Assembly: GCF_053078305.1 (NCBI RefSeq)
Contig: NZ_CP166879.1
Direction: 5' to 3' (one strand)
Length of the DNA stretch: 64,000 nt
Shown: positions 1 to 64,000 of the stretch, in pieces
How the letters are laid out: every line of letters begins with the position of its first letter
Position numbering within the stretch: position 1 is the first letter of the stretch
Position numbers and translations under genes: made by a program
Notes under the pieces: model-generated
Databases searched by the model: none
The model's input: only the letters and a program-made list of their open reading frames with translations
What the model was told of the DNA's origin: nothing

Positions 1-1
1 A

Positions 2-625
2 TTAATCCAGTTGCGTAATATCAAAAGCGGCGCGGTCGATCACCGCAATGATCTTTTTTATTTGTGCATCAGTGATATCGCTCTGGTTGACGCGTAAATC
101 CAGCACCGCTTTAAAATTATCCAGCGCCCGCTTCATTTGCGGGTTCTGGCGCAGCGCAGCACCAACGCAACGCGCTTTGATGCGTTCTTCAATCATCTCC
201 ACCTGTTCGCGGTTTTCTTCCAGCCACTGCGCGCCTTGTTCGGTCAGCGCAATCTGCTTCTTACCACCTTCCTCTTCGCGGATGGTAATCAGCGACTGCT
301 CCTGCAGAAAATCCAGCGTCGGGTAGATGACGCCCGGGCTTGGGGTGTAATTCCCCTGGGTTAGATTCTCAATCGCTTTAATCAATTCGTAACCGTGGCT
401 GTCATCGCGCGAGAGAATATCCAGAATCACCAGACGCAATTCACCGTGACCAAAGAAACGTTGCCGACGACCGCCGCCGCGACCGTGGCGACCACCGCAA
501 CATTGACCGTGTTCATGCTGGTGACCGTGTCCGCAGTGCTCGTGTTCTGACTTCTCACCTTTGCAGCAGCCCTCATGGCGTGGCTGGCCTTCATGTTTAC
601 AACACCCTTCGTGATGATGGCTCAT
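2..625 (-). CDS. yqjI: PadR-family transcriptional repressor YqjI (His/Cys-rich N-terminus)
   Basis: Complete 207-aa ORF; N-terminal HHHEGCCKHEG...HEH metal-binding-like tract followed by PadR-type winged-helix core; divergent from yqjH as in E. coli. Confidence 0.9.
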   Translation of the reverse strand: MSHHHEGCCKHEGQPRHEGCCKGEKSEHEHCGHGHQHEHGQCCGGRHGRGGGRRQRFFGHGELRLVILDILSRDDSHGYELIKAIENLTQGNYTPSPGVIYPTLDFLQEQSLITIREEEGGKKQIALTEQGAQWLEENREQVEMIEERIKARCVGAALRQNPQMKRALDNFKAVLDLRVNQSDITDAQIKKIIAVIDRAAFDITQLD

Positions 626-645
626 ATCAGCCTCCTTTTGCTTAA

Positions 646-659
646 TTAGATATATCTAA
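646..659. promoter_or_regulatory. Perfect 14-bp palindrome TTAGATATATCTAA, candidate YqjI operator
   Basis: Palindrome read directly; near-copy TTAGATATATCTGA at 876-889 on the other side of the divergent promoter region. Confidence 0.5.
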
Positions 660-725
660 TTTATATCTGATATGAGCGCTCTTGCAAGTGTAAAAATGAT
701 TTTTAAATGTGGACTCATCTCACAC

Positions 726-760
726 GTAGGCCGGATAAGGCGTTCACGCCGCATCCGGCG
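726..760. repeat. REP (repetitive extragenic palindrome) element
   Basis: GCCGGATAAGGCGTTCACGCCGCATCCGGC-type palindromic unit typical of E. coli REP. Confidence 0.7.
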
Positions 761-837
761 TTGAGTAATGATGCCTGAGAAGAGGCGGTTCGTCTTGTCA
801 GACTATAGACATATCAGTTCTACAAATCGCTTGCATT

Positions 838-866
838 TATCATGATTAACAATCATTATCATTTGC
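838..866. promoter_or_regulatory. Fur-box-like site upstream of yqjH
   Basis: TCATGATTAACAATCATTATCATT resembles GATAATGATAATCATTATC consensus; yqjH is known to be iron/Fur regulated. Confidence 0.5.
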
Positions 867-875
867 GAAAATTAT

Positions 876-889
876 TTAGATATATCTGA
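876..889. promoter_or_regulatory. Second copy of palindromic operator (TTAGATATATCTGA)
   Basis: Near-identical to 646-659 palindrome; located just upstream of yqjH start. Confidence 0.45.
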
Positions 890-912
890 TTACCATCACG
901 AAGGCGATAACA

Positions 913-1677
913 ATGAATAACTCCCCCCGCTACCCGCAGCGCGTTCGCAATGATCTGCGCTTCCGTGAACTGACTGTGTTACGCGTTGAGCGCATCAGCG
1001 CCGGTTTTCAGCGCATTGTCCTCGGCGGCGAGGCGCTGGACGGTTTTACATCGCGCGGCTTTGACGATCACAGCAAACTCTTCTTTCCTCAACCTGACGC
1101 TCACTTTGTGCCGCCAACGGTAACGGAAGAGGGCATCGTCTGGCCGGAAGGACCACGCCCACCGTCGCGTGACTATACGCCACTGTATGACGAACTACGC
1201 CATGAACTGGCGATTGATTTCTTTATTCACGAAGACGGCGTCGCCAGTAGCTGGGCAATGCAGGCCCAACCGGGCGATAAACTCACGGTGGCAGGTCCGC
1301 GCGGTTCGCTGGTGGTGCCGGAAGATTACGCGTATCAGCTGTATGTCTGCGATGAATCCGGAATGCCCGCACTGCGCCGCCGCCTGGAAACGTTGAGCAA
1401 ACTTGCCGTTAAACCGCAAGTTAGTGCGCTGGTTAGCGTGCGGGATAACGCCTGTCAGGATTATCTCGCGCACCTTGATGGTTTTAATATCGAATGGCTG
1501 GCACATGATGAGCAGGCGGTAGATGCGCGTCTGGCGCAGATGCAAATCCCTGCCGATGATTACTTCATCTGGATAACCGGCGAAGGTAAAGTCGTTAAGA
1601 ATTTAAGCCGCCGCTTTGAAGCGGAACAGTATGACCCACAGCGGGTACGTGCAGCGGCTTACTGGCACGCAAAGTAA
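913..1677 (+). CDS. yqjH: NADPH-dependent ferric-siderophore reductase (siderophore-interacting protein family)
   Basis: 254-aa ORF, FAD-binding/ferredoxin-reductase-like fold sequence matching E. coli YqjH; followed by hairpin terminator. Confidence 0.9.
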   Translation: MNNSPRYPQRVRNDLRFRELTVLRVERISAGFQRIVLGGEALDGFTSRGFDDHSKLFFPQPDAHFVPPTVTEEGIVWPEGPRPPSRDYTPLYDELRHELAIDFFIHEDGVASSWAMQAQPGDKLTVAGPRGSLVVPEDYAYQLYVCDESGMPALRRRLETLSKLAVKPQVSALVSVRDNACQDYLAHLDGFNIEWLAHDEQAVDARLAQMQIPADDYFIWITGEGKVVKNLSRRFEAEQYDPQRVRAAAYWHAK

Positions 1678-1696
1678 CTGATATATAAAAAGAAAA

Positions 1697-1725
1697 AGGC
1701 TGACGATTTCTCGTCAGCCTTTGCT
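1697..1725 (+). terminator. Rho-independent terminator of yqjH
   Basis: Hairpin AGGCTGACGA-TTTC-TCGTCAGCCT followed by T-rich tract. Confidence 0.6.
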
Positions 1726-1803
1726 ATATCTGGCCCTGCTGTCTTTGAACTGAATGCATATTTTGTTGATAAATAAAGATTATGTGTTTTTGATTTTCGT
1801 TTT

Positions 1804-1827
1804 GTATGCCTTTTTGTATGCCTTTTT
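1804..1827. repeat. Left direct repeat GTATGCCTTTTTGTATGCCTTTTT (putative att)
   Basis: Exact 24-bp copy of 10389-10412. Confidence 0.75.
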
Positions 1828-1985
1828 TGAAAAAGATACCCTTGTTGTTTGATCGTCGATAACGGGTATCAATGTGCACATGCAAATCGATGGCGTTTAT
1901 GTGTGCGCTGTCGAACGTTTGAAAATGGTTTTAGGGCGGTTTTAATGCTGGTTGATGTGGCGCTCTGTGGCGCTCGTTTTGGTGT

Positions 1986-2066
1986 GCTGGTGGCGGGGGT
2001 CGAACCCGCATACATGATCAGCCTGTACAGGCTGGCACCGACTCTACCCGTTGAGCGTACACCAGC
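1986..2066 (-). other. tRNA-like remnant (7-bp acceptor stem GCTGGTG/CACCAGC, canonical T-arm GCGGG-TTCGACC-CCCGC, aberrant anticodon arm, no CCA)
   Basis: Hand-folded from sequence; anticodon region replaced by perfect palindrome CAGCCTGTACAGGCTG. Confidence 0.45.
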
Positions 2067-2090
2067 AAAAAAGCGATGAGGTTGTTGGCT

Positions 2091-2178
2091 GCTGGTGGTG
2101 GGGGTCGAACCCACATAAACATCCCGCTTTCTGGAAGCTATACAAGCGGACGCCGCTTTACCGATTAAGAGTACACCA
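2091..2178 (-). other. Second tRNA-like remnant (T-arm GTGGG-TTCGACC-CCCAC plus CACCAGC 3' acceptor strand; 5' acceptor strand incomplete)
   Basis: Read from sequence; paralogous to 1986-2066 element. Confidence 0.35.
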
Positions 2179-2261
2179 TACAGCCAGGTAAAATAGTAAT
2201 CATGCGTTATGTGCGGGTAAAGTCTGTTTCGTCTGGTAGCACCAGATGAACGGGTATCATT

Positions 2262-2330
2262 ATTTCACCTGATTTCACGTGATTTCGCTTAATTTCACAA
2301 AAATCACCTTCTTTCACCTTCTTTCACAAA
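2262..2330. repeat. Array of six TTTCAC(C) direct repeats (iteron-like, crr-like)
   Basis: TTTCAC at 2264, 2274, 2294, 2313, 2323 plus degenerate copies; resembles P4 type I iteron TGTTCACC. Confidence 0.5.
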
Positions 2331-2461
2331 AAACAAATCATCATTAAAGCGCCTGATTCGCTCTCTGATGCGTTTTGGTGTTTTTGTGGCGTCCGTGATG
2401 CCCTGAAAGGGGATTTTTGCGATAGCGGCGCAAATATAACGGTTGCTGCTGGTATCTGTGG

Positions 2462-2869
2462 TTAGTCTTGCGTGATTTTATTGGCGTGCTTCTTTCTCAG
2501 TCGTCGTATGATGTCGTAAATATGGGTTTCGGATATTGCGTACTCTTTGCGTAATGCCTGCAATTTTTCGCCGTTATCCCACCTGTAGTAAATCTCGTAT
2601 TCGCGCAATGCTGCGAAAAGTGATCTGCCTGTTGGAAGGTAAAGACTTCGCCCACCAGCATAGAAGGCGATTGCAGCGACAACCCGCTTTGCGATTCTGA
2701 AAGCGTCTGCCTCCTCCATGCCATTACGGGTAAGTTCCGCTACTGAATGCGACACGATATCAGCAAGCGAATCACACCATGCATCACCTGGTTTATCTCC
2801 GTTGTCTATGGCGTCGATGAATTTAAGCCGCTCGATGTCTTTTGGTACGTGATGGGTTTGCTCGTTCAT
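2462..2869 (-). CDS. Mor-family-like transcriptional activator
   Basis: 135-aa ORF; C-terminal ...LYLPTGRSL...ISETHIYDIIRR pattern resembles Mor/C-type HTH domain. Confidence 0.55.
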   Translation of the reverse strand: MNEQTHHVPKDIERLKFIDAIDNGDKPGDAWCDSLADIVSHSVAELTRNGMEEADAFRIAKRVVAAIAFYAGGRSLYLPTGRSLFAALREYEIYYRWDNGEKLQALRKEYAISETHIYDIIRRLRKKHANKITQD

Positions 2870-2982
2870 CCGGTAGCCTCTTGCGTTGGTGTATCTGGTC
2901 CTACCAGTTTAATTTAACGTCGCAATAAAACGATATACACGCACACAATCAGAAAAGCCGTCTGACTGTTCCGGTCCCGTGC

Positions 2983-3255
2983 TTACTTCTGGTAGCTACG
3001 CCAGATTTTTTTACATCTCCCTCCTATCCCCATTTCTGCGTAAGTGCGGTTTACTGCTTTCCTCAGGTCTGCGTAGTTCTCCTCTGGCGGCTCCGGTGGC
3101 CTCTGTGCCTTCCCGTAACATTCTGCCCTGCGCATTGCCACCCGTTCGCGTTCCCTGTCAGTCTCCACCAGCATCATCACTTCAGCCCATCGCGCCGCCG
3201 CTCTCCGGTAAAAGCCCTTCGCCTCCAGCTCTTCCGCTATGCTGTCATGTACCAT
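2983..3255 (-). CDS. PerC-family transcriptional regulator-like protein
   Basis: 90-aa ORF with AEELEAKGFYRRAAARWAEVM motif typical of PerC/Pch proteins of prophage-like elements. Confidence 0.6.
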   Translation of the reverse strand: MVHDSIAEELEAKGFYRRAAARWAEVMMLVETDRERERVAMRRAECYGKAQRPPEPPEENYADLRKAVNRTYAEMGIGGRCKKIWRSYQK

Positions 3256-3265
3256 CGTTCACCCC

Positions 3266-3676
3266 TCAGAACGGAATATTGTCACCGTAAGGGTCATCGC
3301 CTCCCACTGGTGGCTGATTACCCTGTGTGCCTGTGGTCCTGCGTCTGTTGCCACCTGGTCGCGCCGTTTTCGCACTGATTACGCTGTCTGCAATGACCTG
3401 ATAACCCTGCCGCGTTTCCCCGTTCTGTCCGGTCCACTGACTGACCTGCATCACACCGGATACGCTGATTACGTTGCCTTTCTCATGTCCTGCCAGTTGG
3501 TCGGCCTGTTTGCCAAATGCCAGGACAGACAGCCATAACGTTGCCTGCCCGTCCTGCGCCTGACTGCATGGCAGCGATACCGCCATACGTGCCAGCGTCA
3601 TCGGTGTGCCCTTACTGGTCTGTTTTGTCTGCGGGTCGTCAATCAGTCGCCCGTAAGCTGCTATCTGCGCTGTCAT
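3266..3676 (-). CDS. Single-stranded DNA-binding protein-like (OB-fold, acidic ...DDPYGDNIPF tail)
   Basis: 136-aa ORF; glycine-rich linker and C-terminal acidic tip ending IPF as in SSB. Confidence 0.55.
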   Translation of the reverse strand: MTAQIAAYGRLIDDPQTKQTSKGTPMTLARMAVSLPCSQAQDGQATLWLSVLAFGKQADQLAGHEKGNVISVSGVMQVSQWTGQNGETRQGYQVIADSVISAKTARPGGNRRRTTGTQGNQPPVGGDDPYGDNIPF

Positions 3677-3777
3677 GATTCCACCTCTCCGGTTTTAACG
3701 TTGATGGTTGTTACCTGTTCCGCTTCTGCAATCTCCCGCTCTGTCAGCGTGGTAAAGTTTGCCGCTGCTGTGCTCAT
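3673..3777 (-). CDS. Small ORF (34 aa, MSTAAANFTTLTEREIAEAEQVTTINVKTGEVES) translationally coupled to ssb-like gene (ATGA overlap)
   Basis: Hand-translated; not in ORF track because below length cutoff. Confidence 0.3.
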   Translation of the reverse strand: MSTAAANFTTLTEREIAEAEQVTTINVKTGEVES

Positions 3778-3915
3778 GAATGCACTTATCAGCCAGGGGG
3801 CTTTCGCGTGTCTTTCTGCCGTGTTGTGGCCCTTCGTTCATGAGCAAAACACTTAAATAAAACTAAAGTGATTTTCTGTGTTTTCGTGCTGCTCTGCTCT
3901 GTGTTTTTTTGCCGT

Positions 3916-4130
3916 TTACTCACCACTACTCACTTTTTTTACTCACTTTTTGGAATCGCTCACTTCGTCTCACCTGAGATTTTTGGTGTTTTTATGTGTG
4001 TGTTTTATAAGTGGTTTTTTACTACTCACTTTTTTGCCTATATACAGGTGAGAAAGTGAGTAATTTTGTTAATTTTTTGTAAAATTACTCACTTTACTCA
4101 CTTTTGCTCCTCACTTTTTTACAGCGGTAC
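3916..4130. repeat. Iteron array: at least 8 copies of ACTCACTTT (one inverted), AT-rich; candidate replication origin
   Basis: Repeats read directly (e.g. TACTCACCACTACTCACTTTTTTTACTCACTTTTT; AAAGTGAGTA inverted copy); immediately 3' of replication helicase gene. Confidence 0.6.
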
Positions 4131-5516
4131 TACGTCATCGCCGTCAATGCGTATAGTCTCGTCTTTCTCCAGTTTTGCTAACCATCGCCGCATGTTTTTC
4201 ACGTCATACCCAAGCCGTTTCATGTCGTCGCGCAACAACGAAATAGTGCACTTGTCGCCGTGCTGTGTGCGTGACCGGATGCAGCCCCATAGCGCGGTAT
4301 GGTTTTCCGTCTTGTTGCCAGCCTCCTCGATGCGCTCCACTTCAACGGGATGACGCGGCTTATCCACCACAACCAGAGACGTGATTAACTCCCCGTCAGC
4401 GTCGGTAAAAAGCTCAACTACCCGCAAATCGTAGGCAGCTTCTTTGAGTTCCTCTGCGTCCTTCATTTTGGTACATGAGATAACCAGCGCTTCGCTTCCT
4501 GCGTCCTCCCTGCGTATCCGGTATTCAGCATCCAGTGATGCACGAAATGCACTGGAACCACGCGCCCCCTTTGTTTCATCCTTGCCGGAATGGTGAACCA
4601 CCAGCACCGTTGCCCCTGTGCGCCGTTTCAGTTCGTCACACCCACGGATAAACGCCCCCATATCACGGGAATCATTTTCATCATTGCCACCAAAGCAACG
4701 CGCCAGCGTATCCAGAATAATCATGCGTACAGGTTTACCCGTTTCCCGTTCCACCTGGCGGGCAGCGATAACCATTTCATCAACATCAAGCGGGGCAGCC
4801 GGAAAGATGGGGCGGTTTACCAGATACAGATTTTTCACCTGCTCACCGTGCACAACCTCCCAGGCTTTTACACGACGCGGAACGCCGATACCGCCTTCAC
4901 CAACCACATAGAGAACAGCGCCATGCGCCACCCTGCGGCCTCCCCACTGGCGGCCCGTGGAAACGTGACACGCCCACGAACCCGCAAGGAACGATTTATA
5001 GGAACCGCTCGCCCCGTATATGCTGCACAGCGATACCGCCGGAATAATCCCCTTAACCACGTAATCCAGTTGCGTGTCATATCCGGCAGAACCAACGCTC
5101 ATCGGTAGCTTTGTTTTGCGCTGGTGGCCTTTTTCTTCCTGCTTTTCCCCGCGCTCCCGTTCCAGATATTCGCGCCAGTTCTCCCGCTTCTGGCTGTGCA
5201 TCCCATCGGGGTAGTAATTCGCATCCTGTACGCCTGCCGCTGCCAGTTTTTGCGCGATGGCATTAATATTTGATGGTCTGATATGGCTTGCTTTGTACAG
5301 CCGGACGCAATAGCGCCCCTCGTCAATGATTTTCGTGTCTGCCAGTTCTGCCAGTTGCTGCTCCCCAAGCCATACAGGTGGCACATTATCGCCAGCAAGT
5401 CGGCCCTCCTGCTCCTGCCACTGCTTCGCGTGTGCCCAGGCATCACTACCCACAAAAATAATGACCTCGGTCATTTTGTCGTAAGGCTGTTTTTTTAAGT
5501 TCGGTGCGCTTTTCAT
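4119..5516 (-). CDS. Replication initiator/helicase (RecA-fold, AAA_25/RepA-like; P4 alpha-like role)
   Basis: 465-aa ORF; Walker A GASGSYKS, Walker B MIILDTLARCF...; C-terminal putative DNA-binding region; adjacent iterons. Confidence 0.8.
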   Translation of the reverse strand: MKSAPNLKKQPYDKMTEVIIFVGSDAWAHAKQWQEQEGRLAGDNVPPVWLGEQQLAELADTKIIDEGRYCVRLYKASHIRPSNINAIAQKLAAAGVQDANYYPDGMHSQKRENWREYLERERGEKQEEKGHQRKTKLPMSVGSAGYDTQLDYVVKGIIPAVSLCSIYGASGSYKSFLAGSWACHVSTGRQWGGRRVAHGAVLYVVGEGGIGVPRRVKAWEVVHGEQVKNLYLVNRPIFPAAPLDVDEMVIAARQVERETGKPVRMIILDTLARCFGGNDENDSRDMGAFIRGCDELKRRTGATVLVVHHSGKDETKGARGSSAFRASLDAEYRIRREDAGSEALVISCTKMKDAEELKEAAYDLRVVELFTDADGELITSLVVVDKPRHPVEVERIEEAGNKTENHTALWGCIRSRTQHGDKCTISLLRDDMKRLGYDVKNMRRWLAKLEKDETIRIDGDDVVPL

Positions 5517-5812
5517 TTCTTACCCCTGAATGCGTTAATCATCTTTTTCATCTTCTGTATTTTTGCCAGTGCCTTTACGTTGCTGGTGGGCACGTTACGC
5601 GGTACCGCCTGCACCAGAGAAAAATCACGGGAAAACTGATAAACAGGCATCACGCAGTCATATTCGTAGCCTTTACGGCGGTAGGTGACGCACCGCCCCG
5701 CCACGCCCTTAATCATTACCGTGCCGCCGTACTGGTCGCGGTAAATATCACCGCGCTTAAATTCAGGGCGAGGCTTGCCGCTGGCAGTTAAGCCAGTTTT
5801 TTTCATGTTCAT
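5513..5812 (-). CDS. Hypothetical small basic protein
   Basis: 99-aa ORF, stop overlaps helicase start (ATGA); no family recognised with confidence. Confidence 0.45.
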   Translation of the reverse strand: MNMKKTGLTASGKPRPEFKRGDIYRDQYGGTVMIKGVAGRCVTYRRKGYEYDCVMPVYQFSRDFSLVQAVPRNVPTSNVKALAKIQKMKKMINAFRGKK

Positions 5813-5885
5813 TTTTTTATCCTTTGTTCTGGTCAGTTACGCCGTTGCTGCATAAATGCGGTTAGCGGTGCCTGTCGTTGCCTTA

Positions 5886-6200
5886 TCACGAATGGCGATA
5901 ATCAGCACTGATATCTCCGTTACGACAACGCCAGTTGTACACCTCCACAACCTCACTGAATCCGGCCACAAGTTCAGCCGTAACAGCGATGGAATCGCCC
6001 AGGCTGCGCAGTTCGTCCATGTCAGGATCAATGCTGTCACTCATGCCAGAAAGTAAGCGCCCTGTGATAGCCAGCCCTTCAAGCAGTTTGCGGGCGTAGA
6101 AATCAGCATCATCAAACATCGCTCTCGCTTCCCGTGCGTCAGCTGCTTTTATGGTTGTAACCAGTTGTTCAAGTATTCTGGTGTTACACACATCACGCAT
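5886..6200 (-). CDS. Hypothetical protein
   Basis: 104-aa ORF in co-oriented gene train; no recognisable motifs. Confidence 0.45.
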   Translation of the reverse strand: MRDVCNTRILEQLVTTIKAADAREARAMFDDADFYARKLLEGLAITGRLLSGMSDSIDPDMDELRSLGDSIAVTAELVAGFSEVVEVYNWRCRNGDISADYRHS

Positions 6201-6363
6201 GACTCACCCCCTCACGAATAAGGGTGACAAAAATCAGATGGGTGTGCGGAAGTTGTGCGCGTGCTTCGTGCTCAGTGGCAGCGGTAACGGTGAATATTGC
6301 AATGCTGCCTGTCAGGCACTGCATAAAGCGCCAGACAAAGTAAGGGCGTGCGGATACAGCCAT
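6193..6363 (-). CDS. Icd-like small protein, copy C (56 aa; MAVSARPYFVWRFMQC...)
   Basis: Internal Met of ORF 6193..6687 preceded by strong SD (AGGAG, ~8-nt spacer); conserved C-terminal block shared by three tandem copies. Confidence 0.5.
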   Translation of the reverse strand: MAVSARPYFVWRFMQCLTGSIAIFTVTAATEHEARAQLPHTHLIFVTLIREGVSHA

Positions 6364-6649
6364 GTGAAAGGCTCCTATGTTTGAGGTAAGGAGTCTCGCT
6401 ACTACGCTGCTAAACATGGTGGCGAGACGTAACAGGGTTAGCAGACTGGCAACATAGAAACCAGCGAGCGCAAAGGCTCCCCCGTTACGCCCCGCCATAA
6501 TGCGGGTATGGGTAGGTTTACGGACACAAAAAAACCGCATATCGGAATGTAAGCGGCTGTCCGCTATGTTATTCAGGCTGCTAAACCCGGTCGCCATGTG
6601 GGTGACTCCGGCATCATACAGCCCGAAAGAAGAGGCGATCAACATGTTT

Positions 6650-6820
6650 TTATCCATGTGATGCCTCCTGACGGATACGGGCGACAAAAATCAGATGTGC
6701 GTGCGGCAGCCGGGCGCGTGCTTCGTGCTCAGTGGCAGCGGTAACGGTGAATACATCGATGTTACTGTGGTGGCACTGCATAAAGCGCCAGACAAAGTAA
6801 GGGCGTGCGAATACAGCCAT
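6650..6820 (-). CDS. Icd-like small protein, copy B (56 aa; MAVFARPYFVWRFMQC...)
   Basis: As copy C; SD AGGAG upstream of internal ATG at 6820. Confidence 0.5.
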   Translation of the reverse strand: MAVFARPYFVWRFMQCHHSNIDVFTVTAATEHEARARLPHAHLIFVARIRQEASHG

Positions 6821-7106
6821 GTGAAAGGCTCCTGTAGTGAAATTAAGGAGTCTCGCTACTACGCTGTCAAACATGGTGGCGAGACGTAACAGGGTTGACA
6901 GACTGGCACTACAGGAACCAGCGAGCGCAAAGGCTCCCCCGTTACGCCCCGCCATAATGCGGGTATGGGTAGGCTTACGGACACAAAAAAACCGCATATC
7001 GGAATGTAAGCGGCTGTCCGCTGTAGTATTCAGGCTGTCAAACCCGGTCGCCATGTGGACGACTCCGGCATCATACAGCCCGAAAGAAGAGGCGATCAAC
7101 ATGTTT

Positions 7107-7295
7107 TTAAGCATGACTCACCCCCTGACGAATACGGGCGGCGAATACAGCGACACAACCGGACGGGCAACGGTTACGCGCTTCGCGTTCCGTCCAGGCG
7201 GTTACGTGGATGATTTGACGTTCTGACGTGCCAAAGGTGATAAAGCGCCAGATAAAGGCGGTTTGAGAATGTACGAGGGCAGGGGTAGTAGCCAT
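7107..7295 (-). CDS. Icd-like small protein, diverged copy A (62 aa; MATTPALVHSQTAFIWRF...)
   Basis: SD AGGAGG upstream of ATG at 7295; C-terminus ...TEREARNRCPSG...ARIRQGVSHA homologous to copies B/C. Confidence 0.45.
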   Translation of the reverse strand: MATTPALVHSQTAFIWRFITFGTSERQIIHVTAWTEREARNRCPSGCVAVFAARIRQGVSHA

Positions 7296-7825
7296 GATGG
7301 CAGCCTCCTTTATCGTTGGGATATACCCACCGCTGGAGGTTCCAATCTCGCTGGCGGTGGACTGCACGGAGTTGGAACTACTGGCGATAAAGGAAACCAG
7401 CCTGACCGAAGTCAGCCCCATACAGCCCACCATTGATAAGGTGTGCGTGTGCGCCGATACAAAAAAAGACGCGTTCGGCGTCTGTATCGCCTTTATCTCC
7501 AGCGGGGTTCCAATCCCGACACCCGTTTTATGAGGTGCGCGGGAATCATAGCCATTTTTGATACTGGCGATCAACTGATTTTCTCTGGCGGGTATTTGGC
7601 GCGGATGCCTGTTACCTGTGGCAATATACACACGACTGTATACAATACACATCGGTTAACTCCTTATATTCCGTTGATGGCCCGTAGTGTTATTGCATTG
7701 CGGGTATTTTTTACCTGCCGTTAATTGAATGCGGCAAGGCATCACGACGGTTAACCCGTTTTGCATAACGTGAGGCGTTTTATTTTCTGCGCTGGTGGCT
7801 TTTATATTTCACATATGGGAATTTA

Positions 7826-8029
7826 TTATTCCTGCTGATAACGCTCCTCTACTTTCTTCTCAAGCCATGATTTCACCTCATCCTCAAACCAGCCAACGCG
7901 GCGTAATCCACGCTTAAAACCAGGAATAAATTCACCAGCCTTAACCATTGTGTCAATGCTCGTTGTACTAAGGCGAAGAAGATTTGCGACTTCTCGTTTT
8001 GTAAGGATTTTCTTTTCTGTAATGTTCAT
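7826..8029 (-). CDS. alpA: AlpA-family phage transcriptional regulator (HTH)
   Basis: 67-aa ORF, LTKREVANLLRLSTTSIDTMVKAGEFIP HTH typical of AlpA/prophage CP4-57 regulator family. Confidence 0.8.
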   Translation of the reverse strand: MNITEKKILTKREVANLLRLSTTSIDTMVKAGEFIPGFKRGLRRVGWFEDEVKSWLEKKVEERYQQE

Positions 8030-8121
8030 ACTTTGCGTTCCTTTTGTTTCAGGCGCTAACTTGCCTAAACTTGTTCAAGGATATGCAAACACGGTAAAAG
8101 CTGGCATTGCGGAATATTACG

Positions 8122-8145
8122 AAAAAAGCCCGTAATATTACGGGC
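8122..8145 (-). terminator. Rho-independent terminator after int-cargo unit
   Basis: Hairpin GCCCGTAATATTACGGGC followed on minus strand by U6. Confidence 0.65.
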
Positions 8146-8166
8146 GGTCATATGTTCAGAAGTCTG

Positions 8167-9063
8167 TCAGTCGTCAACGTCTGCAAGCCACTTACCTATG
8201 CATGTTGGTGTGGCACCGATATCAACGCCTGCTTTGGTTAGTGCGCGGCTTAACTTGCTGTGACCGTTTTCAAGCGCCCTTCGTGGGTTTGACGCCTCTT
8301 CTTCTCCGGCTATAGCGGTGATTAGTCTTTTGATAACTCTGGCCTGAAGATTGGTTGTTTTCTTTGATGGGGGTGGTTTATTGATGTTTAATTCATCCAT
8401 GTTTTCAATAGAAGCGGTACGCCCTCCGTTTATGGCTAAATCTATCTCACTTCTGGAAATAAAAATATCGTTACGTGATATATCCCATCCCTGTAATAAA
8501 ATCGCAGCTTTAAAATCATCCTCGTCATCGTTATCGATTATCTGAATGTATTTAGTATTTGTTGTATCGTGAAATGATAATCTTTCAATGTCTGCGCTGT
8601 TAGCCTTTACATTAAGCAATCCATCAGCTTTAACATATATTTCTTTTGCGGGTGTTATTATTTGTGCGTTTTTTATCTCTGGCTCATCTTCAGCAAAAAT
8701 ATTCATGCTGAAATAATCACCATATGATGAGTAATGATAGTTTATGTTGAGTCCTGCATGTGCATAATAAAAAACATCTATTGGAGTGAGTAGCTTATTT
8801 ATAGATGTGGCATCAATGATTACATTGCAATATTCATTTGTGTAATGCTGGTATAATGTTTTATTAGCACTGATAAGCTCAGGCTTTACCCCTTCATAAT
8901 ACTTTAATGTCAGTTTTTCATTTATATTAATGCGATACAAAAAACGCATCCTCCTCGTAGCGATGAAATGAAGCAAATCATCAACGTCACACTCAAGCCT
9001 TCTGGCTGCCTTGTCTAACGGGTAATAATCCCTTTCAGGAAGGTTTATTTTTTTGTTTGCCAT
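8167..9063 (-). CDS. Hypothetical protein, low-GC cargo (possible N-terminal excisionase-like HTH); function unknown
   Basis: 298-aa ORF 4 bp downstream of integrase stop; markedly AT-rich (about one third GC by eye) versus flanking genes; N/I/D-rich; followed by terminator. Confidence 0.6.
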   Translation of the reverse strand: MANKKINLPERDYYPLDKAARRLECDVDDLLHFIATRRMRFLYRININEKLTLKYYEGVKPELISANKTLYQHYTNEYCNVIIDATSINKLLTPIDVFYYAHAGLNINYHYSSYGDYFSMNIFAEDEPEIKNAQIITPAKEIYVKADGLLNVKANSADIERLSFHDTTNTKYIQIIDNDDEDDFKAAILLQGWDISRNDIFISRSEIDLAINGGRTASIENMDELNINKPPPSKKTTNLQARVIKRLITAIAGEEEASNPRRALENGHSKLSRALTKAGVDIGATPTCIGKWLADVDD

Positions 9064-9067
9064 GCCC

Positions 9068-10348
9068 TTAACCGTTAACCATTTTTAACCCACGATAGCC
9101 ACCCGTGGCGCTTACGCTCCCGCTGGCAGCTGCCTCTACAAAATCCCCCCACCACGCCATTAACGGGCGTCGCTGCTCGAGATAGGTTGAGCGGTTGTAC
9201 GCACGGCGAACCTCGTTTTTATCTATGTGTGACAATGCCGCCTCGATTACGTCAGAGTCAAAACCTTGCTCGTTAAGTGCGGTACTTGCTATTGAGCGCA
9301 AGCCATGAGCAACCAGCCGCCCACTAAAACCCATGCGTTTTATTGCTGCGTTTGCTGTTTGTACGCACATATGGCGCTGCGGGTCGCTGTTGTGTGGAAA
9401 TATAAACTCACGATGCCCGCTTATTGGCTTCATGACGTCCAGAATGGCTAACGCCTGCTTCGAGAGTGGTATTACGTGTTCCCTGCGTTGTTTAAGTCTG
9501 TGCTCTGGTATGCGCCATTCCTTCACCTCAAAATCAATTTCACACCAGCGCGCGCCAGCTGCTTCACCTGGTCGGCAAATTGTCAGTAGCTGCCACTCAA
9601 TGACCAGCCGCGTTTGTCGTTCCACCCGTGCCGTTGCCAGCTTCTGCATAAATTCGGGGAGTTCTTCAGGGCGTATTGCTGGCATGTTCTTAACGCTTGG
9701 CGCGTTAAATGCCTTGCTTATCTCTGATGCCGGATTCGCGGCAATCATTCCGGTATTAACGGCGTAATACATGACCTCATTGATTCGCTGTGCTGTCCTT
9801 CTGACGGTATCTAATTTCCCCTGGGCGGCTAATGGTTTTAATGCTTCGATGAAATTGCTTGCTATCAGGTCTGCTATTGGCCTGTTACCGACTGACGGGA
9901 ATACATTACGCTCCAGCGAACGCCATATATCGCGTAGTGTATCTTCTGCGAGTCCTTGCCCTTTTTTAAGTTCAAACCAGAGCGTAGCTACATGCCTGAA
10001 GGTGTTCTCTCTCTTCATCACTTCACTAAGGCGCTGTTTCTCTCTGTGCTCTTTTGGGTCAATGCCACCAGAAAGAAGCGCTCTGTATTCGTCTTTTATC
10101 TTTCGCGCGCCCGCAATGCTGATTTCTGGATATGCGCCAATGCTTAACATGGCCCGTTTTTTTGTGTGTGGCTTGTAGTAGCGGTAACGCCACAAGCAAG
10201 AGGCGCTTTTGTGCTTAATCACCAGTTCCAGCCCTTCGCCGTCAGTGATGAAAAGGTCCTTTTTTTCGTTGCTGGCTTTTCGCTGGAGGCTTTTTATCGT
10301 TGCGGGTGATAAAGACTTAACTTTTTTGGTCACCGGTTCAACTCCCAT
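9068..10348 (-). CDS. int: Tyrosine site-specific integrase, P4-type
   Basis: 426-aa ORF; catalytic tail ...AHGLRSIASTAL...RAYNRSTY; adjacent to tRNA and att repeat. Confidence 0.9.
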   Translation of the reverse strand: MGVEPVTKKVKSLSPATIKSLQRKASNEKKDLFITDGEGLELVIKHKSASCLWRYRYYKPHTKKRAMLSIGAYPEISIAGARKIKDEYRALLSGGIDPKEHREKQRLSEVMKRENTFRHVATLWFELKKGQGLAEDTLRDIWRSLERNVFPSVGNRPIADLIASNFIEALKPLAAQGKLDTVRRTAQRINEVMYYAVNTGMIAANPASEISKAFNAPSVKNMPAIRPEELPEFMQKLATARVERQTRLVIEWQLLTICRPGEAAGARWCEIDFEVKEWRIPEHRLKQRREHVIPLSKQALAILDVMKPISGHREFIFPHNSDPQRHMCVQTANAAIKRMGFSGRLVAHGLRSIASTALNEQGFDSDVIEAALSHIDKNEVRRAYNRSTYLEQRRPLMAWWGDFVEAAASGSVSATGGYRGLKMVNG

Positions 10349-10388
10349 AAGCTGTTAAAGGCATATGCAAATCTGTGTTTTTTCCGGC

Positions 10389-10412
10389 GTATGCCTTTTT
10401 GTATGCCTTTTT
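10389..10412. repeat. Right direct repeat GTATGCCTTTTTGTATGCCTTTTT (putative att)
   Basis: Exact 24-bp copy of 1804-1827, 41 bp upstream of int start. Confidence 0.75.
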
Positions 10413-10454
10413 AATCTTGCTTATACGCTATCAAACTGGCCCAAACTGAACAAT

Positions 10455-10484
10455 AAAAAACCCGCGTTCCTTGTCTGGCGCGGG
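10455..10484 (-). terminator. Rho-independent terminator of ileX
   Basis: Hairpin CCCGCG...CGCGGG followed by U6 on minus strand, ~50 bp 3' of tRNA. Confidence 0.7.
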
Positions 10485-10531
10485 TTTGCTTTGTTTAACT
10501 TGCCGTAACTTGTCTTTACTTGGTGTCGATT

Positions 10532-10607
10532 TGGTGGCCCCTGCTGGACTTGAACCAGCGACCAAGCGATTATGAGTCGCCTGCTCTAACCACTGAGCTA
10601 AGGGGCC
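10532..10607 (-). tRNA. ileX: tRNA-Ile2 (anticodon CAU, lysidine-modified), 76 nt with encoded CCA
   Basis: Reverse complement reads GGCCCCTTAGCTCAGTGGTTAGAGCAGGCGACTCATAATCGCTTGGTCGCTGGTTCAAGTCCAGCAGGGGCCACCA; cloverleaf and CAT anticodon. Confidence 0.9.
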
Positions 10608-10731
10608 ATGGTAGCGGATTATAAAGTAACTCCGTGTCGCAATCCAGCCATTACCGCGCGCCTGCTGTTTTTATAAACAATGTATTTTCAATCCGTTATA
10701 CTTTTCCTGATGATGTTAGAAAGGAGTAAAT

Positions 10732-11238
10732 ATGGTTGAGGATATTTTGGCTCCAGGGTTACGGGTCGTGTTTTGCGGTATCAACCCTGGGCTTTCATCC
10801 GCCGGGACTGGTTTTCCCTTTGCTCATCCGGCAAATCGCTTCTGGAAGGTGATATATCAGGCCGGGTTTACCGACCGTCAGTTGAAGCCGCAGGAGGCAC
10901 AGCATCTGCTGGATTATCGTTGTGGCGTCACCAAACTGGTAGACCGTCCAACGGTGCAAGCCAATGAAATTTCAAAGCAAGAGCTACACGCAGGTGGGCG
11001 TAAGCTGATTGAAAAAATTGAAGATTATCAGCCGCAAGCGTTGGCGATTCTGGGTAAACAAGCATATGAACAGGGATTCAGCCAGCGCGGTGCACAGTGG
11101 GGGAAACAAACGCTCAGCATTGGTTCGACGCAGATTTGGGTGCTGCCAAATCCCAGTGGTTTAAGTCGCGTTTCACTGGAGAAACTGGTTGAAGCGTATC
11201 GCGAGCTGGACCAGGCGCTGGTGGTGCGTGGGCGATAA
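10732..11238 (+). CDS. mug: G/U mismatch-specific DNA glycosylase
   Basis: 168-aa ORF with GINPGL motif; matches E. coli Mug. Confidence 0.9.
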
Positions 11239-11240
11239 AA

Positions 11241-11263
11241 AACGCCACCGAAAAGGTGGCGTT
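11241..11263. terminator. Bidirectional hairpin between mug and rpoD
   Basis: AACGCCACC-GAAAA-GGTGGCGTT flanked by A-run and T-rich tract. Confidence 0.5.
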
Positions 11264-11280
11264 TGTGCAAAGGGACAGGT

Positions 11281-11313
11281 GCCGGGTGCGGCGTAACGCC
11301 TGATCCGGCCTAC
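11281..11313. repeat. REP-like palindromic element downstream of rpoD
   Basis: GCCGGGTGCGGCGTAACGCCTGATCCGGCCTAC. Confidence 0.5.
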
Positions 11314-11316
11314 CGA

Positions 11317-13158
<1,842 letters not shown>

Positions 13159-13352
13159 AAGACGGTATCCACACTTATTTCATGAGGTTGGTGTTGGGCG
13201 ATTGACCCGATGTCCTTCAGCCGTTAACGCTGAAATCCAACGGTTGTTTACCGCCAACGATAATTACGAGGGCGTACTTATATATTTGCCGCTGCCTCTC
13301 AGTGCGGCTGTCGGGGGCTTCCCGATCGCTCTTCGGCACTTAAGCCGTTAAA

Positions 13353-15098
13353 TCACTTTTTCGCCAGCTCCTGGTTTAATGTCCAGAGCTCCAGGCGTTC
13401 TTCGTTGCTTAAACCATGCGTGCGCTCACGAGCGATTAACTCTTCCTGGCGCAGTTCAAGCAGCGAATCAAACATATGGTTGAGTGAGTCGGTGAAGGTT
13501 TGCTCAGCAATATTCTTATCTGCTATATCGTCCCACATCGACAGTTTTTCAAGGGTGGCAGCATTATTTGTACCACGATAGTGCTCTAAAAGTTGCCCGG
13601 TGGTCAGACCTGGCTGGGAGAGACAAGTGTTGACCAGTTCTCTGAATAAGCCAAGTCCAGGGAGCTTATTTTCATCCAGATTCTCAAGCGGCGGGACCAA
13701 CGTCGCTAATTCTGGATTTTGCACCAGCAACCCTATAAGTATACGCATGGTCGTGCGTTTTAGCTGCGGAACAGGGCGAGAAACGCCGCTCTCTGCCGCT
13801 TTTGGCATTAATCGTTCAAGCTGGCTGTCATCAAGTATGCCTAATTTGTTGCCTAATTCCTGACGAAGATATATTCGCAGCGTTTCGCCCGGCACTTGCG
13901 ATATCAATGGCAGTGCCAGCGTACTCAAACGTGCGCGCCCGTCAGGGGTACTCAGATCAACTTGCGGCATCAGGCTGTTAAACAGAAATGCGGAGAGTGG
14001 CATCGCCTGCTCCATCCGCGCTTCAAACGCTTCTTTACCTTCTTTTCGTACCAGCGTGTCAGGGTCTTCGCCATCAGGCAAAAACATAAAGCGTAGCTGA
14101 CGGCCGTCTGTCATGTAAGGCAGCGCCGTTTCCAGCGCTCGCCATGCGGCATCACGGCCTGCACGGTCGCCGTCATAACAGCAAATGACATTGTTGGTCG
14201 CGCGGAACAACAGTTGTATGTGATCGGCGGTGGTTGACGTACCTAACGACGCAACGGCGTAATTAATGCCGTATTGCGCCAGCGCCACCACGTCCATATA
14301 GCCTTCGACCACAAGCAGACGATTGGGTTCAGCGTTATCCTGCTGCGCTTCATAAAGACCGTAAAGCTGGCGGCCTTTATGGAAAATGTCTGTTTCCGGC
14401 GAGTTCAGGTATTTGGGGGTATCGTTGCCCAGCACACGCCCGCCAAAACCAATCACCCGACCGCGTTTATCGCGAATGGGGAACATCACCCGCTCGCGGA
14501 AACGATCGTAACTGCGCCCCTGATCGTTAGTGACCAACATGCCCGCATCAATCAATGACTGGCGATTTTCTGGATTGCCGCCAAACCTCTTCAGGACGTT
14601 GTCCCAGCCGGGGGGCGCAAAACCAATCGCAAAGCGGGCGATAACCTCGTGGCTTAATCCGCGTTTTTCCAGATACTGGCGCGCAGACGTGGCAACAGGT
14701 TGCTGTAAAGATTGTTGGTAAAACGTATTCAGACCGTCCATCAACTGATAAAGCGTTTGCCGCTGATGGCGCTCGATCTGGCTGGGGCCGCTACCTGCTT
14801 CAAATGGCACTTCAAGATTGTGCATTGCTGCCAGCTCTTCGACCGTTTCGACGAACTCGAGCTTGTCGTAGTTCATCAGGAAGTCGATCGCGTTGCCGTG
14901 CGCGCCACATCCAAAGCAGTGGTAAAACTGTTTCTCACCGTTAACGGTGAAGGACGGGGTTTTCTCGTTGTGGAATGGACAACACGCGTGGAAATTCTTG
15001 CCCTGCTTTTTCAGCTTCACACGGGCATCGATCAGATCGACGATGTCGGTGCGTGCCAGCAGATCATTAATGAATACGCGTGGGATTCGTCCAGCCAT
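13353..15098 (-). CDS. dnaG: DNA primase
   Basis: 581-aa ORF; zinc-ribbon CPFHNEKTPSF, Toprim core. Confidence 0.95.
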   Translation of the reverse strand: MAGRIPRVFINDLLARTDIVDLIDARVKLKKQGKNFHACCPFHNEKTPSFTVNGEKQFYHCFGCGAHGNAIDFLMNYDKLEFVETVEELAAMHNLEVPFEAGSGPSQIERHQRQTLYQLMDGLNTFYQQSLQQPVATSARQYLEKRGLSHEVIARFAIGFAPPGWDNVLKRFGGNPENRQSLIDAGMLVTNDQGRSYDRFRERVMFPIRDKRGRVIGFGGRVLGNDTPKYLNSPETDIFHKGRQLYGLYEAQQDNAEPNRLLVVEGYMDVVALAQYGINYAVASLGTSTTADHIQLLFRATNNVICCYDGDRAGRDAAWRALETALPYMTDGRQLRFMFLPDGEDPDTLVRKEGKEAFEARMEQAMPLSAFLFNSLMPQVDLSTPDGRARLSTLALPLISQVPGETLRIYLRQELGNKLGILDDSQLERLMPKAAESGVSRPVPQLKRTTMRILIGLLVQNPELATLVPPLENLDENKLPGLGLFRELVNTCLSQPGLTTGQLLEHYRGTNNAATLEKLSMWDDIADKNIAEQTFTDSLNHMFDSLLELRQEELIARERTHGLSNEERLELWTLNQELAKK

Positions 15099-15126
15099 AG
15101 GCCCCGATTTTTAGCAATTCATAAAC

Positions 15127-15162
15127 GAAAATAAGCCGCGCATTCCTTTCGGAAGCACGGCC
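15127..15162 (-). terminator. Internal terminator T1 between rpsU and dnaG
   Basis: Hairpin GGCCGTGCTTCCGAAAGGAATGCGCGGC followed by U-rich tract on minus strand. Confidence 0.65.
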
Positions 15163-15208
15163 TTACAACTACAACTCGGTCTGATCGGAGAGCAACGCTC
15201 TCGGGGAA

Positions 15209-15463
<255 letters not shown>

Positions 15464-15661
15464 TCAACGCCAGCTTATTTCAAAATGGTGCGGAATTTTA
15501 CTGCAATTGCTGCTGCTTTGTAAAGCACCGCGGCCTTTTTTGAAAGGGACTTTTATAAGGGTGAGGAGTATACACGAGGCTTTCTCCAGGGGCGAACAAA
15601 GTTTTACATCAACCCGCATTGGTCCTACACTGCGCGGTAATAAAGCGAGGTAAAACAAGTC

Positions 15662-16675
15662 ATGCGTGTACTGGGTATTGAAACTTCCTGCGATGAAACC
15701 GGCATCGCCATTTACGACGATGAAAAAGGTTTGTTAGCCAACCAATTGTATAGTCAGGTGAAATTGCACGCTGACTACGGGGGCGTTGTGCCTGAGCTGG
15801 CCTCCCGCGATCATGTGCGTAAAACCGTACCGTTGATCCAGGCGGCGCTAAAGGAGTCTGGTTTAACGGCAAAAGACATTGATGCTGTGGCCTATACCGC
15901 AGGCCCTGGATTAGTCGGCGCGCTGCTGGTTGGCGCGACCGTGGGGCGTTCTCTGGCGTTTGCCTGGGACGTTCCGGCGATCCCTGTACACCATATGGAA
16001 GGGCATCTGTTAGCGCCGATGCTGGAAGATAACCCGCCGGAATTTCCGTTTGTTGCGCTGCTGGTTTCCGGCGGTCATACGCAGTTAATCAGCGTGACTG
16101 GCATTGGTCAGTACGAGCTGCTCGGCGAGTCTATCGATGATGCCGCCGGTGAAGCGTTTGATAAAACCGCGAAGCTGCTGGGGCTGGATTATCCTGGCGG
16201 ACCGTTACTGTCGAAAATGGCGGCTCAGGGTACTGCCGGGCGCTTTGTTTTCCCGCGTCCGATGACCGACCGTCCGGGGCTGGATTTCAGCTTTTCTGGT
16301 CTGAAAACCTTTGCGGCGAACACGATTCGTGACAACGGCACCGACGACCAGACGCGTGCTGATATCGCCCGCGCCTTTGAAGATGCGGTGGTCGATACGT
16401 TGATGATTAAGTGTAAGCGTGCGCTGGATCAGACGGGCTTTAAGCGACTGGTCATGGCGGGCGGCGTGAGTGCTAACCGCACGTTACGGGCGAAGCTGGC
16501 TGAAATGATGAAAAAACGCCGCGGCGAAGTGTTCTACGCGCGTCCGGAATTTTGTACTGATAACGGCGCGATGATCGCCTATGCCGGAATGGTGCGGTTT
16601 AAAGCAGGCGCGACGGCGGATCTCGGCGTTAGCGTACGTCCGCGCTGGCCGCTGGCGGAGTTACCGGCTGCGTAA
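15662..16675 (+). CDS. tsaD: tRNA N6-threonylcarbamoyladenosine synthase TsaD (Kae1/YgjD)
   Basis: 337-aa ORF matching E. coli TsaD. Confidence 0.95.
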
Positions 16676-16717
16676 AACTATTGGGTGCCGGAGAGCAATT
16701 TCCGGCACCGTCCTCAC

Positions 16718-18181
16718 TTAAAGCAACACCACGGGCATCCACAGTAAGCCGGTAATCACCAGCAACACGAGGAATATCAACCCAAAAATCGCCCCCAGTC
16801 GCCAGTAATCCGCCGTTGGCAGATAACCACTACCGTAGTAAATCGGACTGGGTCCGGTGGCGTATGGTGTAAGAATGCTCCCCAGACCAATTGCCGCGCC
16901 AACCATCAGGCAGAACACCGGCAGCGGGATTTCCGGCATCGCCAGCGCGGCGGCAATCATCATCGGTGCGAGGGCGGAGGTATACGCCGTGGCGCTGGCG
17001 AAAAAGTAGCGCAGTAGATAAAACACCACAATCAACGCCACCATCACCATCGTTGGCGAATAACCGCTTAAGCTGCCTGCTAACAGTTTGCCAAACCAGC
17101 TAATAAAACCGGTGTTGTTGAGTCCGGTCGCGAGGGTGATAAGCGAGGCCAGCCAGAAGAAAACGTTCCACGCCGCTTTATTACTGACAATGTCGTCCCA
17201 ACTGATAATGCGCAGAAGCAGCATCAGCGCCACCACGCTGTAACCGACCATCGCGGCATCGATATAATCACCGCCGAAAATCCACAGCACCAGCGCGCCT
17301 ACCATCAGCCCCAGCATCCGTTTTTCACGCGAACAGAGCGGGCCCATTGCCTGCAGTTCCGTCTCTGCCCAGCGCGGCACCTGATCGCCTGACTTCAGTA
17401 CAGGCGGGTACAACACGTAAGCCAGCCAGGGAATCAGCAGGACCAGTAAAATACTGAGCGGCAACATCCCGAGGAACCAGTCGCCCCAACTCAGCGTGGC
17501 GTGAGATGCACTTTTCATCAGTCCAATTAACAGCAAGTTTGGTGCCATCGCCGTCAGGAAAATGGCGCTGGTCACGCAGTCGGCAACAATCCCCATCCAC
17601 ATGATGTACGAGCCAATGCTGCGTGAACTGCTGTCGTTTGGTTGTGATTGATAGAGCGGCGGCAGGTTACGGATGATGGGATAGATAATCCCCGCACCAC
17701 GCGCCGAGTTGGACGGTGTGACAGGTGCCAGGATCAGCTCGGAGAACATCACCGCATAGCCAAGAAACAGCGTGCGATGCCCCATCTTTTTCACCAGAAT
17801 CAGCGCGATACGTCGCCCCAGCCCGGTTTTTTCATAGCCTGTGCCAAACATAAAGGCGGCGAAAATCAGCCAGATAACCGAATTAGAAAAACCGGAAACG
17901 GCCCACGAGAGGGATTTTGCAGTGAATTTAAAGCCTGGCTGAGCGAGCTGCTCCGGGCTGAACAGCAGCCAGGGAGAGAGTATGGCGATGATGGATATAC
18001 CCACCATCGCCACCACGGCACCCGGCACGGGTTCGAGGATCAGTCCAACGATTACGCCAGTAAAAACGGCAAAGTAGAGCCAGGTATGACTCTCCAGCCC
18101 TGCGGGAACCGGAATTAGAGCAATAATGGCGATGACCGCCAGCGGCGCAAGGTATCGCCACCATTCAGTGGAAGGTTTCAT
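16718..18181 (-). CDS. ttdT: L-tartrate/succinate antiporter
   Basis: 487-aa polytopic membrane protein, DASS family; synteny with ttdAB. Confidence 0.85.
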   Translation of the reverse strand: MKPSTEWWRYLAPLAVIAIIALIPVPAGLESHTWLYFAVFTGVIVGLILEPVPGAVVAMVGISIIAILSPWLLFSPEQLAQPGFKFTAKSLSWAVSGFSNSVIWLIFAAFMFGTGYEKTGLGRRIALILVKKMGHRTLFLGYAVMFSELILAPVTPSNSARGAGIIYPIIRNLPPLYQSQPNDSSSRSIGSYIMWMGIVADCVTSAIFLTAMAPNLLLIGLMKSASHATLSWGDWFLGMLPLSILLVLLIPWLAYVLYPPVLKSGDQVPRWAETELQAMGPLCSREKRMLGLMVGALVLWIFGGDYIDAAMVGYSVVALMLLLRIISWDDIVSNKAAWNVFFWLASLITLATGLNNTGFISWFGKLLAGSLSGYSPTMVMVALIVVFYLLRYFFASATAYTSALAPMMIAAALAMPEIPLPVFCLMVGAAIGLGSILTPYATGPSPIYYGSGYLPTADYWRLGAIFGLIFLVLLVITGLLWMPVVLL

Positions 18182-18228
18182 CGTGTTATGCCTGCGAAAA
18201 AGGAGAGGGGCGAGCCTCTCCGGGAGGG

Positions 18229-18834
18229 TTATTTGATGTAATGGACGTGCTCGCAGATCTCTTCCACGATGGGATCGCGGCGTTCGGCGAACAGCTTTTT
18301 GTTTTCGGCTATCAGGTTGTTGCCGTGGGTATCAATAGAGACAATCAGCGGGCCGAACTCTTTGACCCGGCAGACCCACAGTGACTCCGGCATCCCGAGT
18401 TCTGTCCAGTGCACCTCTTCAATCTCTTCCACCTGGGTTGCCGCCAGCACCGCGCAGCCTGCCGGGAAAATCACATGTAGCGCCTTGAATTTCTGGCAGC
18501 CTTCTTCGGTCAGCGGCCCCATTCCGCCTTTGCCGACCACCAGTTTCACGCCGGTCTGCTCGATAAATTCACGTTCAAAACTTTCCATACGCATACTGGT
18601 TGTCGGACCGACGGAAACCATCTCCCATTTGTCGCCGTTTTTGCGCACGATGGGGCCAGCGTGGAAAATCGCTTTGCCGTTGAGATCGTAAGGGATCGGA
18701 CGTTTCAGTTCGATCAATCGGCGGTGACAAACGTCACGGCAGGTCACCAGCGTACCGGTCAGATAGATCACATCGCCGACGTGAATATCTTGCAGATCTT
18801 CAGCTTTGATCGGGGTTGTCAGGATCTTTTTCAT
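18229..18834 (-). CDS. ttdB: L(+)-tartrate dehydratase beta subunit
   Basis: 201-aa ORF, fumarate hydratase class I C-terminal-like. Confidence 0.9.
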
Positions 18835-19742
18835 AACGCGCTCCGGGTGTGAGACAGATTTTCAAAGGTGAGATCGGCATGAACTCGCAGTGTGCCGCGA
18901 CGATGCGCCCAGCAGCCGGTAGAAACAGCAACGCCGATGGTTGACGGATGGCGGGCGGCAGATTCGATATGCACGCCCATCACTGAACTGTTGCCAGTCA
19001 GCCCTTGTGGACCAATCCCCAGACGGTTGAGTCCTTCTTCCAGGCGTAGCTCCAGCTCTGCCGCTTTTGGATTGGGGTGGCGGCTGCCAATCGGGCGCAA
19101 AATGGCTTTACGCGAGAGTACGGCGGCGGTTTCCACCGAGGTGGCGATGCCCACGCCCACCAGTACCGGTGGACAGGCGTTTACGGCGAGGGTGGAGATA
19201 TTTTCGAAGACGAATTTCACTACGCCTTCGTAGCCTTCTGACGGCATTAACACTTTCGAGCGGCCAGGTAGCGTGCAGCCGCCGCCTGCCATGTAAACTT
19301 CGATTTCCGCATCGTCACCGTCGGGGACGATATCCCAGGTGACCCACGGTACGCCGCTGCCGGTATTTTTGCCTGTGTTCACTTCGTCAAAAATTTCTAC
19401 CGCATTGTGACGTAGTGGCGCTTTGACGGTTGCCTCTTCCACGGCTTGTTTGAGTATGCTTTGCAGCTCGCCAAGCAGTGGGAAGCGGGAACCGACTTTA
19501 ACGAAGAACATAATCTCCCCGGTGTCCTGACAGGCAGGACGATTCAGGTCAATCGCTTTTTGCATGTTGTCGAACATCGTATGGTAGATAATTTTCCCCA
19601 TCGACGACGTTTCGGCATCCTTTAGCTGTTTTAGTTTATCCACCACGTCATCAGGCATTCGGGTAGAAATCATGGCGGTAAAGTTAGCGACAATCTCCGT
19701 CAACTTATTCACTGCCTGTTGCTTATTACTTTCGCTCATCAT
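18831..19742 (-). CDS. ttdA: L(+)-tartrate dehydratase alpha subunit (start trimmed to MMSESNKQQ; ORF track extends to 19796)
   Basis: 303-aa protein from internal ATG; Fe-S hydro-lyase alpha-type. Confidence 0.85.
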
Positions 19743-19948
19743 GGCAACTCCAGTTTCTGTATTTGTCTGGAAAAATTCACCGCCACAAACTACCACTAAA
19801 AATGTGGTTTTATATTTTTTGCCACCGTGAATATGTAATTAACAGTTCGTGAATCAACGCGAAAATAAGTATGAATATTGCGCCAGAGCAGGGAATGGCA
19901 ATGTTTTGCGAAATACACTGCGCTTATCACAACTGCGGATAATTAACG

Positions 19949-20881
19949 ATGCTGAATAGCTGGCCTTTAGCCAAAGATTTGCAGGTACTGGTAGAAATCG
20001 TCCACAGCGGGAGTTTTAGCGCCGCAGCGGCGACGCTTGGGCAGACGCCCGCATTTGTCACCAAGCGGATCCAAATCCTTGAAAATACGTTGGCAACAAC
20101 GCTGCTGAACCGCTCCGCTCGCGGCGTGGCGCTGACTGAAAGTGGTCAACGTTGTTACGAACATGCGCTGGAAATCCTCACCCAATATCAGCGACTGGTC
20201 GATGACGTCACGCAAATCAAAACGCGCCCGGAGGGGATGATTCGTATTGGTTGCAGTTTTGGTTTTGGGCGCAGCCATATTGCGCCAGCCATTACCGAAC
20301 TGATGCGCAATTATCCTGAGTTACAGGTGCATTTTGAATTGTTCGATCGACAAATTGATTTAGTGCAGGATAATATTGATCTGGATATTCGTATTAATGA
20401 CGAAATTCCTGATTATTATATTGCGCATCTTTTGACAAAAAATAAAAGAATATTATGCGCAGCACCTGAGTATCTGCAAAAATATCCGCAGCCACAATCC
20501 CTACAGGAATTAAGTCGTCATGACTGTCTGGTGACCAAAGAGCGCGATATGACCCACGGAATATGGGAGTTGGGGAACGGTCAGGAGAAAAAATCGGTGA
20601 AGGTTAGCGGGCATCTTTCCTCCAATAGCGGCGAGATTGTGCTGCAATGGGCGCTGGAGGGCAAAGGGATTATGCTGCGTTCCGAGTGGGATGTGTTGCC
20701 GTTTCTGGAGAGTGGCAAACTGGTGCAAGTATTGCCGGAGTATGCACAAAGCGCCAATATCTGGGCTGTTTACCGGGAGCCGCTCTATCGCAGCATGAAA
20801 TTACGTGTCTGCGTGGAATTTCTGGCGGCATGGTGCCAGCAACGGCTGGGCAAACCCGATGAAGGCTATCAGGTCATGTAG
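19949..20881 (+). CDS. ttdR: LysR-type transcriptional activator of ttd operon
   Basis: 310-aa ORF with N-terminal LysR HTH. Confidence 0.85.
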
Positions 20882-20893
20882 ATCCACCAGAAA

Positions 20894-21511
20894 TCACTCG
20901 GGATCCTTTTCGCGCTTTCTTTTGAATTTCGTCCAGATTTTTGTCTCCTGACGACGCCACAGACGCTGGATGTTGTCATGATGACGCAGCAGGATCAGGC
21001 AAGAGAGCATCGAAACCGGGAAGGTGAATTGTGGCTTAAACCACCAGACATAAAACGGAGCAATCAGTGCACTGACAATCGCTCCCAGCGACGAGTATCC
21101 GCTCAATAGCACGGTCAGTAACCAGGTTCCCGCCATTACTCCGGTGAGATCCCAGCCAATGGGTGCGATGGCACCAAAAGCGGTAGCAACGCCTTTTCCT
21201 CCTTTAAATCCGAAGAAAACGGGCCAGATGTGTCCAAGACAGGCGGCGATGGCAATTAAGCCTAGCCAGAAGGGGCTGACACCTAATTCATACGCGCCCC
21301 AGACGGGCAACATTCCTTTCAGAACGTCGAAAATCAGTACTGCTACGGCTGCTCCCTTGCCACCGATACGTAACACATTGGTTGCGCCTGGATTGCCGGA
21401 GCCGCTGGTTCGCGGATCGGGCAGCCCACACAAGCGGCAAACCAGAATGGCACTGGAAATGGAGCCGCAGAGGTACGCGATGAGGATCATTCCAGGCGCG
21501 ATTGCACTCAT
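20894..21511 (-). CDS. plsY: Glycerol-3-phosphate acyltransferase PlsY
   Basis: 205-aa membrane protein matching E. coli PlsY (YgiH). Confidence 0.9.
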
Positions 21512-21615
21512 AAGCTGTTCCGTTTTGAAAATTCGTGTTCAACGATGAATCTGTGGATAATACGCACATTTCGCCGGAAGTGGTATCCGGTTAGCCAAAA
21601 AGCAGGCAGGACGTG

Positions 21616-21984
21616 ATGGATATTGTATTTATAGAGCAACTTTCGGTAATCACCACTATTGGTGTTTACGACTGGGAACAGACCATCGAACAGAAGTTAG
21701 TGTTCGATATCGAAATGGCGTGGGATAACCGTAAAGCGGCGAAAAGTGATGATGTGGCGGATTGCCTCAGCTACGCTGACATTGCAGAAACGGTGGTCAG
21801 CCACGTCGAGGGGGCACGTTTTGCGCTGGTGGAGCGCGTGGCGGAAGAGGTGGCGGAGCTGCTGTTAGCACGCTTCAACTCGCCGTGGGTGCGTATCAAA
21901 CTCAGCAAGCCAGGCGCAGTGGCGCGGGCGGCGAATGTTGGCGTAATCATTGAGCGTGGCAATAATCTGAAAGAAAATAATTAA
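21616..21984 (+). CDS. folB: Dihydroneopterin aldolase
   Basis: 122 aa from ATG (ORF track starts at GTG 21613). Confidence 0.9.
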   Translation: MDIVFIEQLSVITTIGVYDWEQTIEQKLVFDIEMAWDNRKAAKSDDVADCLSYADIAETVVSHVEGARFALVERVAEEVAELLLARFNSPWVRIKLSKPGAVARAANVGVIIERGNNLKENN

Positions 21985-22074
21985 TTTTACAGCTGTTAAA
22001 CCAAACGGTTATAACCTGGTCATACTGCAGTAGTTCGGACAAGCGGTACATTTTAATAATTTAGGGGTTTATTG

Positions 22075-22896
22075 ATGAGCGATATGCACTCGCTGCTGAT
22101 AGCGGCAATATTGGGTGTGGTCGAAGGATTGACAGAATTTCTGCCGGTATCCAGCACGGGCCATATGATTATTGTCGGTCACTTGTTGGGGTTTGAGGGC
22201 GACACGGCGAAAACCTTTGAAGTTGTGATCCAGTTAGGATCAATTCTGGCGGTAGTAGTGATGTTCTGGCGGCGTCTGTTTGGCCTGATTGGCATCCACT
22301 TTGGCCGCCCGTTGCAGCACGAAGGAGAAAGCAAAGGTCGTTTAACGCTGATCCACATTTTGCTGGGGATGATTCCGGCGGTGGTACTGGGGCTGTTGTT
22401 CCACGACACGATTAAGTCATTGTTTAACCCGATAAATGTGATGTATGCGCTGGTCGTTGGCGGTTTGTTGCTGATTGCCGCCGAATGCCTGAAGCCGAGA
22501 GAGCCGCGTGCGCCGGGTCTTGATGATATGACCTATCGTCAGGCGTTTATGATTGGCTGTTTCCAGTGTCTGGCGCTGTGGCCGGGTTTCTCCCGTTCCG
22601 GGGCGACCATTTCAGGTGGGATGCTGATGGGGGTGAGCCGTTACGCTGCTTCCGAGTTTTCGTTCCTGCTGGCGGTGCCGATGATGATGGGCGCAACGGC
22701 GCTCGATCTCTACAAAAGCTGGGGCTTCCTGACAAGCGGCGATATCCCGATGTTTGCCGTTGGGTTTATCACCGCTTTTGTGGTGGCGCTGATAGCGATT
22801 AAAACCTTCCTGCAATTGATTAAGCGCATTTCGTTTATCCCGTTCGCCATTTATCGCTTTATTGTGGCGGCTGCGGTGTATGTCGTGTTCTTTTAA
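22075..22896 (+). CDS. uppP: Undecaprenyl-diphosphatase (BacA)
   Basis: 273 aa from [11 protein letters not shown] (ORF track starts at TTG 22072). Confidence 0.9.
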
Positions 22897-22935
22897 TTGA
22901 GGAATAGTGTCGGATGCCTGGCGTTGTCCACGATT

Positions 22936-23065
22936 GCGTAGGCCGAATAAGGCGTTCACGCCGCATCCGGCAATCAACGCCTGATGCGACGCTTGCGCGT
23001 CTTATCAGGCCTACAACTGTCGTTGACGTGTAGCCGGATAAGGCGTTTACGCCGCATCCGGCAAA
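22936..23065. repeat. BIME: cluster of three REP palindromes between uppP and cca
   Basis: TAGGCCGAATAAGGCGTTCACGCCGCATCCGGCA / GCCTGATGCGACGCTTGCGCGTCTTATCAGGC / GTAGCCGGATAAGGCGTTTACGCCGCATCCGGCA. Confidence 0.8.
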
Positions 23066-23076
23066 ATGCCCAATAC

Positions 23077-24315
23077 TCATTCAGGCTTTGGGCAACGTTG
23101 TTCCTTCCAGCTGGCTACCGCCGCAATCCGCCGTCGGGTCAGCTCCTCGCGAATCTCCACGCCTTTAAATCCCGCTTCAACGACGGCTTTTGTCGGCACT
23201 GACTGCGCCACTTCCCAGGCTTCGCGCAACCAACGGCCTTGCGGGTAGTCCGCTGATTCAAAACCGGTTCTGCCGCGCACGTCAGCCTCGCTGGTCAGCG
23301 CCAGTTGCTCGACACGCTGCGGTTTACGCCAGGCATCGATGGAATCAAATAATTTGACGATGGTTTTTGGGTTCAGCATTGGGAAGGTGTGGATGAGATC
23401 GTGAAACTCAGCCACCAGTCTGGCTAAATCGCGAATTTCATTTGGCACGCGCAGACGCTGGCATAGTTGTTCCACTAACTTAACACCCGCCGGGCCATGA
23501 CCATGATGACGCGGCCAGAGTTCTGGCGGCGTCAGTCCTTTACCGAGATCGTGGCATAAAGTTGCGAAACGGACATCGACCTGCGGACTCAGCATCGCCG
23601 CCATTGAGAGCGTCATTAAGGTATGAATACCCGTGTCGATTTCCGGATGCCACCTGGCAGGGGCCGGAACGCCAAACAGGGCGTCAATTTCCGGGAATAA
23701 AACGCGAAGTGCACCGCAATCGCGCAGTACCTGGAAGAACACCTGGGGATTGCTGGTGGTGAGGGCGCTTTCCGTCTCTTTCCACACCCGTTCAGGCGTC
23801 AGGTGTTCCAGTTCACCCGCATGGGTCATCTCGCGCATCAACGCCAGAGTTTCATCGGCAATACGAAAACCGAGGTGGGCATAACGCGCAGCAAAACGCG
23901 CCACGCGCAGTACGCGTAACGGATCTTCGCCAAAAGCGGGGGAAACATGGCGCAACAGACGATTTTGCAGATCGCCCAGACCGTTGTACGGGTCGATAAT
24001 CTCGCCGTTATCGTCCTGGGCCAGCGCATTAATGGTCAGATCGCGACGCTTAAGATCATCTTCCAGCGTGACATCCGGTGCGGCATAGCAGGTAAAACCG
24101 GTGTAACCGGAGCCGGATTTCCGTTCGGTACGTGCCAGCGCATACTCTTCATGCGTTTGCGGATGCAGAAACACAGGAAAATCGCGGCCTACCTGCTGGT
24201 AGCCCGCGTCGAGCATCTCCTGTGGCGTACTGCCGACCACTACCCAATCTCTGTCTTTGACCGGTAGCCCTAACAATGCATCCCGAACAGCACCACCGAC
24301 CAGATAAATCTTCAC
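23077..24315 (-). CDS. cca: CCA-adding tRNA nucleotidyltransferase
   Basis: 412-aa [33 protein letters not shown] domain. Confidence 0.95.
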
Positions 24316-24378
24316 GCCATCATCCCTTCGTCAAATACACAATTCCTAATAATAAGACAGTGCAACGAAGAAGGCGAT

Positions 24379-24999
24379 TTAGTTCATCCAGCGATCTTTG
24401 CGTTTGCGGCTTGGGATCAGGTGCGGCAGTACCAGACCGAGCAGCAAGCCAAGCCCCAGCACGCCGCCGCCATACATAAACCATTGCATGATGATGGTGC
24501 GCTGTTTGTCATCCAGCTGTACGCTGGCGGCATCGACCTTTTTCTGCGCGACAATCAGCTCGTTTTTCAGTTTCTGATTTTCTTCTTTTAACCCATTGAT
24601 CACGCTGTCGCTCTGCGCCACTTTTTGCTGCATTTCTGCGGTGCGCTGATTCCAGGTGTTATCGATATTGGTGAGTTTATCGGTCAGGGTTTTGACCTGA
24701 TTTTCCAGATCTGGCACACGGGAGCGCAGGCTTGGCTCAGTGCTAAGTTGTTTCAACGGGATCCAGGCGGTACGGCCAGAGCTGTCTTTCACCTGGGCAT
24801 AATTGGTGTTGGCGTCAGTTTGTAATAAGGTCACTTCCTCGCCGGCGTTAACCGTGCCCACGAGGCGATAATGATCTCCCGGACCGCTGCGGACCCAGGT
24901 ATTCAGTTCGTCGGAAACATAGCGCGTTTCTTCAGCGTGTGAGACGGCAGTCGCGCTAAGTGCGAGTAAAGTTAATCCGATCAGGCGTAATTTTGGCAT
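24379..24999 (-). CDS. ygiM: SH3-domain membrane protein YgiM
   Basis: 206-aa ORF with signal peptide, SH3b-like domain, coiled coil and C-terminal TM. Confidence 0.85.
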   Translation of the reverse strand: MPKLRLIGLTLLALSATAVSHAEETRYVSDELNTWVRSGPGDHYRLVGTVNAGEEVTLLQTDANTNYAQVKDSSGRTAWIPLKQLSTEPSLRSRVPDLENQVKTLTDKLTNIDNTWNQRTAEMQQKVAQSDSVINGLKEENQKLKNELIVAQKKVDAASVQLDDKQRTIIMQWFMYGGGVLGLGLLLGLVLPHLIPSRKRKDRWMN

Positions 25000-25240
25000 C
25001 AGGCTGTCGTTATTGTCATGGAAAGTGGAACGATAGTAGTGGCATCAGTGTCGCTACGCAAAGCATTCGACATCAATCGGAATCCTCTGTGTCAGGTCTT
25101 GCCACTGCTTCAAACTTTTACGCCCGTCAAATTGCCCGTTGCATGGCAATTTGGCGCAAAATACTATCTACTGACAAAAAAGATCGCATTAAGTTCGCCG
25201 TTCATCGTCACTTATGTGACATAACCGATAAGTAAAGGCC

Positions 25241-26542
25241 ATGGCTCAGGAAATCGAATTAAAGTTTATTGTTAATCACAGTGCCGTTGAGGCGTTGCGT
25301 GACCATCTCAATACGCTGGGCGGCGAGCACCATGACCCCGTGCAGTTGCTGAATATTTACTACGAAACGCCGGATAACTGGCTGCGTGGGCACGATATGG
25401 GCTTACGTATTCGTGGCGAAAACGGTCGCTATGAGATGACCATGAAAGTTGCAGGAAGAGTGACAGGCGGCTTACACCAGCGCCCGGAATATAACGTGGC
25501 GTTGAGCGAACCGACGCTCGACCTGGCGCAGTTTCCCTCGGAAGTCTGGCCGAACGGCGAATTGCCCGCCGATCTCGCTTCCCGCGTACAACCGCTGTTC
25601 AGCACCGATTTTTATCGCGAAAAATGGCTGGTGGCGGTCGATGGCAGCCGAATTGAAATCGCTCTCGATCAGGGTGAGGTGAAAGCGGGGGAATTTGCTG
25701 AACCTATCTGTGAGCTGGAACTGGAGCTGCTTAGCGGCGACACGCGCGCGGTGCTGAAACTGGCGAACCAACTGGTATCGCAAATCGGATTACGCCAGGG
25801 CAGCCTGAGCAAAGCGGCGCGTGGCTATCATCTGGCGCAGGGCAATCCGGCGCGTGAAATCAAACCGACCACCATTTTGCATGTTGCGGCAAAAGCCGAT
25901 GTGGAACAGGGGCTGGAAGCGGCGCTCGAGCTGGCGTTAGCGCAATGGCAGTATCATGAAGAACTGTGGGTACGCGGCAACGATGCGGCGAAAGAACAGG
26001 TGCTGGCAGCCATTAGCCTGGTCCGTCATACGCTGATGCTGTTCGGTGGTATTGTGCCGCGTAAAGCGAGCACTCACTTACGTGATTTGCTGACCCAATG
26101 CGAAGCGACCATTGCTTCTGCGGTTTCTGCCGTGACGGCGGTCTACTCTACCGAAACGGCAATGGCGAAGCTGGCGTTGACCGAATGGTTGGTAAGCAAA
26201 GCATGGCAGCCATTTTTAGATGCCAAAGCGCAGGGCAAAATCAGCGACTCCTTCAAACGCTTTGCCGATATCCATCTTTCCCGCCATGCCGCTGAACTGA
26301 AAAGCGTTTTCTGCCAGCCGTTAGGCGATCGCTACCGTGACCAGTTGCCACGCCTGACGCGTGATATTGACTCAATACTGTTGCTGGCGGGTTACTATGA
26401 TCCTGTCGTCGCGCAAGCCTGGCTGGAGAACTGGCAGGGGCTGCATCACGCTATTGCGACCGGGCAACGCATCGAAATTGAACATTTCCGTAATGAGGCA
26501 AACAATCAGGAACCGTTCTGGTTGCACAGCGGAAAACGTTAA
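25241..26542 (+). CDS. ygiF: Inorganic triphosphatase (CYTH + CHAD domains)
   Basis: 433-aa ORF matching E. coli YgiF. Confidence 0.9.
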
Positions 26543-26564
26543 TCAGGCAAGGATAAAATCGCTT

Positions 26565-29405
26565 ATGAAGCCGCTCTCTTCACCGTTACAGCAGTACTGG
26601 CAGACCGTTGTTGAGCGGCTGCCAGAGCCTTTAGCCGAGGAATCACTTAGCGCACAGGCGAAGTCAGTACTTACTTTCAGTGATTTTGTGCAGGACAGCG
26701 TGATTGCGCATCCAGAGTGGCTGACGGAACTGGAAAGCCAACCGCCGCAGGCCGACGAATGGCAGCATTACGCGGCATGGTTGCAGGAGGCGCTCAGTAA
26801 TGTGAGTGACGAAGCCGGGTTAATGCGCGAGCTGCGGCTGTTCCGTCGGCGCATCATGGTACGTATCGCCTGGGCGCAAACGCTGGCACTGGTTACTGAA
26901 GAGAGCATATTGCAGCAGCTCAGCTATCTGGCGGAGACGCTGATTGTTGCGGCGCGTGACTGGCTATATGACGCCTGCTGCCGCGAGTGGGGAACGCCGT
27001 GCAATGCGCAGGGCGAAGCGCAACCGCTGCTGATTTTAGGCATGGGTAAGCTGGGCGGCGGGGAACTGAATTTCTCCTCTGATATCGATCTGATTTTTGC
27101 CTGGCCGGAACATGGTTGTACGCAGGGGGGACGCCGGGAACTGGATAACGCGCAGTTTTTTACCCGCATGGGGCAGCGGCTGATTAAAGTGCTGGATCAA
27201 CCAACGCAGGATGGCTTCGTCTATCGCGTGGATATGCGGCTGCGTCCGTTTGGCGAAAGTGGCCCGCTGGTGCTGAGCTTTGCCGCGTTGGAAGATTATT
27301 ACCAGGAGCAGGGGCGCGACTGGGAGCGTTACGCGATGGTCAAGGCGCGTATTATGGGCGATAGCGACGGCGTCTATGCTAACGAGTTGCGTGCGATGCT
27401 GCGCCCGTTTGTTTTCCGTCGTTACATCGATTTCAGCGTGATTCAGTCGCTGCGCAACATGAAAGGGATGATTGCCCGTGAAGTGCGTCGACGTGGTTTG
27501 ACCGACAATATCAAACTCGGCGCAGGCGGCATTCGCGAAATTGAATTTATCGTTCAGGTGTTCCAGCTCATTCGCGGCGGGCGCGAACCGTCGCTGCAAT
27601 CGCGCTCTTTACTGCCAACGCTCAGCGCCATTGCCGAGCTGCATCTGCTTTCTGAAAACGATGCTGAACAATTGCGAGTGGCGTATCTGTTCCTGCGGCG
27701 TCTGGAAAACCTGCTGCAGAGCATTAACGACGAACAAACCCAGACGCTTCCTTCTGATGAGCTTAACCGTGCGCGGCTGGCGTGGGCGATGGACTTTGCT
27801 GACTGGCAGCAACTGACTGGGGCGCTGACCGGACATATGACCAATGTGCGCCGGGTGTTTAATGAATTGATTGGCGACGACGAAAGTGAAACTCAGGAAG
27901 AGTCGCTGTCGGAACAGTGGCGTGAGCTGTGGCAGGACGCGTTGCAGGAAGATGACACTACACCAGTGCTGGCGCATCTTAGCGAGGACGATCGCAAACA
28001 GGTGCTGACGCTGATTGCTGATTTCCGCAAAGAACTGGATAAGCGCACTATCGGGCCACGCGGGCGTCAGGTGCTCGACCATCTGATGCCGCATCTGCTA
28101 AGTGATGTCTGTGCGCGTGAAGACGCTGCCGTTACGCTGTCGCGCATTACCGCCTTGCTGGTGGGGATTGTTACCCGCACCACCTATTTAGAATTGCTCA
28201 GTGAATTCCCCGCGGCGCTTAAACATTTGATTTCTCTGTGTGCCGCGTCGCCGATGATTGCCAGCCAGCTGGCGCGTTATCCATTATTGCTGGATGAATT
28301 GCTCGATCCAAACACCCTTTACCAGCCGACGGCGACCGATGCCTACCGCGATGAGTTGCGCCAGTATTTGCTGCGCGTGCCGGAAGATGACGAAGAGCAA
28401 CAGCTTGAGGCGCTGCGTCAGTTCAAACAGGCGCAGCTGTTACGCATTGCGGCAGCGGATATCGCCGGTACGCTGCCGGTAATGAAAGTGAGCGATCACT
28501 TAACCTGGCTGGCGGAAGCCATGATTGACGCCGTTGTTCAGCAGGCGTGGGTTCAAATGGTTGCCCGCTACGGTAAGCCAAATCACCTGAACGATCGCGA
28601 AGGGCGTGGTTTTGCGGTGGTCGGCTACGGCAAGCTGGGCGGCTGGGAGTTAGGCTACAGTTCCGATCTTGACCTTATCTTCCTCCATGATTGCCCAATG
28701 GATGCGATGACTGACGGTGAGCGGGAAATCGACGGGCGGCAGTTTTATCTGCGTCTGGCGCAACGCATTATGCATCTGTTCAGTACGCGTACCTCTTCCG
28801 GCATTTTGTATGAAGTGGATGCTCGACTGCGTCCGTCCGGGGCGGCGGGAATGCTGGTGACATCCGCAGAAGCATTTGCCGATTATCAGAAAAACGAGGC
28901 CTGGACGTGGGAACATCAGGCGCTGGTGCGTGCACGTGTAGTGTACGGCGATCCGCAGCTCACCGCGCACTTTGACGCGGTGCGTCGTGAGATTATGGCG
29001 CTGCCGCGCGAAGGCAAAACCCTGCAAACAGAAGTGCGGGAAATGCGCGAGAAAATGCGCGCTCATCTCGGCAATAAACATCGCGATCGCTTTGATATCA
29101 AAGCCGATGAAGGCGGAATTACCGATATCGAATTTATTACCCAATATCTGGTGTTGCGCTACGCTCATGAAAAACCGAAGTTAACGCGCTGGTCAGACAA
29201 CGTGCGCATTCTGGAACTGCTGGCACAAAACGACATTATGGAAGAGCAGGAAGCGATGGCGCTGACCCGTGCTTACACGACGCTTCGCGATGAACTTCAT
29301 CATCTGGCATTACAGGAATTGCCGGGCCATGTGTCGGAGGATTGCTTCACCGCAGAGCGTGAACTGGTGCGGGCAAGCTGGCAGAAGTGGCTGGTGGAAG
29401 AATGA
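26565..29405 (+). CDS. glnE: Glutamine synthetase adenylyltransferase/adenylyl-removing enzyme (start trimmed to MKPLSSP; ORF track starts 26361)
   Basis: 946 aa from ATG at 26565; two nucleotidyltransferase domains. Confidence 0.95.
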
Positions 29406-29452
29406 AGTATGGTATTATCGCGCGCAAATTTTGAATCTCTCAGGAGACAGGA

Positions 29453-30886
29453 ATGAAAGTAACGCTGCCAGAGTTTGAACGAGCAGGAGTGATGGTGGTT
29501 GGTGATGTGATGCTGGATCGTTACTGGTACGGTCCCACCAGCCGTATCTCGCCGGAAGCGCCGGTGCCCGTGGTTAAAGTGAATACCATCGAAGAACGCC
29601 CGGGCGGCGCGGCTAACGTGGCGATGAATATCGCTTCTCTCGGTGCTAATGCACGTCTGGTCGGGTTGACGGGCATTGACGATGCAGCGCGCGCGCTGAG
29701 TAAATCTCTGGCCGACGTCAACGTCAAATGCGACTTCGTTTCTGTACCGACGCATCCGACCATCACCAAATTACGGGTACTTTCCCGCAACCAACAGCTG
29801 ATCCGTCTGGATTTTGAAGAAGGTTTCGAAGGTGTTGATCCGCAGCCGCTGCACGAGCGGATTAATCAGGCGCTGAGTTCGATTGGCGCGCTGGTGCTTT
29901 CTGACTACGCCAAAGGTGCGCTGGCAAGCGTACAGCAGATGATCCAACTGGCGCGTAAAGCGGGCGTTCCGGTGCTGATTGATCCAAAAGGTACCGATTT
30001 TGAGCGCTACCGCGGCGCTACGCTGTTAACGCCGAATCTCTCGGAATTTGAAGCTGTTGTCGGTAAATGTAAGACCGAAGAAGAGATTGTTGAGCGCGGC
30101 ATGAAACTGATTGCCGATTACGAACTCTCGGCTCTGTTAGTGACCCGTTCCGAACAGGGTATGTCGCTGCTGCAACCGGGTAAAGCGCCGCTGCATATGC
30201 CAACCCAGGCGCAGGAAGTGTATGACGTTACCGGTGCGGGCGACACGGTGATTGGCGTCCTGGCGGCAACGCTGGCAGCGGGTAATTCGCTGGAAGAAGC
30301 CTGCTTCTTTGCCAATGCGGCGGCTGGCGTGGTGGTCGGCAAACTGGGAACCTCCACGGTTTCGCCGATCGAGCTGGAAAACGCTGTACGTGGACGCGCA
30401 GATACCGGCTTTGGCGTGATGACCGAAGAGGAACTGAAGCTGGCTGTAGCGGCAGCGCGTAAACGTGGTGAAAAAGTGGTAATGACCAACGGTGTCTTCG
30501 ATATCCTACATGCCGGGCACGTCTCTTATCTGGCAAATGCCCGCAAGCTGGGTGACCGCTTGATTGTTGCCGTCAACAGCGATGCCTCCACCAAACGGCT
30601 GAAAGGGGATTCCCGCCCGGTAAACCCACTCGAACAGCGTATGATTGTGCTGGGCGCACTGGAAGCGGTCGACTGGGTAGTGTCGTTTGAAGAAGACACG
30701 CCGCAGCGTCTGATCGCCGGGATCCTGCCAGACCTGCTGGTGAAAGGCGGTGACTACAAACCGGAAGAGATCGCCGGGAGTAAAGAAGTCTGGGCCAACG
30801 GCGGCGAAGTGTTGGTGCTCAACTTTGAAGACGGTTGCTCGACCACTAACATTATCAAGAAGATCCAACAGGATAAAAAAGGCTAA
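29453..30886 (+). CDS. hldE: Bifunctional D-beta-D-heptose 7-phosphate kinase / heptose 1-phosphate adenylyltransferase
   Basis: 477-aa ORF; ribokinase-like N-domain and cytidylyltransferase C-domain (VFDILHAGH). Confidence 0.95.
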
Positions 30887-30965
30887 CCGGAAAGCGGTTC
30901 ACAGATCTCGCTTCGTACATGGCAGGCCTATTGACGCTGTTGTTTTTTCAACCTAGAGTAAAGGA

Positions 30966-31108
30966 ACAAGGGTAAGGGAGGATTTCTCCCCCCTCTGATG
31001 AGTTGTTAGTAAGTCGGGAAACTTAACAGTAACAACACAACCAGTATGATGACGAGCTTCATCATAACCCTTTCCTTCTATAAGGCCCCTTCCTCGGGAG
31101 GGGCTTTC
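30966..31108 (+). ncRNA. sibD: Sib-type antisense sRNA (antitoxin of ibsD); coordinates approximate
   Basis: Sigma70-like promoter TTGACG-17-TAGAGT at 30931-30959; transcript covers ibsD antisense; terminator hairpin GGCCCCTTCCTCGGGAGGGGC near 31083-31103. Confidence 0.6.
31006..31065 (-). CDS. ibsD: Type I toxin Ibs, 19 aa (MMKLVIILVVLLLLSFPTY)
   Basis: Hand-translated from reverse complement; hydrophobic 19-mer identical in form to E. coli Ibs toxins; missed by ORF track. Confidence 0.8.
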   Translation of the reverse strand: MMKLVIILVVLLLLSFPTY

Positions 31109-31341
31109 CCGTTTCAGCCCCTTGCTGACTCCCCGATTGTTGATGAGCGCCGGACCCCGCGCAACGCTTTCCCTGAAGCAGTTTTGCCTTCCCCGAGCGG
31201 TCACGCAAAACGCTGCAACGTCCTGAGCATTTGCACCTTTTAGCGGAACGCAGATATAAAAAATCCCCGGCTTTTTGGGCCAGGGATATGCGTTAATGAA
31301 ACCTTCTTGACGCTGATTTTTTTTCAACCTAAAGTAAAGGA

Positions 31342-31483
31342 ACAAGGGTGAGGGAGGATTTCTCCCCCTCTGATTGGCTGTTAATAAGCTGCGAAACTTA
31401 CGAGTAACAACACAATCAGTATGATGACGAGCTTCATCATAACCCTTTCCTTATACAAGGCCCCTTCTTCGGGAGGGGCTTTC
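31342..31483 (+). ncRNA. sibE: Sib-type antisense sRNA, second tandem copy; coordinates approximate
   Basis: Promoter TTGACG-17-TAAAGT at 31307-31335; tandem ~375-bp duplicate of sibD unit. Confidence 0.6.
31381..31440 (-). CDS. ibsE: Type I toxin Ibs, 19 aa (MMKLVIILIVLLLVSFAAY)
   Basis: Hand-translated; second copy in tandem repeat. Confidence 0.8.
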   Translation of the reverse strand: MMKLVIILIVLLLVSFAAY

Positions 31484-31678
31484 CCGTTTCAGCCCCTTGC
31501 TGACTTCCCGATTGTTGATGAGTGCCGGATCCCGCGCAATGCTTTCCCTGTGGCAGTTTTGCCTTCCCCGAGCGGTCACGCAAAACGCTGCAACGTCCTG
31601 AGCATTTGCACCTTTTAGCGGAACGCAGATATAAAAAATCCCCGGCTTTTTGGGCCAGGGATGTTCATAGCTGAAAAT

Positions 31679-33340
31679 TTATTCTACGTTTTCGGCGACG
31701 GGAGTTGTTGAGGTTAAGGGTGAAGTCAATGCCGCCAGCGAGCCGCCTGAAACGCCAATTTCATTGAGCAAGGAGTCAATCAGCGGTGCCTGTGTGCGGT
31801 AAGAAAGGGCGGCAGACAATGCCTGCTCTGCAAGGTTTCCTCCACTAACGCTACCTGCGCTCGCATCACCCGCAGTACCACCACGATTCAGTCCATCGAC
31901 CTGAATGATCTTAATACCATCGATCGACTTCATCGGCTCAACGGATTTCTCAATTACCGCAGGCAGCGCCTGCAATAATGCCAGTTTGAATTTAAGGCTG
32001 GTTTGTTCATCAGAAAGTACGTTGATAGCATCGTTCAGCGCACGTTGTGCTTCTGCTTCCGCCAGACCTTTTTTACGCGTAGCTTCAGCTAACTCAACGA
32101 TCGCCGCCGCCTGCATCTCTGCGGCTTCTTTTTCTGCTTTTGCCCGCACGGTCAGTTCAACCGCTTTGGTTTCTGCATCCTGCGCGGCAGCGATTAGGGC
32201 AACTTGTTTAGCACGATCGGCTTCTGCGGTCTGGCGAGTGGTTTCAACGTTTTGTTGGGCGCTTACTGCTTCTGCGAGTGCAAGGTTAGCACGCGCTTCT
32301 GCCTGGGACTGTTGTTCCGATTTGGCGGCAATAGCGATCGATTTCGTCTGGTTAGCGATTTCGGTGACCTGCTGCTGTTCGATCTCTTTAATGCGAACTT
32401 CACGTTCAGCTTCAACTTTTCTTGAGCGGACGGCCTGTTCGCGGTCGATTTCTGTTTCCTGAATCTGTCGTTCAGCCAGAATTCGCGTCTGCTCTGCTTC
32501 ACGACGACGTTCAGCTTCAAAAGCCGCAATTTTCGCATTCTGCTCAGCGGTACGGGTTTTAACCTGCTGCTCCTGCTCAAGCGTCATAAACGCTTCTTGT
32601 TGTTCAATCTCCAACTTGCGCGAAAGTGCATCACGGTTTTTCTCACGCACCGCAACTTCTACATCCTGTTCAACTTCGTTACGCTCGCGGCGACGGCGCT
32701 CCGTCTCCTGAGTCAGTTTGGTTAAACCTTCGGCGTCAAAGGCATTGTTCGGATTGAAATGTTCTTTCGAGGTCTGGTTAAAGTTGGTAAGTGAAACGCT
32801 TTCCAGTTCCAGGCCGTTTTTCGACAGATCTTCAGCTACGGTATTTTGTACTCCCTGCACGAAGTTCTCGCGGGTATCCTGTAACTCATGCATGGTCATT
32901 TGCGCAGCTGTTGCACGGAGGGCATCGACAAATTTATCTTCAACCAACATACGTAAGTCTTCAGGCGACAGGGTGCGTTGCCCCAGCGTCTGGGCAGCGG
33001 TGGCAATCCCTTCTACTGAAGGTTTTACCCGCACAAAGAAAGCGACTACTACATCGACGCGCATACGATCTTTCGTAATCAGGCTATCAATGGTTGAGCG
33101 GCTGACTTCCAGCTTCAGAGTATTCATATTGATGGGGATTATTTCATGAAAGATCGGCATCACGATTGCGCCACCGCTCATTACCACTTTTTGCCCACCT
33201 AAACCAGTACGAACAAAAGCTTGCTCTGCCGAAGCGCGACGATAGAGCCTGGCGAAAATAATTCCAATAATAAACAGAATGCATACGGCAATAATCGCGG
33301 TAAACATCCAGGAGGGCACAGAATTAACAATATCATCCAT
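31679..33340 (-). CDS. yqiK: Flotillin-family (SPFH/band 7) inner membrane protein
   Basis: 553-aa ORF, N-terminal TM, SPFH domain and long coiled-coil rich in E/A/Q. Confidence 0.9.
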   Translation of the reverse strand: MDDIVNSVPSWMFTAIIAVCILFIIGIIFARLYRRASAEQAFVRTGLGGQKVVMSGGAIVMPIFHEIIPINMNTLKLEVSRSTIDSLITKDRMRVDVVVAFFVRVKPSVEGIATAAQTLGQRTLSPEDLRMLVEDKFVDALRATAAQMTMHELQDTRENFVQGVQNTVAEDLSKNGLELESVSLTNFNQTSKEHFNPNNAFDAEGLTKLTQETERRRRERNEVEQDVEVAVREKNRDALSRKLEIEQQEAFMTLEQEQQVKTRTAEQNAKIAAFEAERRREAEQTRILAERQIQETEIDREQAVRSRKVEAEREVRIKEIEQQQVTEIANQTKSIAIAAKSEQQSQAEARANLALAEAVSAQQNVETTRQTAEADRAKQVALIAAAQDAETKAVELTVRAKAEKEAAEMQAAAIVELAEATRKKGLAEAEAQRALNDAINVLSDEQTSLKFKLALLQALPAVIEKSVEPMKSIDGIKIIQVDGLNRGGTAGDASAGSVSGGNLAEQALSAALSYRTQAPLIDSLLNEIGVSGGSLAALTSPLTSTTPVAENVE

Positions 33341-33366
33341 TATTAAATTTCCTTTTGATTAATAAA

Positions 33367-33996
33367 TTACAATATTTGGGGCCAGGGATTGTTTTCCGCC
33401 AAATATCGCGTTGCAGAAAGTCGGCAAATAATTAACACTTTGTCTCCTTTAGTGAAAATTTTTCCTTCTTCAGGCTCCAGTAGTAAATAATGTATTTGGC
33501 CAAATTGATCGGTGAGTTTTCCTTCGCAGGGATTACCTGAAGTGGCTTGATGACCGGTAATTAATGCCATGCTACCAATATATTCTTCTTCTGTAATAGC
33601 TGAACTATGGTCGCGTGGAATCCAGGGCGCAACTATTTTACCGGTATAATGCACCGCAATAATCGTAAACAGTAAACTGACAGGAACCACGAACAGGTTC
33701 GACAGTGGTGATTGCCAGACCATGATGCAGGCATGCTGCAACAGGATGCCAATAAGACCAAAAAAACCAGCCAGCAAGCAGAGAACGACGAGAGCTGGCA
33801 ATCTTCCGATATTGAGATAATGAAGTGCCTGGCTAATATGACCTGTGGTTATGGAATCATAATGGTCAAGATGTGCATCAAGAGCACCGGAGAGCATGTG
33901 ACCGCAGATAAGCGCAAAAATTTCTAAAAGGCCGATCAACAGTACAAAGGAAATAGCGAAAAGATAAGGGGTATTATAGTCGGCGAATAAAATCAT
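33367..33996 (-). CDS. yqiJ: NfeD-like inner membrane protein, partner of YqiK
   Basis: 209-aa ORF with N-terminal TM helices and C-terminal OB-like domain. Confidence 0.85.
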
Positions 33997-34264
33997 ATGT
34001 CACTCCAATGTCCATTTAGTGACGCAATATTTACTTTGGGATAGTTTCCTTGCTTACATTTATCTTTGTTAATAATAACACATGTTAGAGAAGTTCTGGA
34101 AGAGAAAGTCTTTTAATATGGTTTTTTATTTTTCACTAAAAAGTGTGATCGAGGACAATATATTTACGCACGTTATGTTTAAAGGCACTACACTGATTGG
34201 GGAATACTGAAATCAGAAAAAGCATATGGCCTTAAAAGGTATGCGATAACCGGAGGATGTGCTT

Positions 34265-34465
34265 ATGGATCATAGTCTTAATTCTTTAAATAATTTCGAT
34301 TTCCTGGCGCGTAGTTTTGCCAGAATGCACGCAGAAGGTCGCCCGGTCGATATTCTGGCCGTTACTGGTAACATGGATGAAGAACATAGAACCTGGTTTT
34401 GCGCACGTTATGCCTGGTATTGCCAACAGATGATGCAAACCAGAGAACTTGAATTAGAACACTGA
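34265..34465 (+). CDS. glgS: Surface composition regulator GlgS
   Basis: 66 aa from [16 protein letters not shown]; SD GGAGG 7 nt upstream. Confidence 0.9.
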
Positions 34466-34470
34466 TATTA

Positions 34471-34491
34471 CGGGCCGTCTGGCCCGTTTTT
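34471..34491. terminator. Hairpin terminator between glgS and ubiK
   Basis: CGGGCC-GTCT-GGCCCG followed by TTTTT. Confidence 0.6.
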
Positions 34492-34499
34492 GTGTTGCT

Positions 34500-34799
34500 T
34501 TATTCTGCTTTATCAATAGGCGGGATAGCCGGAGGAGATTGAAGATCTGCTACCGAATTATTGCGCGCTTCCAGTTCACTGATGCGCTGCTCCAGTAACG
34601 CCAGTTTTTCACGAGTCCGTAACAGGACTTGCGTCTGTACGTCGAATTCTTCGCGGCTCACCAGATCGAGACGCGTCAGCTGCGCTTGTAGGGTTTGGCG
34701 GATTTTTTTCTCCACATCTTCCCCGAACTCCCTGATTCCTTTAGGCATTGATTCGTGAACCTGGCGAGCGATTTGCTCAATTTTTTTCGGGTCAATCAT
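34500..34799 (-). CDS. ubiK: Ubiquinone biosynthesis accessory factor UbiK (YqiC); start trimmed to MIDPKK
   Basis: Coiled-coil small protein; internal ATG at 34799 preferred over ORF-track start 34859. Confidence 0.75.
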
Positions 34800-34920
34800 T
34801 GTAGTTTCCCTGTACTGATAGGTGTTGAGTGCCATTGTAGTGCGATAAGGGTAAGTCATAAACCAGAATTATGTGAAGCTATGCGTTGCTGCCGCTAATC
34901 ATTAGCGTTATAGTGAATCC

Positions 34921-35174
34921 GCTTATTCTCAGGGCGGGGCGAAATTCCCCACCGGCGGTAAATCAACTCAGTTGAAAGCCCGCGAGCGCTTTGGGTGCGA
35001 ACTCAAAGGACAGCAGATCCGGTGTAATTCCGGGGCCGACGGTTAGAGTCCGGATGGGAGAGAGTAACGATTCTGTCGGGCATGGACCCGCTCACGTTAT
35101 TTTGGCTATATGCCGCCACTCCTAAGACTGCCCTGATTCTGGTAACCATAATTTTAGTGAGGTTTTTTTTTACC
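34921..35174 (+). ncRNA. FMN riboswitch (RFN element) leader of ribB
   Basis: Conserved aptamer AGGGCGGGGCGAAATTCCCCACCGGCGGTAAATCAACTCAGTTGAAAGCCCGCGAGCGCTTTGGGTGCGAACTCAAAGGACAGCAGATCCGGTGTAATTCCGGGGCCGACGGTTAGAGTCCGGATGGGAGAGAGTAACG upstream of ribB. Confidence 0.85.
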
Positions 35175-35828
35175 ATGAATCAGACGCTACTTTCCTCTTT
35201 TGGTACGCCTTTCGAACGTGTTGAAAATGCACTGGCTGCGCTGCGTGAAGGACGCGGTGTAATGGTGCTTGATGATGAAGACCGTGAAAACGAAGGTGAT
35301 ATGATCTTCCCGGCAGAAACCATGACTGTTGAGCAGATGGCGCTGACCATTCGCCACGGTAGCGGTATTGTTTGCCTGTGCATTACTGAAGATCGCCGTA
35401 AACAACTCGATCTGCCAATGATGGTAGAAAATAACACCAGCGCCTATGGCACCGGTTTTACCGTGACCATTGAAGCGGCTGAAGGTGTGACTACCGGTGT
35501 TTCTGCCGCTGACCGTATTACGACCGTTCGCGCAGCGATTGCCGATGGCGCAAAACCTTCTGATCTGAATCGCCCGGGCCACGTTTTCCCACTTCGCGCG
35601 CAGGCAGGTGGAGTACTGACGCGTGGCGGTCATACTGAAGCGACTATTGATCTGATGACGCTGGCAGGCTTTAAACCGGCTGGTGTGCTGTGTGAGCTGA
35701 CTAATGACGATGGCACGATGGCGCGTGCACCAGAGTGTATTGAGTTTGCCAATAAACACAACATGGCGCTCGTGACTATTGAAGACCTGGTGGCATACCG
35801 TCAGGCACATGAGCGTAAAGCCAGCTGA
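35175..35828 (+). CDS. ribB: 3,4-dihydroxy-2-butanone 4-phosphate synthase (start trimmed to MNQTLLSSF; ORF track starts 35082)
   Basis: 217 aa from ATG at 35175. Confidence 0.95.
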
Positions 35829-35863
35829 AAACCGCTGCTTAATTTACTGCCTTAATCAAGAAA

Positions 35864-35895
35864 CCGAAGTTGTAGCAGGCTTCGGTTTTTATTTT
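35864..35895 (+). terminator. Rho-independent terminator of ribB
   Basis: CCGAAG...CTTCGG hairpin followed by TTTTT. Confidence 0.7.
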
Positions 35896-36089
35896 TCCCT
35901 GCTATGCAAGATGTTAATTCCGCTTCTCTTTCTATGAGAAAATTTCATTAATATCAGGCATTCTTTTTCATTATGATCAAAATCATATAATTGTTCCGTT
36001 ATTATGCGACCATATGAATATATCCGAAAAAGGATATGTGAAATTTATGCGCTAAATGTTTAGTATTGTTAAATATTAAGGGTAAAAGG

Positions 36090-36260
36090 ATGTTTATCGC
36101 CTGGTACTGGATTGTATTGATTGTTCTGGTTGTGGTGGGTTATTTCCTGCATTTGAAACGTTATTGTCGGGCATTTCGCCAGGACAGAGACGCACTGCTT
36201 GAAGCGCGGAACAAATACTTAAACAGTACGAGAGAAGAGACAGCCGAAAAGGTAGAATAA
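36090..36260 (+). CDS. Small membrane protein (single N-terminal TM helix), function unknown
   Basis: 56 aa from ATG with SD AAGG; ORF track begins at upstream TTG 36066. Confidence 0.5.
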   Translation: MFIAWYWIVLIVLVVVGYFLHLKRYCRAFRQDRDALLEARNKYLNSTREETAEKVE

Positions 36261-36317
36261 GGCTTTAGTGAAACTAGCAGAAGTTGTCCATGCGCTGGAC
36301 AACTTCTGATGTTGCTT

Positions 36318-37091
36318 TTAACCAATTCCCGCCGTTTGTAGCAGCACTAAACTGAATCCCATCACTGACATTCCACATAGTACGCCATAGCTGGGGTTAT
36401 TATTAGGGTCAATCTCTTTGGCGAGCGGCATTAATTCATCAACCGAGAGCGCCACCATAATTCCTGCAACCGCCGCCATGATTGCCGCCATGACCACGGG
36501 GGAAATCATGCTACCGAGGATTAACCACGCCAGCACACCACCAAGAATTTCTGCCAATCCAGAAATCCCCGCCCACAGAATTGCCGTGCGTTTAGAACCC
36601 GTTGCTGCATAAACCGGGCCTGCAACCGCCAGACCTTCAGGAATATTGTGCAACGCGACGGCCAGTGCGATGCCAAATCCCAGCTCCAGGTTGCTGCTTG
36701 CCGTGACAAAGGTGGCAATCCCTTCCGGGAAGTTATGCAGACTGATGCCGAGAGTGAGCAGAATGGCTGTGCGCTTGATCGATTTTGGCAACGGCTGCAC
36801 CGATTTTTGCATTAAATCCTGCGGATGCGCATGTGGCAACATGCGGTCCAGGCCAAAATAGCCAAGCAGACCGAAGATAAACATTCCATAACCCAACACA
36901 GGCGACATTCCTTCAGCTGCTAGTGCGGCAGGAAGCATTTCCATTAATGAGATGAGCAACATGATCCCCGCCGCAAATCCTAGCGAAAACGCCAGTAAGC
37001 GGTTCGAGGGTTTTTGCCCGAGAACGCCGAGAAACGCGCCAATAAACGTGGCTGCCCCCGCCAGTATGGTCAGAATGAGAGGTACTGACAT
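36318..37091 (-). CDS. zupT: Zinc transporter ZupT (ZIP family); start trimmed to [10 protein letters not shown]
   Basis: 257 aa from internal ATG; ZIP-family membrane protein. Confidence 0.9.
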
Positions 37092-37206
37092 CGACAACTC
37101 CTTATAAATCTTCACCTTCAGGCAGATCGTCAAAATAACTGATGATCATCATCATTGTTATCCGGGTTCTTACTCCGCCGAACAAGCGTATTGTGAGGAT
37201 ATCAAA

Positions 37207-38022
37207 ATGACACCTTTAGTTAAGGATATCATCATGTCTTCAACACGTATGCCAGCATTGTTTTTAGGTCACGGTAGTCCGATGAACGTGCTGGAAGATA
37301 ATTTGTATACCCGCAGCTGGCAGACGTTAGGGATGACATTGCCACGCCCGCAAGCGATTGTGGTAGTTTCGGCTCACTGGTTTACCCGTGGAACAGGAGT
37401 GACCGCGATGGAGACGCCGCCCACGATTCATGACTTTGGTGGCTTCCCGCAGGCGCTGTACGATACGCATTATCCTGCTCCGGGTTCGCCTGCGCTGGCA
37501 CAGCATCTGGTTGAGCTGTTAGCGCCGGTCCCGGTGACGCTGGATAAAGAAGCCTGGGGCTTTGACCACGGTTCCTGGGGCGTGCTGATTAAGATGTATC
37601 CTGACGCGGATATCCCGATGGTGCAGTTGAGTATCGATAGTAGCAAACCTGCCGCCTGGCATTTCGAAATGGGGCGAAAACTCGCGGCGCTGCGTGATGA
37701 AGGAATAATGTTGGTCGCCAGCGGCAACGTGGTGCATAACCTGCGTACAGTGAAGTGGCACGGTGATAGTTCACCGTATCCGTGGGCGACGTCGTTTAAT
37801 GAGTATGTGAAAGCGAATCTGACGTGGCAAGGGCCAGTAGAGCAGCATCCTCTGGTGAATTATCTCGACCATGAAGGTGGCGCGTTATCGAACCCAACGC
37901 CAGAGCACTATCTGCCGTTGTTGTATGTGTTAGGTGCGTGGGATGGGCAGGAGCCAATTACCATTCCGGTCGATGGTATAGAAATGGGCAGTTTAAGTAT
38001 GCTGTCGGTGCAGATAGGCTAA
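37207..38022 (+). CDS. ygiD: 4,5-DOPA dioxygenase extradiol-like protein
   Basis: 271-aa ORF (true start may be the internal MSSTRMPALF); extradiol dioxygenase class III fold. Confidence 0.85.
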   Translation: MTPLVKDIIMSSTRMPALFLGHGSPMNVLEDNLYTRSWQTLGMTLPRPQAIVVVSAHWFTRGTGVTAMETPPTIHDFGGFPQALYDTHYPAPGSPALAQHLVELLAPVPVTLDKEAWGFDHGSWGVLIKMYPDADIPMVQLSIDSSKPAAWHFEMGRKLAALRDEGIMLVASGNVVHNLRTVKWHGDSSPYPWATSFNEYVKANLTWQGPVEQHPLVNYLDHEGGALSNPTPEHYLPLLYVLGAWDGQEPITIPVDGIEMGSLSMLSVQIG

Positions 38023-38059
38023 CAATTACCGGATGGCGAATGCCATCCGGCATCATTGA

Positions 38060-39220
38060 TTATTCAACAAAAATATGTGGATAAAACCGAGACATATCCT
38101 GGGTGATCAATGCACGGTCTTCACGAATGCCAATTCCGGCGGGTTGATCGTTCACCAGCCAGCTACCAATCAGCATATAGCTGTCGCCGAATTTCGGTAA
38201 CGGGTGGAATTGCTGAACAATCATCCCTTCTTCGCCATACGGACCTTCCGCTGCTTCAATGGTTTTGCCGTTCTCAATGATCGACACGTTTGCGCCTTCA
38301 CGGGAGAAGATCGGTTTAACCACATATTTTTCCATTTGCGGATGATCATCTTCCGCAAAATAAGCGGGCAGCAGGTTCGGGTGATTCGGGAACATCTCCC
38401 ACAGTAGCGGTAGAAGTGCCTTGTTGGAGATAATGCTCTTCCACGCCGGTTCCAGCCAGCGTACGCCTGCATCCTCCAGCTTGGTGGAAAACATCTCACG
38501 CAACATAAATTCCCACGGATACAGCTTGAACAGGTTGGAAATTACCTGATCCTGTAAATCCGTGAACTGACCTTTTTCACCTAACCCGATATCGTCAATG
38601 TAGAGGAACTCGGTAGCGATTTCAGCTTCCGTCGCGCAGTCCTGCAAATACTGAATGGTACCGCGATCTTCCACCGTGTCGCGACAGCAGGTGAGATGCA
38701 GCAACTGGAAGCCATACTGTTCACGCAGCTCAACGAAGCGATCGATCAGTTTTTCTTGCAGACTGTTAAACTGGTCGCTGCCCTCCGGCAAGTTACCGGC
38801 GTTAAGCTGATCTTCCAGCCAGATCCACTGAAAGAACGCCGCCTCGTATAGTGACGTTGGCGTATCGGCGTTATTTTCCAGAAGTTTAGGTTCGCCAGTG
38901 CCATCCCACGCCAGATCAAGACGCGAATAAAGCGATGGCTGGTGCGTCAGCCATGACTGGCGCACAAAACTCCAGGTGTGTTTTGGTATGCGGAATTTGG
39001 TCATCAGCTCATCGCTGGCGATCACTTTTTCCACCACTTTCAGGCACATCTGGTGCAGTTTGGCGGTGACTTCTTCCAGCTTTTCAACCTGGGCGAGGGT
39101 CAACTTGTAGTAAGCATCTTCACACCAGTACGGCTCGCCGTACATGGTGTGAAAATTGAAACCGTATTCGTGGGCTTTCTCACGCCAGTCCGGGCGCTCG
39201 GTAATACTGACTCTTTCCAT
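38060..39220 (-). CDS. ygiC: Glutathionylspermidine synthase-like ATP-grasp protein
   Basis: 386-aa ORF matching E. coli YgiC. Confidence 0.9.
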
Positions 39221-39225
39221 CGGTA

Positions 39226-39897
39226 TCAGCCACCCATTGAACGAGAAGAGGTACCGGTTGCGCTACGCTGCATAGTGCTTTGTTTGGCAACAGATTCACC
39301 AAAACCGCCACGGGTAACGGTAGTGGTGGTCGCCGGTTTTGGTGCCATGGCTGTCTTCGGTACGGTCATGGTGCGGCCTGGCTGGGCTGCGCCATAGTTT
39401 TTACCCGTCGCGTCGGTATATTTACCGTAAGCCGGGCTGGCTGGGTTTTTCGAGGAGAACAGCGGCTGCTGTGCAAATCCCGCACCGCCGCCCATCAGAC
39501 GACCCATCATGTAACCGGCCATCAGCGGCATCCAGAAACTCCCGCTGGATTGCTGGGCCTGCGCCTGGTTTTCTGGTGCCATGCCAGCCTGGGCTGGTGC
39601 CTGCTGGCACTGACCTTCACCAAATTCAGCAACACAGTCTTCACGGGTGGCGTATTTCGGCGCAGTACGTTCGGCTTCTTTCAGCGCATTGTTGTACGCG
39701 GTGGTACATTCGGCGCTTTTGCCTGGGTTTGCAGCTGAACAGTCGTCAGCATTTTGATAGAGAGACACTGTTTCATCACTCTTTTCACAGCCAGCCAGCA
39801 TAAAAACAGTGGCAACTGCGAGAGCGACTGGTGTCAGATGGCGTGCGCTCCAGTTTTTGCGGAACGATGCGTGGCGTATGGATTTTGTCCGTTTCAT
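39226..39897 (-). CDS. ygiB: DUF1190 lipoprotein YgiB; start trimmed to [10 protein letters not shown]
   Basis: 223 aa from internal ATG; lipobox ...LAGC. Confidence 0.85.
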
Positions 39898-40044
39898 TTT
39901 TGTCTTCCGGGACCAGTGGTAAATACCCATCAGAATAGAGGATGGCTGGTCGAAATTGAAGCGAGAAGGGGGAAGAATGCGGCAGATAACCCGTATCTTT
40001 ACGTTGCCTTACGTTCAGACGGGGCCGAAGCCCCGTCGTCGTCA

Positions 40045-41526
40045 TCAGTTACGGAAAGGGTTATGACCGTTACTGGTGGTAGTGCGTGCGGATGTTTGCT
40101 GAACGACGGGTGCAGGGCTATCAGGCGCATAACCATCAGCAATAGCATTCTGTTCCGGCGTTTGCGGGGCAACGTTTTCCGGATTAGTGGAAACCGGTTT
40201 GCTCAGCGCATTGTTCAGTGCCAGCAGATCCTGCTCGTTCAATGTACCCAGGGCTGACTTAATATTCAGCTGATTAATCAGGTAGTTATAACGCGCATTC
40301 GCCAGCTCTTGCTTGGCGTTGTACAGCGTGGTGGTCGCATCCAACACATCAACAATGGTACGCGTACCGACCGAGTAGCCCGCTTCCATCGCGTCTAATG
40401 AGCTTTGGGCGGAAACCACGGCTTGTTTGTAGGCGTTAATACTACTGATAGAAGCATTAATGTTGTTGAAGGAGGAACGTACGGTTTGCACGACGCTACG
40501 ATGCGCGCTTTCCAGTTGCTCGCTGGCACCAACAAAGTTGTACTGGGCCTGTTTCACCTGCGAGTTAACCATTCCGCCCTGATAAATCGGCAGCGAGAAG
40601 CTCAGGCCAACTTTGTTCTGGCCCATATTGCTATCGTCATACTGGGTACCAGCGGCACCACGGGTTTTCGAACCGCTATAAGAGGTGTCAGAAATCCCGG
40701 TAGAAGCCGTTAAATCCAGAGTCGGTAAGTGACCATCCTGCGCCTGGCGAATTTGCTCGCGCGCCAGGTCCTGGCTCAAGCGTGCCTGTAACAGCGACAG
40801 GTTGCGTTTTTCGGCTTCTTTCAGCAGCGCGTTAACCGGCTGTGGTTTGTCGGTTTTAAAGTTTTCGACATTCAGCGCCGCCAGTTCCGGATAGTAGTTA
40901 CCGGTGATCTGGCGCAGCTGCTCTACCGCGTTATCAAGGTTATTACGTGCGGTCACTTCGTTCGCCAGCACGGTATCGTACTGCGCGCGGGCGTTCTGCA
41001 CGTCGGTGATCGCTACCAGGCCCACGTTAAAACGTTGGGTGGTTTGATCTAATTGACGGTAGATCGCTTCTTTTTGCGCCTGTGTATAGGAAAGAACGTC
41101 AATAGCATTCAACACGTTGAAATAAGCGGTCGCGGTGTTGAGGATCAAGGTTTGCTGATCGGTCTGATACGTGACGTCCTGAATCCCTGCTGCTTTTTCC
41201 TGCAGCGTTAACGCACGCCATTTCGACATATCAAAAATGGATTGAGTTAACTGCAGGGACGCACTGGTCGCGTTAGAGTTGATGCCGTTCGCGTCGCGGT
41301 AGCCGTTGCTATAGGTGTAATCTGCACCTAAACCAAGCTGTGGCAGTAATGGACTGCGCGCTTCATTAATTTTTTCAAAGGCAGCATCACGATCGGCGGC
41401 AGACTTACGCAATTCCGGGTTACTAAGGCGTGCTTGCTGATAAACTTGCATCAGGTTCTCGGCCTGGCTCAACGAACTGAACCCAGAAAGGCTCAGGCCG
41501 ATAAGAATGGGGAGCAATTTCTTCAT
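40045..41526 (-). CDS. tolC: Outer membrane efflux channel TolC; start trimmed to MKKLLPILIGLSLSGF
   Basis: 493 aa precursor with signal peptide; ORF track begins 13 codons upstream. Confidence 0.95.
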   Translation of the reverse strand: MKKLLPILIGLSLSGFSSLSQAENLMQVYQQARLSNPELRKSAADRDAAFEKINEARSPLLPQLGLGADYTYSNGYRDANGINSNATSASLQLTQSIFDMSKWRALTLQEKAAGIQDVTYQTDQQTLILNTATAYFNVLNAIDVLSYTQAQKEAIYRQLDQTTQRFNVGLVAITDVQNARAQYDTVLANEVTARNNLDNAVEQLRQITGNYYPELAALNVENFKTDKPQPVNALLKEAEKRNLSLLQARLSQDLAREQIRQAQDGHLPTLDLTASTGISDTSYSGSKTRGAAGTQYDDSNMGQNKVGLSFSLPIYQGGMVNSQVKQAQYNFVGASEQLESAHRSVVQTVRSSFNNINASISSINAYKQAVVSAQSSLDAMEAGYSVGTRTIVDVLDATTTLYNAKQELANARYNYLINQLNIKSALGTLNEQDLLALNNALSKPVSTNPENVAPQTPEQNAIADGYAPDSPAPVVQQTSARTTTSNGHNPFRN

Positions 41527-41730
41527 TTGCATTCCTTGTGGTGAAGCAGTATTTAGCGCGATCAAACTGTAAAATTATTGCGGATTCTAGCAGAAGCCGC
41601 TACCGCAAAAGGTTGGCGTTACGTGCCATAGGGCGTTAATGTGCCTCAATTTAACACATGACTGCTCAAACGGCAGTCAAACGTCGCTGAAATTCACATT
41701 TAATTCACTATTAGTGCCAGGACATTAACA

Positions 41731-42360
41731 ATGCTTAAGCCAGACAACCTGCCCGTTACATTTGGCAAAAACGATGTAGAAATTATTGCACGAGAAACAC
41801 TTTATCGCGGCTTTTTTTCATTAGATCTTTATAGATTTCGTCATCGTCTATTCAACGGGCAAATGAGTCATGAGGTACGGCGGGAAATTTTTGAGCGCGG
41901 TCACGCCGCAGTCTTGCTACCCTTTGACCCAGTGCGTGATGAAGTTGTGCTGATTGAGCAGATTCGAATTGCCGCGTACGACACTAGCGAAACCCCCTGG
42001 CTACTGGAGATGGTTGCCGGGATGATTGAAGAGGGTGAAAGTGTGGAAGATGTTGCCCGTCGCGAAGCGATTGAAGAGGCGGGGCTGATAGTCAAACGGA
42101 CCAAACCGGTGTTAAGTTTCCTGGCAAGCCCGGGGGGCACCAGTGAGCGTTCGTCAATTATGGTGGGCGAAGTGGACGCCACGACCGCAAGCGGTATTCA
42201 CGGTCTGGCTGATGAAAACGAAGATATTCGCGTTCATGTGGTAAGCCGGGAACAGGCATACCAGTGGGTAGAAGAGGGGAAAATCGACAACGCAGCGTCG
42301 GTCATCGCTTTGCAATGGCTGCAGCTGCATCATCAAGCGTTAAAAAATGAGTGGGCATAA
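41731..42360 (+). CDS. nudF: ADP-ribose pyrophosphatase (Nudix)
   Basis: 209-aa ORF with Nudix box. Confidence 0.9.
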
Positions 42361-42783
42361 ATGAAGCGTTACACACCTGACTTTCCTGAAATGATGCGCC
42401 TGTGCGAGATGAACTTTTCACAATTGCGCCGTTTGTTACCGCGCAATGACGCACCCGGCGAAACTGTAAGCTATCAGGTGGCAAACGCACAATATCGGCT
42501 GACGATTGTGGAATCGACCCGATACACTACCCTGGTGACAATAGAACAGACTGCGCCCGCGATCAGTTACTGGAGCCTTCCGTCAATGACGGTGCGTCTG
42601 TATCATGACGCGATGGTGGCTGAAGTGTGTTCAAGCCAGCAGATTTTTCGCTTCAAAGCGCGGTATGATTATCCTAATAAAAAGTTGCATCAACGCGACG
42701 AAAAGCATCAAATTAACCAGTTTTTAGCGGACTGGTTGCGATACTGTTTAGCACATGGAGCGATGGCGATTCCGGTTTACTAG
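42361..42783 (+). CDS. yqiB: DUF1249 protein YqiB
   Basis: 140-aa ORF immediately after nudF. Confidence 0.85.
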
Positions 42784-42807
42784 CGTCGTGAAACCTAAGG
42801 ACACCAT

Positions 42808-43635
42808 TTGGAAAGCCTGTTAACCCTTCCTCTGGCTGGTGAGGCCAGAGTCAGGATTTTACAAATTACCGATACTCACCTGTTTGCACAAAAGCACGAA
42901 GCCCTCTTAGGGGTAAACACCTGGGAAAGCTACCAGGCGGTGCTGGAGGCGATTCGTCCACACCAGCACGAATTCGACCTGATTGTCGCGACAGGTGATT
43001 TAGCGCAGGATCAATCCTCTGCGGCCTATCAGCATTTCGCTGAAGGCATCGCAAGTTTTCGTGCGCCCTGCGTCTGGCTGCCGGGCAACCACGATTTCCA
43101 GCCCGCGATGTACAGCGCGTTACAGGATGCGGGTATCTCCCCGGCGAAGCGGGTGTTTATTGGTGAGCAATGGCAAATCCTGTTGCTGGATAGCCAGGTG
43201 TTTGGCGTGCCGCACGGTGAGCTAAGCGAGTTTCAGCTTGAGTGGCTGGAACGTAAACTGGCTGATGCGCCAGAGCGCCATACGTTGCTGCTGCTGCATC
43301 ATCATCCGCTACCTGCGGGTTGTAGTTGGCTTGATCAACACAGCCTGCGTAACGCGGGCGAACTGGATACCGTGCTGGCGAAGTTTCCGCACGTCAAATA
43401 CTTGCTGTGCGGTCATATTCATCAGGAGCTGGATCTCGACTGGAACGGTCGCCGCCTGCTGGCAACGCCGTCGACCTGTGTGCAGTTTAAGCCGCACTGT
43501 TCCAACTTTACGCTGGATACTATCGCGCCCGGCTGGCGTACTCTCGAGTTACATGCTGATGGCACGCTGACCACCGAGGTGCATCGCCTGGCGGACACAC
43601 GTTTCCAACCTGATACCGCTTCAGAAGGCTACTGA
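42808..43635 (+). CDS. cpdA: 3',5'-cyclic AMP phosphodiesterase
   Basis: 275-aa metallophosphoesterase (GDLAQD, GNHD motifs). Confidence 0.9.
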
Positions 43636-44216
43636 TGTCTACGCTTCTTTATTTACACGGTTTCAACAGCTCGCCGCGCTCTGCAAAAGCGAGCTTGTTA
43701 AAAAACTGGCTGGCGGAACATCACCCTGACGTTGAGATGATCATTCCGCAGTTGCCGCCGTATCCTTCCGACGCGGCAGAGCTGCTGGAATCCATTGTCC
43801 TAGAACATGGCGGCGATTCGCTGGGTATTGTCGGTTCGTCACTGGGGGGATATTACGCCACCTGGTTGTCACAATGTTTTATGCTGCCCGCAGTGGTGGT
43901 AAACCCGGCGGTGCGCCCGTTTGAACTGCTGACGGACTATCTCGGTCAGAACGAGAACCCCTACACCGGGCAGCAATATGTGCTAGAGTCACGCCATATT
44001 TACGATCTTAAAGTCATGCAGATTGACCCGCTGGAAGCGCCGGATTTGATCTGGCTGCTGCAACAGACGGGAGATGAAGTGCTGGATTACCGCCAGGCGG
44101 TGGCGTACTACGCTTCCTGCCGCCAGACTGTCATAGAAGGCGGCAACCACGCATTCACGGGCTTCGAAGATTATTTCAACCCGATCGTCGATTTTCTTGG
44201 TCTGCACCATCTCTGA
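43635..44216 (+). CDS. yqiA: Esterase YqiA (alpha/beta hydrolase)
   Basis: 193-aa ORF, GSSLGG nucleophile elbow. Confidence 0.9.
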
Positions 44217-44241
44217 CGATCAACTCGAATTGCTAACTTAA

Positions 44242-46137
<1,896 letters not shown>

Positions 46138-46166
46138 TAATCCTCCCGCCAGAAGAATAAAACATA

Positions 46167-46198
46167 GCCCGGTATACAAGTGTATACCGGGCTTTTTT
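46167..46198. terminator. Bidirectional hairpin terminator between parE and receptor gene
   Basis: GCCCGGTATACAAGTGTATACCGGGC followed by TTTTTT. Confidence 0.75.
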
Positions 46199-46200
46199 GA

Positions 46201-48342
46201 TCAAAATTCCATTTTCACCGTGAATTGCACTTCACGCGGATCGCCAATCTGATTCCCCAGATTATTTGTGGCGATGGAAGAGGTGTAATACGTTTTATCA
46301 AACAGGTTTTTGACGTTTAATTGCAGTGTGACCGGATACTGCAATTTCATTTTGTATGCGGCGAAGGCATCGGCAACGAAATAGCCTGGCAGATAATAGT
46401 CAGCCCCATTGGTTGCCGAACGACGGCTTACGCCATGTCCACCACCGCCAAACGTCAGTGTGTTATTGCCAGGCATGTTATGAATGTCATAGGTCAGGAA
46501 TAGCGAACCGGTATGACGAGGAACATTCGGCAATGGTTTCCCTGCATAATCAGGATCTTCCAGAACCTTAGCATCGGTATAGCCGTAGCTGGCAATGATA
46601 TTAATGTTTTCAGTTAATGCTCCCGCAAGGTCGACTTCTACCCCTCTTGAACGAACGCGGCCTGCCGTTTTGGCGATGGTTTCATCACCAATACTTTCGG
46701 TATACAACACGTTACGTTTATGGATATCAAACAGCGCAATATCTGCGGTTATACCATCGAACAGCTCGAATTTTGCCCCGACTTCGTAAGCATTAGATGA
46801 TTCCGGTGGAAGATCTCCGATGTAGCTGGCAATTGACGATTGCGGCATAAATGTTTGCGAATAATTAGCAAATAAGGATACCGATGGCGTCAGTTTGTAG
46901 ACTAACCCCAGTTTGGGCGTCCATTGTTCATCGCGGCTGTCAGTATTGACATTAAAAGGACGGCCTTTACCCGCATACTGCGTGTAATACTGATAGCGGA
47001 TCCCGGCGACGGCAATCCAGTTATCGGTCAGATAGAGCGCATCCTGTGCATAAGCTGAGTAGCTCTCCTGTTTGATCGTCTGATCACTGTCCGACGCCGA
47101 AACCGTTGTGCATTTGCTGGTATTGCCATAAACGGGGTTGTAGATATTGAAATCTTTAGCGTTTTTACAGCGAATCATATCTGTGCGCAGAAGATCATAA
47201 TATTCATATGACACCCCACCCAGAATCTCATTATAGAACCCAGCAATATCAACATTCCCTTGCAGATCCGCACGAGTAGAATGCATACGCTGGGTAGATC
47301 CCTGAGTTGCATCAACACGCCGTGTCAGCGTTCCTGTCGTTGCATCATACGCGGTAACGCGAGCCTGATTGTCGCTGTATTTATCCTGGCTGTAGCTGTA
47401 ATCAAAGCGCGCTGTCCACTGGCTATTGAGATGATATTCTGCGTTGAGTTGCGCCAGATCGGACTGACCATCTGTAATATTAAACGGTTCGTCAAAACGT
47501 ATTTTTCGATCAACGTTTACGGGCTGTTTCGTCGTAAGGTCGAAAATCGTTCCACGATCGAACGGAGTTTTATAGTCCCGATGGGAATAGAGCATGGTTA
47601 CTGTTGCATTATCACCAAACCAGGTGAGTGACGGGGCAATAAATGTACTGCGCTCTTTACCGAAGTTTCGCCAGTAATCTTCATCCTGCACTTCCCCCGT
47701 CAGGCGGTATGCCAGCTGAGTGCCTTCAATGGGACCTGTGATATCAAGTTGCCCAGTGCCTCCGCCAAAACTGGAGGACGTGGCTGAGACAGAACCATGG
47801 AATGTTTTTTCCGGGCGCTTGGTCACGACGTTAATCAATCCACCAGGATCGAGAATGCCATACAGCGTGGAGGCCGGACCTTTTAGCACTTCCACACGTT
47901 CTGTGGCGGCGTTGAAACTGCGAGGAAGTACAGTTCGCAGGCCGTTGGTCATGATGGAGCCATCCCGGTTAGCACCAAACCCACGACGTACAAAGGCGTC
48001 CTGAGTTCCGCCTAATGTATTGGTCTGTACCACGTTACTGACGTTATAAAGCGCTTCATCCAGCGTCGTTGCATTCTGATTTTCCAGAACCTGATCGCTA
48101 ACCGTATTGACCACCTGCGGGATATCCAGCATCGGCATATCGGTTAATGTCGCCGTGGAAGTGCTCAGAGGTTGATAACCATCGGTCGCCTCAGTTGCGG
48201 TATTTGCATCCGCTGTAACAGTGATTGTTTCGCCATCTTTGGTCGTTGCAGTGTCGGTTGCATGAATCATTGGTGCTGCAAAGAGCAGTGAAAAGAGCGC
48301 CCGACCTTTGATTCCTGAGAATGAAGGTGTGAACTTAGCCAT
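46201..48342 (-). CDS. TonB-dependent outer-membrane siderophore receptor (Fit-like)
   Basis: 713-aa ORF; signal peptide, TonB box (ETITVTA), C-terminal ...FTVKMEF beta-barrel terminus. Confidence 0.85.
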   Translation of the reverse strand: MAKFTPSFSGIKGRALFSLLFAAPMIHATDTATTKDGETITVTADANTATEATDGYQPLSTSTATLTDMPMLDIPQVVNTVSDQVLENQNATTLDEALYNVSNVVQTNTLGGTQDAFVRRGFGANRDGSIMTNGLRTVLPRSFNAATERVEVLKGPASTLYGILDPGGLINVVTKRPEKTFHGSVSATSSSFGGGTGQLDITGPIEGTQLAYRLTGEVQDEDYWRNFGKERSTFIAPSLTWFGDNATVTMLYSHRDYKTPFDRGTIFDLTTKQPVNVDRKIRFDEPFNITDGQSDLAQLNAEYHLNSQWTARFDYSYSQDKYSDNQARVTAYDATTGTLTRRVDATQGSTQRMHSTRADLQGNVDIAGFYNEILGGVSYEYYDLLRTDMIRCKNAKDFNIYNPVYGNTSKCTTVSASDSDQTIKQESYSAYAQDALYLTDNWIAVAGIRYQYYTQYAGKGRPFNVNTDSRDEQWTPKLGLVYKLTPSVSLFANYSQTFMPQSSIASYIGDLPPESSNAYEVGAKFELFDGITADIALFDIHKRNVLYTESIGDETIAKTAGRVRSRGVEVDLAGALTENINIIASYGYTDAKVLEDPDYAGKPLPNVPRHTGSLFLTYDIHNMPGNNTLTFGGGGHGVSRRSATNGADYYLPGYFVADAFAAYKMKLQYPVTLQLNVKNLFDKTYYTSSIATNNLGNQIGDPREVQFTVKMEF

Positions 48343-48441
48343 TTAGTCTGTTATCCCAAAAACTCACGGATTGTCGTGAGTGAAAATTGTTTCTTGTTGC
48401 TCACTAAGCACTATCCGTTTGTTATTTCACCATCGGATATG

Positions 48442-48460
48442 TAATTGAGAATCATTCAAC
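48442..48460. promoter_or_regulatory. Fur-box-like site in divergent promoter region
   Basis: TAATTGAGAATCATTCAAC resembles Fur consensus (one or two mismatches in core). Confidence 0.4.
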
Positions 48461-48715
48461 CATGCGGTAATGTAGTAGTAAATGAGAAATAACAAAAAAT
48501 TGCTACATGTGTTTTTTTGAGAGGTTAATGCAATTCAATTGATGGTAATTTATTAATATTTAATGATTTTATTTTTATCTTTAAAAATATTTCACCTGTT
48601 ATTTACCTTGTTTTTGTATGGCTTTTAACTTCTTGACTACTACATTTTGTGGCGTCAAACTCTCAAAAGAGAATGAGTTTTATTTTTGTTTGTCTTTGAT
48701 TAAGTTGGCGTACAC

Positions 48716-49525
48716 GTGGCACATAACGCAAAAGGGCAGGGGCTGATCCTCGACAATGTTTCTGCCGGGTATCACAAGAAAATCATTGTTGATGGTGTTT
48801 CTTTCTCCGTTCCCACAGAAAAAATGACCGTTCTGGTTGGGGCAAACGGCTGTGGAAAGTCGACGTTGCTCAGCACCATTGCACGTATCTTGCAACCCAT
48901 GGGCGGCTCAATATTGCTGGATGGTAAAGCGATTCACGAGCAACCAACGAAAGCGTTATCCCGTAGACTTGGGATCTTGCCGCAGTCGCCATTATTGCCG
49001 GAGGGCTTAACCGTTTATGAACTGGTGTCGCGTGGGCGTTTTCCCTGGCAAAATTTCATACGTCAATGGAGCGACGCCGACGAGCAGGCGGTAGAAGAGG
49101 CCCTGAAATTAACCGGTACGCAGGAGTTTGCTCATTTACCTGTTGAAAAACTCTCTGGTGGGCAGCGCCAGCGTTGCTGGATTGCGATGGTGTTGGCGCA
49201 AAAGACGCCTTATATCCTACTGGATGAACCCACAACCTGGCTTGATTTACGTTATCAGGTTGAAATTCTTGAGTTATTACATGATTTAACGCGTCATCAC
49301 GGGCGTACAGTCGTCGTGGTGTTGCATGATCTGAATTTTGCCGTCAATTATGGTGATACGTTGATATTTTTACGCCAGGGGAAAGTGGTGCGTGTGTTGA
49401 ATGAGGGGGAGCATTGCACGCCTGAGCTGGTAAAAGCTGTCTTTGACGTTGATGTTCACGCATCAATAAATACTCTGACGGGAAAGCCGTTCTTCATGCC
49501 GTTTCGTGGTGTAGAAAAAGTATGA
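48716..49525 (+). CDS. ABC transporter ATP-binding protein (iron-siderophore type)
   Basis: 269-aa ORF; Walker A GANGCGKST, signature LSGGQRQR, Walker B ILLDEP. Confidence 0.85.
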   Translation: MAHNAKGQGLILDNVSAGYHKKIIVDGVSFSVPTEKMTVLVGANGCGKSTLLSTIARILQPMGGSILLDGKAIHEQPTKALSRRLGILPQSPLLPEGLTVYELVSRGRFPWQNFIRQWSDADEQAVEEALKLTGTQEFAHLPVEKLSGGQRQRCWIAMVLAQKTPYILLDEPTTWLDLRYQVEILELLHDLTRHHGRTVVVVLHDLNFAVNYGDTLIFLRQGKVVRVLNEGEHCTPELVKAVFDVDVHASINTLTGKPFFMPFRGVEKV

Positions 49526-50505
49526 TGCGCACAGGGCTGGTTACTGTAATTTTCCTCACCTTACTGCTGGTGGGATGCGTGGTATATCCAGGGATTGGTG
49601 CCCGATTTATTGCACCACAAACGGTGTTGCAGGCATTTCTTCATTTTGATCCGCAAAACTTCGATCACAGCGTAATTGTAAGACTCCGTTTGCCGCGTTT
49701 AGCGGCAGCATTGCTTACCGGTGCTTCTCTTGGTGTTGCCGGTGCTTTGTTGCAGGCTGTCATTCGTAACCCATTGGGGGAGCCACATATTTTAGGCTTA
49801 AATGCCGGAGCCGCTCTTGCTGTCGTTGCCGCCAGTGCGCTTGGACTGGCCTTTCCGGCTGGACGCCCACTGCTGGCATCTACGGGGGGCGCGTTATTGT
49901 TCCTGTTGATATTGCTGCTTTCCTCCGCAGGGCGTTCAGGGTTAACGCCAATGAAAGTTACTTTATGCGGCGTGGCGCTATCGGCGTTCGTGTCCTCAAT
50001 AACGGCTGCAATCCTGATTCTTGACGAACAAACACTGCTGGCGATGCGGACATGGCTAGCAGGTGATTTAGCGGGGCAGGATTGGGTGACGCTGGGTACG
50101 TCCGTCTGGTTTTCTCTGGGGGGATTTGTGTTAGCCATTTACCTTGCGCCCTCTCTTAACATGTTGGCACTGGGTGATCGCATGGCGCAGGGGCTGGGCG
50201 TCTCGGTACTCCGCACGCGAACATTCACCCTGCTTGCGATCGCGTTGCTCTGTGGCGCAGCCGTATCGATTGCTGGCCCCATTGGTTTTGTCGGCCTGCT
50301 AGTACCGCAGATTGTCCGGCGTCTGGTATCAGCGGATCTGCGCGTTCTGCTCCCTCTTTCAGCTTGTGTCGGCGCGCTTTTGTTATTACTGGCAGATATT
50401 ATTGCTCGGACGCTCTTCACGCCCCATGAGTTAGCGACCGGTGTCATGACGGCGTTAGTTGGTGCGCCTGTTTTTGTCATTATGGCGACGAGGATGTTCA
50501 AATGA
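49522..50505 (+). CDS. ABC permease (FecCD family)
   Basis: 327-aa polytopic membrane protein, overlapping stop/start with flanking genes. Confidence 0.8.
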   Translation: MMRTGLVTVIFLTLLLVGCVVYPGIGARFIAPQTVLQAFLHFDPQNFDHSVIVRLRLPRLAAALLTGASLGVAGALLQAVIRNPLGEPHILGLNAGAALAVVAASALGLAFPAGRPLLASTGGALLFLLILLLSSAGRSGLTPMKVTLCGVALSAFVSSITAAILILDEQTLLAMRTWLAGDLAGQDWVTLGTSVWFSLGGFVLAIYLAPSLNMLALGDRMAQGLGVSVLRTRTFTLLAIALLCGAAVSIAGPIGFVGLLVPQIVRRLVSADLRVLLPLSACVGALLLLLADIIARTLFTPHELATGVMTALVGAPVFVIMATRMFK

Positions 50506-51551
50506 GTCGGATAATGAACGTCGGGCTACGCCCACTACGTGTTGGTAAGTTTTCGACACTGGTACGCCCTAAAAATCTGGTGTTGCTTGGTGGGCTGTTT
50601 CTGTTTGCGGTTGGAATACTGATATTCGGTCTGATGCATGGTTCTTTTTCTGTCCCGGCATCGGAAGTAGGACGAGCGTTGTTTGCTCCAGAAAACGTAA
50701 GCACAGACGCACGTTATATTGTGCAGGATATTCGCTTGCCGAGAGTCATCATGGCATTGCTATGCGGAGCCATGTTAGGTATGGCGGGGGCCGCGATGCA
50801 ATCCATTGCGCGTAACGGCCTTGCCGATCCTGGTTTAATCGGCGTCAAAGAAGGATGTAGCGTGGCGGTGCTGTGGCTGATTTTCCAGTTTCCAATGCTG
50901 GGAATGTTCTGGCGTCCAGTGGCTGGTCTTGCTGGTGGCTTGTTGGTGGCTTTAATCGTGATTTTTTGTGCACGCGATATTTCCCGCCCGCGATTTGTTC
51001 TGATTGGTATTGGTGTTTCCTGGTTTTTCGCCGCCGGTATCGGTGTATTTATGACCACTGCAGATGTTCGAGATGTACAAACTGCATTGATGTGGTTATC
51101 GGGAAGCCTGCATGCAGCTAACTGGATGTTAGTCGGTATTTCAGCCTGTTGGATGTTGCCAGCCACTCTTTTATTGCTGTTCACCGCCAGGACGGCGGAT
51201 ATCGCTCTGCTTGGTCATCAGGTTGCAACCGGGTTAGGGGTGAATAGTTCTCGTCTGGCGTTGTTACGTGTCGCCGCACCAATAATCCTGACAGCCGTCT
51301 GCGTTTCGTGTGTTGGTAACATCGGTTTTGTCGGATTGATAGCACCCCATATATCACGTTTTATTCTACGTGGCGGGCAGACGACATTACTGCTGGGGAG
51401 CGCCGTATCGGGGGCGTTGTTAGTCATCCTGGCGGATAGCATTGGTCGTTTGGCTTTTTTGCCTTTGCAACTGCCTGCCGGAATCATTATTTCATTGATT
51501 GGTGGACCATTCTTTTTGCTACTGCTCTGGCAGTGCAGGAACAGTTTTTAA
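50502..51551 (+). CDS. ABC permease (FecCD family), second subunit
   Basis: 349-aa polytopic membrane protein. Confidence 0.8.
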   Translation: MSRIMNVGLRPLRVGKFSTLVRPKNLVLLGGLFLFAVGILIFGLMHGSFSVPASEVGRALFAPENVSTDARYIVQDIRLPRVIMALLCGAMLGMAGAAMQSIARNGLADPGLIGVKEGCSVAVLWLIFQFPMLGMFWRPVAGLAGGLLVALIVIFCARDISRPRFVLIGIGVSWFFAAGIGVFMTTADVRDVQTALMWLSGSLHAANWMLVGISACWMLPATLLLLFTARTADIALLGHQVATGLGVNSSRLALLRVAAPIILTAVCVSCVGNIGFVGLIAPHISRFILRGGQTTLLLGSAVSGALLVILADSIGRLAFLPLQLPAGIIISLIGGPFFLLLLWQCRNSF

Positions 51552-51561
51552 TGGGAGTTAT

Positions 51562-52509
51562 ATGCGTTTATTTTTTTCTCTGCTGATACTGTTGTCATTC
51601 TTTGCCCGCGCGACAGAACCTGTTCAGGTCTTTACTGATGATTTAGGGCGCAAAGTCACTGTTCCTGCTCATCCAAAGAGAATTGTCTCTTTACACGATC
51701 TTGATATCACTATTCCTCTGATTGAGCTCGGTGTACCTCCTGTCGCCAGCCACGGGCGAACTCGGCCTGACGGTAGCCATTTCATTCGATCAGGCGCGTT
51801 ATTGACAGGTGTCGACTTTGATAATTCATCGATCGCTTTTATTGGCACCGCTGATATTGATATTGAAGCGATTGTGGCGGCAAAGCCTGACCTGATTATC
51901 ACAGAACCGACCCGTAATACGCCCATTGAACAACTGGAAAAAATTGCGCCCACGGTGAGCATTGATCATCTCAAAGGAGGCGCGCCAGAAATCTACCGCA
52001 AGCTGGCAGAACTGACAGGAACGCAGTCGCAGCTGGCGATACTTGAACGCCGCTATCAGGCACAAATCAATGCGCTGAAGGCGACGCTGGACAGCCAAAA
52101 AATAACGGTATCGGTGATTCAGGCAAATCAGGGAAAAATTAATGTGATGCATAGCTATCATTCGCTGGGGCGGGTATTACGCGATGCTGGTTTTCGCTTT
52201 CCGCCGCTGATTGAGAGCATTCCTGAAGGTGGGCGAATGGATGTGAGCGCGGAGCGTTTACCTGAACTGGATGCCGATTTTGTTTTTGCAACCTGGCGCG
52301 GTGACACCGGTGGTAAACCTCAGGATGAGCTGGCAGCAATGGAAAAAGTCATGCCGGGATGGTGTCAGTTTCTGACTGCCTGTCGTTCCGGGCGTTATGT
52401 GCTGATTTCTCGTGAAGAGGCAATTTCTAACTCCTTTGCATCTCTGGGGCTGATGGCTGCGCAGATACAATCACAAATTGCGGGGCGACCTTTACCGGAG
52501 GCCAAATGA
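51562..52509 (+). CDS. Periplasmic iron-siderophore binding protein (start trimmed to MRLFFSLLIL signal peptide)
   Basis: 315 aa from ATG with SD GGGAG; FecB/FhuD-like binding protein. Confidence 0.75.
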   Translation: MRLFFSLLILLSFFARATEPVQVFTDDLGRKVTVPAHPKRIVSLHDLDITIPLIELGVPPVASHGRTRPDGSHFIRSGALLTGVDFDNSSIAFIGTADIDIEAIVAAKPDLIITEPTRNTPIEQLEKIAPTVSIDHLKGGAPEIYRKLAELTGTQSQLAILERRYQAQINALKATLDSQKITVSVIQANQGKINVMHSYHSLGRVLRDAGFRFPPLIESIPEGGRMDVSAERLPELDADFVFATWRGDTGGKPQDELAAMEKVMPGWCQFLTACRSGRYVLISREEAISNSFASLGLMAAQIQSQIAGRPLPEAK

Positions 52510-53393
52510 TTCAGAAAGACAAAACGCGGGTTGATATTTATGGTGAGCGTTTTCGCACTCGCGCGAGTCAGTTAACGCCTGGGTTAAGAGCTGTCGCCAG
52601 CTATATTAATGAGCATCGTGAAGTGGTACTCGAGCAAACGGCGATGGAAATTGCGGCCACGTTGAACACTTCCGATGCCACAGTTATCAGGGCTATACAG
52701 GCCCTGGGGTTTGCCGGGCTGCGTGATCTGAAACGCACTCTGGAACAGTGGCTTGGTCCAGCCCTTAGTTCCAGCGAAAAGATGTCTACGACGGTGAGTA
52801 ACTTGACGAGCGATGTTAACACCGCAATCGACTTTGTTCTTGAAGGGCATTTGTATACCTGTAATGTCCTGTCAGAGCCTGAAAACCGCCACGCGCTTGC
52901 GCAAGCGGTAGCGTTGTTGGTACAGGCACGGCAAGTCGCAATTTTTGGCATTGGCGCTTCGGGTATTCTGGCGGACTATACCGCACGACTATTCAACCGC
53001 ATAGGTTTGCCAGCCACGGCACTAAACCGTACGGGTATTGGCCTTGCCGAGCAACTGATCGCGCTTCAACGTGGCGATGTTCTGATCATGATGGCGCAAA
53101 AATCTGCGCACCGGGAAGGGCTGACAACGCTGCGTGAAGCGAGACGGCTGGGGATCCCTGTTATTTTGCTGACAAACGCGCTGGATTCACGTTTTAGCAA
53201 AGACGCCAGTATCGTGATTCATGTTCCGCGCGGGGATGAAAAGGGGAAAACGCCACTACATGGTACGGTATTGTTGTGCCTGGAAATGATTGTCTGGTCG
53301 GTGGCTTCCGCGGTGCCGCAGCGTGCGGTTAAAACCATTAAGCGAATTAACGATTTCCATCGGGGGCTGAAAACGGGAAGAAAGAATGGCTAA
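52506..53393 (+). CDS. RpiR/MurR-family transcriptional regulator (HTH + SIS domain)
   Basis: 295-aa ORF; N-terminal HTH and central SIS fold. Confidence 0.75.
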   Translation: MIQKDKTRVDIYGERFRTRASQLTPGLRAVASYINEHREVVLEQTAMEIAATLNTSDATVIRAIQALGFAGLRDLKRTLEQWLGPALSSSEKMSTTVSNLTSDVNTAIDFVLEGHLYTCNVLSEPENRHALAQAVALLVQARQVAIFGIGASGILADYTARLFNRIGLPATALNRTGIGLAEQLIALQRGDVLIMMAQKSAHREGLTTLREARRLGIPVILLTNALDSRFSKDASIVIHVPRGDEKGKTPLHGTVLLCLEMIVWSVASAVPQRAVKTIKRINDFHRGLKTGRKNG

Positions 53394-53437
53394 TCTGACC
53401 TGAGGCCGGTAGCAACACCGGCCTCTTTTCAGGAATG

Positions 53438-53752
53438 TTAAATCCCCGGTTGCAGAATACGGATATTCATCTCCAGCACGTCGCCTTTTACGGCTTCGCT
53501 GTACGCCTTCATGTGCGGGGTTTGCAGATGCGCTTCAAGGTGCGCGATGCTTTCCCACTGCTCAATCATCACGATAGAGTCCGGTGCCATAGACTGGAAA
53601 CTCACGCCAGCAGCGCAATCCACCATTGGCGCATAGCCGTGGCAACCTTCTTCTTTCAGTACGGTTGGAACGATTTTAGCAAACTGATCCAATACCGCCT
53701 GACGGTGATGTTGACCAGGACGAGTACGGATTTCTGCGATTACGGTAAGCAT
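53438..53752 (-). CDS. ygiN: Quinol monooxygenase YgiN
   Basis: 104-aa ORF, ABM-domain protein. Confidence 0.9.
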   Translation of the reverse strand: MLTVIAEIRTRPGQHHRQAVLDQFAKIVPTVLKEEGCHGYAPMVDCAAGVSFQSMAPDSIVMIEQWESIAHLEAHLQTPHMKAYSEAVKGDVLEMNIRILQPGI

Positions 53753-53782
53753 GGTTAACTCCTTCTAAAGCCTGAGCTCTAG

Positions 53783-54364
53783 TTAACCAAAAATTTCCAC
53801 AAGATGCTTGCGATATTCTTCAGTATAGCGGGGAACATCAGGCATTTTTATCACGTCATTAGCGATAAATGTCGGCAGCGGTTCCATGCCAAGGAATTGG
53901 TTTGCTTTATGGAACGGCAGATACACACCGTCGACGCCAACGCCGTGGAAGAATTGATCTTTTTCGGTGAAGGCTTCCATTGGTGCGTTCCAGGTCAGAG
54001 AAAGCATATATTTTTTGCCCTGTACCAGGCCGCCGGAACCGTATTTTTTCGACGGATCTTTGCGGGTACGACCATCGCTGGCATACAGCGTCCCGTGACC
54101 TTCGGTGAATACATCATCAATGTATTTTTTCACTGTCCACGGCGCGCCCATCCACCAGCCTGGCATCTGCCAGATCACCACATCAGCCCAGAGAAAGTTT
54201 TGTACTTCCGCTTTGACATCGTAGTCGCTGTCGGCGCGAACGATGCGAACATCATGCCCGAGGTCGCGCAGTGTGCCATCCGCGACTTCGGTCAGGGTGT
54301 CGTTCAGTTGACCATTGGAGTGGGCGAATTTTTTCGCGCCGTTGATAATCAGGATGTTGCTCAT
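53783..54364 (-). CDS. mdaB: NADPH:quinone oxidoreductase MdaB
   Basis: 193-aa flavodoxin-like ORF. Confidence 0.9.
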   Translation of the reverse strand: MSNILIINGAKKFAHSNGQLNDTLTEVADGTLRDLGHDVRIVRADSDYDVKAEVQNFLWADVVIWQMPGWWMGAPWTVKKYIDDVFTEGHGTLYASDGRTRKDPSKKYGSGGLVQGKKYMLSLTWNAPMEAFTEKDQFFHGVGVDGVYLPFHKANQFLGMEPLPTFIANDVIKMPDVPRYTEEYRKHLVEIFG

Positions 54365-54473
54365 TTTTTAACCTCAAGGTGAGACGTTTGCCGACTATAG
54401 TACGTCACAGAGCGGTACGGTGAAATTAGCAAAATGTGCAAAGTCTTTTGCGAATTTAGCAAAAGTCTTACCC

Positions 54474-55823
54474 TTACCAGCTTACCTTCGCCTCAAATCC
54501 ACCTTGTTCCGCATTCCCAAACTCAACATTCATGCCATGCAGCTTGGCGATTCGCTGGACAATCGATAGCCCAAGTCCACTGCCGGTAGCGGTTTGTCCG
54601 GGTGGGCGATAGAAGCGTTCGCCAATTCGCGCTAGTGCCTCTGGCGTCACACCGGGGCCGTTATCCCTCACGATGAAATTATCGGCATTCAGCGTGACGT
54701 CTACCACGCTGCCCTGTGGACTGTAGCGCACGGCGTTATCCAGCAAATTTCGCACCAACAAACTTAGCAATAGCGGTTGCCCGGTGCGTTTGATGCTGTG
54801 GGCATTGAGTGTCAGTCGCACGTCAATTTTCGCCTGCTGCGCCGTGTGGTAAATATCCATCACCGACGATTGCAGGAGATCTTCAAGCGGGATCTCCGCG
54901 ACGTCCTGAAGGTTATCCAGTGAGTCCAGCCGCGATAGCGTGAGCAGTTGATCAACCAGACGAGTAGCGCGATCGATCCCGTAATGTAATTGAAGCAGTG
55001 CTTTTTTCCGCGCCTGCGGATCATCGTCAGAGAGCTGCGCAACTTCGGTTTGCACTTTCAGCGCCGTTAACGGGCTACGAAGTTCGTGAGCTGCGTCGGA
55101 GGTAAAGCGTCGTTCACGAACCATCATCGCATGTGTGCGGGCGAACAGTTGATTTAGCGACTCAACCAGTGGTCGCACTTCGCTGGGTACGCCAGTCGCG
55201 TTTAGTGGTTTTTCCGAGTCAGGGTCACGCATACGTAGTGCCAGCGCCAGTTTGTTCAGCGGCGCGAGTTCACGACCCAGTAGTACCATCATGATGATTA
55301 ACATAATCGGCAGTGCGACCAACCACGGGATCAATTGCCCGGCAACAATCGCCAGCGCCATGTCTTCACGGTATTCCCATTCCTGACCAACAACGATGCG
55401 ATATTTGCCATCAGGTGAGGTCATCCAGACAAAACGCCATTGATCTTTATCGCCCACCAGTTGCCCGTCAGCAAAACCTTCCCGTTGATAGCTATAGGGA
55501 ATATCTTCTCCGTTATCGCCATCGTTAAGGACCATTCTGCCGTCGTGGGTAAAGATGGCAAAGGTCAGCGCATCGTCATCAACATGACCGTGTTTTAATT
55601 TATTTGGCGTCTGTGCCATGCGATCCGCCGCGTTGATTTCGTTGAGATCGAGCGTACTTAACCGCTTGGCAAACAGCATCAGTTGGGTGTCGAACAACTC
55701 ATCGACGTTATCCGTTGTTTGTTTCCAGGCGACAAAGCTGGAAAGCAGCCAGGTCACCGAGGCCAGAATTAAAAAGATTAGCGTCAGCCTGACGCGCAGA
55801 CTAAGACGTTGGGTAAATTTCAT
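54474..55823 (-). CDS. qseC: Sensor histidine kinase QseC
   Basis: 449-aa ORF; two TM segments, HAMP, H-box ...HELRSPL, HATPase. Confidence 0.9.
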
Positions 55824-56479
55824 TTCTCACCTAATGTGTAGCCAATACCATGCACGGTACGAATAAAATCACTACCGAGTTTGCGTCGCAGATGATGCAC
55901 ATGCACTTCAACGGCATTACTGGTGACATCTTCGTCCCAGGTATACAGTTTCTCTTCAATCAGTTTGCGCGGCAGTACCCGACCAGCGTTACGCATCAGT
56001 AATTCCAGCAGGGCAAATTCTTTTGGTTTCAGCGTTAAGGGTTCGCCAGCCAGCGTGGCGATACGTTTGCCGGGGTCGAGCATGACGTTCCCGTGGCGCA
56101 GTTCGTTGCTGGCCTGGCCGTTGGTTCGGCGCATCAGTGCTTCCAGCCTGGCGGCGACTTCTATCAACGCAAAAGGTTTACACAGATAATCGTCAGCTCC
56201 CAGACGCAGCCCCTCTACACGTTCCGCCAGCGCATCGCGCGCGGTCAGGATCAGTACCGGCTCACGCTGACCTTTTTCTCGCCATTCGCGCAAAATATCG
56301 CGACCATCCATGCCTGGTAAGGTTAAATCCAGGATCACCGCATCATAAGGCGCGCTATAAAGCGCCTCTTTTCCCTGACGACCTTGTGTAAACCAGTCGA
56401 CGCTAAAACCCATTTTACTAAGGCCCGTTTTGATGCCGTCGCCAATCAGCATGTCATCTTCTATCAGTAAAATTCGCAT
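55820..56479 (-). CDS. qseB: Response regulator QseB (OmpR family)
   Basis: 219-aa ORF, receiver domain MRILLIEDD..., winged helix. Confidence 0.9.
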
Positions 56480-56630
56480 TTTTTCATCCCTGCGATAACC
56501 GTATTTGCTGCCAGTAAACCGTGTTGTAACGCGCTCTGTACAGCATTAAATTTTATTTTTTTCCCTTAAGAAGTTGTTAAGGACTATCTTGTTAAATGCT
56601 CGGAAACAGACATTAAAGGGAGTAACAAAC

Positions 56631-57023
56631 ATGAAAAAATTCGCAGCAGTAATCGCAGTAATGGCCCTGTGCAGTGCACCGGTGATGGCAGCAGAGCAGG
56701 GCGGTTTTTCTGGCCCATCGGCAACGCAAAGTCAGGCTGGAGGATTCCAGGGGCCGAACGGCAGCGTAACGACTGTAGAAAGCGCAAAATCCCTGCGTGA
56801 CGACACCTGGGTAACCCTGCGCGGCAATATCGTTGAACGCATCTCTGACGATCTCTACGTGTTCAAAGATGCCAGCGGTACTATCAATGTTGATATCGAT
56901 CACAAACGCTGGAACGGCGTGACGGTGACGCCGAAAGATACGGTTGAGATTCAGGGTGAAGTCGATAAAGACTGGAATTCTGTTGAAATTGACGTCAAAC
57001 AGATCCGCAAAGTAAATCCGTAA
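56631..57023 (+). CDS. ygiW: BOF/YgiW-family periplasmic OB-fold protein (start trimmed to MKKFAAV)
   Basis: 130 aa with signal peptide; SD AAAGGGAG. Confidence 0.85.
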   Translation: MKKFAAVIAVMALCSAPVMAAEQGGFSGPSATQSQAGGFQGPNGSVTTVESAKSLRDDTWVTLRGNIVERISDDLYVFKDASGTINVDIDHKRWNGVTVTPKDTVEIQGEVDKDWNSVEIDVKQIRKVNP

Positions 57024-57075
57024 TTGTTACCGCTCCCGGGATGCGTTCCCGGGAATAATTTCGCAGGGAGGCAAC

Positions 57076-57558
57076 ATGACAAACCTGACACTGGATGTAA
57101 ACATTATCGATTTCCCATCAATCCCTGTGGCGATGTTGCCGCACCGCTATAGCCCTGAGTTGCTCAACTACAGCGTGGCGAAATTTATCATGTGGCGTAA
57201 AGAGACGGGGCTTTCTCCTGTTAACCAAAGCCAGACTTTTGGCGTCGCCTGGGACGACCCTGCCACCACCGCACCGGAAGCGTTTCGCTTTGATATCTGC
57301 GGCAGCGTTAGCGAACCGATTCCCGATAATCGTTATGGTGTGAGCAATGGTGAACTTACCGGTGGACGTTATGCCGTGGCCCGCCACGTTGGCGAGCTGG
57401 ACGATATTTCACACACGATATGGGGCATTATTCGCCACTGGCTGCCTGCAAGCGGCGAGAAAATGCGTAAAGCACCGATTCTGTTTCACTACACCAATCT
57501 TGCCGAAGGGGTGACGGAGCAGCGACTGGAAACGGATGTTTATGTGCCGTTAGCGTGA
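57076..57558 (+). CDS. ygiV: GyrI-like/AraC effector-domain protein YgiV
   Basis: 160-aa ORF matching E. coli YgiV. Confidence 0.85.
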   Translation: MTNLTLDVNIIDFPSIPVAMLPHRYSPELLNYSVAKFIMWRKETGLSPVNQSQTFGVAWDDPATTAPEAFRFDICGSVSEPIPDNRYGVSNGELTGGRYAVARHVGELDDISHTIWGIIRHWLPASGEKMRKAPILFHYTNLAEGVTEQRLETDVYVPLA

Positions 57559-57666
57559 TGGGGAATCTTTACCGGAGTGTGAGCCAAATCACTCGCGATA
57601 AGTTTGAGCGAACAATGCCACAGGCGTATTGTTGTTGGGCTTATAATTTCTCCGGTAAGGAATACC

Positions 57667-59274
57667 ATGTATACGCGAAATTTATTATGGCTGGTCAGCC
57701 TGGTAAGTGCGGCTCCTCTCTACGCTGCTGACGTTCCCACCAACACACCGCTCGCTCCGCAACAAGTCTTTCGTTACAACAATCATAGCGACCCAGGTAC
57801 GCTCGACCCGCAAAAGGTGGAGGAGAATACTGCCGCGCAGATTGTGCTGGATCTGTTTGAAGGTCTGGTATGGATGGACGGTGAAGGCCAGGTGCAGCCC
57901 GCTCAGGCTGAACGCTGGGAGATAATGGACGGCGGCAGGCGCTATATTTTCCATCTGCGTAGCGGTTTGCAGTGGTCCGACGGTCAGCCTCTGACGGCAG
58001 AGGATTTTGTCCTCGGCTGGCAGCGCGCGGTTGACCCGAAAACGGCAAGCCCTTTTGCTGGCTATCTGGCACAGGCGCACATTAACAATGCCGCGGCTAT
58101 TGTTGCGGGTAAAGCAGATGTTACATCGCTGGGTGTCAAAGCGACGGATGATCGAACTCTTGAAGTTACGCTTGAGCAGCCGGTTCCTTGGTTCACGACG
58201 ATGCTCGCCTGGCCGACGCTCTTCCCGGTTCCTCATCATGTCATCGCTAAACATGGCGATAGCTGGAGTAAGCCAGAGAACATGGTTTACAACGGTGCCT
58301 TTGTGCTTGATCAGTGGGTAGTTAACGAAAAGATTACTGCACGCAAAAATCCAAAGTACCGCGATGCGCAACATACAGTATTGCAACAGGTTGAGTATCT
58401 GGCGCTGGATAATTCGGTCACCGGCTATAACCGCTATCGCGCGGGAGAGGTCGATCTCACCTGGGTTCCGGCGCAGCAAATTCCCGCCATTGAAAAATCA
58501 CTGCCTGGCGAGCTACGAATTATTCCGCGTCTGAACAGCGAATATTACAACTTCAACCTTGAGAAACCGCCATTTAACGATGTGCGAGTGCGTCGGGCGC
58601 TATATCTTACGGTTGATCGACAGCTTATTGCGCAAAAGGTACTGGGGTTGAGGACGCCCGCAACCACGCTGACGCCGCCAGAGGTAAAAGGCTTTAGCGC
58701 GACGACGTTCGATGAACTGCAAAAGCCAATGAGTGAGCGCGTCGCGATGGCAAAAGCCTTGCTGAAACAGGCGGGATACGACGCCTCTCATCCGCTACGC
58801 TTTGAGCTGTTCTACAACAAGTACGATCTGCATGAAAAGACCGCGATAGCGTTGTCTTCCGAATGGAAAAAATGGCTGGGTGCACAGGTGACGCTGCGCA
58901 CAATGGAGTGGAAAACCTATCTTGATGCCCGACGAGCCGGTGATTTCATGCTGTCTCGGCAGTCGTGGGATGCGACGTACAATGATGCTTCCAGCTTCCT
59001 GAACACGCTCAAAAGCGATAGTGAAGAAAACGTCGGTCACTGGAAAAATGCGCAGTATGACGCCTTACTAAACCAGGCCACGCAGATCACTGATGCGACA
59101 AAGCGTAATGCGTTGTATCAGCAGGCAGAAGTGATCATCAACCAACAGGCACCGCTGATTCCTATCTACTATCAGCCGTTAATCAAACTGCTTAAACCCT
59201 ACGTTGGCGGTTTTCCGCTGCATAATCCCCAGGATTATGTCTACAGCAAAGAGTTGTATATCAAGGCACATTGA
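57667..59274 (+). CDS. ygiS: Periplasmic oligopeptide-binding-like protein YgiS (start trimmed to MYTRNLLWL)
   Basis: 535 aa with signal peptide; ABC family-5 solute-binding fold. Confidence 0.85.
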   Translation: MYTRNLLWLVSLVSAAPLYAADVPTNTPLAPQQVFRYNNHSDPGTLDPQKVEENTAAQIVLDLFEGLVWMDGEGQVQPAQAERWEIMDGGRRYIFHLRSGLQWSDGQPLTAEDFVLGWQRAVDPKTASPFAGYLAQAHINNAAAIVAGKADVTSLGVKATDDRTLEVTLEQPVPWFTTMLAWPTLFPVPHHVIAKHGDSWSKPENMVYNGAFVLDQWVVNEKITARKNPKYRDAQHTVLQQVEYLALDNSVTGYNRYRAGEVDLTWVPAQQIPAIEKSLPGELRIIPRLNSEYYNFNLEKPPFNDVRVRRALYLTVDRQLIAQKVLGLRTPATTLTPPEVKGFSATTFDELQKPMSERVAMAKALLKQAGYDASHPLRFELFYNKYDLHEKTAIALSSEWKKWLGAQVTLRTMEWKTYLDARRAGDFMLSRQSWDATYNDASSFLNTLKSDSEENVGHWKNAQYDALLNQATQITDATKRNALYQQAEVIINQQAPLIPIYYQPLIKLLKPYVGGFPLHNPQDYVYSKELYIKAH

Positions 59275-59411
59275 TGCCTTTATCGCCGTCGGAGCACGTC
59301 CGGCGGCGCTATTCACGCTGATCTCCTGTGACTCGACGCGGCAGATAATGTAGTATCTCCGGCAATATTGCCCCTTTGAAGGCTGGCGAATAAGTTGAGG
59401 AATCAGAATTA

Positions 59412-61670
59412 ATGAGCGATATGGCAGAGCGCCTTGCGCTACATGAATTTACGGAAAACGCCTACTTAAACTACTCCATGTACGTGATCATGGACCGTGC
59501 GTTGCCGTTTATTGGTGATGGTCTGAAACCTGTTCAGCGCCGCATTGTGTATGCGATGTCTGAACTGGGCCTGAATGCCAGCGCCAAATTTAAAAAATCG
59601 GCCCGTACCGTCGGTGACGTACTGGGTAAATACCATCCGCACGGCGATAGCGCCTGTTATGAAGCGATGGTCCTGATGGCGCAGCCGTTCTCTTACCGTT
59701 ATCCGCTGGTTGATGGTCAGGGGAACTGGGGCGCGCCGGACGATCCGAAATCGTTCGCGGCAATGCGTTACACCGAATCCCGGTTGTCGAAATATTCCGA
59801 GCTGCTATTGAGCGAGTTGGGGCAGGGGACGGCTGACTGGGTGCCAAACTTCGACGGCACTTTGCAGGAGCCGAAAATGCTACCTGCCCGTCTGCCAAAC
59901 ATTTTGCTTAACGGCACCACCGGTATTGCCGTCGGCATGGCGACCGATATTCCACCGCATAACCTGCGTGAAGTGGCTCAGGCGGCAATCGCATTAATCG
60001 ACCAGCCGAAAACCACGCTCGATCAGCTGCTGGATATCGTGCAGGGGCCGGATTATCCGACTGAAGCGGAAATTATCACTTCGCGCGCCGAGATCCGTAA
60101 AATCTACGAGAACGGACGTGGTTCAGTGCGTATGCGCGCGGTGTGGAAGAAAGAAGATGGCGCGGTGGTTATCAGCGCATTGCCGCATCAGGTTTCAGGT
60201 GCGCGCGTACTGGAGCAAATTGCTGCGCAAATGCGCAACAAAAAGCTGCCGATGGTTGACGATCTGCGCGATGAATCTGACCACGAGAACCCGACCCGTC
60301 TGGTGATTGTGCCGCGTTCCAACCGCGTGGATATGGATCAGGTGATGAACCACCTCTTCGCTACCACCGATCTGGAAAAGAGCTATCGTATTAACCTTAA
60401 TATGATCGGTCTGGATGGTCGTCCGGCGGTGAAAAACCTGCTGGAAATCCTCTCCGAATGGCTGGTGTTCCGCCGCGATACTGTGCGCCGCCGACTGAAC
60501 TATCGTCTGGAGAAAGTCCTCAAGCGCCTGCATATCCTCGAAGGTTTGCTGGTGGCGTTTCTCAATATCGACGAAGTGATTGAGATCATTCGTAATGAAG
60601 ATGAACCGAAACCGGCGCTGATGTCGCGGTTTGGCCTTACGGAAACCCAGGCGGAAGCGATCCTCGAACTGAAACTGCGTCATCTTGCCAAACTGGAAGA
60701 GATGAAGATTCGCGGTGAGCAGAGTGAGCTGGAAAAAGAGCGCGACCAGTTGCAGGGCATTTTGGCTTCCGAGCGTAAAATGAATAACCTGCTGAAGAAA
60801 GAACTGCAGGCAGACGCGCAAGCCTACGGTGACGATCGTCGTTCGCCGTTGCAGGAACGCGAAGAAGCGAAAGCGATGAGCGAGCACGACATGCTGCCGT
60901 CTGAACCTGTCACCATTGTGCTGTCGCAGATGGGCTGGGTACGCAGCGCTAAAGGCCATGATATCGACGCGCCGGGCCTGAATTATAAAGCGGGTGATAG
61001 CTTCAAAGCGGCGGTGAAAGGTAAGAGCAACCAACCGGTAGTGTTTGTTGATTCCACCGGTCGTAGCTATGCCATCGACCCGATTACGCTGCCGTCGGCG
61101 CGTGGTCAGGGCGAACCGCTCACCGGCAAATTAACGTTGCCGCCTGGGGCGACCGTTGACCATATGCTGATGGAAAGCGACGATCAGAAACTGCTGATGG
61201 CTTCCGATGCGGGTTACGGTTTCGTCTGCACCTTTAACGATCTGGTGGCGCGTAACCGTGCAGGTAAGGCTTTGATCACCTTACCGGAAAATGCCCATGT
61301 TATGCCGCCGGTGGTGATTGAAGATGCTTCCGATATGCTGCTGGCAATCACTCAGGCAGGCCGTATGTTGATGTTCCCGGTAAGTGATCTGCCGCAGCTG
61401 TCGAAGGGCAAAGGCAACAAGATTATCAACATTCCATCGGCAGAAGCCGCGCGTGGCGAGGATGGTCTGGCGCAACTGTACGTTCTGCCGCCGCAAAGCA
61501 CGCTGACCATTCATGTTGGGAAACGCAAAATTAAACTGCGTCCGGAAGAGCTACAGAAAGTCACTGGCGAACGTGGACGCCGCGGTACGTTGATGCGCGG
61601 TTTGCAGCGTATCGATCGTGTTGAGATCGACTCTCCTCGCCGTGCCAGCAGCGGTGATAGCGAAGAGTAA
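59412..61670 (+). CDS. parC: DNA topoisomerase IV subunit A
   Basis: 752-aa ORF; GyrA-like with active-site Tyr region. Confidence 0.95.
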
Positions 61671-61903
61671 TATGCCGGGGAGGGCGCTGTTTCCTCCCGC
61701 TTGCAAGGAACGCCGGATGAAACGTTAAGTCGTCATCCGGCAGCGTATTCAACCCCCGGAAACGATAAAAATTCCCTTGAAACCGTTGTTTATTCATGCG
61801 TTGCGATTAACAATACGCTTTTCCAGAGAGCGGCTTTTAACAATGCCCTAACCTGATTTCAGGTGACGTACAATGCCAGTCTCTCAGACCTTCAGAGGGT
61901 GTT

Positions 61904-62641
61904 ATGCTATATATCTTTCGTCTTATTATTACCGTGATTTACAGCATCTTAGTCTGTGTATTCGGCTCCATTTACTGCCTTTTCAGCCCGCGTAACCCGA
62001 AACATGTGGCCACCTTTGGGCATATGTTTGGTCGTCTTGCGCCGCTGTTCGGCCTGAAAGTTGAGTGCCGCAAACCTGCAGATGCTGAAAGCTACGGCAA
62101 TGCTATCTATATCGCTAACCACCAGAACAACTATGACATGGTGACAGCATCGAACATTGTGCAACCGCCGACGGTGACGGTAGGTAAAAAGAGCTTGCTG
62201 TGGATCCCCTTCTTCGGGCAGTTGTACTGGTTAACCGGCAACTTATTGATCGACAGAAACAATCGCACTAAAGCTCACGGCACTATTGCGGAAGTAGTGA
62301 ATCATTTCAAAAAACGCCGTATTTCCATTTGGATGTTCCCGGAAGGTACCCGCAGCCGTGGTCGCGGCCTGCTACCGTTCAAGACCGGGGCATTTCACGC
62401 GGCAATTGCGGCGGGCGTCCCGATTATTCCCGTGTGCGTCTCTACAACTTCGAATAAGATTAATCTTAATCGACTGCACAACGGTCTGGTGATTGTCGAA
62501 ATGCTGCCGCCAATTGACGTCAGTCAGTATGGCAAAGATCAGGTTCGTGAGCTGGCTGCCCATTGTCGTTCGATAATGGAACAAAAAATCGCCGAGCTCG
62601 ATAAAGAAGTCGCAGAGCGCGAAGCCGCCGGAAAAGTTTAA
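61904..62641 (+). CDS. plsC: 1-acyl-sn-glycerol-3-phosphate acyltransferase
   Basis: 245-aa ORF with HX4D motif (NHQNNYD) and PEGTR. Confidence 0.95.
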   Translation: MLYIFRLIITVIYSILVCVFGSIYCLFSPRNPKHVATFGHMFGRLAPLFGLKVECRKPADAESYGNAIYIANHQNNYDMVTASNIVQPPTVTVGKKSLLWIPFFGQLYWLTGNLLIDRNNRTKAHGTIAEVVNHFKKRRISIWMFPEGTRSRGRGLLPFKTGAFHAAIAAGVPIIPVCVSTTSNKINLNRLHNGLVIVEMLPPIDVSQYGKDQVRELAAHCRSIMEQKIAELDKEVAEREAAGKV

Positions 62642-62715
62642 GTCGGCAATCTGTATTTTTGCGGGGAACACTTTCCTGCACGGTATTACTTTAGCCAGTT
62701 TTACATGGAGCAAAT

Positions 62716-64000
62716 ATGTCACTCAGTCGGCGTCAGTTCATTCAGGCATCGGGGATTGCACTTTGTGCAGGCGCTGTTCCCCTGAAGGCCAGCGCAGCCG
62801 GGCAACAGCAACCGCTACCCGTTCCGCCGCTGCTTGAATCTCGCCGTGGGCAACCGCTGTTTATGACTGTACAACGTGCGCACTGGTCATTTACGCCAGG
62901 GACACGCGCGTCGGTCTGGGGAATCAATGGTCGTTACCTGGGGCCGACTATCCGCGTCTGGAAGGGCGACGATGTTAAGCTTATTTACAGCAACCGCCTG
63001 ACAGAAAATGTCTCAATGACGGTGGCCGGGCTACAGGTACCAGGCCCGCTGATGGGCGGTCCGGCACGGATGATGTCGCCAAACGCTGACTGGGCACCCG
63101 TACTGCCCATTCGCCAGAACGCAGCTACTCTGTGGTATCACGCCAATACTCCCAACCGCACGGCTCAGCAGGTCTATAACGGCCTTGCCGGAATGTGGCT
63201 GGTGGAAGATGAAGTCAGCAAGTCGCTGCCTATCCCCAACCATTATGGTGTGGATGATTTTCCGGTCATTATCCAGGATAAACGGCTGGATAACTTTGGT
63301 ACGCCAGAATACAACGAACCGGGAAGCGGCGGCTTTGTTGGTGATACGCTGCTGGTTAACGGTGTGCAAAGCCCGTACGTTGAAGTCTCGCGTGGCTGGG
63401 TGCGCTTGCGACTGCTGAACGCGTCGAACTCTCGTCGCTATCAACTACAGATGAGCGATGGTCGCCCGTTACATGTGATTTCTGGCGATCAGGGATTCCT
63501 GCCTGCTCCTGTATCGGTGAAGCAACTTTCGCTGGCACCGGGCGAGCGCCGCGAGATTCTGGTGGATATGAGCAACGGTGATGAAGTGTCGATCACCTGT
63601 GGTGAAGCGGCGAGCATTGTTGATCGTATTCGCGGCTTCTTTGAGCCATCCAGTATTCTGGTTTCTACCCTGGTGCTAACGCTGCGCCCAACCGGCCTTC
63701 TGCCGCTGGTCACAGACAGTCTTCCGATGCGCCTGCTGCCAACTGAAATCATGGCCGGTTCGCCGATTCGCAGTCGCGATATCAGTCTGGGTGATGACCC
63801 GGGTATTAATGGACAGCTGTGGGACGTCAACCGTATTGATGTCACCGCGCAGCAAGGAACGTGGGAACGCTGGACGGTACGCGCGGACGAGCCGCAAGCG
63901 TTCCATATTGAAGGCGTGATGTTCCAGATCCGTAACGTGAATGGTGCGATGCCGTTCCCGGAAGACAGAGGCTGGAAAGATACCGTTTGGGTTGACGGAC
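62716..64000 (+). CDS. ftsP: Cell division protein FtsP (SufI), 5' portion; truncated by window end
   Basis: ATG at 62716 followed by Tat signal MSLSRRQFIQASGIALCAGA; multicopper-oxidase-like fold; no stop within window. Confidence 0.85.
   Translation, partial: MSLSRRQFIQASGIALCAGAVPLKASAAGQQQPLPVPPLLESRRGQPLFMTVQRAHWSFTPGTRASVWGINGRYLGPTIRVWKGDDVKLIYSNRLTENVSMTVAGLQVPGPLMGGPARMMSPNADWAPVLPIRQNAATLWYHANTPNRTAQQVYNGLAGMWLVEDEVSKSLPIPNHYGVDDFPVIIQDKRLDNFGTPEYNEPGSGGFVGDTLLVNGVQSPYVEVSRGWVRLRLLNASNSRRYQLQMSDGRPLHVISGDQGFLPAPVSVKQLSLAPGERREILVDMSNGDEVSITCGEAASIVDRIRGFFEPSSILVSTLVLTLRPTGLLPLVTDSLPMRLLPTEIMAGSPIRSRDISLGDDPGINGQLWDVNRIDVTAQQGTWERWTVRADEPQAFHIEGVMFQIRNVNGAMPFPEDRGWKDTVWVDG

Follow-up and report, generated by a model that had tools for sequence, protein, structure and literature searches.

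Three head-to-tail C4/icd modules fill positions 6193-7652 of the window, a stretch of 64,000 nucleotides of NZ_CP166879.1 from an E. coli chromosome. The best explanation of this locus as a whole, and in our judgement a probable one, is that three complete and self-contained modules of the P4 CI / P1 c4 type stand there in series. C4/CI antisense immunity is a classic single-copy system. The locus is a stack of three different locks placed before replication genes, not one lock amplified three times, and it shows that a satellite can hold more than one full copy in series, each orthogonal to the others. No description of stacked heteroimmune modules, or of tandem or multiple C4/CI modules, was found in the searchable literature.

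Results and discussion

Anatomy of the tandem modules

The repeat has a period of 457 nt (all coordinates in this report refer to the minus strand). Units B (7106-6650) and C (6649-6193), each one 457 nt unit, are 88% identical without gaps, and the alignment places unit A (7652-7107) as diverged from both. An initial annotation of the sequence had described a tandem repeat of about 455 bp with two near-identical copies and a diverged third, and it proved accurate in this and in its other descriptive elements, all of which were found where it had placed them. The anatomy can be read directly from each module: in order, a sigma-70-like promoter, an IsrK/seqA-like leader that carries an intrinsic terminator, then a C4/CI antisense RNA, two downstream targets, the second lying over the Shine-Dalgarno (SD) sequence, and an Icd/Kil-like ORF of 56-62 aa.

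The antisense RNAs were recognized with the Rfam C4 model (RF01695, gathering score 45 bits), a covariance search that the initial annotation had suggested as a check. Three matches of 72-78 bits were obtained in the whole 64 kb window (E values 2e-13 to 4e-12), P4 CI scoring 74.9 bits with the same model. C4 RNA A (7350..7437, 77.6 bits), with a fold of -41.5 kcal/mol, carries the b' loop UUUCCUUUAUCG and the adjacent a' GUUCCAA; the corresponding elements are UUCCUGUAGUG and CUGUCAA in C4 RNA B (6872..6959, 72.3 bits), and UUUCUAUGUUG and CUGCUAA in C4 RNA C (6415..6502, 73.3 bits). By analogy with P1 and P4, a stable C4 RNA of ~77 nt would be processed from a precursor and would repress in trans.

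The four target sites a1, b1, a2 and b2 are all present at conserved offsets in the three modules, with b2 at the ribosome binding site. Downstream of C4-A (targets 7304..7345), a2 is TTGGAAC (7345-7339) and b2 is CGATAAAGGAGG (7315-7304), over the icd-A SD. The C4-B targets (6829..6870) are a2 TTGACAG (6870-6864) and b2 CACTACAGGAG (6839-6829), and those of C4-C (6372..6413) are a2 TTAGCAG (6413-6407) and b2 AACATAGGAG (6381-6372), both b2 sites again over the SD. A GTCTCGC...GCGAGAC hairpin (6884-6851 in B and 6427-6394 in C; z about -2.0 and -2.2) encloses the a2 target.

The upstream targets lie in the leaders. Leader RNA A (7462..7538), delimited by the isrK model, the terminator scan and the fold, contains a1 TTGGAAC (7513-7507) and b1 GATAAAGG (7497-7490); leader B (6985..7063) contains a1 TTGACAG (7041-7035) and b1 ACTACAG (7027-7021), and leader C (6528..6606) a1 TTAGCAG (6584-6578) and b1 AACATAG (6570-6564). 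The gathering scores are 50 bits for isrK (RF01394) and 46.7 bits for c4-a1b1 (RF03163). Leader A reached 63.8 bits with isrK, the one isrK match of the window above gathering, and was sub-threshold with c4-a1b1. Both models scored leaders B (32.3 and 29.3 bits, respectively) and C (33.3 and 26.7 bits) below gathering, though with E values of at most 1e-4 in a local search. The leaders fold no better than shuffled sequences (thermodynamic z-scores of -0.5 to -1.4, not significant), and their folding energies were given no weight. The hairpin followed by U7 reported in the initial annotation is present at 7483-7460, with counterparts at 7015-6985 (leader B) and 6558-6528 (leader C), and a terminator is predicted at each. 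The promoter-like sequence TTGATC-18-TATGAT occurs at the same place in all three modules, 7 nt before the 5' end of the isrK model: P_A (7545..7574, within the long ORF of module A), P_B (7070..7099) and P_C (6613..6642). These promoters and terminators, like the processing of the RNAs, are predictions from sequence.

Each module ends in a short ORF preceded by AGGAG(G), and the three products share the block FxWRF...VTA.TE.EAR...IR, as had been noticed earlier for ORFs of 56-62 aa. With the NCBIfam Icd-like model NF033153 (curated cut-off 25 bits), ORF A (62 aa, 7107..7295) scored 58.9 bits, ORF B (56 aa, 6650..6820) 54.9 bits and ORF C (56 aa, 6193..6363) 44.8 bits, compared with 52.6 bits for P1 Icd and 73.9 bits for the P4 Kil region, and by this sequence criterion the three products are members of the Icd-like family. 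The stops of ORFs A and B overlap the ATG of the next long ORF (ATGCTTAA and ATGGATAA, respectively), and that of ORF C overlaps the ATG of orf104 (ATGCGTGA). Three C4 matches and three Icd-like ORFs above the cut-off support the interpretation that had been proposed from the letters alone, in which the modules are RNA-controlled immunity cassettes of the P1 c4-icd / P4 CI type.

Three recognition codes

The recognition sequences of C4-A, C4-B and C4-C are all different and mutually non-complementary, and each is matched by its own four targets. In the 3x3 matrix of RNAs and targets, the longest complement is 7-10 nt for cognate pairs vs at most 4 nt for non-cognate ones, and the b'-b2 duplexes have energies of -19.7, -23.8 and -16.6 on the diagonal vs -8.8 to -14.8 off it; exact-complement counts were preferred to an energy matrix with stem nucleotides included, in which the values for the a sites and for the upstream targets were noisy. 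Outside the coding sequence, B and C differ at 23 of 286 positions, about 20 of which fall in a1, b1, b', a', a2 and b2. Having three different codes, each module would answer only to its own RNA, as heteroimmune P1 and P7 do; the a allele of module B is that of P1 and D6, and the a allele of module C that of P7.

Pairing is conserved well beyond this locus. Among 27 specificity types, 432 of 432 and 378 of 378 cells were paired, and the covariation score was 0.69 vs 0.19-0.24 after shuffling (0 of 500), while sliding the partners left 25-48% paired. As MAFFT misaligned hairpin 2 of the A-type sequences, iterative nhmmer was used rather than a custom covariance model. One locus (L102, a' CTGGCAA) was a chance pattern match within a coding region and was excluded. 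The C4 recognition sites thus form a hypervariable, perfectly covarying code on an almost invariant scaffold, a few hundred loci having yielded 27 types on the P1 scaffold and 12 on the A scaffold. The family offers a natural library of orthogonal RNA-RNA repressor/target pairs, and a tractable case of a three-site RNA specificity that changes without loss of function.

These differences bear on the suggestion, made in the initial annotation, that triplication could reflect dosage. Under such a reading it would supply more Icd/Kil toxin, or more of a single immunity RNA. The presence of three Icd-like ORFs and three promoters speaks for it, but the three C4 RNAs are not interchangeable, the Icd proteins have diverged (Icd-A is 46% identical to each of Icd-B and Icd-C, and there are 32 differences in 171 nt between the ORFs of B and C) and a pair of the same specificity never occurs in a tight tandem array. 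We regard dosage as very improbable.

Long open reading frames

The short ORFs are nested in frame at the end of long ORFs of 181, 154 and 154 aa: that of module A (7107..7652, 181 aa) starts at the ATG at 7652 behind the SD AAGGAG (7665-7660), that of module B (6650..7114, 154 aa) at the ATG at 7114, which overlaps the icd-A stop, and that of module C (6193..6657) at the ATG at 6657 for 154 aa, or at the TTG at 6687 for the 164 aa under which it was listed. They are chained together, the stop of each overlapping the ATG that follows. The initial annotation had taken them for probable N-terminal over-extensions, a view contradicted on two counts. Residues 35-129 of the first product match Pfam Phage_ASH, which also matches P4 eta, the two proteins being similar in BLASTP (E 4e-6), and P4 has the same nested eta/kil layout (PMC10111431). 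Besides that, the frame is conserved: of 22 non-redundant satellite-type modules, 18 keep the icd frame open for at least 99 codons upstream, and the other two frames are open in 0 of 23, whereas the icd frame of P1-like phages is closed after a median of 11 codons. On sequence evidence each long ORF is a homologue of P4 eta whose 3' end contains a nested kil.

The Phage_ASH match, the conserved open frame and the strong SD before eta-A might also be read as signs that the long ORFs encode functional Ash/Eta proteins and that the RNA signals are incidental. We find this hardly credible. The Phage_ASH match covers the very stretch that holds the isrK and C4 RNA elements; the columns that vary are precisely those where the RNAs pair, and their changes are fully compensatory, as pairing between RNAs would predict and a protein would not; and P1-like phages retain the RNA, not the frame.

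PGAP labels such regions 'Icd-like' or 'ash family' proteins, in many cases as pseudogenes, and gives them no RNA feature. The present annotation corrects these calls, which miss the RNA modules.

The host island

The array lies between alpA and the replication genes of an island of ~8.5 kb, a PICI/P4-like satellite that adjoins a tRNA gene (CAT anticodon, 10607..10532) beside mug. The gene content is int, orf298, alpA, array, orf104, DUF4222, RepA helicase, SSB, PerC and Mor. The integrase (10348..9068) and the tRNA beyond it form the island edge (9068..10607). Upstream of the array, in the position of P4 ORF88, is an AlpA-like excisionase/regulator (7826..8029), identified by phrog_66, the annotation of a sister locus (L001) and the P4 map; its match to the TIGR01764 excisionase-domain model is weak (18.6 bits, under the curated cut-off of 28.8). 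Behind the three locks, orf104 (5886..6200) is the first gene and occupies the position of epsilon in P4. It matched no family in family-model scans and has no similarity to P4 epsilon, by which homology to epsilon was ruled out. The genes proposed to be controlled follow (4119..5812): a DUF4222 protein (5812..5513, phrog_285) and a RepA-family helicase (5516..4119, phrog_2850/906), both named as PGAP does in L001.

SatelliteFinder defines P4-like elements by psu, delta, sid, alpha, epsilon, alpA and int. The family scan ran from orf298 through the helicase, and int, SSB, PerC and Mor were named by position in the ORF list and by the L001 annotation. On this basis sid, psu, delta and the alpha primase are lacking and the island is not P4-like in the SatelliteFinder sense; the AlpA-type Gram-negative PICI layout (int - alpA - ... 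- replication) fits it better.

Relationship to known C4/CI systems

P4, for which we relied on PMC10111431, PMC4825925 and the P4 sequence, is close to the array in gene order: an alpA-like gene, eta with nested kil, the next gene joined by an 8-nt stop/start overlap, and a replication protein. Its eta contains Rfam isrK and C4 matches as well as an internal promoter and matches Pfam Phage_ASH, and its Kil is Icd-like (73.9 bits). P4 differs in having one module, where here three with different codes stand in series, and in its sid, psu, delta, epsilon and alpha, in place of which the island has a RepA-type helicase, DUF4222, SSB, PerC and Mor. The immI region of P1 and P7 (c4 - icd - ant) shares the layout of a1, b1, C4, a2, b2/SD and icd, the overlap of the icd stop with the next start, and 77-81% DNA identity between modules B and C and the P1/P7/D6 region. 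Unlike immI, the array has no ant gene and no C1 operator, its B and C ORFs encode 56 aa (73 aa in P1 Icd), and its frame is open for ~100 codons upstream, whereas that of P1-like phages is closed.

In Salmonella Gifsy-1, where the IsrK leader and the coupling of orf45 to anrP have been shown experimentally, the leader sRNA (Rfam isrK) likewise ends at an intrinsic terminator, the processed STnc1160 downstream is the C4 equivalent, and a small ORF is translationally coupled to the next gene (PMC4825925). That system is a single module of a lambdoid prophage serving an antirepressor; here there are three, in a satellite, before replication genes. Module A is 83% identical over 277 nt to the C4 module of the Rha gene of Stx phages (e.g. 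P13374), which has the same scaffold and a downstream ORF also beginning 'MAT..'. That ORF, however, encodes a Rha-type regulator of 214-215 aa rather than a 62 aa Icd, and the recognition sequences differ from those of A (a TTGCTAC, b CAATCAAGG).

These likenesses to phage modules raise the possibility, also mentioned in the initial annotation, of helper-phage interference, in which one or more C4 RNAs would be aimed at the matching lock of a helper phage or of a competitor (the immI of P1-like phages, or the Rha/antirepressor lock of Stx/lambdoid phages). Both the identity of B and C to the P1/P7/D6 c4 region and that of A to the module inside the Rha-type gene would suit it, and in other satellites some A-type specificities are those of lambdoid-phage modules. 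Specificity, on the other hand, argues against it. Satellite-class and P1-like-class modules share none in our sample, this window's modules included: the array b alleles differ from every P1-like b allele sampled. Among 2.9 million IMG/VR contigs the A and C codes had 0 exact matches, and the B code 2, both followed by a short satellite-type Icd-like ORF of 57 aa; the P13374 module differs from A in both its a and b sequences. We consider interference with a helper unlikely.

A proposed model for regulation

From the analogy with P1 and P4 we infer processing, repression, termination and eta bypass at the array, and the following scheme. A constitutive promoter inside each long ORF would produce the leader with targets a1 and b1 and the intrinsic terminator, and a read-through transcript would contain the C4-type RNA, to be cut out as a stable small RNA. 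The hairpin loop b' and the adjacent single strand a' would then pair with b2 and a2 just downstream; pairing at b2 would cover the SD of the small Icd/Kil-like ORF and block its translation, and downstream expression would be shut off through lost translational coupling and termination. On induction, transcription would enter from upstream, on the alpA side, and ribosomes starting at the strong SD of eta-A would traverse leader, terminator, C4 and icd, re-initiating in turn on eta-B, eta-C and orf104 wherever a stop overlaps an ATG, so that all three locks might be overridden at once.

In P4, translation of eta suppresses termination and yields immunity-insensitive read-through, within the eta/kil/CI model of its immunity (PMC10111431), and the same would apply to the array. 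The gap of 174 nt between eta-A and alpA, whereas in P4 there is an overlap, was counted against the model. A transcript begun at the last promoter would encounter lock C alone, so the upstream locks would add little to self-silencing, and therefore an advantage of stacking is not obvious.

Origin and possible advantage of stacking

Arrays were surveyed in IMG/VR and in E. coli genomes. They are rare: double arrays make up ~5% of related IMG/VR loci, triples are rare, and arrays occur in at least 29 of 5426 E. coli genomes. An Icd alignment search of the genome contigs gave 34 pattern matches, 0 confirmed by tblastn, the protein probably being too short. In the 13 distinct tight tandem arrays every position differs in specificity, none being repeated. 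At one locus (L216), which has a P1-like context, the two modules are identical but lie 1566 nt from each other, and it was not counted as a tight array.

The ancestry of the array is mosaic. The alpA gene and module A are 100% identical to those of L001, whose single P1-type module is a B/C-like chimera, and module C and orf104 are closest (96.3% and 99.7%, respectively) to those of a sister island that occupies a different site in strain JNEC-KY203. Such clear recombination footprints, together with the minority status of arrays, are consistent with a neutral origin, in which related satellites that were co-resident or integrated in tandem underwent homologous recombination and left the array as a side product without selective value; the modules would work, and having three would confer nothing. 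This may be the case, although 0 of 13 tight arrays repeat a specificity, each module keeps all its parts intact, and the chain of stop/ATG overlaps is kept at every junction.

The selective reason that we prefer, tentatively, is a broader exclusion of rival satellites. Each extra upstream C4 RNA, made constitutively, could silence incoming rivals that use that lock, while the element's own replication genes would be gated only by the last lock and helper-triggered eta read-through, and therefore the exclusion range would grow without added vulnerability. The covarying code of the C4 family is itself a candidate mechanism by which the many PICI/P4-like satellites found together in E. coli genomes would compete and be incompatible. 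If adaptive stacking is true, an array may also let one lock change its code, the element being kept silent meanwhile by the rest. Such drift would explain the many codes of both scaffolds and the specificity switches on near-identical backgrounds, as between module C and its JNEC-KY203 counterpart, where nearly all of the 17 differences in 457 nt fall in b1, b' and b2.

Organization of the array and its island

Three modules (A, B and C, A first) lie head-to-tail on the minus strand at window positions 7652-6193, with a repeat period of 457 nt in a direct-repeat search. As the initial annotation had described, two are near-alike and one is diverged: units B (7106-6650) and C (6649-6193) share 88% identity, gap-free, and unit A (7652-7107) aligns as a diverged homologue of both (alignment A1 of the window's modules). 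The array sits inside a small integrative element, judged by its flanking genes, which were mapped from ORF, family and RNA scans of the window and from the annotation of L001, an E. coli sister locus. In minus-strand order, a tRNA with CAT anticodon at one island end (10607-10532) is followed by an integrase, a 298-aa ORF and, directly before the array, an AlpA-like regulator (8029-7826); after the array come orf104, a DUF4222 protein and a RepA-family helicase, then SSB, PerC-like and Mor-like genes and, at the far end, a tRNA-like remnant (2066-1985). The chromosome around the island is that of E. coli, the rpoD-dnaG-mug flank being 99.8% identical.

The match at 1985-2066 (minus) is weak (35 bits); ARAGORN, run over window positions 1-14000, called only the tRNA at 10532-10607 and none at 1985-2066, and the corresponding part of L001 is annotated by PGAP with 'tRNA-OTHER' and tRNA-Tyr. 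A duplicated att site and a tRNA-like element carried by the island are both conceivable. Between alpA and the first long ORF, 174 nt apart, lie two terminator-like hairpins on the plus strand (7680-7705 and 7757-7777), and a weak, sub-threshold isrL-like match (7637-7711, plus, 19 bits) falls in the same region. Elsewhere in the window, two SIB antitoxin RNAs, an FMN riboswitch and a naRNA4 element (30931-31080, 31307-31455, 34921-35069, 22941-23011) belong to the ordinary E. coli chromosome and have no relation to the island.

Family membership and anatomy of the modules

The Rfam search proposed in the initial annotation was positive, returning one C4 antisense RNA per module on the minus strand, at 7437-7350 (A, 77.6 bits), 6959-6872 (B, 72.3 bits) and 6502-6415 (C, 73.3 bits), against a gathering threshold of 45 bits. 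Module A also carries an isrK RNA (7538-7462, minus, 63.8 bits; threshold 50), and a permissive local search gave isrK-like and c4-a1b1-like matches below gathering (E ≤1e-4) 5' of C4-B and C4-C. The suspected icd relationship of the short ORFs was likewise confirmed, the three scoring 58.9, 54.9 and 44.8 bits (A, B, C) on the Icd-like model NCBIfam NF033153 (cut-off 25 bits), a model passed as well by P1 Icd and by the Kil portion of P4 eta.

Sites were located using a1, b1, c4, a2 and b2 as annotated in the P1 record. Promoter-like sites (TTGATC-18-TATGAT; 7574-7545, 7099-7070 and 6642-6613, minus, in A, B and C) end 7 nt 5' of the start of the isrK-model match, and each leader then presents the upstream targets a1 and b1 and a hairpin followed by U7, a feature already noted upstream of the short genes and here predicted to be a terminator. 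Within the C4 RNA, the pairing segment b' forms the loop of the second hairpin and a' the single strand 3' of it; the downstream target a2 starts 3-6 nt past C4, and b2 overlaps the AGGAG(G) of the icd/kil-like ORF that comes next. In the fold, the GTCTCGC...GCGAGAC hairpin corresponds to the 3' strand of the C4 closing stem paired with downstream sequence around a2.

The same arrangement is found in P4 (L220), in which a 214-aa ORF (8812..8168) begins inside the 3' end of the alpA-like ORF88, holds an isrK match (8692-8615) and a C4/CI match (8507-8420), ends as the 65-aa Icd-like 'MATT...' Kil, overlaps the epsilon start with its stop by 8 nt, and matches Phage_ASH (E 1e-22), a family to which the 181-aa ORF of module A (eta-A) also has a match. 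The module is a member of the C4/CI and Icd-like families with the P4 eta/kil layout. The other island genes, in contrast, are not P4-like, and an AlpA-type PICI layout fits; the Rfam C4 and isrK models match Gram-negative PICIs (PMC10111431). The first gene behind the three locks, orf104 (5886-6200, minus), occupies the position of epsilon in P4; it matched nothing in NCBIfam, PHROGs or Pfam and does not resemble P4 epsilon.

The long ORFs form a predicted coupled chain

The long ORFs had been regarded as probable N-terminal over-extensions, a view contradicted by the Phage_ASH match, the P4 eta counterpart and a frame kept open in satellites. Pfam Phage_ASH covers residues 35-129 of eta-A, exactly the leader and C4 region. 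Of 22 non-redundant satellite-type modules (those with an Icd of 52-62 aa), 18 keep the icd frame open for at least 99 codons upstream, the other two frames reaching 90 codons in none of 23 satellite-type cases; in 93 P1-like phage modules with nearly the same RNA scaffold, the icd frame runs for a median of 11 codons before it closes. eta-A has its own start (AAGGAG-7 nt-ATG), and at every junction the icd stop shares bases with the ATG that follows (ATGCTTAA, ATGGATAA, ATGCGTGA), so that eta-A, eta-B, eta-C and orf104 are predicted to form a single translationally coupled chain. The conservation of the Phage_ASH 'protein' may largely reflect RNA conservation inside the translated eta frame. 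The 'Ash protein family' match covers the exact isrK-like leader and C4/CI stretch in the window (7266-7550, minus) and in P4 (8330-8704). At four E. coli RefSeq loci (L001, L002, L003 and L221), PGAP annotates no ncRNA and labels the long ORFs 'Icd-like' or 'ash family protein', often as incomplete pseudogenes.

According to the experimental P4 model summarised in PMC10111431, a constitutive promoter within eta yields a terminated leader and CI RNA, Kil is the truncated product, and full-length eta is translated only from the upstream late promoter, its translation preventing termination. At the IsrK locus, the terminator, a processed downstream RNA and orf45-anrP coupling were shown by experiment (PMC4825925). 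With P1 and P4 as precedent, we infer that in the resting island each promoter would produce a leader and, through read-through, a C4 RNA pairing with its own a2 and b2, which would block the icd/kil start, uncouple the next cistron and terminate transcription. Upon induction, transcription from the alpA side would permit eta-A translation, and ribosomes entering there could traverse all three modules and continue into the replication genes.

Three distinct specificity codes

Each module has its own code, with a and b sites TTGGAAC and CGATAAAGGAGG in A, TTGACAG and CACTACAGGAG in B, and TTAGCAG and AACATAGGAG in C, and in all three the C4 loop and tail exactly complement the module's own sites. 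The longest exact cognate complements (b'-b2/b'-b1/a'-a) are 10/8/7 in A, 10/7/7 in B and 7/7/7 in C, and never exceed 4 in non-cognate pairs among them; cognate b'-b2 duplexes come to -19.7, -23.8 and -16.6 kcal/mol, versus -8.8 to -14.8 kcal/mol for non-cognate ones. Of 286 non-coding positions, 23 differ between B and C; about 20 of these fall within a1, b1, b', a', a2 and b2, the remaining RNA scaffold being identical. The B and C codes are told apart by 2 positions in the a site and 4 in the b site. P1 and P7 are heteroimmune through differences in c4 and its targets; the a allele of B is that of P1 and D6, and that of C is the P7 allele.

These distinct codes exclude dosage as an explanation of the triplication, as had been suggested. 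Helper-phage interference, the other early proposal, would have the window's C4 RNAs target helper phages. Some other satellites do have A-type codes in common with lambdoid phage modules; however, no window code is common to the P1-like phage modules sampled, and exact matches in IMG/VR number none for A or C and two for B, both satellite type, leaving such targeting unsupported here. RNA cross-talk between code-sharing satellites and phages is possible. The shared A-type codes combine b' TTCCCTTGATTG with either TGTGAGAAC or AGTCCTAAC as a' and are present in L003, L037 and IMG/VR loci; the ORF downstream is of Rha type (214-215 aa) in lambdoid/Stx-phage modules and a 62 aa Icd in satellite ones.

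Covariation across the family

The family sample comprised 212 loci from two pattern scans of IMG/VR. All four cognate sites were present in 124 of the 128 P1-scaffold pattern matches, which include a chance match in coding sequence (L102); in P1-scaffold modules a' comes in two forms and b' in at least 20 alleles. In a non-redundant set of 65 modules, the longest stretch complementary to the loop averaged 8.1 nt in its own b2 region and 4.0 nt in the b2 regions of other alleles, where 0.1% reached 7 nt or more. In alignment A4 (one sequence for each of 27 specificity types), b':b2 and a':a2 were paired in 432/432 cells, with a covariation score of 0.689 versus 0.235 shuffled (reached by 0/500 shuffles), only 33-48% of cells pairing when partners were slid; a1:a' and b1:b' were paired in 378/378 cells (0.688 versus 0.189 shuffled). 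From transcript start to icd ATG, the variable columns are essentially the pairing sites in a column-variability profile.

Because the sites are interleaved (a1 b1 / b' a' / a2 b2), one crossover is unable to reassort a and b alleles; repeated triple flips or patchy gene conversion are candidate causes. Identical b alleles are found with either a allele, CTGTCAA or CTGCTAA, in A4 (L026, L040, L014 and L021 versus window B/C, P1 and P7).

The array is a variation on the known C4/CI system; we found neither tandem heteroimmune modules nor the hypervariable code described in the searchable literature, PMC10111431 included.

Prevalence and origin of arrays

Arrays are a minority state: the IMG/VR sample holds nine loci with two modules approximately 475-479 nt apart and one with three, and at least 29 of 5426 complete E. 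coli genomes have a same-type icd-to-leader junction. Between two and four Icd-like CDSs are present in other E. coli islands. None of the 5426 genomes has the exact A-B-C array, and seven have A-B alone. Typically an A-type (Stx-phage-like) module precedes one or two P1-type modules, and no code is repeated between modules in 13/13 distinct tight arrays.

The window's array is mosaic in ancestry. L001 matches it at 100% identity over alpA and module A, and module C and orf104 are closest (96.3% and 99.7%) to the sister island of E. coli JNEC-KY203 (L221), at another chromosomal site; the single P1-type module of L001 equals B as far as mid-icd and then continues as a different, partly C-like variant, its last ~66 nt showing about 5 differences from C. 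This mosaicism indicates that homologous recombination adds and removes modules. Transcripts from the last promoter would be gated by lock C alone, and the upstream modules would therefore mainly supply extra trans-acting C4 species. On this rests the 'immunity stacking' reading, which we regard as rather doubtful, the alternative being that the array arose by neutral recombination.

Window C (6649-6193) and the JNEC-KY203 module (L221 4001-4457) differ at 17 of 457 positions, most of them (~11) in b1, b' and the b2 region, with icd ORFs identical at 170/171, which amounts to a coordinated code switch in a near-identical background. All three b elements (b1, b' and b2) have changed relative to window C, AACATAG becoming ACCAAAG. 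The sole triple array of the IMG/VR sample (L050, 1093-1874) has shorter spacing (341 and 357 nt), far longer downstream ORFs (313, 201 and 82 aa) and an architecture unlike that of the window's array.

What the first reader, a model, noticed from the sequence alone, without database searches (positions are those of the whole stretch)
30930..31680. Tandem sib/ibs type I toxin-antitoxin pair missed by the ORF track
Seen: about 375 bp duplicated in tandem; each unit has a sigma70-like promoter (TTGACG-17-TAGAGT or TAAAGT) driving a plus-strand RNA and, on the minus strand, a 19-codon hydrophobic ORF (MMKLVIILVVLLLLSFPTY and MMKLVIILIVLLLVSFAAY). The ORF track instead reports two spurious 65-aa plus-strand ORFs (31046..31243, 31421..31618). 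Knowledge: this matches the SibD/IbsD and SibE/IbsE loci of E. coli located between hldE and yqiK.
Basis: partly seen in the sequence, partly recalled or inferred. Interest (0 to 1): 0.4.

Follow-up and report, generated by a model that had tools for sequence, protein, structure and literature searches.

The report
Known sibE/ibsE and sibD/ibsD toxin-antitoxin pair

Summary
The observation and the interpretation are both correct, and the feature is already known. Window 30931-31663 holds two tandem units of about 358 bp, 375-376 bp apart and 93-95% identical.

- **Sib RNAs:** each unit gives a full-length Rfam SIB_RNA match (141 and 143.5 bits; gathering score 56).
- **Ibs peptides:** each unit has an antisense 19-codon ORF. 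The peptides are identical to K-12 IbsE (unit 1, next to hldE) and IbsD (unit 2, next to yqiK). Both match Pfam Ibs_toxin above its gathering score.
- **Annotation:** RefSeq annotates ibs genes at this locus; 5,416 of 5,426 complete E. coli genomes match at least 80% of the stretch.
- **Frame conservation:** the 19-codon frame is intact in 63 of 67 homologues from other Enterobacterales. It is the only frame of six that is always open, and its pN/pS is 0.41.
- **65-aa plus-strand ORFs:** these are by-products. They are frame-broken in K-12, range from 3 to 100 codons elsewhere, and match no protein family.
- **RNA structure:** 16 base pairs show compensatory changes.

The only things beyond the textbook are small. 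The window has a private 35-bp tract in unit 2 that copies unit 1 (gene conversion or an assembly artefact). The TRD2 specificity segment is shuffled between the D and E units among strains. About a quarter of sampled genomes carry a single unit.

The parts
30931..31288 (.). Repeat unit 1 (hldE-proximal): the sibE/ibsE module
   Evidence: Direct-repeat families D1/D2; alignment A1; K-12 annotation transferred by alignment
30931..30959 (+). sibE sigma-70 promoter: -35 TTGACG at 30931-30936, 17-nt spacer, -10 TAGAGT at 30954-30959. Identical to K-12.
   Evidence: Promoter scan; identity to K-12; coordinates checked
30966..31109 (+). SibE antitoxin RNA, 144 nt, +1A. The terminator hairpin spans about 31082-31107 and is followed by CUUUCCCGUUU.
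   Evidence: K-12 sibE ends transferred; Rfam RF00113 141 bits; own model 167 bits; fold -51.8 kcal/mol, z -3.6
31006..31065 (-). ibsE CDS, 19 codons plus stop, MMKLVIILVVLLLLSFPTY. The purine-rich SD (AAGGAAAGGG) lies at about 31068-31077.
   Evidence: Translation identical to K-12 IbsE; Pfam PF13956 46.3 bits against gathering score 27; RefSeq WP_010723221.1 in near-identical strains
31129..31164 (-). ibsE promoter and inferred transcription start: -35 TTGCGC at 31164-31159, 17-nt spacer, -10 AACAAT at 31141-31136, start at about G31129. The mRNA runs to about 30966, roughly 164 nt.
   Evidence: Inferred by homology to the ibsD start mapped by primer extension in Han et al. 2010 (PMC2943612); coordinates. 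Family-wide homology ends at about 31128.
31263..31287 (-). Copy of the yqiK-type intrinsic terminator (ATCCCTGGCCCAAAAAGCCGGGGAT followed by a T-run), lying between the ibsD and ibsE modules
   Evidence: Terminator scan; sequence identical to the 31662-31638 copy. Function inferred.
31307..31663 (.). Repeat unit 2 (yqiK-proximal): the sibD/ibsD module
31307..31335 (+). sibD sigma-70 promoter: -35 TTGACG, 17-nt spacer, -10 TAAAGT. The 35 bp at 31307-31341 are identical to the K-12 sibD minimal promoter region.
   Evidence: Liu et al. [quoted passage not shown]
31342..31484 (+). SibD antitoxin RNA, 143 nt, +1A. The terminator hairpin spans about 31457-31482.
   Evidence: K-12 sibD ends transferred; Rfam 143.5 bits; own model 160.1 bits; fold -53.4 kcal/mol, z -4.6
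31381..31440 (-). ibsD CDS, 19 codons plus stop, MMKLVIILIVLLLVSFAAY
   Evidence: Identical to K-12 IbsD; Pfam PF13956 40.0 bits against gathering score 27; RefSeq WP_001387081.1
31504..31539 (-). ibsD promoter and transcription start: -35 TTGCGC at 31539-31534, -10 AACAAT at 31516-31511, start at G31504 (+/- 2 nt). The mRNA is about 163 nt, running to about 31342, with a 20-nt 5' overhang beyond the SibD 3' end.
   Evidence: Placed from the -21..+165 construct and primer sequences of Han et al. 2010; the paper's 163-nt ibsD mRNA; coordinates
31638..31662 (-). yqiK intrinsic terminator, the first element of unit 2 on the minus strand
   Evidence: Terminator scan; yqiK stop codon at 31679
31578..31612 (.). 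Private tract in unit 2. Seven clustered differences from the nearest strain (SCU-316) all equal the homologous base of the window's own unit 1.
   Evidence: No complete E. coli genome exceeds 96.8% identity over 31500-31720, although the flanks are 99.6% and 99.9% identical to SCU-316.
31046..31243 (+). Spurious 65-aa ORF, which begins at the complement of the ibsE V-I-I codons
   Evidence: Frame-broken in K-12 (59 aa with a different C-terminus); length 3-100 aa in homologues; no Pfam or NCBIfam match
31421..31618 (+). Spurious 65-aa ORF, the unit 2 copy
   Evidence: Only 27 aa in K-12
30885..30899 (-). Terminator-like hairpin followed by a T-run on the minus strand, with the hairpin overlapping the hldE stop codon. 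It is a candidate stop for ibsE-side read-through.
   Evidence: Terminator scan. Role inferred, not tested.

Best explanation
The region holds two tandem copies of the E. coli Sib/Ibs type I toxin-antitoxin module: sibE/ibsE next to hldE and sibD/ibsD next to yqiK.

In each unit a weak sigma-70 promoter on the minus strand (TTGCGC-17-AACAAT) makes an ibs mRNA of about 163 nt. This mRNA encodes a 19-residue hydrophobic peptide. When over-produced, the peptide inserts in the inner membrane, depolarises it and stops growth.

A stronger promoter on the plus strand (TTGACG-17-TA[G/A]AGT, start at A) makes a Sib RNA of about 143 nt. This RNA is perfectly complementary to the whole ibs ribosome-binding site and ORF.

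Sib pairs first through two exposed segments. TRD1 is a loop opposite codons 10-18. TRD2 is the single-stranded stretch opposite the SD region. Pairing then spreads, which blocks translation and triggers degradation of the ibs mRNA.

The two units differ at exactly these segments, so each Sib should act mainly on its own ibs.

What is shown here: the sequences, the RNA and peptide family membership, the synteny, the conservation of frame and structure, and identity to K-12. What is taken from the literature: toxicity, repression and the recognition domains. What is inferred: the ibsE transcription start and the roles of the terminators.
For: - Rfam RF00113 gives two full-length matches, 141 and 143.5 bits, against a gathering score of 56.
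- K-12 annotates sibD/ibsD and sibE/ibsE between yqiK and hldE. The window peptides are 100% identical to K-12 IbsE and IbsD. The Sib promoter and ibs ORF of each unit are identical to K-12, and the Sib RNAs nearly so: the differences are in the segment 3' of the P1 stem (TRD2 tail and terminator loop) plus one base in a C-run.
- RefSeq annotates Ibs family toxins under the match in the sampled hits, and 5,416 of 5,426 complete E. coli genomes hold at least 80% of the stretch.
- Pfam PF13956 Ibs_toxin matches end to end at 46.3 and 40.0 bits, against a gathering score of 27.
- A model built on the true RNA ends finds 67 homologues in Escherichia, Citrobacter, Salmonella, Kluyvera, Pseudocitrobacter, Phytobacter, Hafnia and Chimaeribacter.
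- The 19-codon ORF is intact in 63 of 67 homologues.
- For codons 8-19, the ibs frame is the only one open in 59 of 59 distinct sequences. Its pN/pS is 0.41, against 0.52-2.94 for the other frames. Entropy by codon position is 7.05 / 2.98 / 11.85.
- Structure: 91.1% of cells are paired. Sixteen pairs have changes on both sides, against 3-12 in the slid controls, and 0 of 500 shuffles reach the observed score.
- The ibsD transcription start, the recognition domains TRD1 and TRD2, and cognate-only repression come from Han et al. 2010 (PMC2943612).
- Toxicity and membrane depolarisation come from the review PMC8309996. Inhibition of the Fo sector of ATP synthase by Salmonella IbsA comes from a 2025 bioRxiv preprint.
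- Of the 15 differences between the window's two Sib RNAs, 5 fall in TRD1 and 2 in or at the edge of TRD2.
Against: - Nothing contradicts the identification.
- Expression, toxicity and repression were not measured for this strain. They rest on sequence identity to K-12 and on published experiments done mainly with ibsC/SibC and ibsD/SibD.
- The ibsE transcription start is inferred by homology only.
- The ibs promoters match the consensus poorly (8 of 12) and were not picked up by the scan.
- NCBIfam returned no Ibs model.
- The first seven codons and helix 5 of the homologues were fixed by my search pattern, so their conservation carries no weight.
- The excess of between-unit differences in TRD1 and TRD2 is modest (7 of 15 in about 30% of the length) and was not tested formally.
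Confidence: 0.97

Rival explanations
1. The two 65-aa plus-strand ORFs (31046-31243 and 31421-31618) are real genes, and the short minus-strand ORFs are incidental.
For: They are the longest open frames in each unit. A few Escherichia relatives also keep a 65-codon version (5 of 67 homologues).
Against: - In K-12 indels reduce them to 59 aa (with a different C-terminus) and 27 aa, although the Sib/Ibs core is unchanged.
- Their length ranges from 3 to 100 codons across homologues.
- They match nothing in Pfam or NCBIfam.
- Their start codons are simply the complement of the conserved V-I-I codons of ibs.
- In the region overlapping ibs, all three Sib-strand frames contain stops in most homologues (35-55 of 59).
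Confidence: 0.01
2. The repeats are decayed, non-functional copies of the intergenic repeat (the old 'QUAD' sequences): present in the sequence but no longer a working toxin-antitoxin pair in this strain.
For: - 4 of 67 homologues have a disrupted ibs ORF while the Sib RNA still scores, so decay does happen in the family.
- About a quarter of sampled E. coli genomes manage with one unit here.
- No expression data are available for this strain.
Against: - Both Sib promoters, both +1A starts, both terminators, both SD sequences and both ORFs are intact. The promoters and ORFs are identical to K-12.
- In K-12 these RNAs are expressed and SibD represses ibsD.
- Both peptides are identical to the K-12 proteins.
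Confidence: 0.02
3. This rival concerns the side observation only. The unit-1-like tract in unit 2 (31578-31612) may be an assembly or consensus artefact of a 375-bp tandem repeat rather than a real gene conversion.
For: - The tract is seen in none of 5,423 matching complete genomes (best identity 96.8%).
- Its seven differences are exactly the unit 1 bases, which is also what mis-assigned reads would produce.
- The provenance of the window and its read data are unknown.
Against: - Recombination between the units occurs in nature. The TRD2 tail alleles are found in different combinations with E-type and D-type bodies in complete, mostly long-read genomes.
- Unit-specific differences on both sides of the tract are retained.
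Confidence: 0.3

Closest known systems
E. coli K-12 sibE/ibsE (b4611/b4666) and sibD/ibsD (b4447/b4664), between yqiK and hldE
   Same: - Same locus, same order relative to hldE and yqiK, and the same tandem spacing.
- Identical Ibs peptides, and identical Sib promoters with +1A.
- The Sib promoter and ibs ORF of each unit are identical; the Sib RNAs differ only 3' of the P1 stem and by one base in a C-run.
   Different: - The TRD2 tail is exchanged. The window has E + CTATAAGG and D + ATACAAGG; K-12 has E + ATACAAGG and D + CTGTAAGG.
- There are several substitutions and indels in the distal part of each unit.
- In the window, the distal 35-bp tract of unit 2 copies unit 1.
sibC/ibsC of E. 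coli K-12 (the experimentally best-characterised member)
   Same: - Same architecture: an antisense RNA of about 140 nt covering the whole SD and ORF of a 19-codon toxin gene.
- Same predicted fold.
- TRD1 and TRD2 lie at the homologous variable segments.
   Different: - It is a single copy at a different locus, between fau and serA.
- Han et al. report 82% similarity to SibD, and the two do not cross-repress.
sibA/ibsA and sibB/ibsB tandem pair (between yegL and mdtA)
   Same: It is also a tandem duplication of the module within one intergenic region. The tandem arrangement is a documented trait of the family.
   Different: - +1G starts, hence no NAD cap.
- IbsB has 18 residues.
- Homology to the window covers only 30969-31118.
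Other chromosomal type I toxin-antitoxin families of E. coli (ldr/rdl, zorO/orzO, hok/sok, tisB/istR-1, shoB/ohsC)
   Same: Small hydrophobic membrane toxin repressed by an antisense RNA. Often tandemly duplicated and often missed by ORF callers.
   Different: - Unrelated sequences.
- In most of them the antitoxin overlaps only part of the mRNA or is encoded in trans. Sib spans the entire functional mRNA.

Membership tests
Sib RNA (Rfam RF00113) | Covariance-model score at or above the curated gathering score (56 bits), full length | tested here: met
   141.0 bits (30931-31080) and 143.5 bits (31307-31455), model positions 1-147 of 147
Sib RNA (Rfam RF00113) | Conserved multi-helix fold supported by compensatory changes | tested here: met
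   On 71 sequences, 91.1% of cells are paired. Sixteen pairs change on both sides, against 3-12 for the slid controls, and 0 of 500 shuffles reach the score. Caveats: the alignment was fitted to the model, and helix 5 was fixed by the search pattern.
Sib RNA (Rfam RF00113) | Own sigma-70 promoter and intrinsic terminator giving an RNA of about 140 nt | tested here: met
   Promoters; RNA ends transferred from the K-12 annotation give 144 and 143 nt; GC-rich terminal hairpin followed by a U-rich tail
Sib RNA (Rfam RF00113) | Abundant RNA detectable in cells | not testable with these tools
   Published for K-12 SibD and SibE. No expression data for this strain.
Ibs toxin (Pfam PF13956) | Profile score above the gathering score (27 bits) over the whole 19-residue model | tested here: met
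   46.3 and 40.0 bits, profile positions 1-19 of 19. The peptides were padded with their in-frame upstream residues because the tool needs at least 20 aa.
Ibs toxin (Pfam PF13956) | 18-19 codon hydrophobic ORF with an SD, conserved as a coding frame | tested here: met
   19 codons in 63 of 67 homologues; the only open frame, pN/pS 0.41, coding-type variability by codon position; SD AAGGAAAGGG ends 2 nt (GTT spacer, 5 nt from the GGAAAGGG core start) upstream of the ATG
Ibs toxin (Pfam PF13956) | Toxic on over-expression (membrane depolarisation) | not testable with these tools
   The peptides are identical to K-12 IbsE ('toxic peptide') and IbsD.
Type I toxin-antitoxin system | The antitoxin is an RNA that base-pairs with the toxin mRNA | tested here: met
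   Sib (30966-31109 and 31342-31484, + strand) is encoded exactly opposite the ibs SD and ORF (31006-31078 and 31381-31453, - strand), so complementarity is complete. The inferred mRNA overhangs the Sib 3' end by 20 nt.
Type I toxin-antitoxin system | The antitoxin represses toxin synthesis in vivo | not testable with these tools
   Shown for SibC/ibsC and SibD/ibsD by co-transformation assays
sibD-sibE locus of E. coli | Position between hldE and yqiK, with E next to hldE and D next to yqiK | tested here: met
   hldE 29453-30886 (+) and yqiK 31679-33340 (-); K-12 annotation; 5,416 of 5,426 genomes share the locus

The most novel reading that the evidence does not exclude
The tandem D and E modules exchange short tracts by gene conversion. 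The exchanged tracts include the TRD2 segment that helps each Sib RNA tell its own ibs mRNA from the neighbour's.

As a result, antitoxin specificity determinants are reshuffled among E. coli lineages, while the two units of any one genome stay different from each other. In 13 of 13 tandem genomes sampled, the two TRD2 tails differ.

If the within-genome difference is maintained by selection, this natural variation would be a ready-made test of how cis-antisense paralogues avoid cross-talk.
Probability: 0.2. Interest if true: 0.3.

Novelty: already known. Interest (0 to 1): 0.07.

Why it matters
It matters little beyond correct annotation. The two modules are textbook E. coli genes. Their only practical lesson is the known one: ORF callers with a length threshold miss 19-codon toxins and may report long spurious frames on the opposite strand.

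The small extras could interest people who study how duplicated antisense regulators keep their specificity. These extras are the shuffling of the TRD2 segment between units among strains, a private conversion tract in this window, and variation between one and two units. They are incremental.

Tried and rejected
- **Tandem-junction count:** a 56-nt query across the unit 1/unit 2 junction, meant to count tandem genomes, found nothing. The cause is almost certainly technical. A SNP relative to most strains plus low-complexity masking leaves no exact 28-mer. I estimated the share of tandem and single-unit genomes from the evenly spaced sample instead.
- **NCBIfam:** it has no model that hits the Ibs peptides, so I used Pfam.
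- **Founding paper:** Fozo et al. 2008 is not held in the library. Its results are cited only through Han et al. 2010 and the 2021 review.
- **Clustering of between-unit differences in TRD1 and TRD2:** 7 of 15 differences fall in about 30% of the RNA. This is a modest excess that I did not test formally, so I do not lean on it.
- **Third promoter-like site:** a site inside sibE (31023-31050, TTAACA-16-TATGAT) occurs only in unit 1, and its -10 element overlaps the conserved V-I-I codons. I treat it as a by-product.
- **Distal 160 bp as a hidden conserved element:** family-wide homology stops at the ibs transcription start (about 31128). The distal part is conserved only at hldE-yqiK-type loci and diverges faster than the Sib body.
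- **Chance matches:** pattern matches in Clostridia, methanogens and other unrelated taxa gave no hit with the covariance model.
Full report
**1. Observation**

- The repeat finder reports two direct-repeat families in register, 30931-30992 / 31307-31368 and 30989-31288 / 31364-31663. They are 93-94% identical and spaced 375-376 bp apart.
- A pairwise alignment of the two units gives 95% mean column identity.
- The promoter scan finds TTGACG-17-TAGAGT (30931-30959) and TTGACG-17-TAAAGT (31307-31335) on the plus strand. It found three promoter-like sites in this kilobase, against 0.6 +/- 0.7 in shuffles.
- The minus strand carries two 19-codon ORFs. 31065..31006 encodes MMKLVIILVVLLLLSFPTY and 31440..31381 encodes MMKLVIILIVLLLVSFAAY.
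- The two 65-aa plus-strand ORFs exist at 31046..31243 and 31421..31618.
- hldE ends at 30886 on the plus strand and yqiK ends at 31679 on the minus strand.

**2. Identity**

Rfam gives two full-length SIB_RNA (RF00113) matches, at 141.0 and 143.5 bits against a gathering score of 56.

The K-12 reference annotates sibD/ibsD and sibE/ibsE between yqiK and hldE, with the E pair next to hldE. The window's peptides are identical to K-12 IbsE (unit 1) and IbsD (unit 2). The Sib promoter and ibs ORF of each unit are identical to K-12. The Sib RNAs are nearly identical: they differ in the segment 3' of the P1 stem (section 5) and by one base in a C-run.

Of 5,426 complete E. coli genomes, 5,416 hold at least 80% of the stretch. 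RefSeq labels the small genes there as Ibs family toxins.

Pfam's Ibs_toxin model matches both peptides end to end, at 46.3 and 40.0 bits against a gathering score of 27. The peptides had to be padded with their in-frame upstream residues to reach the tool's 20-residue minimum.

The flanks of the window are 99.6% and 99.9% identical to ordinary E. coli strains such as SCU-316.

**3. Exact anatomy**

Transferring the K-12 RNA ends through the alignment gives SibE at 30966-31109 (144 nt) and SibD at 31342-31484 (143 nt). Both start with A. The Rfam model is offset relative to the real RNA: it begins at the -35 box and stops before the terminator hairpin.

Han et al. 2010 mapped the ibsD transcription start by primer extension and describe a -21..+165 construct together with its primers. 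Placed on the window, this puts the start at G31504 (+/- 2 nt). Upstream lie -10 AACAAT (31516-31511) and -35 TTGCGC (31539-31534), and the 5' UTR is 64 nt. The homologous elements of ibsE are at 31129, 31141-31136 and 31164-31159.

The inferred ibs mRNAs overhang the Sib 3' ends by 20 nt. The paper reports 18 nt for ibsC.

The minus strand also carries an intrinsic terminator just after yqiK (31662-31638) and an identical copy between the two modules (31287-31263). On that strand the order is therefore: yqiK, terminator, ibsD module, terminator, ibsE module, then a further terminator-like hairpin that overlaps the hldE stop codon.

Family-wide homology to paralogues and to other genera runs from about 30931 to about 31128. 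This covers the Sib promoter up to the ibs transcription start. The distal 160 bp are conserved only at hldE-yqiK-type loci.

**4.

I scanned one genome per species for a conserved Sib motif. I then built a covariance model on the true RNA ends of seven Sib RNAs and searched the fetched loci.

The search found 67 Sib RNAs in Escherichia, Citrobacter, Salmonella, Kluyvera, Pseudocitrobacter, Phytobacter, Hafnia, Chimaeribacter and others. None of the chance pattern matches from unrelated taxa scored.

| Test | Result |
|---|---|
| Antisense ORF length | exactly 19 codons in 63 of 67 homologues |
| Plus-strand ORF length | 3-100 codons; 65 codons in only 5 of 67 |
| Open frame, codons 8-19 | the ibs frame is the only one of six open in all 59 distinct sequences |
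| pN/pS, codons 8-19 | 0.41 in the ibs frame; 0.52-2.94 in the others |
| Entropy by codon position | 7.05 / 2.98 / 11.85, a coding pattern |
| 65-aa ORFs in K-12 | indels cut them to 59 aa (different C-terminus) and 27 aa |
| 65-aa ORFs against Pfam and NCBIfam | no match |
| Sib structure, paired cells | 91.1% |
| Pairs with compensatory changes | 16, against 3-12 in the slid controls |
| Shuffles reaching the covariation score | 0 of 500 |

The frame tests were restricted to codons 8-19 because my search pattern fixed codons 1-7. Helix 5 is invariant partly for the same reason and carries no weight.

**5. Mechanism**

The window sequence shows two convergently overlapping transcription units per module, with the Sib RNA covering the whole SD and ORF of ibs.

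The literature supplies the function:
- Ibs peptides are toxic on over-production. They affect the cell envelope and depolarise the membrane. A 2025 preprint reports that Salmonella IbsA inhibits the Fo sector of ATP synthase.
- Sib RNAs are constitutively expressed and repress only their cognate ibs. Recognition uses two independent domains: TRD1 (a loop, whose target lies in the ORF) and TRD2 (single-stranded, whose target lies in the translation initiation region). Repression leads to mRNA degradation.

The window's two Sib RNAs differ at 15 positions. Five are in TRD1 and two are in or at the edge of TRD2. This agrees with the two units being separate specificities, though the excess is modest.

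Predicted folds of the ibs mRNAs place the AUG in a hairpin and part of the SD in a long-range stem, with z-scores of -4.9 and -2.8. This is a prediction only.

The 35 bp upstream of SibD are identical to the K-12 minimal promoter. [quoted passage not shown]

**6. What is not textbook**

These points are minor.

(a) **Private tract in unit 2.** Against its nearest relative, SCU-316, the window has seven clustered differences at 31578-31612. All seven equal the homologous base of the window's own unit 1. No complete E. coli genome exceeds 96.8% identity over 31500-31720. This is either a short gene-conversion tract or a repeat-assembly artefact.

(b) **TRD2 tail alleles.** The tail occurs as three alleles that combine differently with the E-type and D-type bodies:

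| Combination | Genomes |
|---|---|
| E + ATACAAGG / D + CTGTAAGG | K-12, BL21, B-2207, 2e, ETEC1746 |
| E + CTATAAGG / D + CTGTAAGG | strain 131, EC-JS426, SCU-152, 2009C_3689 |
| E + CTATAAGG / D + ATACAAGG | the window, 14EC033, SCU-316 |

Strain 3059 carries a D-type body in the hldE-proximal unit. In all 13 tandem genomes the two tails differ from each other.

(c) **Single-unit genomes.** In an evenly spaced sample of the ranking, 6 of 25 genomes carry a single unit.

**7. Verdict**

The feature is already known and annotated, so interest is low.

Noticed in passing
window 31578-31612: Seven clustered differences from the nearest strain (SCU-316) all equal the homologous base of the window's own unit 1. 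No complete E. coli genome shares this tract (best identity 96.8% over 31500-31720). It is either gene conversion between the tandem units or an assembly artefact.
   Followed up: yes
window 31074-31085 and 31449-31460; loci L001, L002, L090-L099: The segment just 3' of the Sib P1 stem (the TRD2 tail) has three alleles: CTATAAGG, CTGTAAGG and ATACAAGG. Among 13 tandem E. coli genomes these combine differently with E-type and D-type bodies, and the two units of one genome never share an allele.
   Followed up: partly
loci L003, L100, L029 (hldE-yqiK locus of other E. coli): Copy-number polymorphism: 6 of 25 evenly sampled genomes have a single unit here. In the two single-unit loci fetched (L003, L100) and the GTDB representative (L029) it is E-type with K4F (MMKFVIILVVLLLLSFPTY).
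   Followed up: partly
window 30931-31080 and 31307-31455 versus 30966-31109 and 31342-31484: The Rfam SIB_RNA model is offset from the real RNA. It starts at the -35 box of the promoter and ends before the terminator hairpin, so Rfam hit coordinates lie about 35 nt upstream of the annotated K-12 RNA ends.
   Followed up: yes
locus L096 (E. coli strain 3059): The hldE-proximal unit carries the D-type body and IbsD peptide. The yqiK-proximal unit encodes a further variant, MMKLVIILIVLLLVSFQAY. The identity of the two slots is therefore not fixed across E. coli.
   Followed up: no
window about 1500-11000: A mobile-element-like island next to tRNA(CAT) at 10532-10607 (-). The matching genomes annotate an integrase, a RepA-family helicase, two Icd-like division inhibitors and an SSB. 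Rfam finds three C4 antisense RNAs (6415-6502, 6872-6959, 7350-7437) and isrK (7462-7538). Only 7 of 5,426 genomes hold at least 80% of it.
   Followed up: partly
window 1985-2066 (-): A weak Rfam tRNA match (35 bits, E = 0.0013) that ARAGORN does not call. It may be a tRNA-like sequence or an attachment-site remnant at the far edge of the island.
   Followed up: no
window 34921-35069 (+): FMN riboswitch (120.9 bits), in the stretch whose best matches annotate ribB. This is the known arrangement.
   Followed up: no
window 22941-23011 (+): An naRNA4 / REP-type element (79.3 bits).
   Followed up: no
window 31023-31050 (+): The best consensus promoter match in the region (TTAACA-16-TATGAT, 10 of 12) lies inside sibE, in unit 1 only. 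Its -10 element overlaps the conserved V-I-I codons of ibsE. It is probably a by-product.
   Followed up: no
four of the 67 Sib homologues in the loci fetched: In four homologues the Sib RNA still scores well, but the antisense ORF has lost its stop or frame (27-33+ codons). These are possibly decaying toxin genes that retain their antitoxin.
   Followed up: no
loci L094 and L098: yqiK, next to the sib locus, is annotated as a pseudogene in two sampled strains: an internal stop in 2009C_3689 and a frameshift in strain 2e.
   Followed up: no

What the first reader, a model, noticed from the sequence alone, without database searches (positions are those of the whole stretch)
46201..53393. 7.2-kb TonB-dependent receptor / ABC importer / RpiR regulator cluster inserted between parE and ygiN
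Seen: divergently arranged outer-membrane receptor (minus) and an operon of ATPase, two FecCD-type permeases, a periplasmic binding protein and an RpiR-family regulator (plus), with overlapping stops and starts. Knowledge: parE and ygiN are adjacent in K-12 as recalled; an E. coli ABC iron-uptake locus named fit has this composition. Inference: strain-variable Fit-like siderophore uptake island; the RpiR-type (sugar-phosphate sensing SIS domain) regulator is an unusual partner for an iron system.
Basis: partly seen in the sequence, partly recalled or inferred. Interest (0 to 1): 0.45.

Follow-up and report, generated by a model that had tools for sequence, protein, structure and literature searches.

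The report
The known E. coli fit iron-uptake locus
This 7.2-kb cluster is the already published E. coli "fit" iron-uptake system: an outer-membrane receptor, an ABC importer and its own repressor FitR, carried by about a third of E. coli strains and most likely lost from K-12 rather than inserted here.

Summary
Six intact genes sit at the stated coordinates between parE and ygiN: a TonB-dependent receptor on the minus strand and, on the plus strand, an ATPase, two FecCD permeases, a binding protein and an RpiR-family regulator.

The cluster is not merely Fit-like. It is the fit locus of Ouyang & Isaacson (2006, 2008): gene order matches fitA / fitB-C-D-E-R, and all their published primers map to the expected genes. 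FitE matches PDB 3BE5/3BE6. FitR is a published auto-repressor acting independently of Fur. Fit is a published direct Fur target in CFT073. The substrate is still unknown.

Strain variability is confirmed: 1870 of 5426 complete E. coli genomes carry it, and MG1655 has parE and ygiN 47 bp apart. "Inserted" is not supported. The same parE-fit-ygiN arrangement occurs in Enterobacter, Silvania, Huaxiibacter and other Escherichia species, divergence inside fit tracks the flanks, and there are no mobility genes. Loss in the K-12 lineage is more likely.

Modest additions here:
- FitR orthologues sit beside a siderophore-type receptor gene in essentially all of about 80 Enterobacterales species.
- A shared promoter core gives a candidate FitR operator.
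- The fitA leader has two covarying hairpins.
- FitR lacks the canonical phosphosugar loop.

Verdict: already known, low interest.

The parts
46166..46193 (.). Bidirectional terminator-like hairpin between the parE stop and the fitA stop. K-12 keeps a homologue of it in its 47-bp parE-ygiN spacer.
   Evidence: 12-bp stem, 7 GC pairs, T-run on both strands; the first 20 nt of the K-12 spacer match window 46154-46173 at 16/20; 2 of 500 shuffles reach that score.
46201..48342 (-). fitA: TonB-dependent siderophore-type outer-membrane receptor, 713 aa, with a signal peptide and a TonB box (ETITVTA).
   Evidence: Plug + barrel; TIGR01783 at 373.6 bits (cutoff 223.5); no equivalog cutoff reached (FhuA 230 vs 803); the published fitA qPCR primers map at 47522-47541 and 47579-47598 with 0 mismatches; nearest solved receptors are FetA, FoxA, CntO and FhuA, all at only E~1e-44 to 1e-49.
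48343..48447 (-). Predicted fitA 5' leader (~105 nt). It contains hairpin 1 (48412-48439), then hairpin 2 (48363-48380) followed by UUUUU and the Shine-Dalgarno region.
   Evidence: MFE -22.4 kcal/mol, z = -2.7; all 4 outer pairs of hairpin 1 show compensatory double changes (8, 5, 4 and 4 sequences); hairpin 2 is present in 36/36 orthologues with unrelated stem sequences, mean z = -2.0; no Rfam family. The transcription start is inferred from the -10 element, not measured.
48441..48464 (-). fitA promoter extended -10 (TGnTTGAAT, + strand 48454-48464), overlapped by the Fur-box-like element GTAATTGAGAATCATTCAA (48441-48459).
   Evidence: 12/19 to the Fur consensus (13/19 in the Salmonella and Serratia variant); invariant in 75 species, including receptor genes only ~37% identical to FitA. 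Published: fit is a direct Fur target (PMC7157518) and fitA is derepressed 23-fold in a fur mutant (PMC2593036).
48471..48507 (-). fitA -35 hexamer (TTTACT, + strand 48477-48482), the invariant ACTACA next to it (48471-48476) and an upstream TGTAGC half-site (+ strand CTACA at 48503-48507). Together they form the inverted repeat TGTAGY-N25-ACTACA, the candidate FitR operator.
   Evidence: TTTACTACTACA is >=90% conserved in 75 species. TGTAG sits at a fixed -28 (or -27) in 20/23 minimal and 33/54 full loci. Assigning it to FitR is inference; the 2008 EMSA used the whole intergenic fragment.
48633..48687 (+). fitB-side promoter region: TTGACTACTACA (48633-48644; a -35-like hexamer plus the same ACTACA element in the opposite orientation) and the Fur-box-like element GAGAATGAGTTTTATTTTT (48669-48687).
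   Evidence: inverted repeat I4, 93% complementary; 13/19 to the Fur consensus; conserved in 58 species. The published promoter fragment primers map at 48364-48385 and 48699-48722.
48716..49525 (+). fitB: ABC transporter ATPase, 269 aa, GTG start.
   Evidence: The fitB primers map at 48873-48892 and 48940-48959 with 0 mismatches.
49522..50505 (+). fitC: FecCD-family permease, 327 aa.
   Evidence: The fitC primers map at 50141-50160 and 50217-50236 with 1-2 mismatches.
50514..51551 (+). fitD: FecCD-family permease, 345 aa from the RefSeq start. An alternative ATG at 50502 overlaps the fitC stop.
   Evidence: The fitD primers map at 51206-51225 and 51246-51265 with 0 mismatches.
51562..52509 (+). 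fitE: class III periplasmic siderophore-binding protein, 315 aa with signal peptide. Its crystal structure is known.
   Evidence: PDB 3BE5/3BE6, E = 2e-195 over residues 19-315; those entries are named E. coli FitE in the literature. The fitE primers map with 1 mismatch each.
52506..53393 (+). fitR: RpiR/MurR-family repressor (HTH_6 + SIS), 295 aa, with a non-canonical SIS loop M-A-Q-K-S-A-H-R-E-G (residues 196-205).
   Evidence: The fitR primers map at 52563-52580, 52609-52632, 52673-52696 and 53373-53390 with 0 mismatches. Published as an auto-repressor that binds the fitA-fitB intergenic DNA. Loop conservation.
53403..53430 (+). Terminator-like hairpin (AGGCCGGT...ACCGGCCT) followed by CTTTTC, lying between the fitR stop and the ygiN stop.
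   Evidence: Read directly from the sequence printed. It falls just below the scan tool's T-run threshold and is not listed.

Best explanation
The region is the fit locus of E. coli: fitA, divergent from fitB-fitC-fitD-fitE-fitR.

How it works. FitA, energised by TonB, takes an iron chelate across the outer membrane. FitE (structure 3BE5/3BE6) binds it in the periplasm. FitC and FitD, powered by FitB, import it. Two divergent promoters in the 373-bp AT-rich intergenic region are repressed independently by Fur-Fe2+ and by the locus's own RpiR-family repressor FitR. Those regulatory points are published. The substrate is not known, and enterobactin has been excluded.

Inferred here:
1. Each promoter carries a Fur-box-like element at or just downstream of its -10 region, and an invariant ACTACA element next to its -35 hexamer. 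At fitA this pairs with an upstream TGTAGY half-site. This is the best candidate for the FitR operator.
2. FitR probably releases the DNA on binding a small anionic ligand related to the transported compound. Fit would then be fully expressed only when iron is low AND the cognate chelate is present.
3. The locus is ancestral at the parE-ygiN site and was deleted in the lineage that includes K-12.
For: Identity with fit:
- Gene order and products match the published description.
- All fit primers from PMC2593036 map to the expected genes and strands with 0-2 mismatches, apart from one at 4. The fepA, gst and polA control primers do not map.
- FitE matches PDB 3BE5/3BE6 at E = 2e-195, and those entries are named FitE.

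Published regulation:
- FitR represses both promoters and shifts the intergenic fragment in EMSA.
- Fit (c3771-c3775) is a direct Fur target by ChIP in CFT073.
- The substrate is unknown and is not enterobactin.

Cis elements:
- Invariant blocks across 5 genera and across 58-75 species.
- The same promoter core in 21/22 minimal receptor-FitR pairs whose receptor is only ~37% identical to FitA.
- TGTAG at a fixed -28.
- Fur-like scores of 12-13/19, against 15/19 for the yqjI-yqjH intergenic site in the same window.

Ancestral at the site:
- The yqiA-parE-fit-ygiN-mdaB order is found in Enterobacter, Silvania, Huaxiibacter, Escherichia sp. MOD1 and E. whittamii.
- Identity within fit versus the flanks: 96.6-98.3% vs 95.5-99.0% (Nissle), 92-97% vs 93-97% (Escherichia sp.), 69-78% vs 71-86% (Enterobacter).
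- GC content of about 0.46-0.57, like the flanks.
Against: - No transport, binding or expression experiment can be run here. The 2006 paper that defined fit was not in the held library, so its content is cited only second-hand.
- The Fur-like elements are weak matches, and none lies within 3 mismatches of the 19-bp consensus.
- Assigning TGTAGY/ACTACA to FitR is inference. The element overlaps the -35 hexamer, and part of its conservation could simply reflect promoter function.
- TGTAG is missing at the fixed position in 21/54 full-type loci.
- Published FitR effects are modest (2- to 5-fold), and no inducer is known.
- The junction sequences do not settle polarity: only the left side of K-12's spacer shows homology.
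- The same module lies elsewhere in Salmonella, Kosakonia, Citrobacter, Klebsiella/Raoultella and Kluyvera, so it has moved at some point in its history.
Confidence: 0.85

Rival explanations
1. A horizontally acquired genomic island, inserted recently between parE and ygiN in some E. coli lineages.
For: - Present in only 1870/5426 genomes.
- The same six-gene module sits at other chromosomal sites in Salmonella, Kosakonia, Raoultella, Citrobacter and Kluyvera.
- Related receptor-FitR pairs lie on Pantoea megaplasmids (L071, L083).
- So the unit can move.
Against: - The same site is occupied in four genera and three Escherichia species.
- Divergence equals that of the flanks at every depth.
- No integrase, IS, tRNA or direct repeats at the junctions.
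- Ordinary GC content.
- fit-negative examples (K-12, O111:NM, and HS, IAI1 and SE11 per PMC9409007) are, to my knowledge, phylogroup A/B1. fit-positive examples include Nissle and CFT073 (B2) and a 5.6-Mb bovine FRIK strain.
Confidence: 0.1
2. The system imports something other than a ferric siderophore, for example another metal-metallophore complex or a sugar-derived compound. In that case the SIS-domain regulator would reflect carbohydrate metabolism.
For: - No substrate has ever been identified.
- FitA is as similar to the pseudopaline receptor CntO as it is to FoxA and FhuA.
- The regulator family usually governs sugar catabolism.
- A variant of the operon carries two PstS-like binding proteins.
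Against: - Published Fur binding and iron-repressed expression; iron-limitation induction of the Klebsiella homologue.
- FitA exceeds the TonB-siderophore subfamily cutoff.
- FitE's nearest solved relatives are hydroxamate, catecholate and carboxylate siderophore binders.
- No sugar-catabolic gene is conserved next to the module in any of ~80 species.
- FitR lacks the canonical phosphosugar loop.
Confidence: 0.07
3. FitR is a metabolic sensor, not a substrate sensor. It would bind a cytoplasmic phosphosugar or central metabolite and tune iron uptake to carbon status, independently of what Fit transports.
For: - HTH_6 + SIS architecture, with best matches to HexR-, MurR- and AlsR-type regulators.
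- The first SIS loop (GIGASG, Ser152) is retained.
- Published repression was seen in plain LB with no added chelate.
Against: - The position aligned with the first Ser of the 'SQSGRS' loop in PDB 8K3B is Ala or Gly in all FitR orthologues. This is the loop I recall as carrying HexR's KDPG-contacting serine. The loop is replaced by an invariant QKSxHREG.
- In the loci where the upstream DNA was available, FitR-clade genes sit beside a siderophore-type receptor gene, in changing neighbourhoods. That is the pattern of a pathway-specific regulator.
- The nearest non-FitR relatives are not receptor-linked.
Confidence: 0.15

Closest known systems
E. coli fit system (fitA, fitBCDE, fitR; Ouyang & Isaacson 2006 and 2008). 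It is c3771-c3775 in CFT073, and FitE is PDB 3BE5/3BE6.
   Same: Everything testable here: gene content, order and orientation; all published primers map; FitE is essentially identical to the crystallised protein; a ~360-bp bidirectional promoter region; an RpiR-type FitR as the last gene of the operon.
   Different: Nothing substantive. This is an allele from another strain (0-4 primer mismatches; 97% DNA identity to the B2 allele of Nissle).
Fhu ferric-hydroxamate system (FhuA receptor; FhuCDB importer)
   Same: The same three-tier architecture: TonB-dependent receptor, class III binding protein, FecCD-type permease and ATPase. FhuA is among FitA's best-scoring named families. Both are Fur-repressed.
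   Different: FitA scores 230 bits against the FhuA equivalog cutoff of 803. There are two separate permeases, not a fused FhuB. FitE is only distantly related to FhuD (E~1e-13). Fhu has no dedicated regulator.
Fec ferric-citrate system (FecABCDE with FecIR)
   Same: FitB, FitC and FitD score best or near-best against the FecE, FecC and FecD models. It is one of the few E. coli iron systems with its own regulator in addition to Fur.
   Different: All scores are below the equivalog cutoffs. Fec is regulated by an ECF sigma/anti-sigma pair signalling through the receptor's N-terminal extension. FitA lacks such an extension, and the Fit regulator is a cytoplasmic RpiR-type repressor.
RpiR/MurR family repressors (HexR, MurR, AlsR/RpiR, NanR of Vibrio)
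   Same: N-terminal HTH_6 and C-terminal SIS domain. Nearest structures are 8K3B/8JU9 and 4IVN. FitR acts as a repressor of adjacent divergent genes.
   Different: The targets are an iron-uptake receptor and importer, not sugar catabolism. The second SIS phosphate loop is replaced by QKSxHREG. No effector is known.

Membership tests
E. coli fit locus (Ouyang & Isaacson) | Six genes: fitA (receptor), divergent from fitB (ATPase), fitC and fitD (permeases), fitE (binding protein) and fitR | tested here: met
   against the description.
E. coli fit locus (Ouyang & Isaacson) | Sequence identity to the published locus | tested here: met
   All of the fit primers map in the right gene and orientation; 15 of 16 have 0-2 mismatches. 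FitE matches 3BE5/3BE6 at E = 2e-195.
E. coli fit locus (Ouyang & Isaacson) | Iron/Fur-repressed and FitR-repressed expression | not testable with these tools
   Published. Here I found only conserved Fur-like boxes (12-13/19) and a candidate FitR operator.
TonB-dependent siderophore receptor subfamily (TIGR01783) | Plug + 22-strand barrel domains scoring above the subfamily cutoff, plus an N-terminal TonB box | tested here: met
   373.6 bits against a cutoff of 223.5. Pfam Plug and barrel. ETITVTA is present after the signal peptide in the translation.
FhuA / FoxA / FhuE / Fiu / FecA equivalogs | Score at or above the NCBIfam equivalog cutoff, which implies the same substrate | tested here: not met
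   FhuA 230 vs 803; FoxA 166 vs 1300; FhuE 163 vs 666; Fiu 152 vs 686; FecA 102 vs 1100.
FecCD/BtuCD-type (type II) ABC importer | FecCD-family permease(s), a cognate ATPase and a Peripla_BP_2 (class III) binding protein in one operon | tested here: met
   Pfam FecCD at 295 and 263 bits, ABC_tran at 118 bits, Peripla_BP_2 at 67 bits.
RpiR/MurR transcription factor family | HTH_6 DNA-binding domain plus SIS domain | tested here: met
   HTH_6 39.8 bits (cutoff 28.3); SIS 52.1 bits (cutoff 25).
RpiR/MurR transcription factor family | Canonical phosphosugar-binding SIS pocket, including the Ser-x-Ser-Gly-x-Ser/Thr loop | tested here: not met
   8K3B 'SQSGRS' aligns with FitR 'AQKSAHR'. QKSxHREG is invariant in 12 orthologues. 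The loop is also absent in relatives at 34-50% identity. That this loop contacts the phosphate is from my knowledge of SIS domains, not tested here.
Mobile genomic island | Integrase or transposase, tRNA or repeat-flanked junctions, deviant base composition, patchy phylogeny | tested here: not met
   No such genes or repeats. GC content like the flanks. Same-site synteny across genera, with divergence equal to the flanks.

The most novel reading that the evidence does not exclude
FitR may define a previously unremarked clade of RpiR-family repressors dedicated to siderophore-type TonB-dependent receptors across Enterobacterales. The clade would have three features:
- A non-canonical SIS pocket that senses the imported chelate or a derivative. 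With Fur this would form an AND gate: low iron plus chelate present.
- A fixed operator, TGTAGY-N25-ACTACA, bracketing the -35 hexamer.
- In fitA-type genes, an extra layer of control through a structured leader whose second hairpin plus U-run acts as an attenuator.
Probability: 0.25. Interest if true: 0.4.

Novelty: already known. Interest (0 to 1): 0.15.

Why it matters
As a discovery it matters little. The locus, its regulator, its Fur control and the structure of its binding protein are all published, and fitA is already used as a marker of B2 and adherent-invasive E. coli.

What stays open is practical: the substrate and the FitR ligand are unknown almost twenty years on. The comparative results here make both easier to attack:
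- A defined operator candidate to mutate.
- A conserved ligand-pocket motif (K199, H202, R203, E204) to probe.
- The finding that orthologues are most common in plant- and soil-associated Enterobacterales, which suggests where to look for the chelate.
- A corrected evolutionary reading: ancestral at this site and lost in the K-12 lineage.

Tried and rejected
- Strict Fur consensus search (up to 3 mismatches): no hit anywhere in the window. I used graded scoring with an internal control instead.
- DNA looping between the two ACTACTACA elements: their spacing is 162, 162, 185, 175 and 183 bp in five genera, with no constant length or helical phase. Not supported.
- Deletion scar: only the left 20 nt of K-12's spacer is homologous to the window's junction (2/500 shuffles). 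The right side is not significant (166/500). Junctions do not decide polarity.
- TATCCG...CGGATA as a protein operator: rejected in favour of an RNA hairpin, because the arms covary and the spacer differs by 5 nt (22 or 27 nt start-to-start).
- Leader peptide starting at the ATG in the conserved GGGCAATGA box: rejected, because E. coli and Kosakonia lack the ATG.
- RNAalifold on the MAFFT alignment missed hairpin 2 because its stems are not aligned in register. I replaced it with per-sequence folding.
- Rfam: no credible match.
- Receptor linkage in more distant FitR relatives (50% identity or less): none found in the four contexts examined, two of them on very short contigs.
- The structured leader in minimal-type receptor genes: absent, 0/22.
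- The 2006 paper (PMC1698097) is not held.
- Literature search for other RpiR-receptor pairings found nothing relevant.
- Structure prediction of FitR was considered and skipped, because no coordinates are returned for pocket mapping.

Full report

Yes.
- A 713-aa gene on the minus strand (46201-48342).
- On the plus strand, genes at 48716-49525, 49522-50505, 50502/50514-51551, 51499/51562-52509 and 52506-53393.

There are 4-bp stop/start overlaps at fitB/fitC and fitE/fitR, and at fitC/fitD if the longer start is used.

Pfam and NCBIfam assign them as follows:
- A TonB-dependent siderophore receptor: Plug + barrel, TIGR01783 at 373.6 bits against a cutoff of 223.5.
- An ABC ATPase.
- Two FecCD permeases.
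- A Peripla_BP_2 binding protein.
- An HTH_6 + SIS (RpiR/MurR) regulator.

The flanking genes are parE (44245-46137) and ygiN (53438-53752, minus strand). A strain 100% identical over the region carries the same six annotated genes. In K-12 MG1655, ygiN (b3029) and parE (b3030) are adjacent with only 47 bp between them, so the recalled synteny is right.

**2. What is it?**

It is not merely Fit-like. It is the fit locus.

Ouyang & Isaacson (PMC2593036) describe fitA (receptor), fitB (ATPase), fitC and fitD (permeases), fitE (binding protein) and fitR, with a bidirectional promoter between fitA and fitB. That is the same order and orientation as here.

I mapped every primer in their Table 2 onto the window. 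The primer pairs for fitA, fitB, fitC, fitD, fitE and fitR, the two fitR cloning pairs and the promoter pair all land in the expected gene and orientation. All have 0-2 mismatches except one with 4. Their control primers for fepA, gst and polA do not map.

FitE matches PDB 3BE5/3BE6 at E = 2e-195 over the mature protein. Two papers name those entries E. coli FitE.

In CFT073 the locus is c3771-c3775.

**3. What is already known about how it works?**

From PMC2593036:
- FitR over-expression represses both promoters.
- A fitR knockout de-represses them 2- to 5-fold, and complementation restores repression.
- Purified FitR shifts the intergenic fragment specifically.
- Iron limitation still induces fit in a fitR mutant.
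[quoted passage not shown] Fur and FitR therefore act independently.

Fur binds the locus directly in CFT073 by ChIP (PMC7157518). The substrate is unknown and is not enterobactin (PMC5907654). fitA is enriched in B2 and adherent-invasive strains and is absent from the commensals HS, IAI1 and SE11 (PMC9409007).

The proposed Fur titration assay has been overtaken.

**4. Strain variability, and was it "inserted"?**

Megablast of 45800-53800 against 5426 complete E. coli genomes finds the whole cluster in 1870 (34%). In nearly all the others, only the parE and ygiN ends match, about 750 bp apart.

The polarity implied by "inserted" is not supported, for four reasons.

*Same-site synteny.* The single genome-collection scan, run with a FitR alignment, returned 80 species-representative loci. 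A tblastn architecture table shows yqiA-parE-fitA-fitBCDE-fitR-ygiN-mdaB in these taxa as well:
- Many Enterobacter species.
- Silvania confinis.
- Huaxiibacter chinensis.
- An unnamed Escherichia species.
- E. whittamii (partial contig).

*Matching divergence.* Nucleotide identity inside fit tracks the flanking core genes at three depths:
- Nissle: 96.6-98.3% versus 95.5-99.0%.
- Escherichia sp.: 92-97% versus 93-97%.
- Enterobacter asburiae: 69-78% versus 71-86%.

*Ordinary composition.* GC content is ordinary apart from the AT-rich promoter.

*No mobility signatures.* There is no integrase, IS element, tRNA or target-site duplication.

Divergence from the empty site begins at the last sense codon of parE and ends about 15 bp inside the 3' end of ygiN. 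K-12's spacer keeps a homologue of the parE terminator hairpin (16/20 identity, 2 of 500 shuffles), but the right side shows no convincing scar.

The most economical reading is long residence at this site and loss in the lineage that includes K-12.

There is a caveat. The same six-gene module lies at other chromosomal sites in one Salmonella genome, and in Kosakonia, Citrobacter, Klebsiella/Raoultella, Kluyvera and Phytobacter. So it has moved at some time.

**5. What the comparison adds.**

(a) *The FitR-receptor partnership is the conserved core.*
- Every FitR-clade locus with enough upstream DNA has a siderophore-type receptor gene upstream.
- In 23 loci the pair is minimal: a receptor only 36-39% identical to FitA lies directly divergent from a FitR orthologue of 66-69% identity. 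These are in Pantoea (some on megaplasmids), Serratia, Erwinia, Tatumella and Rahnella. They have no ABC genes, or only a binding-protein gene, and the surroundings are unrelated, such as lacZY or xanthine dehydrogenase genes.
- Relatives of FitR at 50% identity or less are not receptor-linked.

(b) *A shared promoter core.* Footprinting across 5 genera and then across 58-75 species gives this consensus on the receptor-sense strand: TGTAGY-N19-caTTTACTACTACAtt....caTGnTTGAATGATTcTCAATTACA.
- It reads as a -35 hexamer (TTTACT), a 17-nt spacer and an extended -10 (TGnTTGAAT).
- Two features go beyond what RNA polymerase needs.
  - An invariant ACTACA abuts the -35 hexamer. It is repeated in inverted orientation at the fitB promoter as TTGACTACTACA. 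It is paired with a TGTAG at a fixed -28 in 20/23 minimal and 33/54 full loci.
  - An invariant Fur-like block covers the -10 element and the start region.
- The Fur-like blocks score 12/19 and 13/19. The yqjI-yqjH-like intergenic site in the same window, which I recognise as a known Fur target, scores 15/19.
- The core survives in 21/22 minimal pairs with a constant 29-nt start-to-start offset, although the receptor proteins have diverged to ~37% identity.
- I therefore propose TGTAGY-N25-ACTACA as the FitR operator, and the TGA(G/T)AATCATTCAA block as the Fur site. The 2008 paper says the exact sites were not determined. This assignment is inference.

(c) *A structured fitA leader.* The ~105-nt leader folds better than shuffled controls (z = -2.7).
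- Hairpin 1 (48412-48439) shows compensatory double changes at all four outer pairs.
- Hairpin 2 (48363-48380) is present in 36/36 orthologues with unrelated stem sequences (mean z = -2.0). In most it is followed by a U-run and then the Shine-Dalgarno sequence.
- No Rfam family matches.
- The leader is specific to fitA-type genes and absent from all 22 minimal-type receptor genes.
- Its function is unknown. Attenuation, mRNA stabilisation and an sRNA/Hfq site are all possible.

(d) *A non-canonical SIS pocket.* The first SIS loop is kept (GIGASG). The loop that reads SQSGRS in the nearest structure (8K3B) is AQKSAHR in FitR. QKSxHREG is invariant in 12 orthologues, and the canonical loop is also missing in relatives at 34-50% identity. 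That this loop binds the sugar phosphate is from my general knowledge of SIS domains. The label "sugar-phosphate sensing" is therefore doubtful. A conserved Lys/His/Arg/Glu cluster suggests an anionic ligand.

(e) *Substrate hints are weak.*
- FitA reaches no equivalog cutoff.
- Its nearest solved relatives are the enantio-pyochelin receptor FetA, FoxA, the chain deposited as CntO, and FhuA. All are equally distant.
- FitE's nearest relatives after itself bind hydroxamates, catecholates or staphyloferrin.
- Three loci carry a PepSY_TM protein and two PstS-like proteins between fitE and fitR. PepSY_TM is, to my knowledge, a family that includes membrane siderophore reductases.

**6. Most likely mechanism.**
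- *Shown in the literature:* Fur-Fe2+ and FitR independently repress two divergent promoters.
- *Follows from the families involved:* the receptor, binding protein, permeases and ATPase form a standard TonB-dependent, type II ABC uptake route.
- *Inferred here:* Fur occludes the -10 and start region of each promoter, and FitR occupies the -35 region through the TGTAGY/ACTACA repeat. FitR is probably released by the imported chelate or a derivative, so that full expression needs both low iron and the presence of the chelate. The fitA leader may add a post-initiation control.

**7. Verdict.**
- The finding is accurate as an observation and largely right as an interpretation.
- It rediscovers a published system. 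Novelty: already known. Interest: low.
- Two corrections: "inserted" should read "variably present, probably lost in K-12", and "sugar-phosphate sensing" is not supported by the pocket sequence.
- The open questions (substrate, FitR ligand, operator, leader function) are real but incremental.

Noticed in passing
window 48343-48447 (minus strand): The fitA 5' leader has two structure-conserved hairpins. Hairpin 1 shows compensatory changes at all 4 outer pairs. Hairpin 2 is present in 36/36 orthologues with unrelated stems and is followed by a U-run and the SD. A conserved single-stranded GGGCAATGA box lies between them, though E. coli itself deviates from it. There is no Rfam match, and none of the papers I read mentions it.
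   Followed up: yes
window 54365-54473: ygiZ is absent between mdaB and qseC; only 109 bp separate them. MG1655 has ygiZ there, and Nissle 1917 has an Hcp-family T6SS gene, a hypothetical gene and ygiZ. This is a second small variable spot next to fit.
   Followed up: partly
window 842-866: The best Fur-box match in the whole window (15/19). It lies between a His/Cys-rich regulator-like ORF (2-625, minus) and a 254-aa siderophore-interacting-reductase-like ORF (913-1677, plus). I recognise these as yqjI and yqjH, a known Fur target, and used the site as an internal positive control.
   Followed up: partly
L006 7007-10004; also L042 and L043: A variant of the fit operon in Erwinia sp. JUb26, Pantoea coffeiphila and a record labelled Pseudomonas cerasi. 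It carries three extra genes between fitE and fitR: a PepSY_TM membrane protein and two PstS-like (PBP_like_2) proteins.
   Followed up: partly
L051 7445-10870; L063 6271-10870; about 20 further loci: Minimal pairs in Serratia, Pantoea (some on megaplasmids), Erwinia, Tatumella and Rahnella. A siderophore-type receptor only ~37% identical to FitA lies directly divergent from a FitR orthologue. The same promoter core is present, but there are no ABC transporter genes.
   Followed up: yes
L006 (GCA_977069525.1, labelled Pseudomonas cerasi): This contig's fit proteins are 65-77% identical to E. coli's and its extra genes 74-79% identical to Erwinia's. Its neighbours are cellobiose-type PTS genes, family 1 glycosidases and a LacI regulator. 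That looks Enterobacterales-like, so the record may be mislabelled or contaminated, or the region horizontally transferred.
   Followed up: no
hit H11, (strain MB06173, NZ_CM129884.1): In this fit-negative strain the parE-ygiN interval spans ~2.7 kb and is annotated with an MFS transporter and an IS1A transposase. That is a third state of the site.
   Followed up: no
L003 (Salmonella enterica GCA_050507695.1): The only Salmonella copy seen lies elsewhere on the chromosome, between a pitA/uspB-side flavoprotein gene and a VgrG/PAAR-Rhs toxin cluster. No Salmonella species representative appeared among the 80 loci listed from the genome scan, so it seems rare in that genus.
   Followed up: no
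L009 (NZ_JAATUR010000001.1, labelled E. coli SCPM-O-B-8794): Core genes around fit are only 88-98% identical to the window (qseC 88.4%, parE 92.8%). That is more distant than expected within E. coli and suggests a cryptic Escherichia lineage filed under E. coli.
   Followed up: no

Follow-up and report, generated by a model that had tools for sequence, protein, structure and literature searches.

The fitA-fitB intergenic region of Escherichia coli as a bidirectional control region with candidate Fur and FitR sites

The intergenic gap between fitA and fitB is the promoter fragment of the fit locus, in which fitA is divergent from fitBCDE-fitR. It lies at positions 48343-48715 of the window, which is the whole stretch of DNA that was analysed (64,000 nucleotides of contig NZ_CP166879.1). 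The function of this region as a two-way promoter repressed by Fur and FitR is already known from the literature. We believe, with a probability of roughly 85%, that the gap is a bidirectional fit control region in which two promoter modules are repressed by Fur and FitR through the candidate sites described below. The comparison of related sequences gives a base-level map of candidate Fur and FitR sites and thus addresses a question left by the 2008 paper on this promoter, namely at which bases the two repressors act and if there is an interaction between them. New here are a second, stronger Fur-like site (site B), a predicted paired promoter architecture and RpiR-type half-sites as probable FitR operators. 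An apparently portable cassette that also occurs with a paralogous receptor, a spacer whose length seems to be quantised and a putatively structured leader are also new.

Identity and published regulation of the gap

The preliminary description of this DNA reported an AT-rich gap of about 370 bp between divergent receptor and ABC genes, and the gap measured 373 bp with 30% G+C. The G+C content was about 25% at 48500-48700 and about 50% in the flanks. On one side of the gap lies a minus-strand ORF of 713 aa (46201-48342). Its ATG (48340-48342, minus strand) is identical to the RefSeq CDS start of fitA and is aligned in all orthologues. On the other side, a plus-strand ORF of 269 aa begins with GTG at 48716-48718. 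This GTG is the first start of the ORF and the RefSeq start of fitB in four genomes, and its counterpart in the alignment is GTG for the Enterobacter clade but ATG for the other genera; the GTG start first suggested for the ABC ATPase therefore agrees with RefSeq. The products are annotated as a TonB-dependent siderophore receptor (fitA) and an ABC transporter ATP-binding protein (fitB), with both starts in agreement with the ORFs. In RefSeq, the genes between parE and ygiN encode the receptor, the ABC ATPase, two permeases of the FecCD type, a protein that binds siderophores and a regulator of the MurR/RpiR type. The ORF list also has seven entries of 21-71 aa in the gap. Six of them (at most 42 aa) were dismissed, as they lie within non-conserved or regulatory sequence, and the seventh, of 71 aa, is mostly inside fitB on the opposite strand.

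The cluster had been called Fit-like; exact matches to published primers identified it as the fit system itself. One published fit promoter primer matched exactly at 48699-48722. The other promoter primer mapped to 48364-48385 with 2 mismatches here and matched exactly in the ST131-type allele. The published qPCR primers for fitA, fitB, fitD and fitR were exact matches, and the fitC and fitE primers, like this second (reverse) promoter primer, had 1-2 mismatches. Because the published primers map onto the gap, the gap is the published fit promoter fragment, and the experimental fragment corresponds to window positions 48364-48722. The 7.5 kb around the gap were 100% identical to E. coli chromosomes. 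Of 5426 complete E. coli genomes, 1870 have the gap, with identities of 93.7-100%; O157:H7 and ST131 are among them. The fit locus is thus an accessory iron-uptake system in about one third of E. coli genomes, and the practical value of the map is modest. Ouyang and Isaacson reportedly published an earlier fit paper in Infection and Immunity in 2006.

In their later work, the same authors described fitA, fitB-E and fitR (Ouyang and Isaacson, Open Microbiol J 2008, PMC2593036). The fit promoter of that study is the same DNA, with the same gene order, divergent promoters and repression by Fur and FitR. Their strain i484 carries a B2/ST131-type allele, which is about 94% identical to the window in the gap. 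The lacZ fusions were active in both directions from the fit fragment, and the iron chelator dipyridyl gave approximately 3-fold induction in both directions. In a fur mutant, fitA was increased 23-fold. FitR repressed the fit fragment, and purified FitR bound the 359-bp fragment in a gel shift. The effects in a fur and fitR double mutant were additive, and repression by Fur and by FitR was independent (PMC2593036). An absence of iron or Fur regulation at the divergent promoters, which would have spoken against the preliminary description, is contradicted by these fusions and the fur mutant. Direct Fur repression of fit was cited as unpublished work, and the authors did not pinpoint where in the fragment Fur and FitR bind; our literature search found no later paper mapping the fit Fur or FitR sites. 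According to the same authors, most E. coli iron transporters, with the exception of fec, have no regulator of their own (PMC2593036).

Conserved blocks, Fur-like sites and predicted promoter modules

A scan for FitA relatives gave 39 loci, all with the same divergent layout. They belong to about ten genera (Escherichia, Enterobacter, Lelliottia, Citrobacter, Kosakonia, Kluyvera, Yokenella, Erwinia, Pantoea and Affinibrenneria), and their 39 orthologous gaps were aligned, 40 with the window. The exact block A was then searched in metagenomes, which gave 120 further loci and 130 distinct gap variants. In all, about 160 related sequences were compared. The alignment showed four conserved blocks, and the two sequence features singled out in the preliminary description are two of them. 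Block A (TGTAATTGAGAATCATTCAA, 48440-48459) had a mean identity of 99.3% in the 40 gaps; it begins with a TGTAAT half-site, includes the predicted fitA -10 and contains the Fur register 48441-48459. Block A2 (ATGTAGTAGTAAATG, 48470-48484) was 98.7% identical, with the invariant TGTAGTAGTAAATG at 48471-48484. Block B1 (TTGACTACTACAT, 48633-48645, plus strand) was 96.9% identical, with 12 of 13 columns at 100%, and TTGACTACTACA covers its positions 48633-48644. Block B2 (48666-48690) was near-invariant, with 91% identity. The identity was 44.5% in the central spacer (48485-48632), approximately 45-64% in the spacer next to block A, 52.5% in the fitA leader (48343-48439) and 64-76% in the first codons of fitA and fitB.

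Consensus counting was dropped as a test for Fur sites. In its best register, 48441-48459, the sequence agreed with the 19-bp Fur consensus in 12 of 19 bases, a level that some 100 other places in the 64-kb window also attain. As this was uninformative, a 19-bp matrix was built from the 12 DNase-footprinted K-12 regions listed by Chen et al. 2007 (PMC2189734). The footprinted sites had leave-one-out scores of 8.0-21.1 bits (median 16.9), and the ryhB promoter, outside the training set of the matrix, scored 19.1 bits. Dinucleotide-preserving shuffles of the gap served as the background for the scores. The top match in the window (17.2 bits) was at position 848. Direct alignment of window positions 1-1733 placed it within the nfeR-nfeF gap and ruled out a location inside ebgA. 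nfeF (yqjH) is a Fur target, and this match and the ryhB score, taken as controls of the matrix, came out as they should.

The best Fur candidate in the gap is site B (GAGAATGAGTTTTATTTTT, 48669-48687), which lies over the predicted fitB transcription start. It scored 15.8 bits, ranked 2 of about 64,000 window positions and was reached by 0.85% of the shuffles. The block A register at 48441-48459 scored 10.1 bits, ranked 13 in the window and was reached by 20% of the shuffles. Both scores are within the range of the footprinted sites, and site B alone is significant against the shuffles. Of the 24 window sites with 8 bits or more, 4 lie in the gap, and nowhere else in the window are such sites so closely grouped. 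The other two are weak sites in the spacer, at 48524-48542 (10.1 bits) and 48559-48577 (8.4 bits). Four sites of at least 8.4 bits occurred in only 0.05% of the shuffles. The block A site is not significant alone; the gap as a whole is.

A Fur-box matrix scan had been proposed as a check in the preliminary description, and two of the sites that it found in the gap, site B (15.8 bits) and the block A register (10.1 bits), each recur at the same place in 38 of 39 orthologues. At site B the sequence drifted and the score stayed at 9.8-18.1 bits, as would be expected for the evolution of a Fur site. No conserved third Fur site was found in the spacer, where a score of at least 10 bits was reached in only about 20% of the variants. 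The sequence TAATTGAGAATCATTCAAC, which had been likened to the Fur consensus, is indeed present at 48442-48460. By sequence alone this likeness is no more than chance, given 12 of 19 matches and a score reached by 20% of the shuffles, but it gained support from conservation and from the cluster of sites. We infer that both fit sites are putative Fur binding sites.

The predicted fitA promoter occupies 48454-48482 on the minus strand. It consists of a -35 hexamer TTTACT (48482-48477), a 17-nt spacer, a TG at 48462-48461 and a -10 hexamer TTGAAT (48459-48454) that is without the usual A at position 2; its start, as read from the sequence, would be near 48447. On the plus strand, TTGACT at 48633-48638 is present within block B1, as first noted, and is invariant, and its role as the fitB -35 is predicted. 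The predicted fitB -10 CAAACT (48656-48661) follows 17 nt after it, with a predicted start near 48668. In the alignment, CAAACT, CATGAT, CAAAAT, CAAGAT and CATTAT occur at the same offset, that is, CAnnnT in all genera. The hexamers of the fitA module and CATG are invariant. The fitB side reads TTGACT-ACTACAT-N10-CAAACT and the fitA side reads TTTACT-ACTACAT-N10-TTGAAT, the latter -10 being preceded by TG. A GAGAAT box follows each module. These features suggest two back-to-back promoter modules of like geometry.

A consensus scan for sigma-70 promoters, with at least 9 of 12 matches and a spacing of 16-18 nt, called neither module because each has only 8 of 12 matches. The only promoter match of the scan was on the minus strand at 48595-48566, within non-conserved sequence. 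Even so, both hexamer pairs are conserved and their spacing is fixed, which supports the predicted modules. The Fur-like boxes overlap the -10 and the start of these promoters, which were predicted from conservation and not called by the consensus scan. Site B, FitR with its probable operators, the fitA-side module and the putatively structured fitA leader are all outside the preliminary description.

The E. coli enterobactin promoters fepA-fes, fepB-entC and fepD-entS likewise serve divergent iron-uptake operons and have Fur boxes over promoter elements; their footprinted sites are among those from which the matrix was made. Compared with these, the fit gap is longer, and its two modules, some 190 bp from each other, have one Fur-like box apiece. 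The fit locus also has a further repressor that is specific to it. In the mechanism that we propose, each -35 would be directly followed by ACTACAT, then by the rest of the 17-nt spacer and then by a weak -10. Fur would bind a GAGAAT-type box at or just past each -10, strongly at site B and more weakly at block A, and its occupancy at high iron would block RNA polymerase at both promoters. FitR would recognise TGTAGT/ACTACA over both -35 hexamers, together with GCTACA 25 nt away and possibly TGTAAT of block A. Since the candidate FitR half-sites overlap both -35 hexamers, one repressor would control both promoters. FitR may also bridge the two modules across the AT-rich spacer.

Candidate FitR operators, the cassette and the spacer

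FitR contains HTH_6 and SIS domains and therefore belongs to the RpiR family. RccR and HexR of Pseudomonas have the same domains (PMC5489143). The half-sites of RccR from P. fluorescens, set by ChIP-seq, SPR and footprinting, are TGTAGT and ACTACA, which form pseudo-palindromes with linkers of 3 or 16 nt (PMC5489143). The half-site hexamers at fit are identical to them. TGTAGT (48471-48476), in block A2, is a candidate FitR operator arm that overlaps the fitA -35. The ACTACT/ACTACA half-sites (48636-48645, plus strand, with ACTACA at 48640-48645) overlap the fitB -35 and form the second candidate operator. The two elements belong to an inverted repeat, AATGTAGTAGTAAA / TTGACTACTACATT, which adjoins both -35 hexamers and in which block A2 and 48633-48646 are 93% complementary.

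A further half-site, GCTACA (48502-48507), lies 25 nt after TGTAGT, giving TGTAGT-N25-RCTACA, and is invariant in the E. coli alleles. The offset of RCTACA from TGTAGT was exactly 25 nt in 83 of the 130 distinct variants; the same held for 21 of 23 type-2 loci, a second group of loci described below. TGTAGT was found 31 bp after the TGTAAT of block A in every one of the 130 variants, which is the same spacing as that from TGTAGT to RCTACA (31 bp).

The fit arrangement is not that of RccR. Its linkers measure 25 nt (fitA side) and 163 nt (from one module to the other), not 3 or 16 nt. On the fitB side the half-site is solitary: a search for a TGTAGT partner 31 bp upstream of this ACTACA found none. 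FitR is a distant relative, with an identity of just 24% to E. coli HexR. The half-site match was noticed after the fact, with a rough chance estimate of about 2%. In the search for FitR homologues, the relatives listed all had at least 69% identity. RccR and HexR are sensors of KDPG that regulate carbon metabolism (PMC5489143); FitR, by contrast, controls iron uptake.

The same elements occur in a second gene context. In 20 distinct type-2 loci, an identical block A, TGTAGTAGTAAA and RCTACA lie upstream of another TonB receptor, which is only 37% identical to FitA. This receptor is divergent from a FitR homologue that is 67% identical to FitR and whose own promoter reads TTkACTACAT. Since the type-2 loci pair the cassette with a FitR homologue and a different receptor, the cassette follows the regulator family and not the receptor. 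The presence of the same non-coding cassette with FitR-like regulators beside a different receptor points to a small regulon family. The cassette, TGTAAT-N25-TGTAGT-N25-RCTACA with ACTACA over the partner promoter, may be an ultraconserved and portable unit. It may serve at least two unrelated TonB-dependent receptor systems and bridge divergent promoters 16-18 helical turns apart. TGTAGT and ACTACA were assigned to FitR because they are the half-sites of RccR and overlap both predicted -35 hexamers, and because the cassette travels with the regulator family. We consider it probable that these elements are the FitR operators.

As the cassette follows the regulator family, FitR may recognise block A, either together with Fur or in its place. 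It is possible, if somewhat unlikely, that block A serves chiefly as an operator for the FitR family and as a promoter element, and that Fur acts through site B and the weak spacer sites. With 99.3% identity, block A hardly varies, while site B drifts like usual transcription-factor sites, and the total invariance of block A fits a protein more specific than Fur. Its TGTAAT lies exactly 31 bp before TGTAGT, the spacing between TGTAGT and RCTACA, the identical 20-mer travels with a FitR homologue beside an otherwise dissimilar receptor, and its Fur score is marginal. However, that score lies within the footprinted range, and the core of block A, AATCATTC, is common to the 19.1-bit ryhB promoter site. 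[quoted passage not shown] The Fur and FitR readings of block A are compatible in any case. We therefore keep Fur at block A and at site B as the preferred reading.

A rather unlikely alternative is that the ACTACTACA elements are extended promoter elements or the target of another factor, with FitR binding elsewhere in the fragment. They abut the -35 hexamers at both promoters, they are not palindromic alone, and the copy on the fitB side is without a partner; the FitR site within the fragment is unmapped in the literature (PMC2593036). On the other side, exactly two ACTACTACA elements were found per locus in the 39 loci, and none elsewhere in the 301 kb of DNA that flanks them. Sigma-70 spacers are normally free of sequence constraint, unlike the spacer portion covered by ACTACTACA. 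The half-sites are, moreover, identical to those of a characterised RpiR-family member, paired with RCTACA at a fixed offset, and found with FitR homologues in two gene contexts. These points argue for FitR as the protein that would bind the elements.

The AT-rich central spacer (48485-48632) contains the weak, non-conserved Fur-like sites; its sequence drifts and its length falls into discrete classes. Between the repeat elements, at 48480-48635, the G+C content is 22%. From TGTAGT to ACTACA, the Escherichia/Enterobacter clade had distances of 167-169 bp and the other genera 189-191 bp. When the metagenome loci were included, the length classes were 160, 168-169, 179-181 and 190-191 bp, with no intermediates; over both sets they come to 160, 167-169, 179-181 and 189-191 bp. 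One type-2 locus was off-phase in distance. The length steps of about one helical turn are suggestive of modules kept on the same face of the DNA, as in repressor bridging. The rough p value for phasing is about 0.05, with few independent classes and with kinship ignored, and the length classes could reflect clade history instead of helical phasing.

At nagE-nagBACD, NagC reportedly forms a repressor loop between operators that overlap both divergent promoters, and helical phasing is said to be needed. A phasing requirement as for NagC would explain the length classes of about 10 bp at fit. In comparison with NagC, looping at fit is suggested by spacer length alone, and the distance, 160-191 bp, is longer. 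An IHF-like reading of the semi-conserved TTAAyTTATTGAAAATAA was set aside, because AT-rich DNA fits this consensus too easily.

It is very unlikely that the AT-richness mainly marks horizontally acquired, H-NS-silenced DNA and that the Fur-like matches are a by-product of composition: no more than 1870 of 5426 complete genomes carry the locus, the spacer has 22-25% G+C and a high A+T content raises Fur scores (10.1 bits were reached by 20% of the shuffles), but site B beats 99% of composition-matched shuffles, both sites are fixed in position across genera, Fur and iron regulation are published (PMC2593036), and H-NS binding would add to Fur and FitR control and not replace it.

The fitA leader

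The predicted fitA leader is about 105 nt long, on the minus strand, and had a minimum free energy z score of -2.8. Hairpin 1 (48412-48439, minus strand) has an outer stem of UAUCCG and CGGAUA, and RNAalifold recovered this stem. In the alignment, 86.9% of the cells were paired, against 22-40% in slid controls. All 9 of 9 pairs were changed on both sides, and none of 500 shuffles reached the observed covariation score. Downstream lies a single-stranded leader box (48393-48402, minus strand), which is GGGCAAUGA in most genera and GAGCAACAAG here; its G, A and A are invariant and its C, T and A nearly invariant (alignment A1).

The leader box has an 8-nt complementarity to the RyhB seed, and in 30 of 33 leaders the best duplex with RyhB involved the box. 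The pairing was rejected, since the duplex energies were no better than those of shuffles (mean z -0.27, none with p < 0.05). No real Rfam match for the leader was found; the only hit, to a plant microRNA model, was due to chance, with 23 bits against a gathering score of 65. Candidate roles of the leader are mRNA stabilisation, attenuation and a small RNA derived from it; as an attenuator or as such a small RNA it could be new. A joint reading, in which a portable FitR-family and Fur cassette bridges the promoters and the leader acts as an attenuator or small RNA, is tentative, and we regard it as doubtful as a whole. If it is true, iron-chelate uptake would be tied to a phosphosugar-type signal.

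Hairpin 2 (48362-48381, minus strand), which resembles a terminator, is formed by ACUCACG and CGUGAGU with a 6-nt loop. The consensus promoter and terminator scan, which called neither promoter module, did not call this hairpin either. It is followed by a U-run (48358-48362) and a conserved UUUYGGGA, about 15 nt before the AUG. Nearly all of the 33 orthologous leaders fold into a hairpin here, although their stem sequences are unrelated. In the ST131 allele, hairpin 2 carries a double compensatory change, CTCGCG/CGCGAG.

Leader and translation start of the divergent fit genes

The 5' leader of fitA (48343-48447, minus strand) contains two conserved hairpins on either side of a conserved box, which lies at 48393-48402 on the same strand. 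The hairpin at 48412-48439 (minus strand) showed strong covariation, and the other, at 48362-48381 (minus strand), was conserved and followed by a U-run. The search of Rfam gave no match for the leader at 48343-48447 on the minus strand. Possible roles of this leader are attenuation, stabilisation or the supply of a leader-derived small RNA. On the other side of the intergenic region, fitB of the Escherichia/Enterobacter clade has a GTG start and a weak ribosome-binding site, TTGGCG (48691-48718), whereas fitB in other genera has AGGAG and an ATG start. A G+C-rich insertion of 20-60 nt is present in the 5' UTR of fitB in these other genera.

Variation of the fit locus

Compared with loci L049 and L050, the E. 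coli fitA-fitB intergenic region (48343-48715) exists as two alleles approximately 6% apart, the B2/ST131 type and the type shared by the window and O157. The differences were concentrated in the central spacer, and all conserved blocks were spared. As an impression, a distance of approximately 6% seems high for divergence within a species. In one fit locus (L053:5007-8004), three additional genes, encoding one PepSY_TM protein and two PBP_like_2 proteins, were located between fitE and fitR; the record is labelled Pseudomonas cerasi, and its gene context is Serratia-like.

The same cassette in a paralogous receptor system

The identical 20-bp block A and the candidate FitR half-sites TGTAGT-N25-RCTACA were present in a paralogous system, found at L065:4560-10132 and in approximately 20 further loci from metagenomes, such as L062, L067, L076 and L092. 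Its TonB receptor is only 37% identical to FitA and is accompanied by a periplasmic binding protein. A FitR homologue (67% identical) is divergent from the receptor and binding protein genes, and is followed by a GDSL-esterase autotransporter.

Fur-matrix match and other elements of the window

The best Fur-matrix match in the window (842-866, 17.2 bits, AACAATCATTATCATTTGC) is located between nfeR (yqjI) and nfeF (yqjH), at a distance of 47 bp upstream from nfeF, and served as a positive control for the matrix. Relative to strain TUM13936, the window carries an 8.8-kb insertion (1734-10528) adjoining a tRNA with anticodon CAT (10532-10607). Among the products of the insertion are a tyrosine integrase, SSB, an AAA_25 protein and members of the Ash and Mor (activator) families, and the insertion resembles an integrative element or satellite of the P4 type. 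A tandem pair of approximately 357-bp copies (30931-31662) also became visible, as cross-matches, when the window was aligned to TUM13936; the copies are 92-93% identical and contain the type I toxin genes ibsE and ibs.
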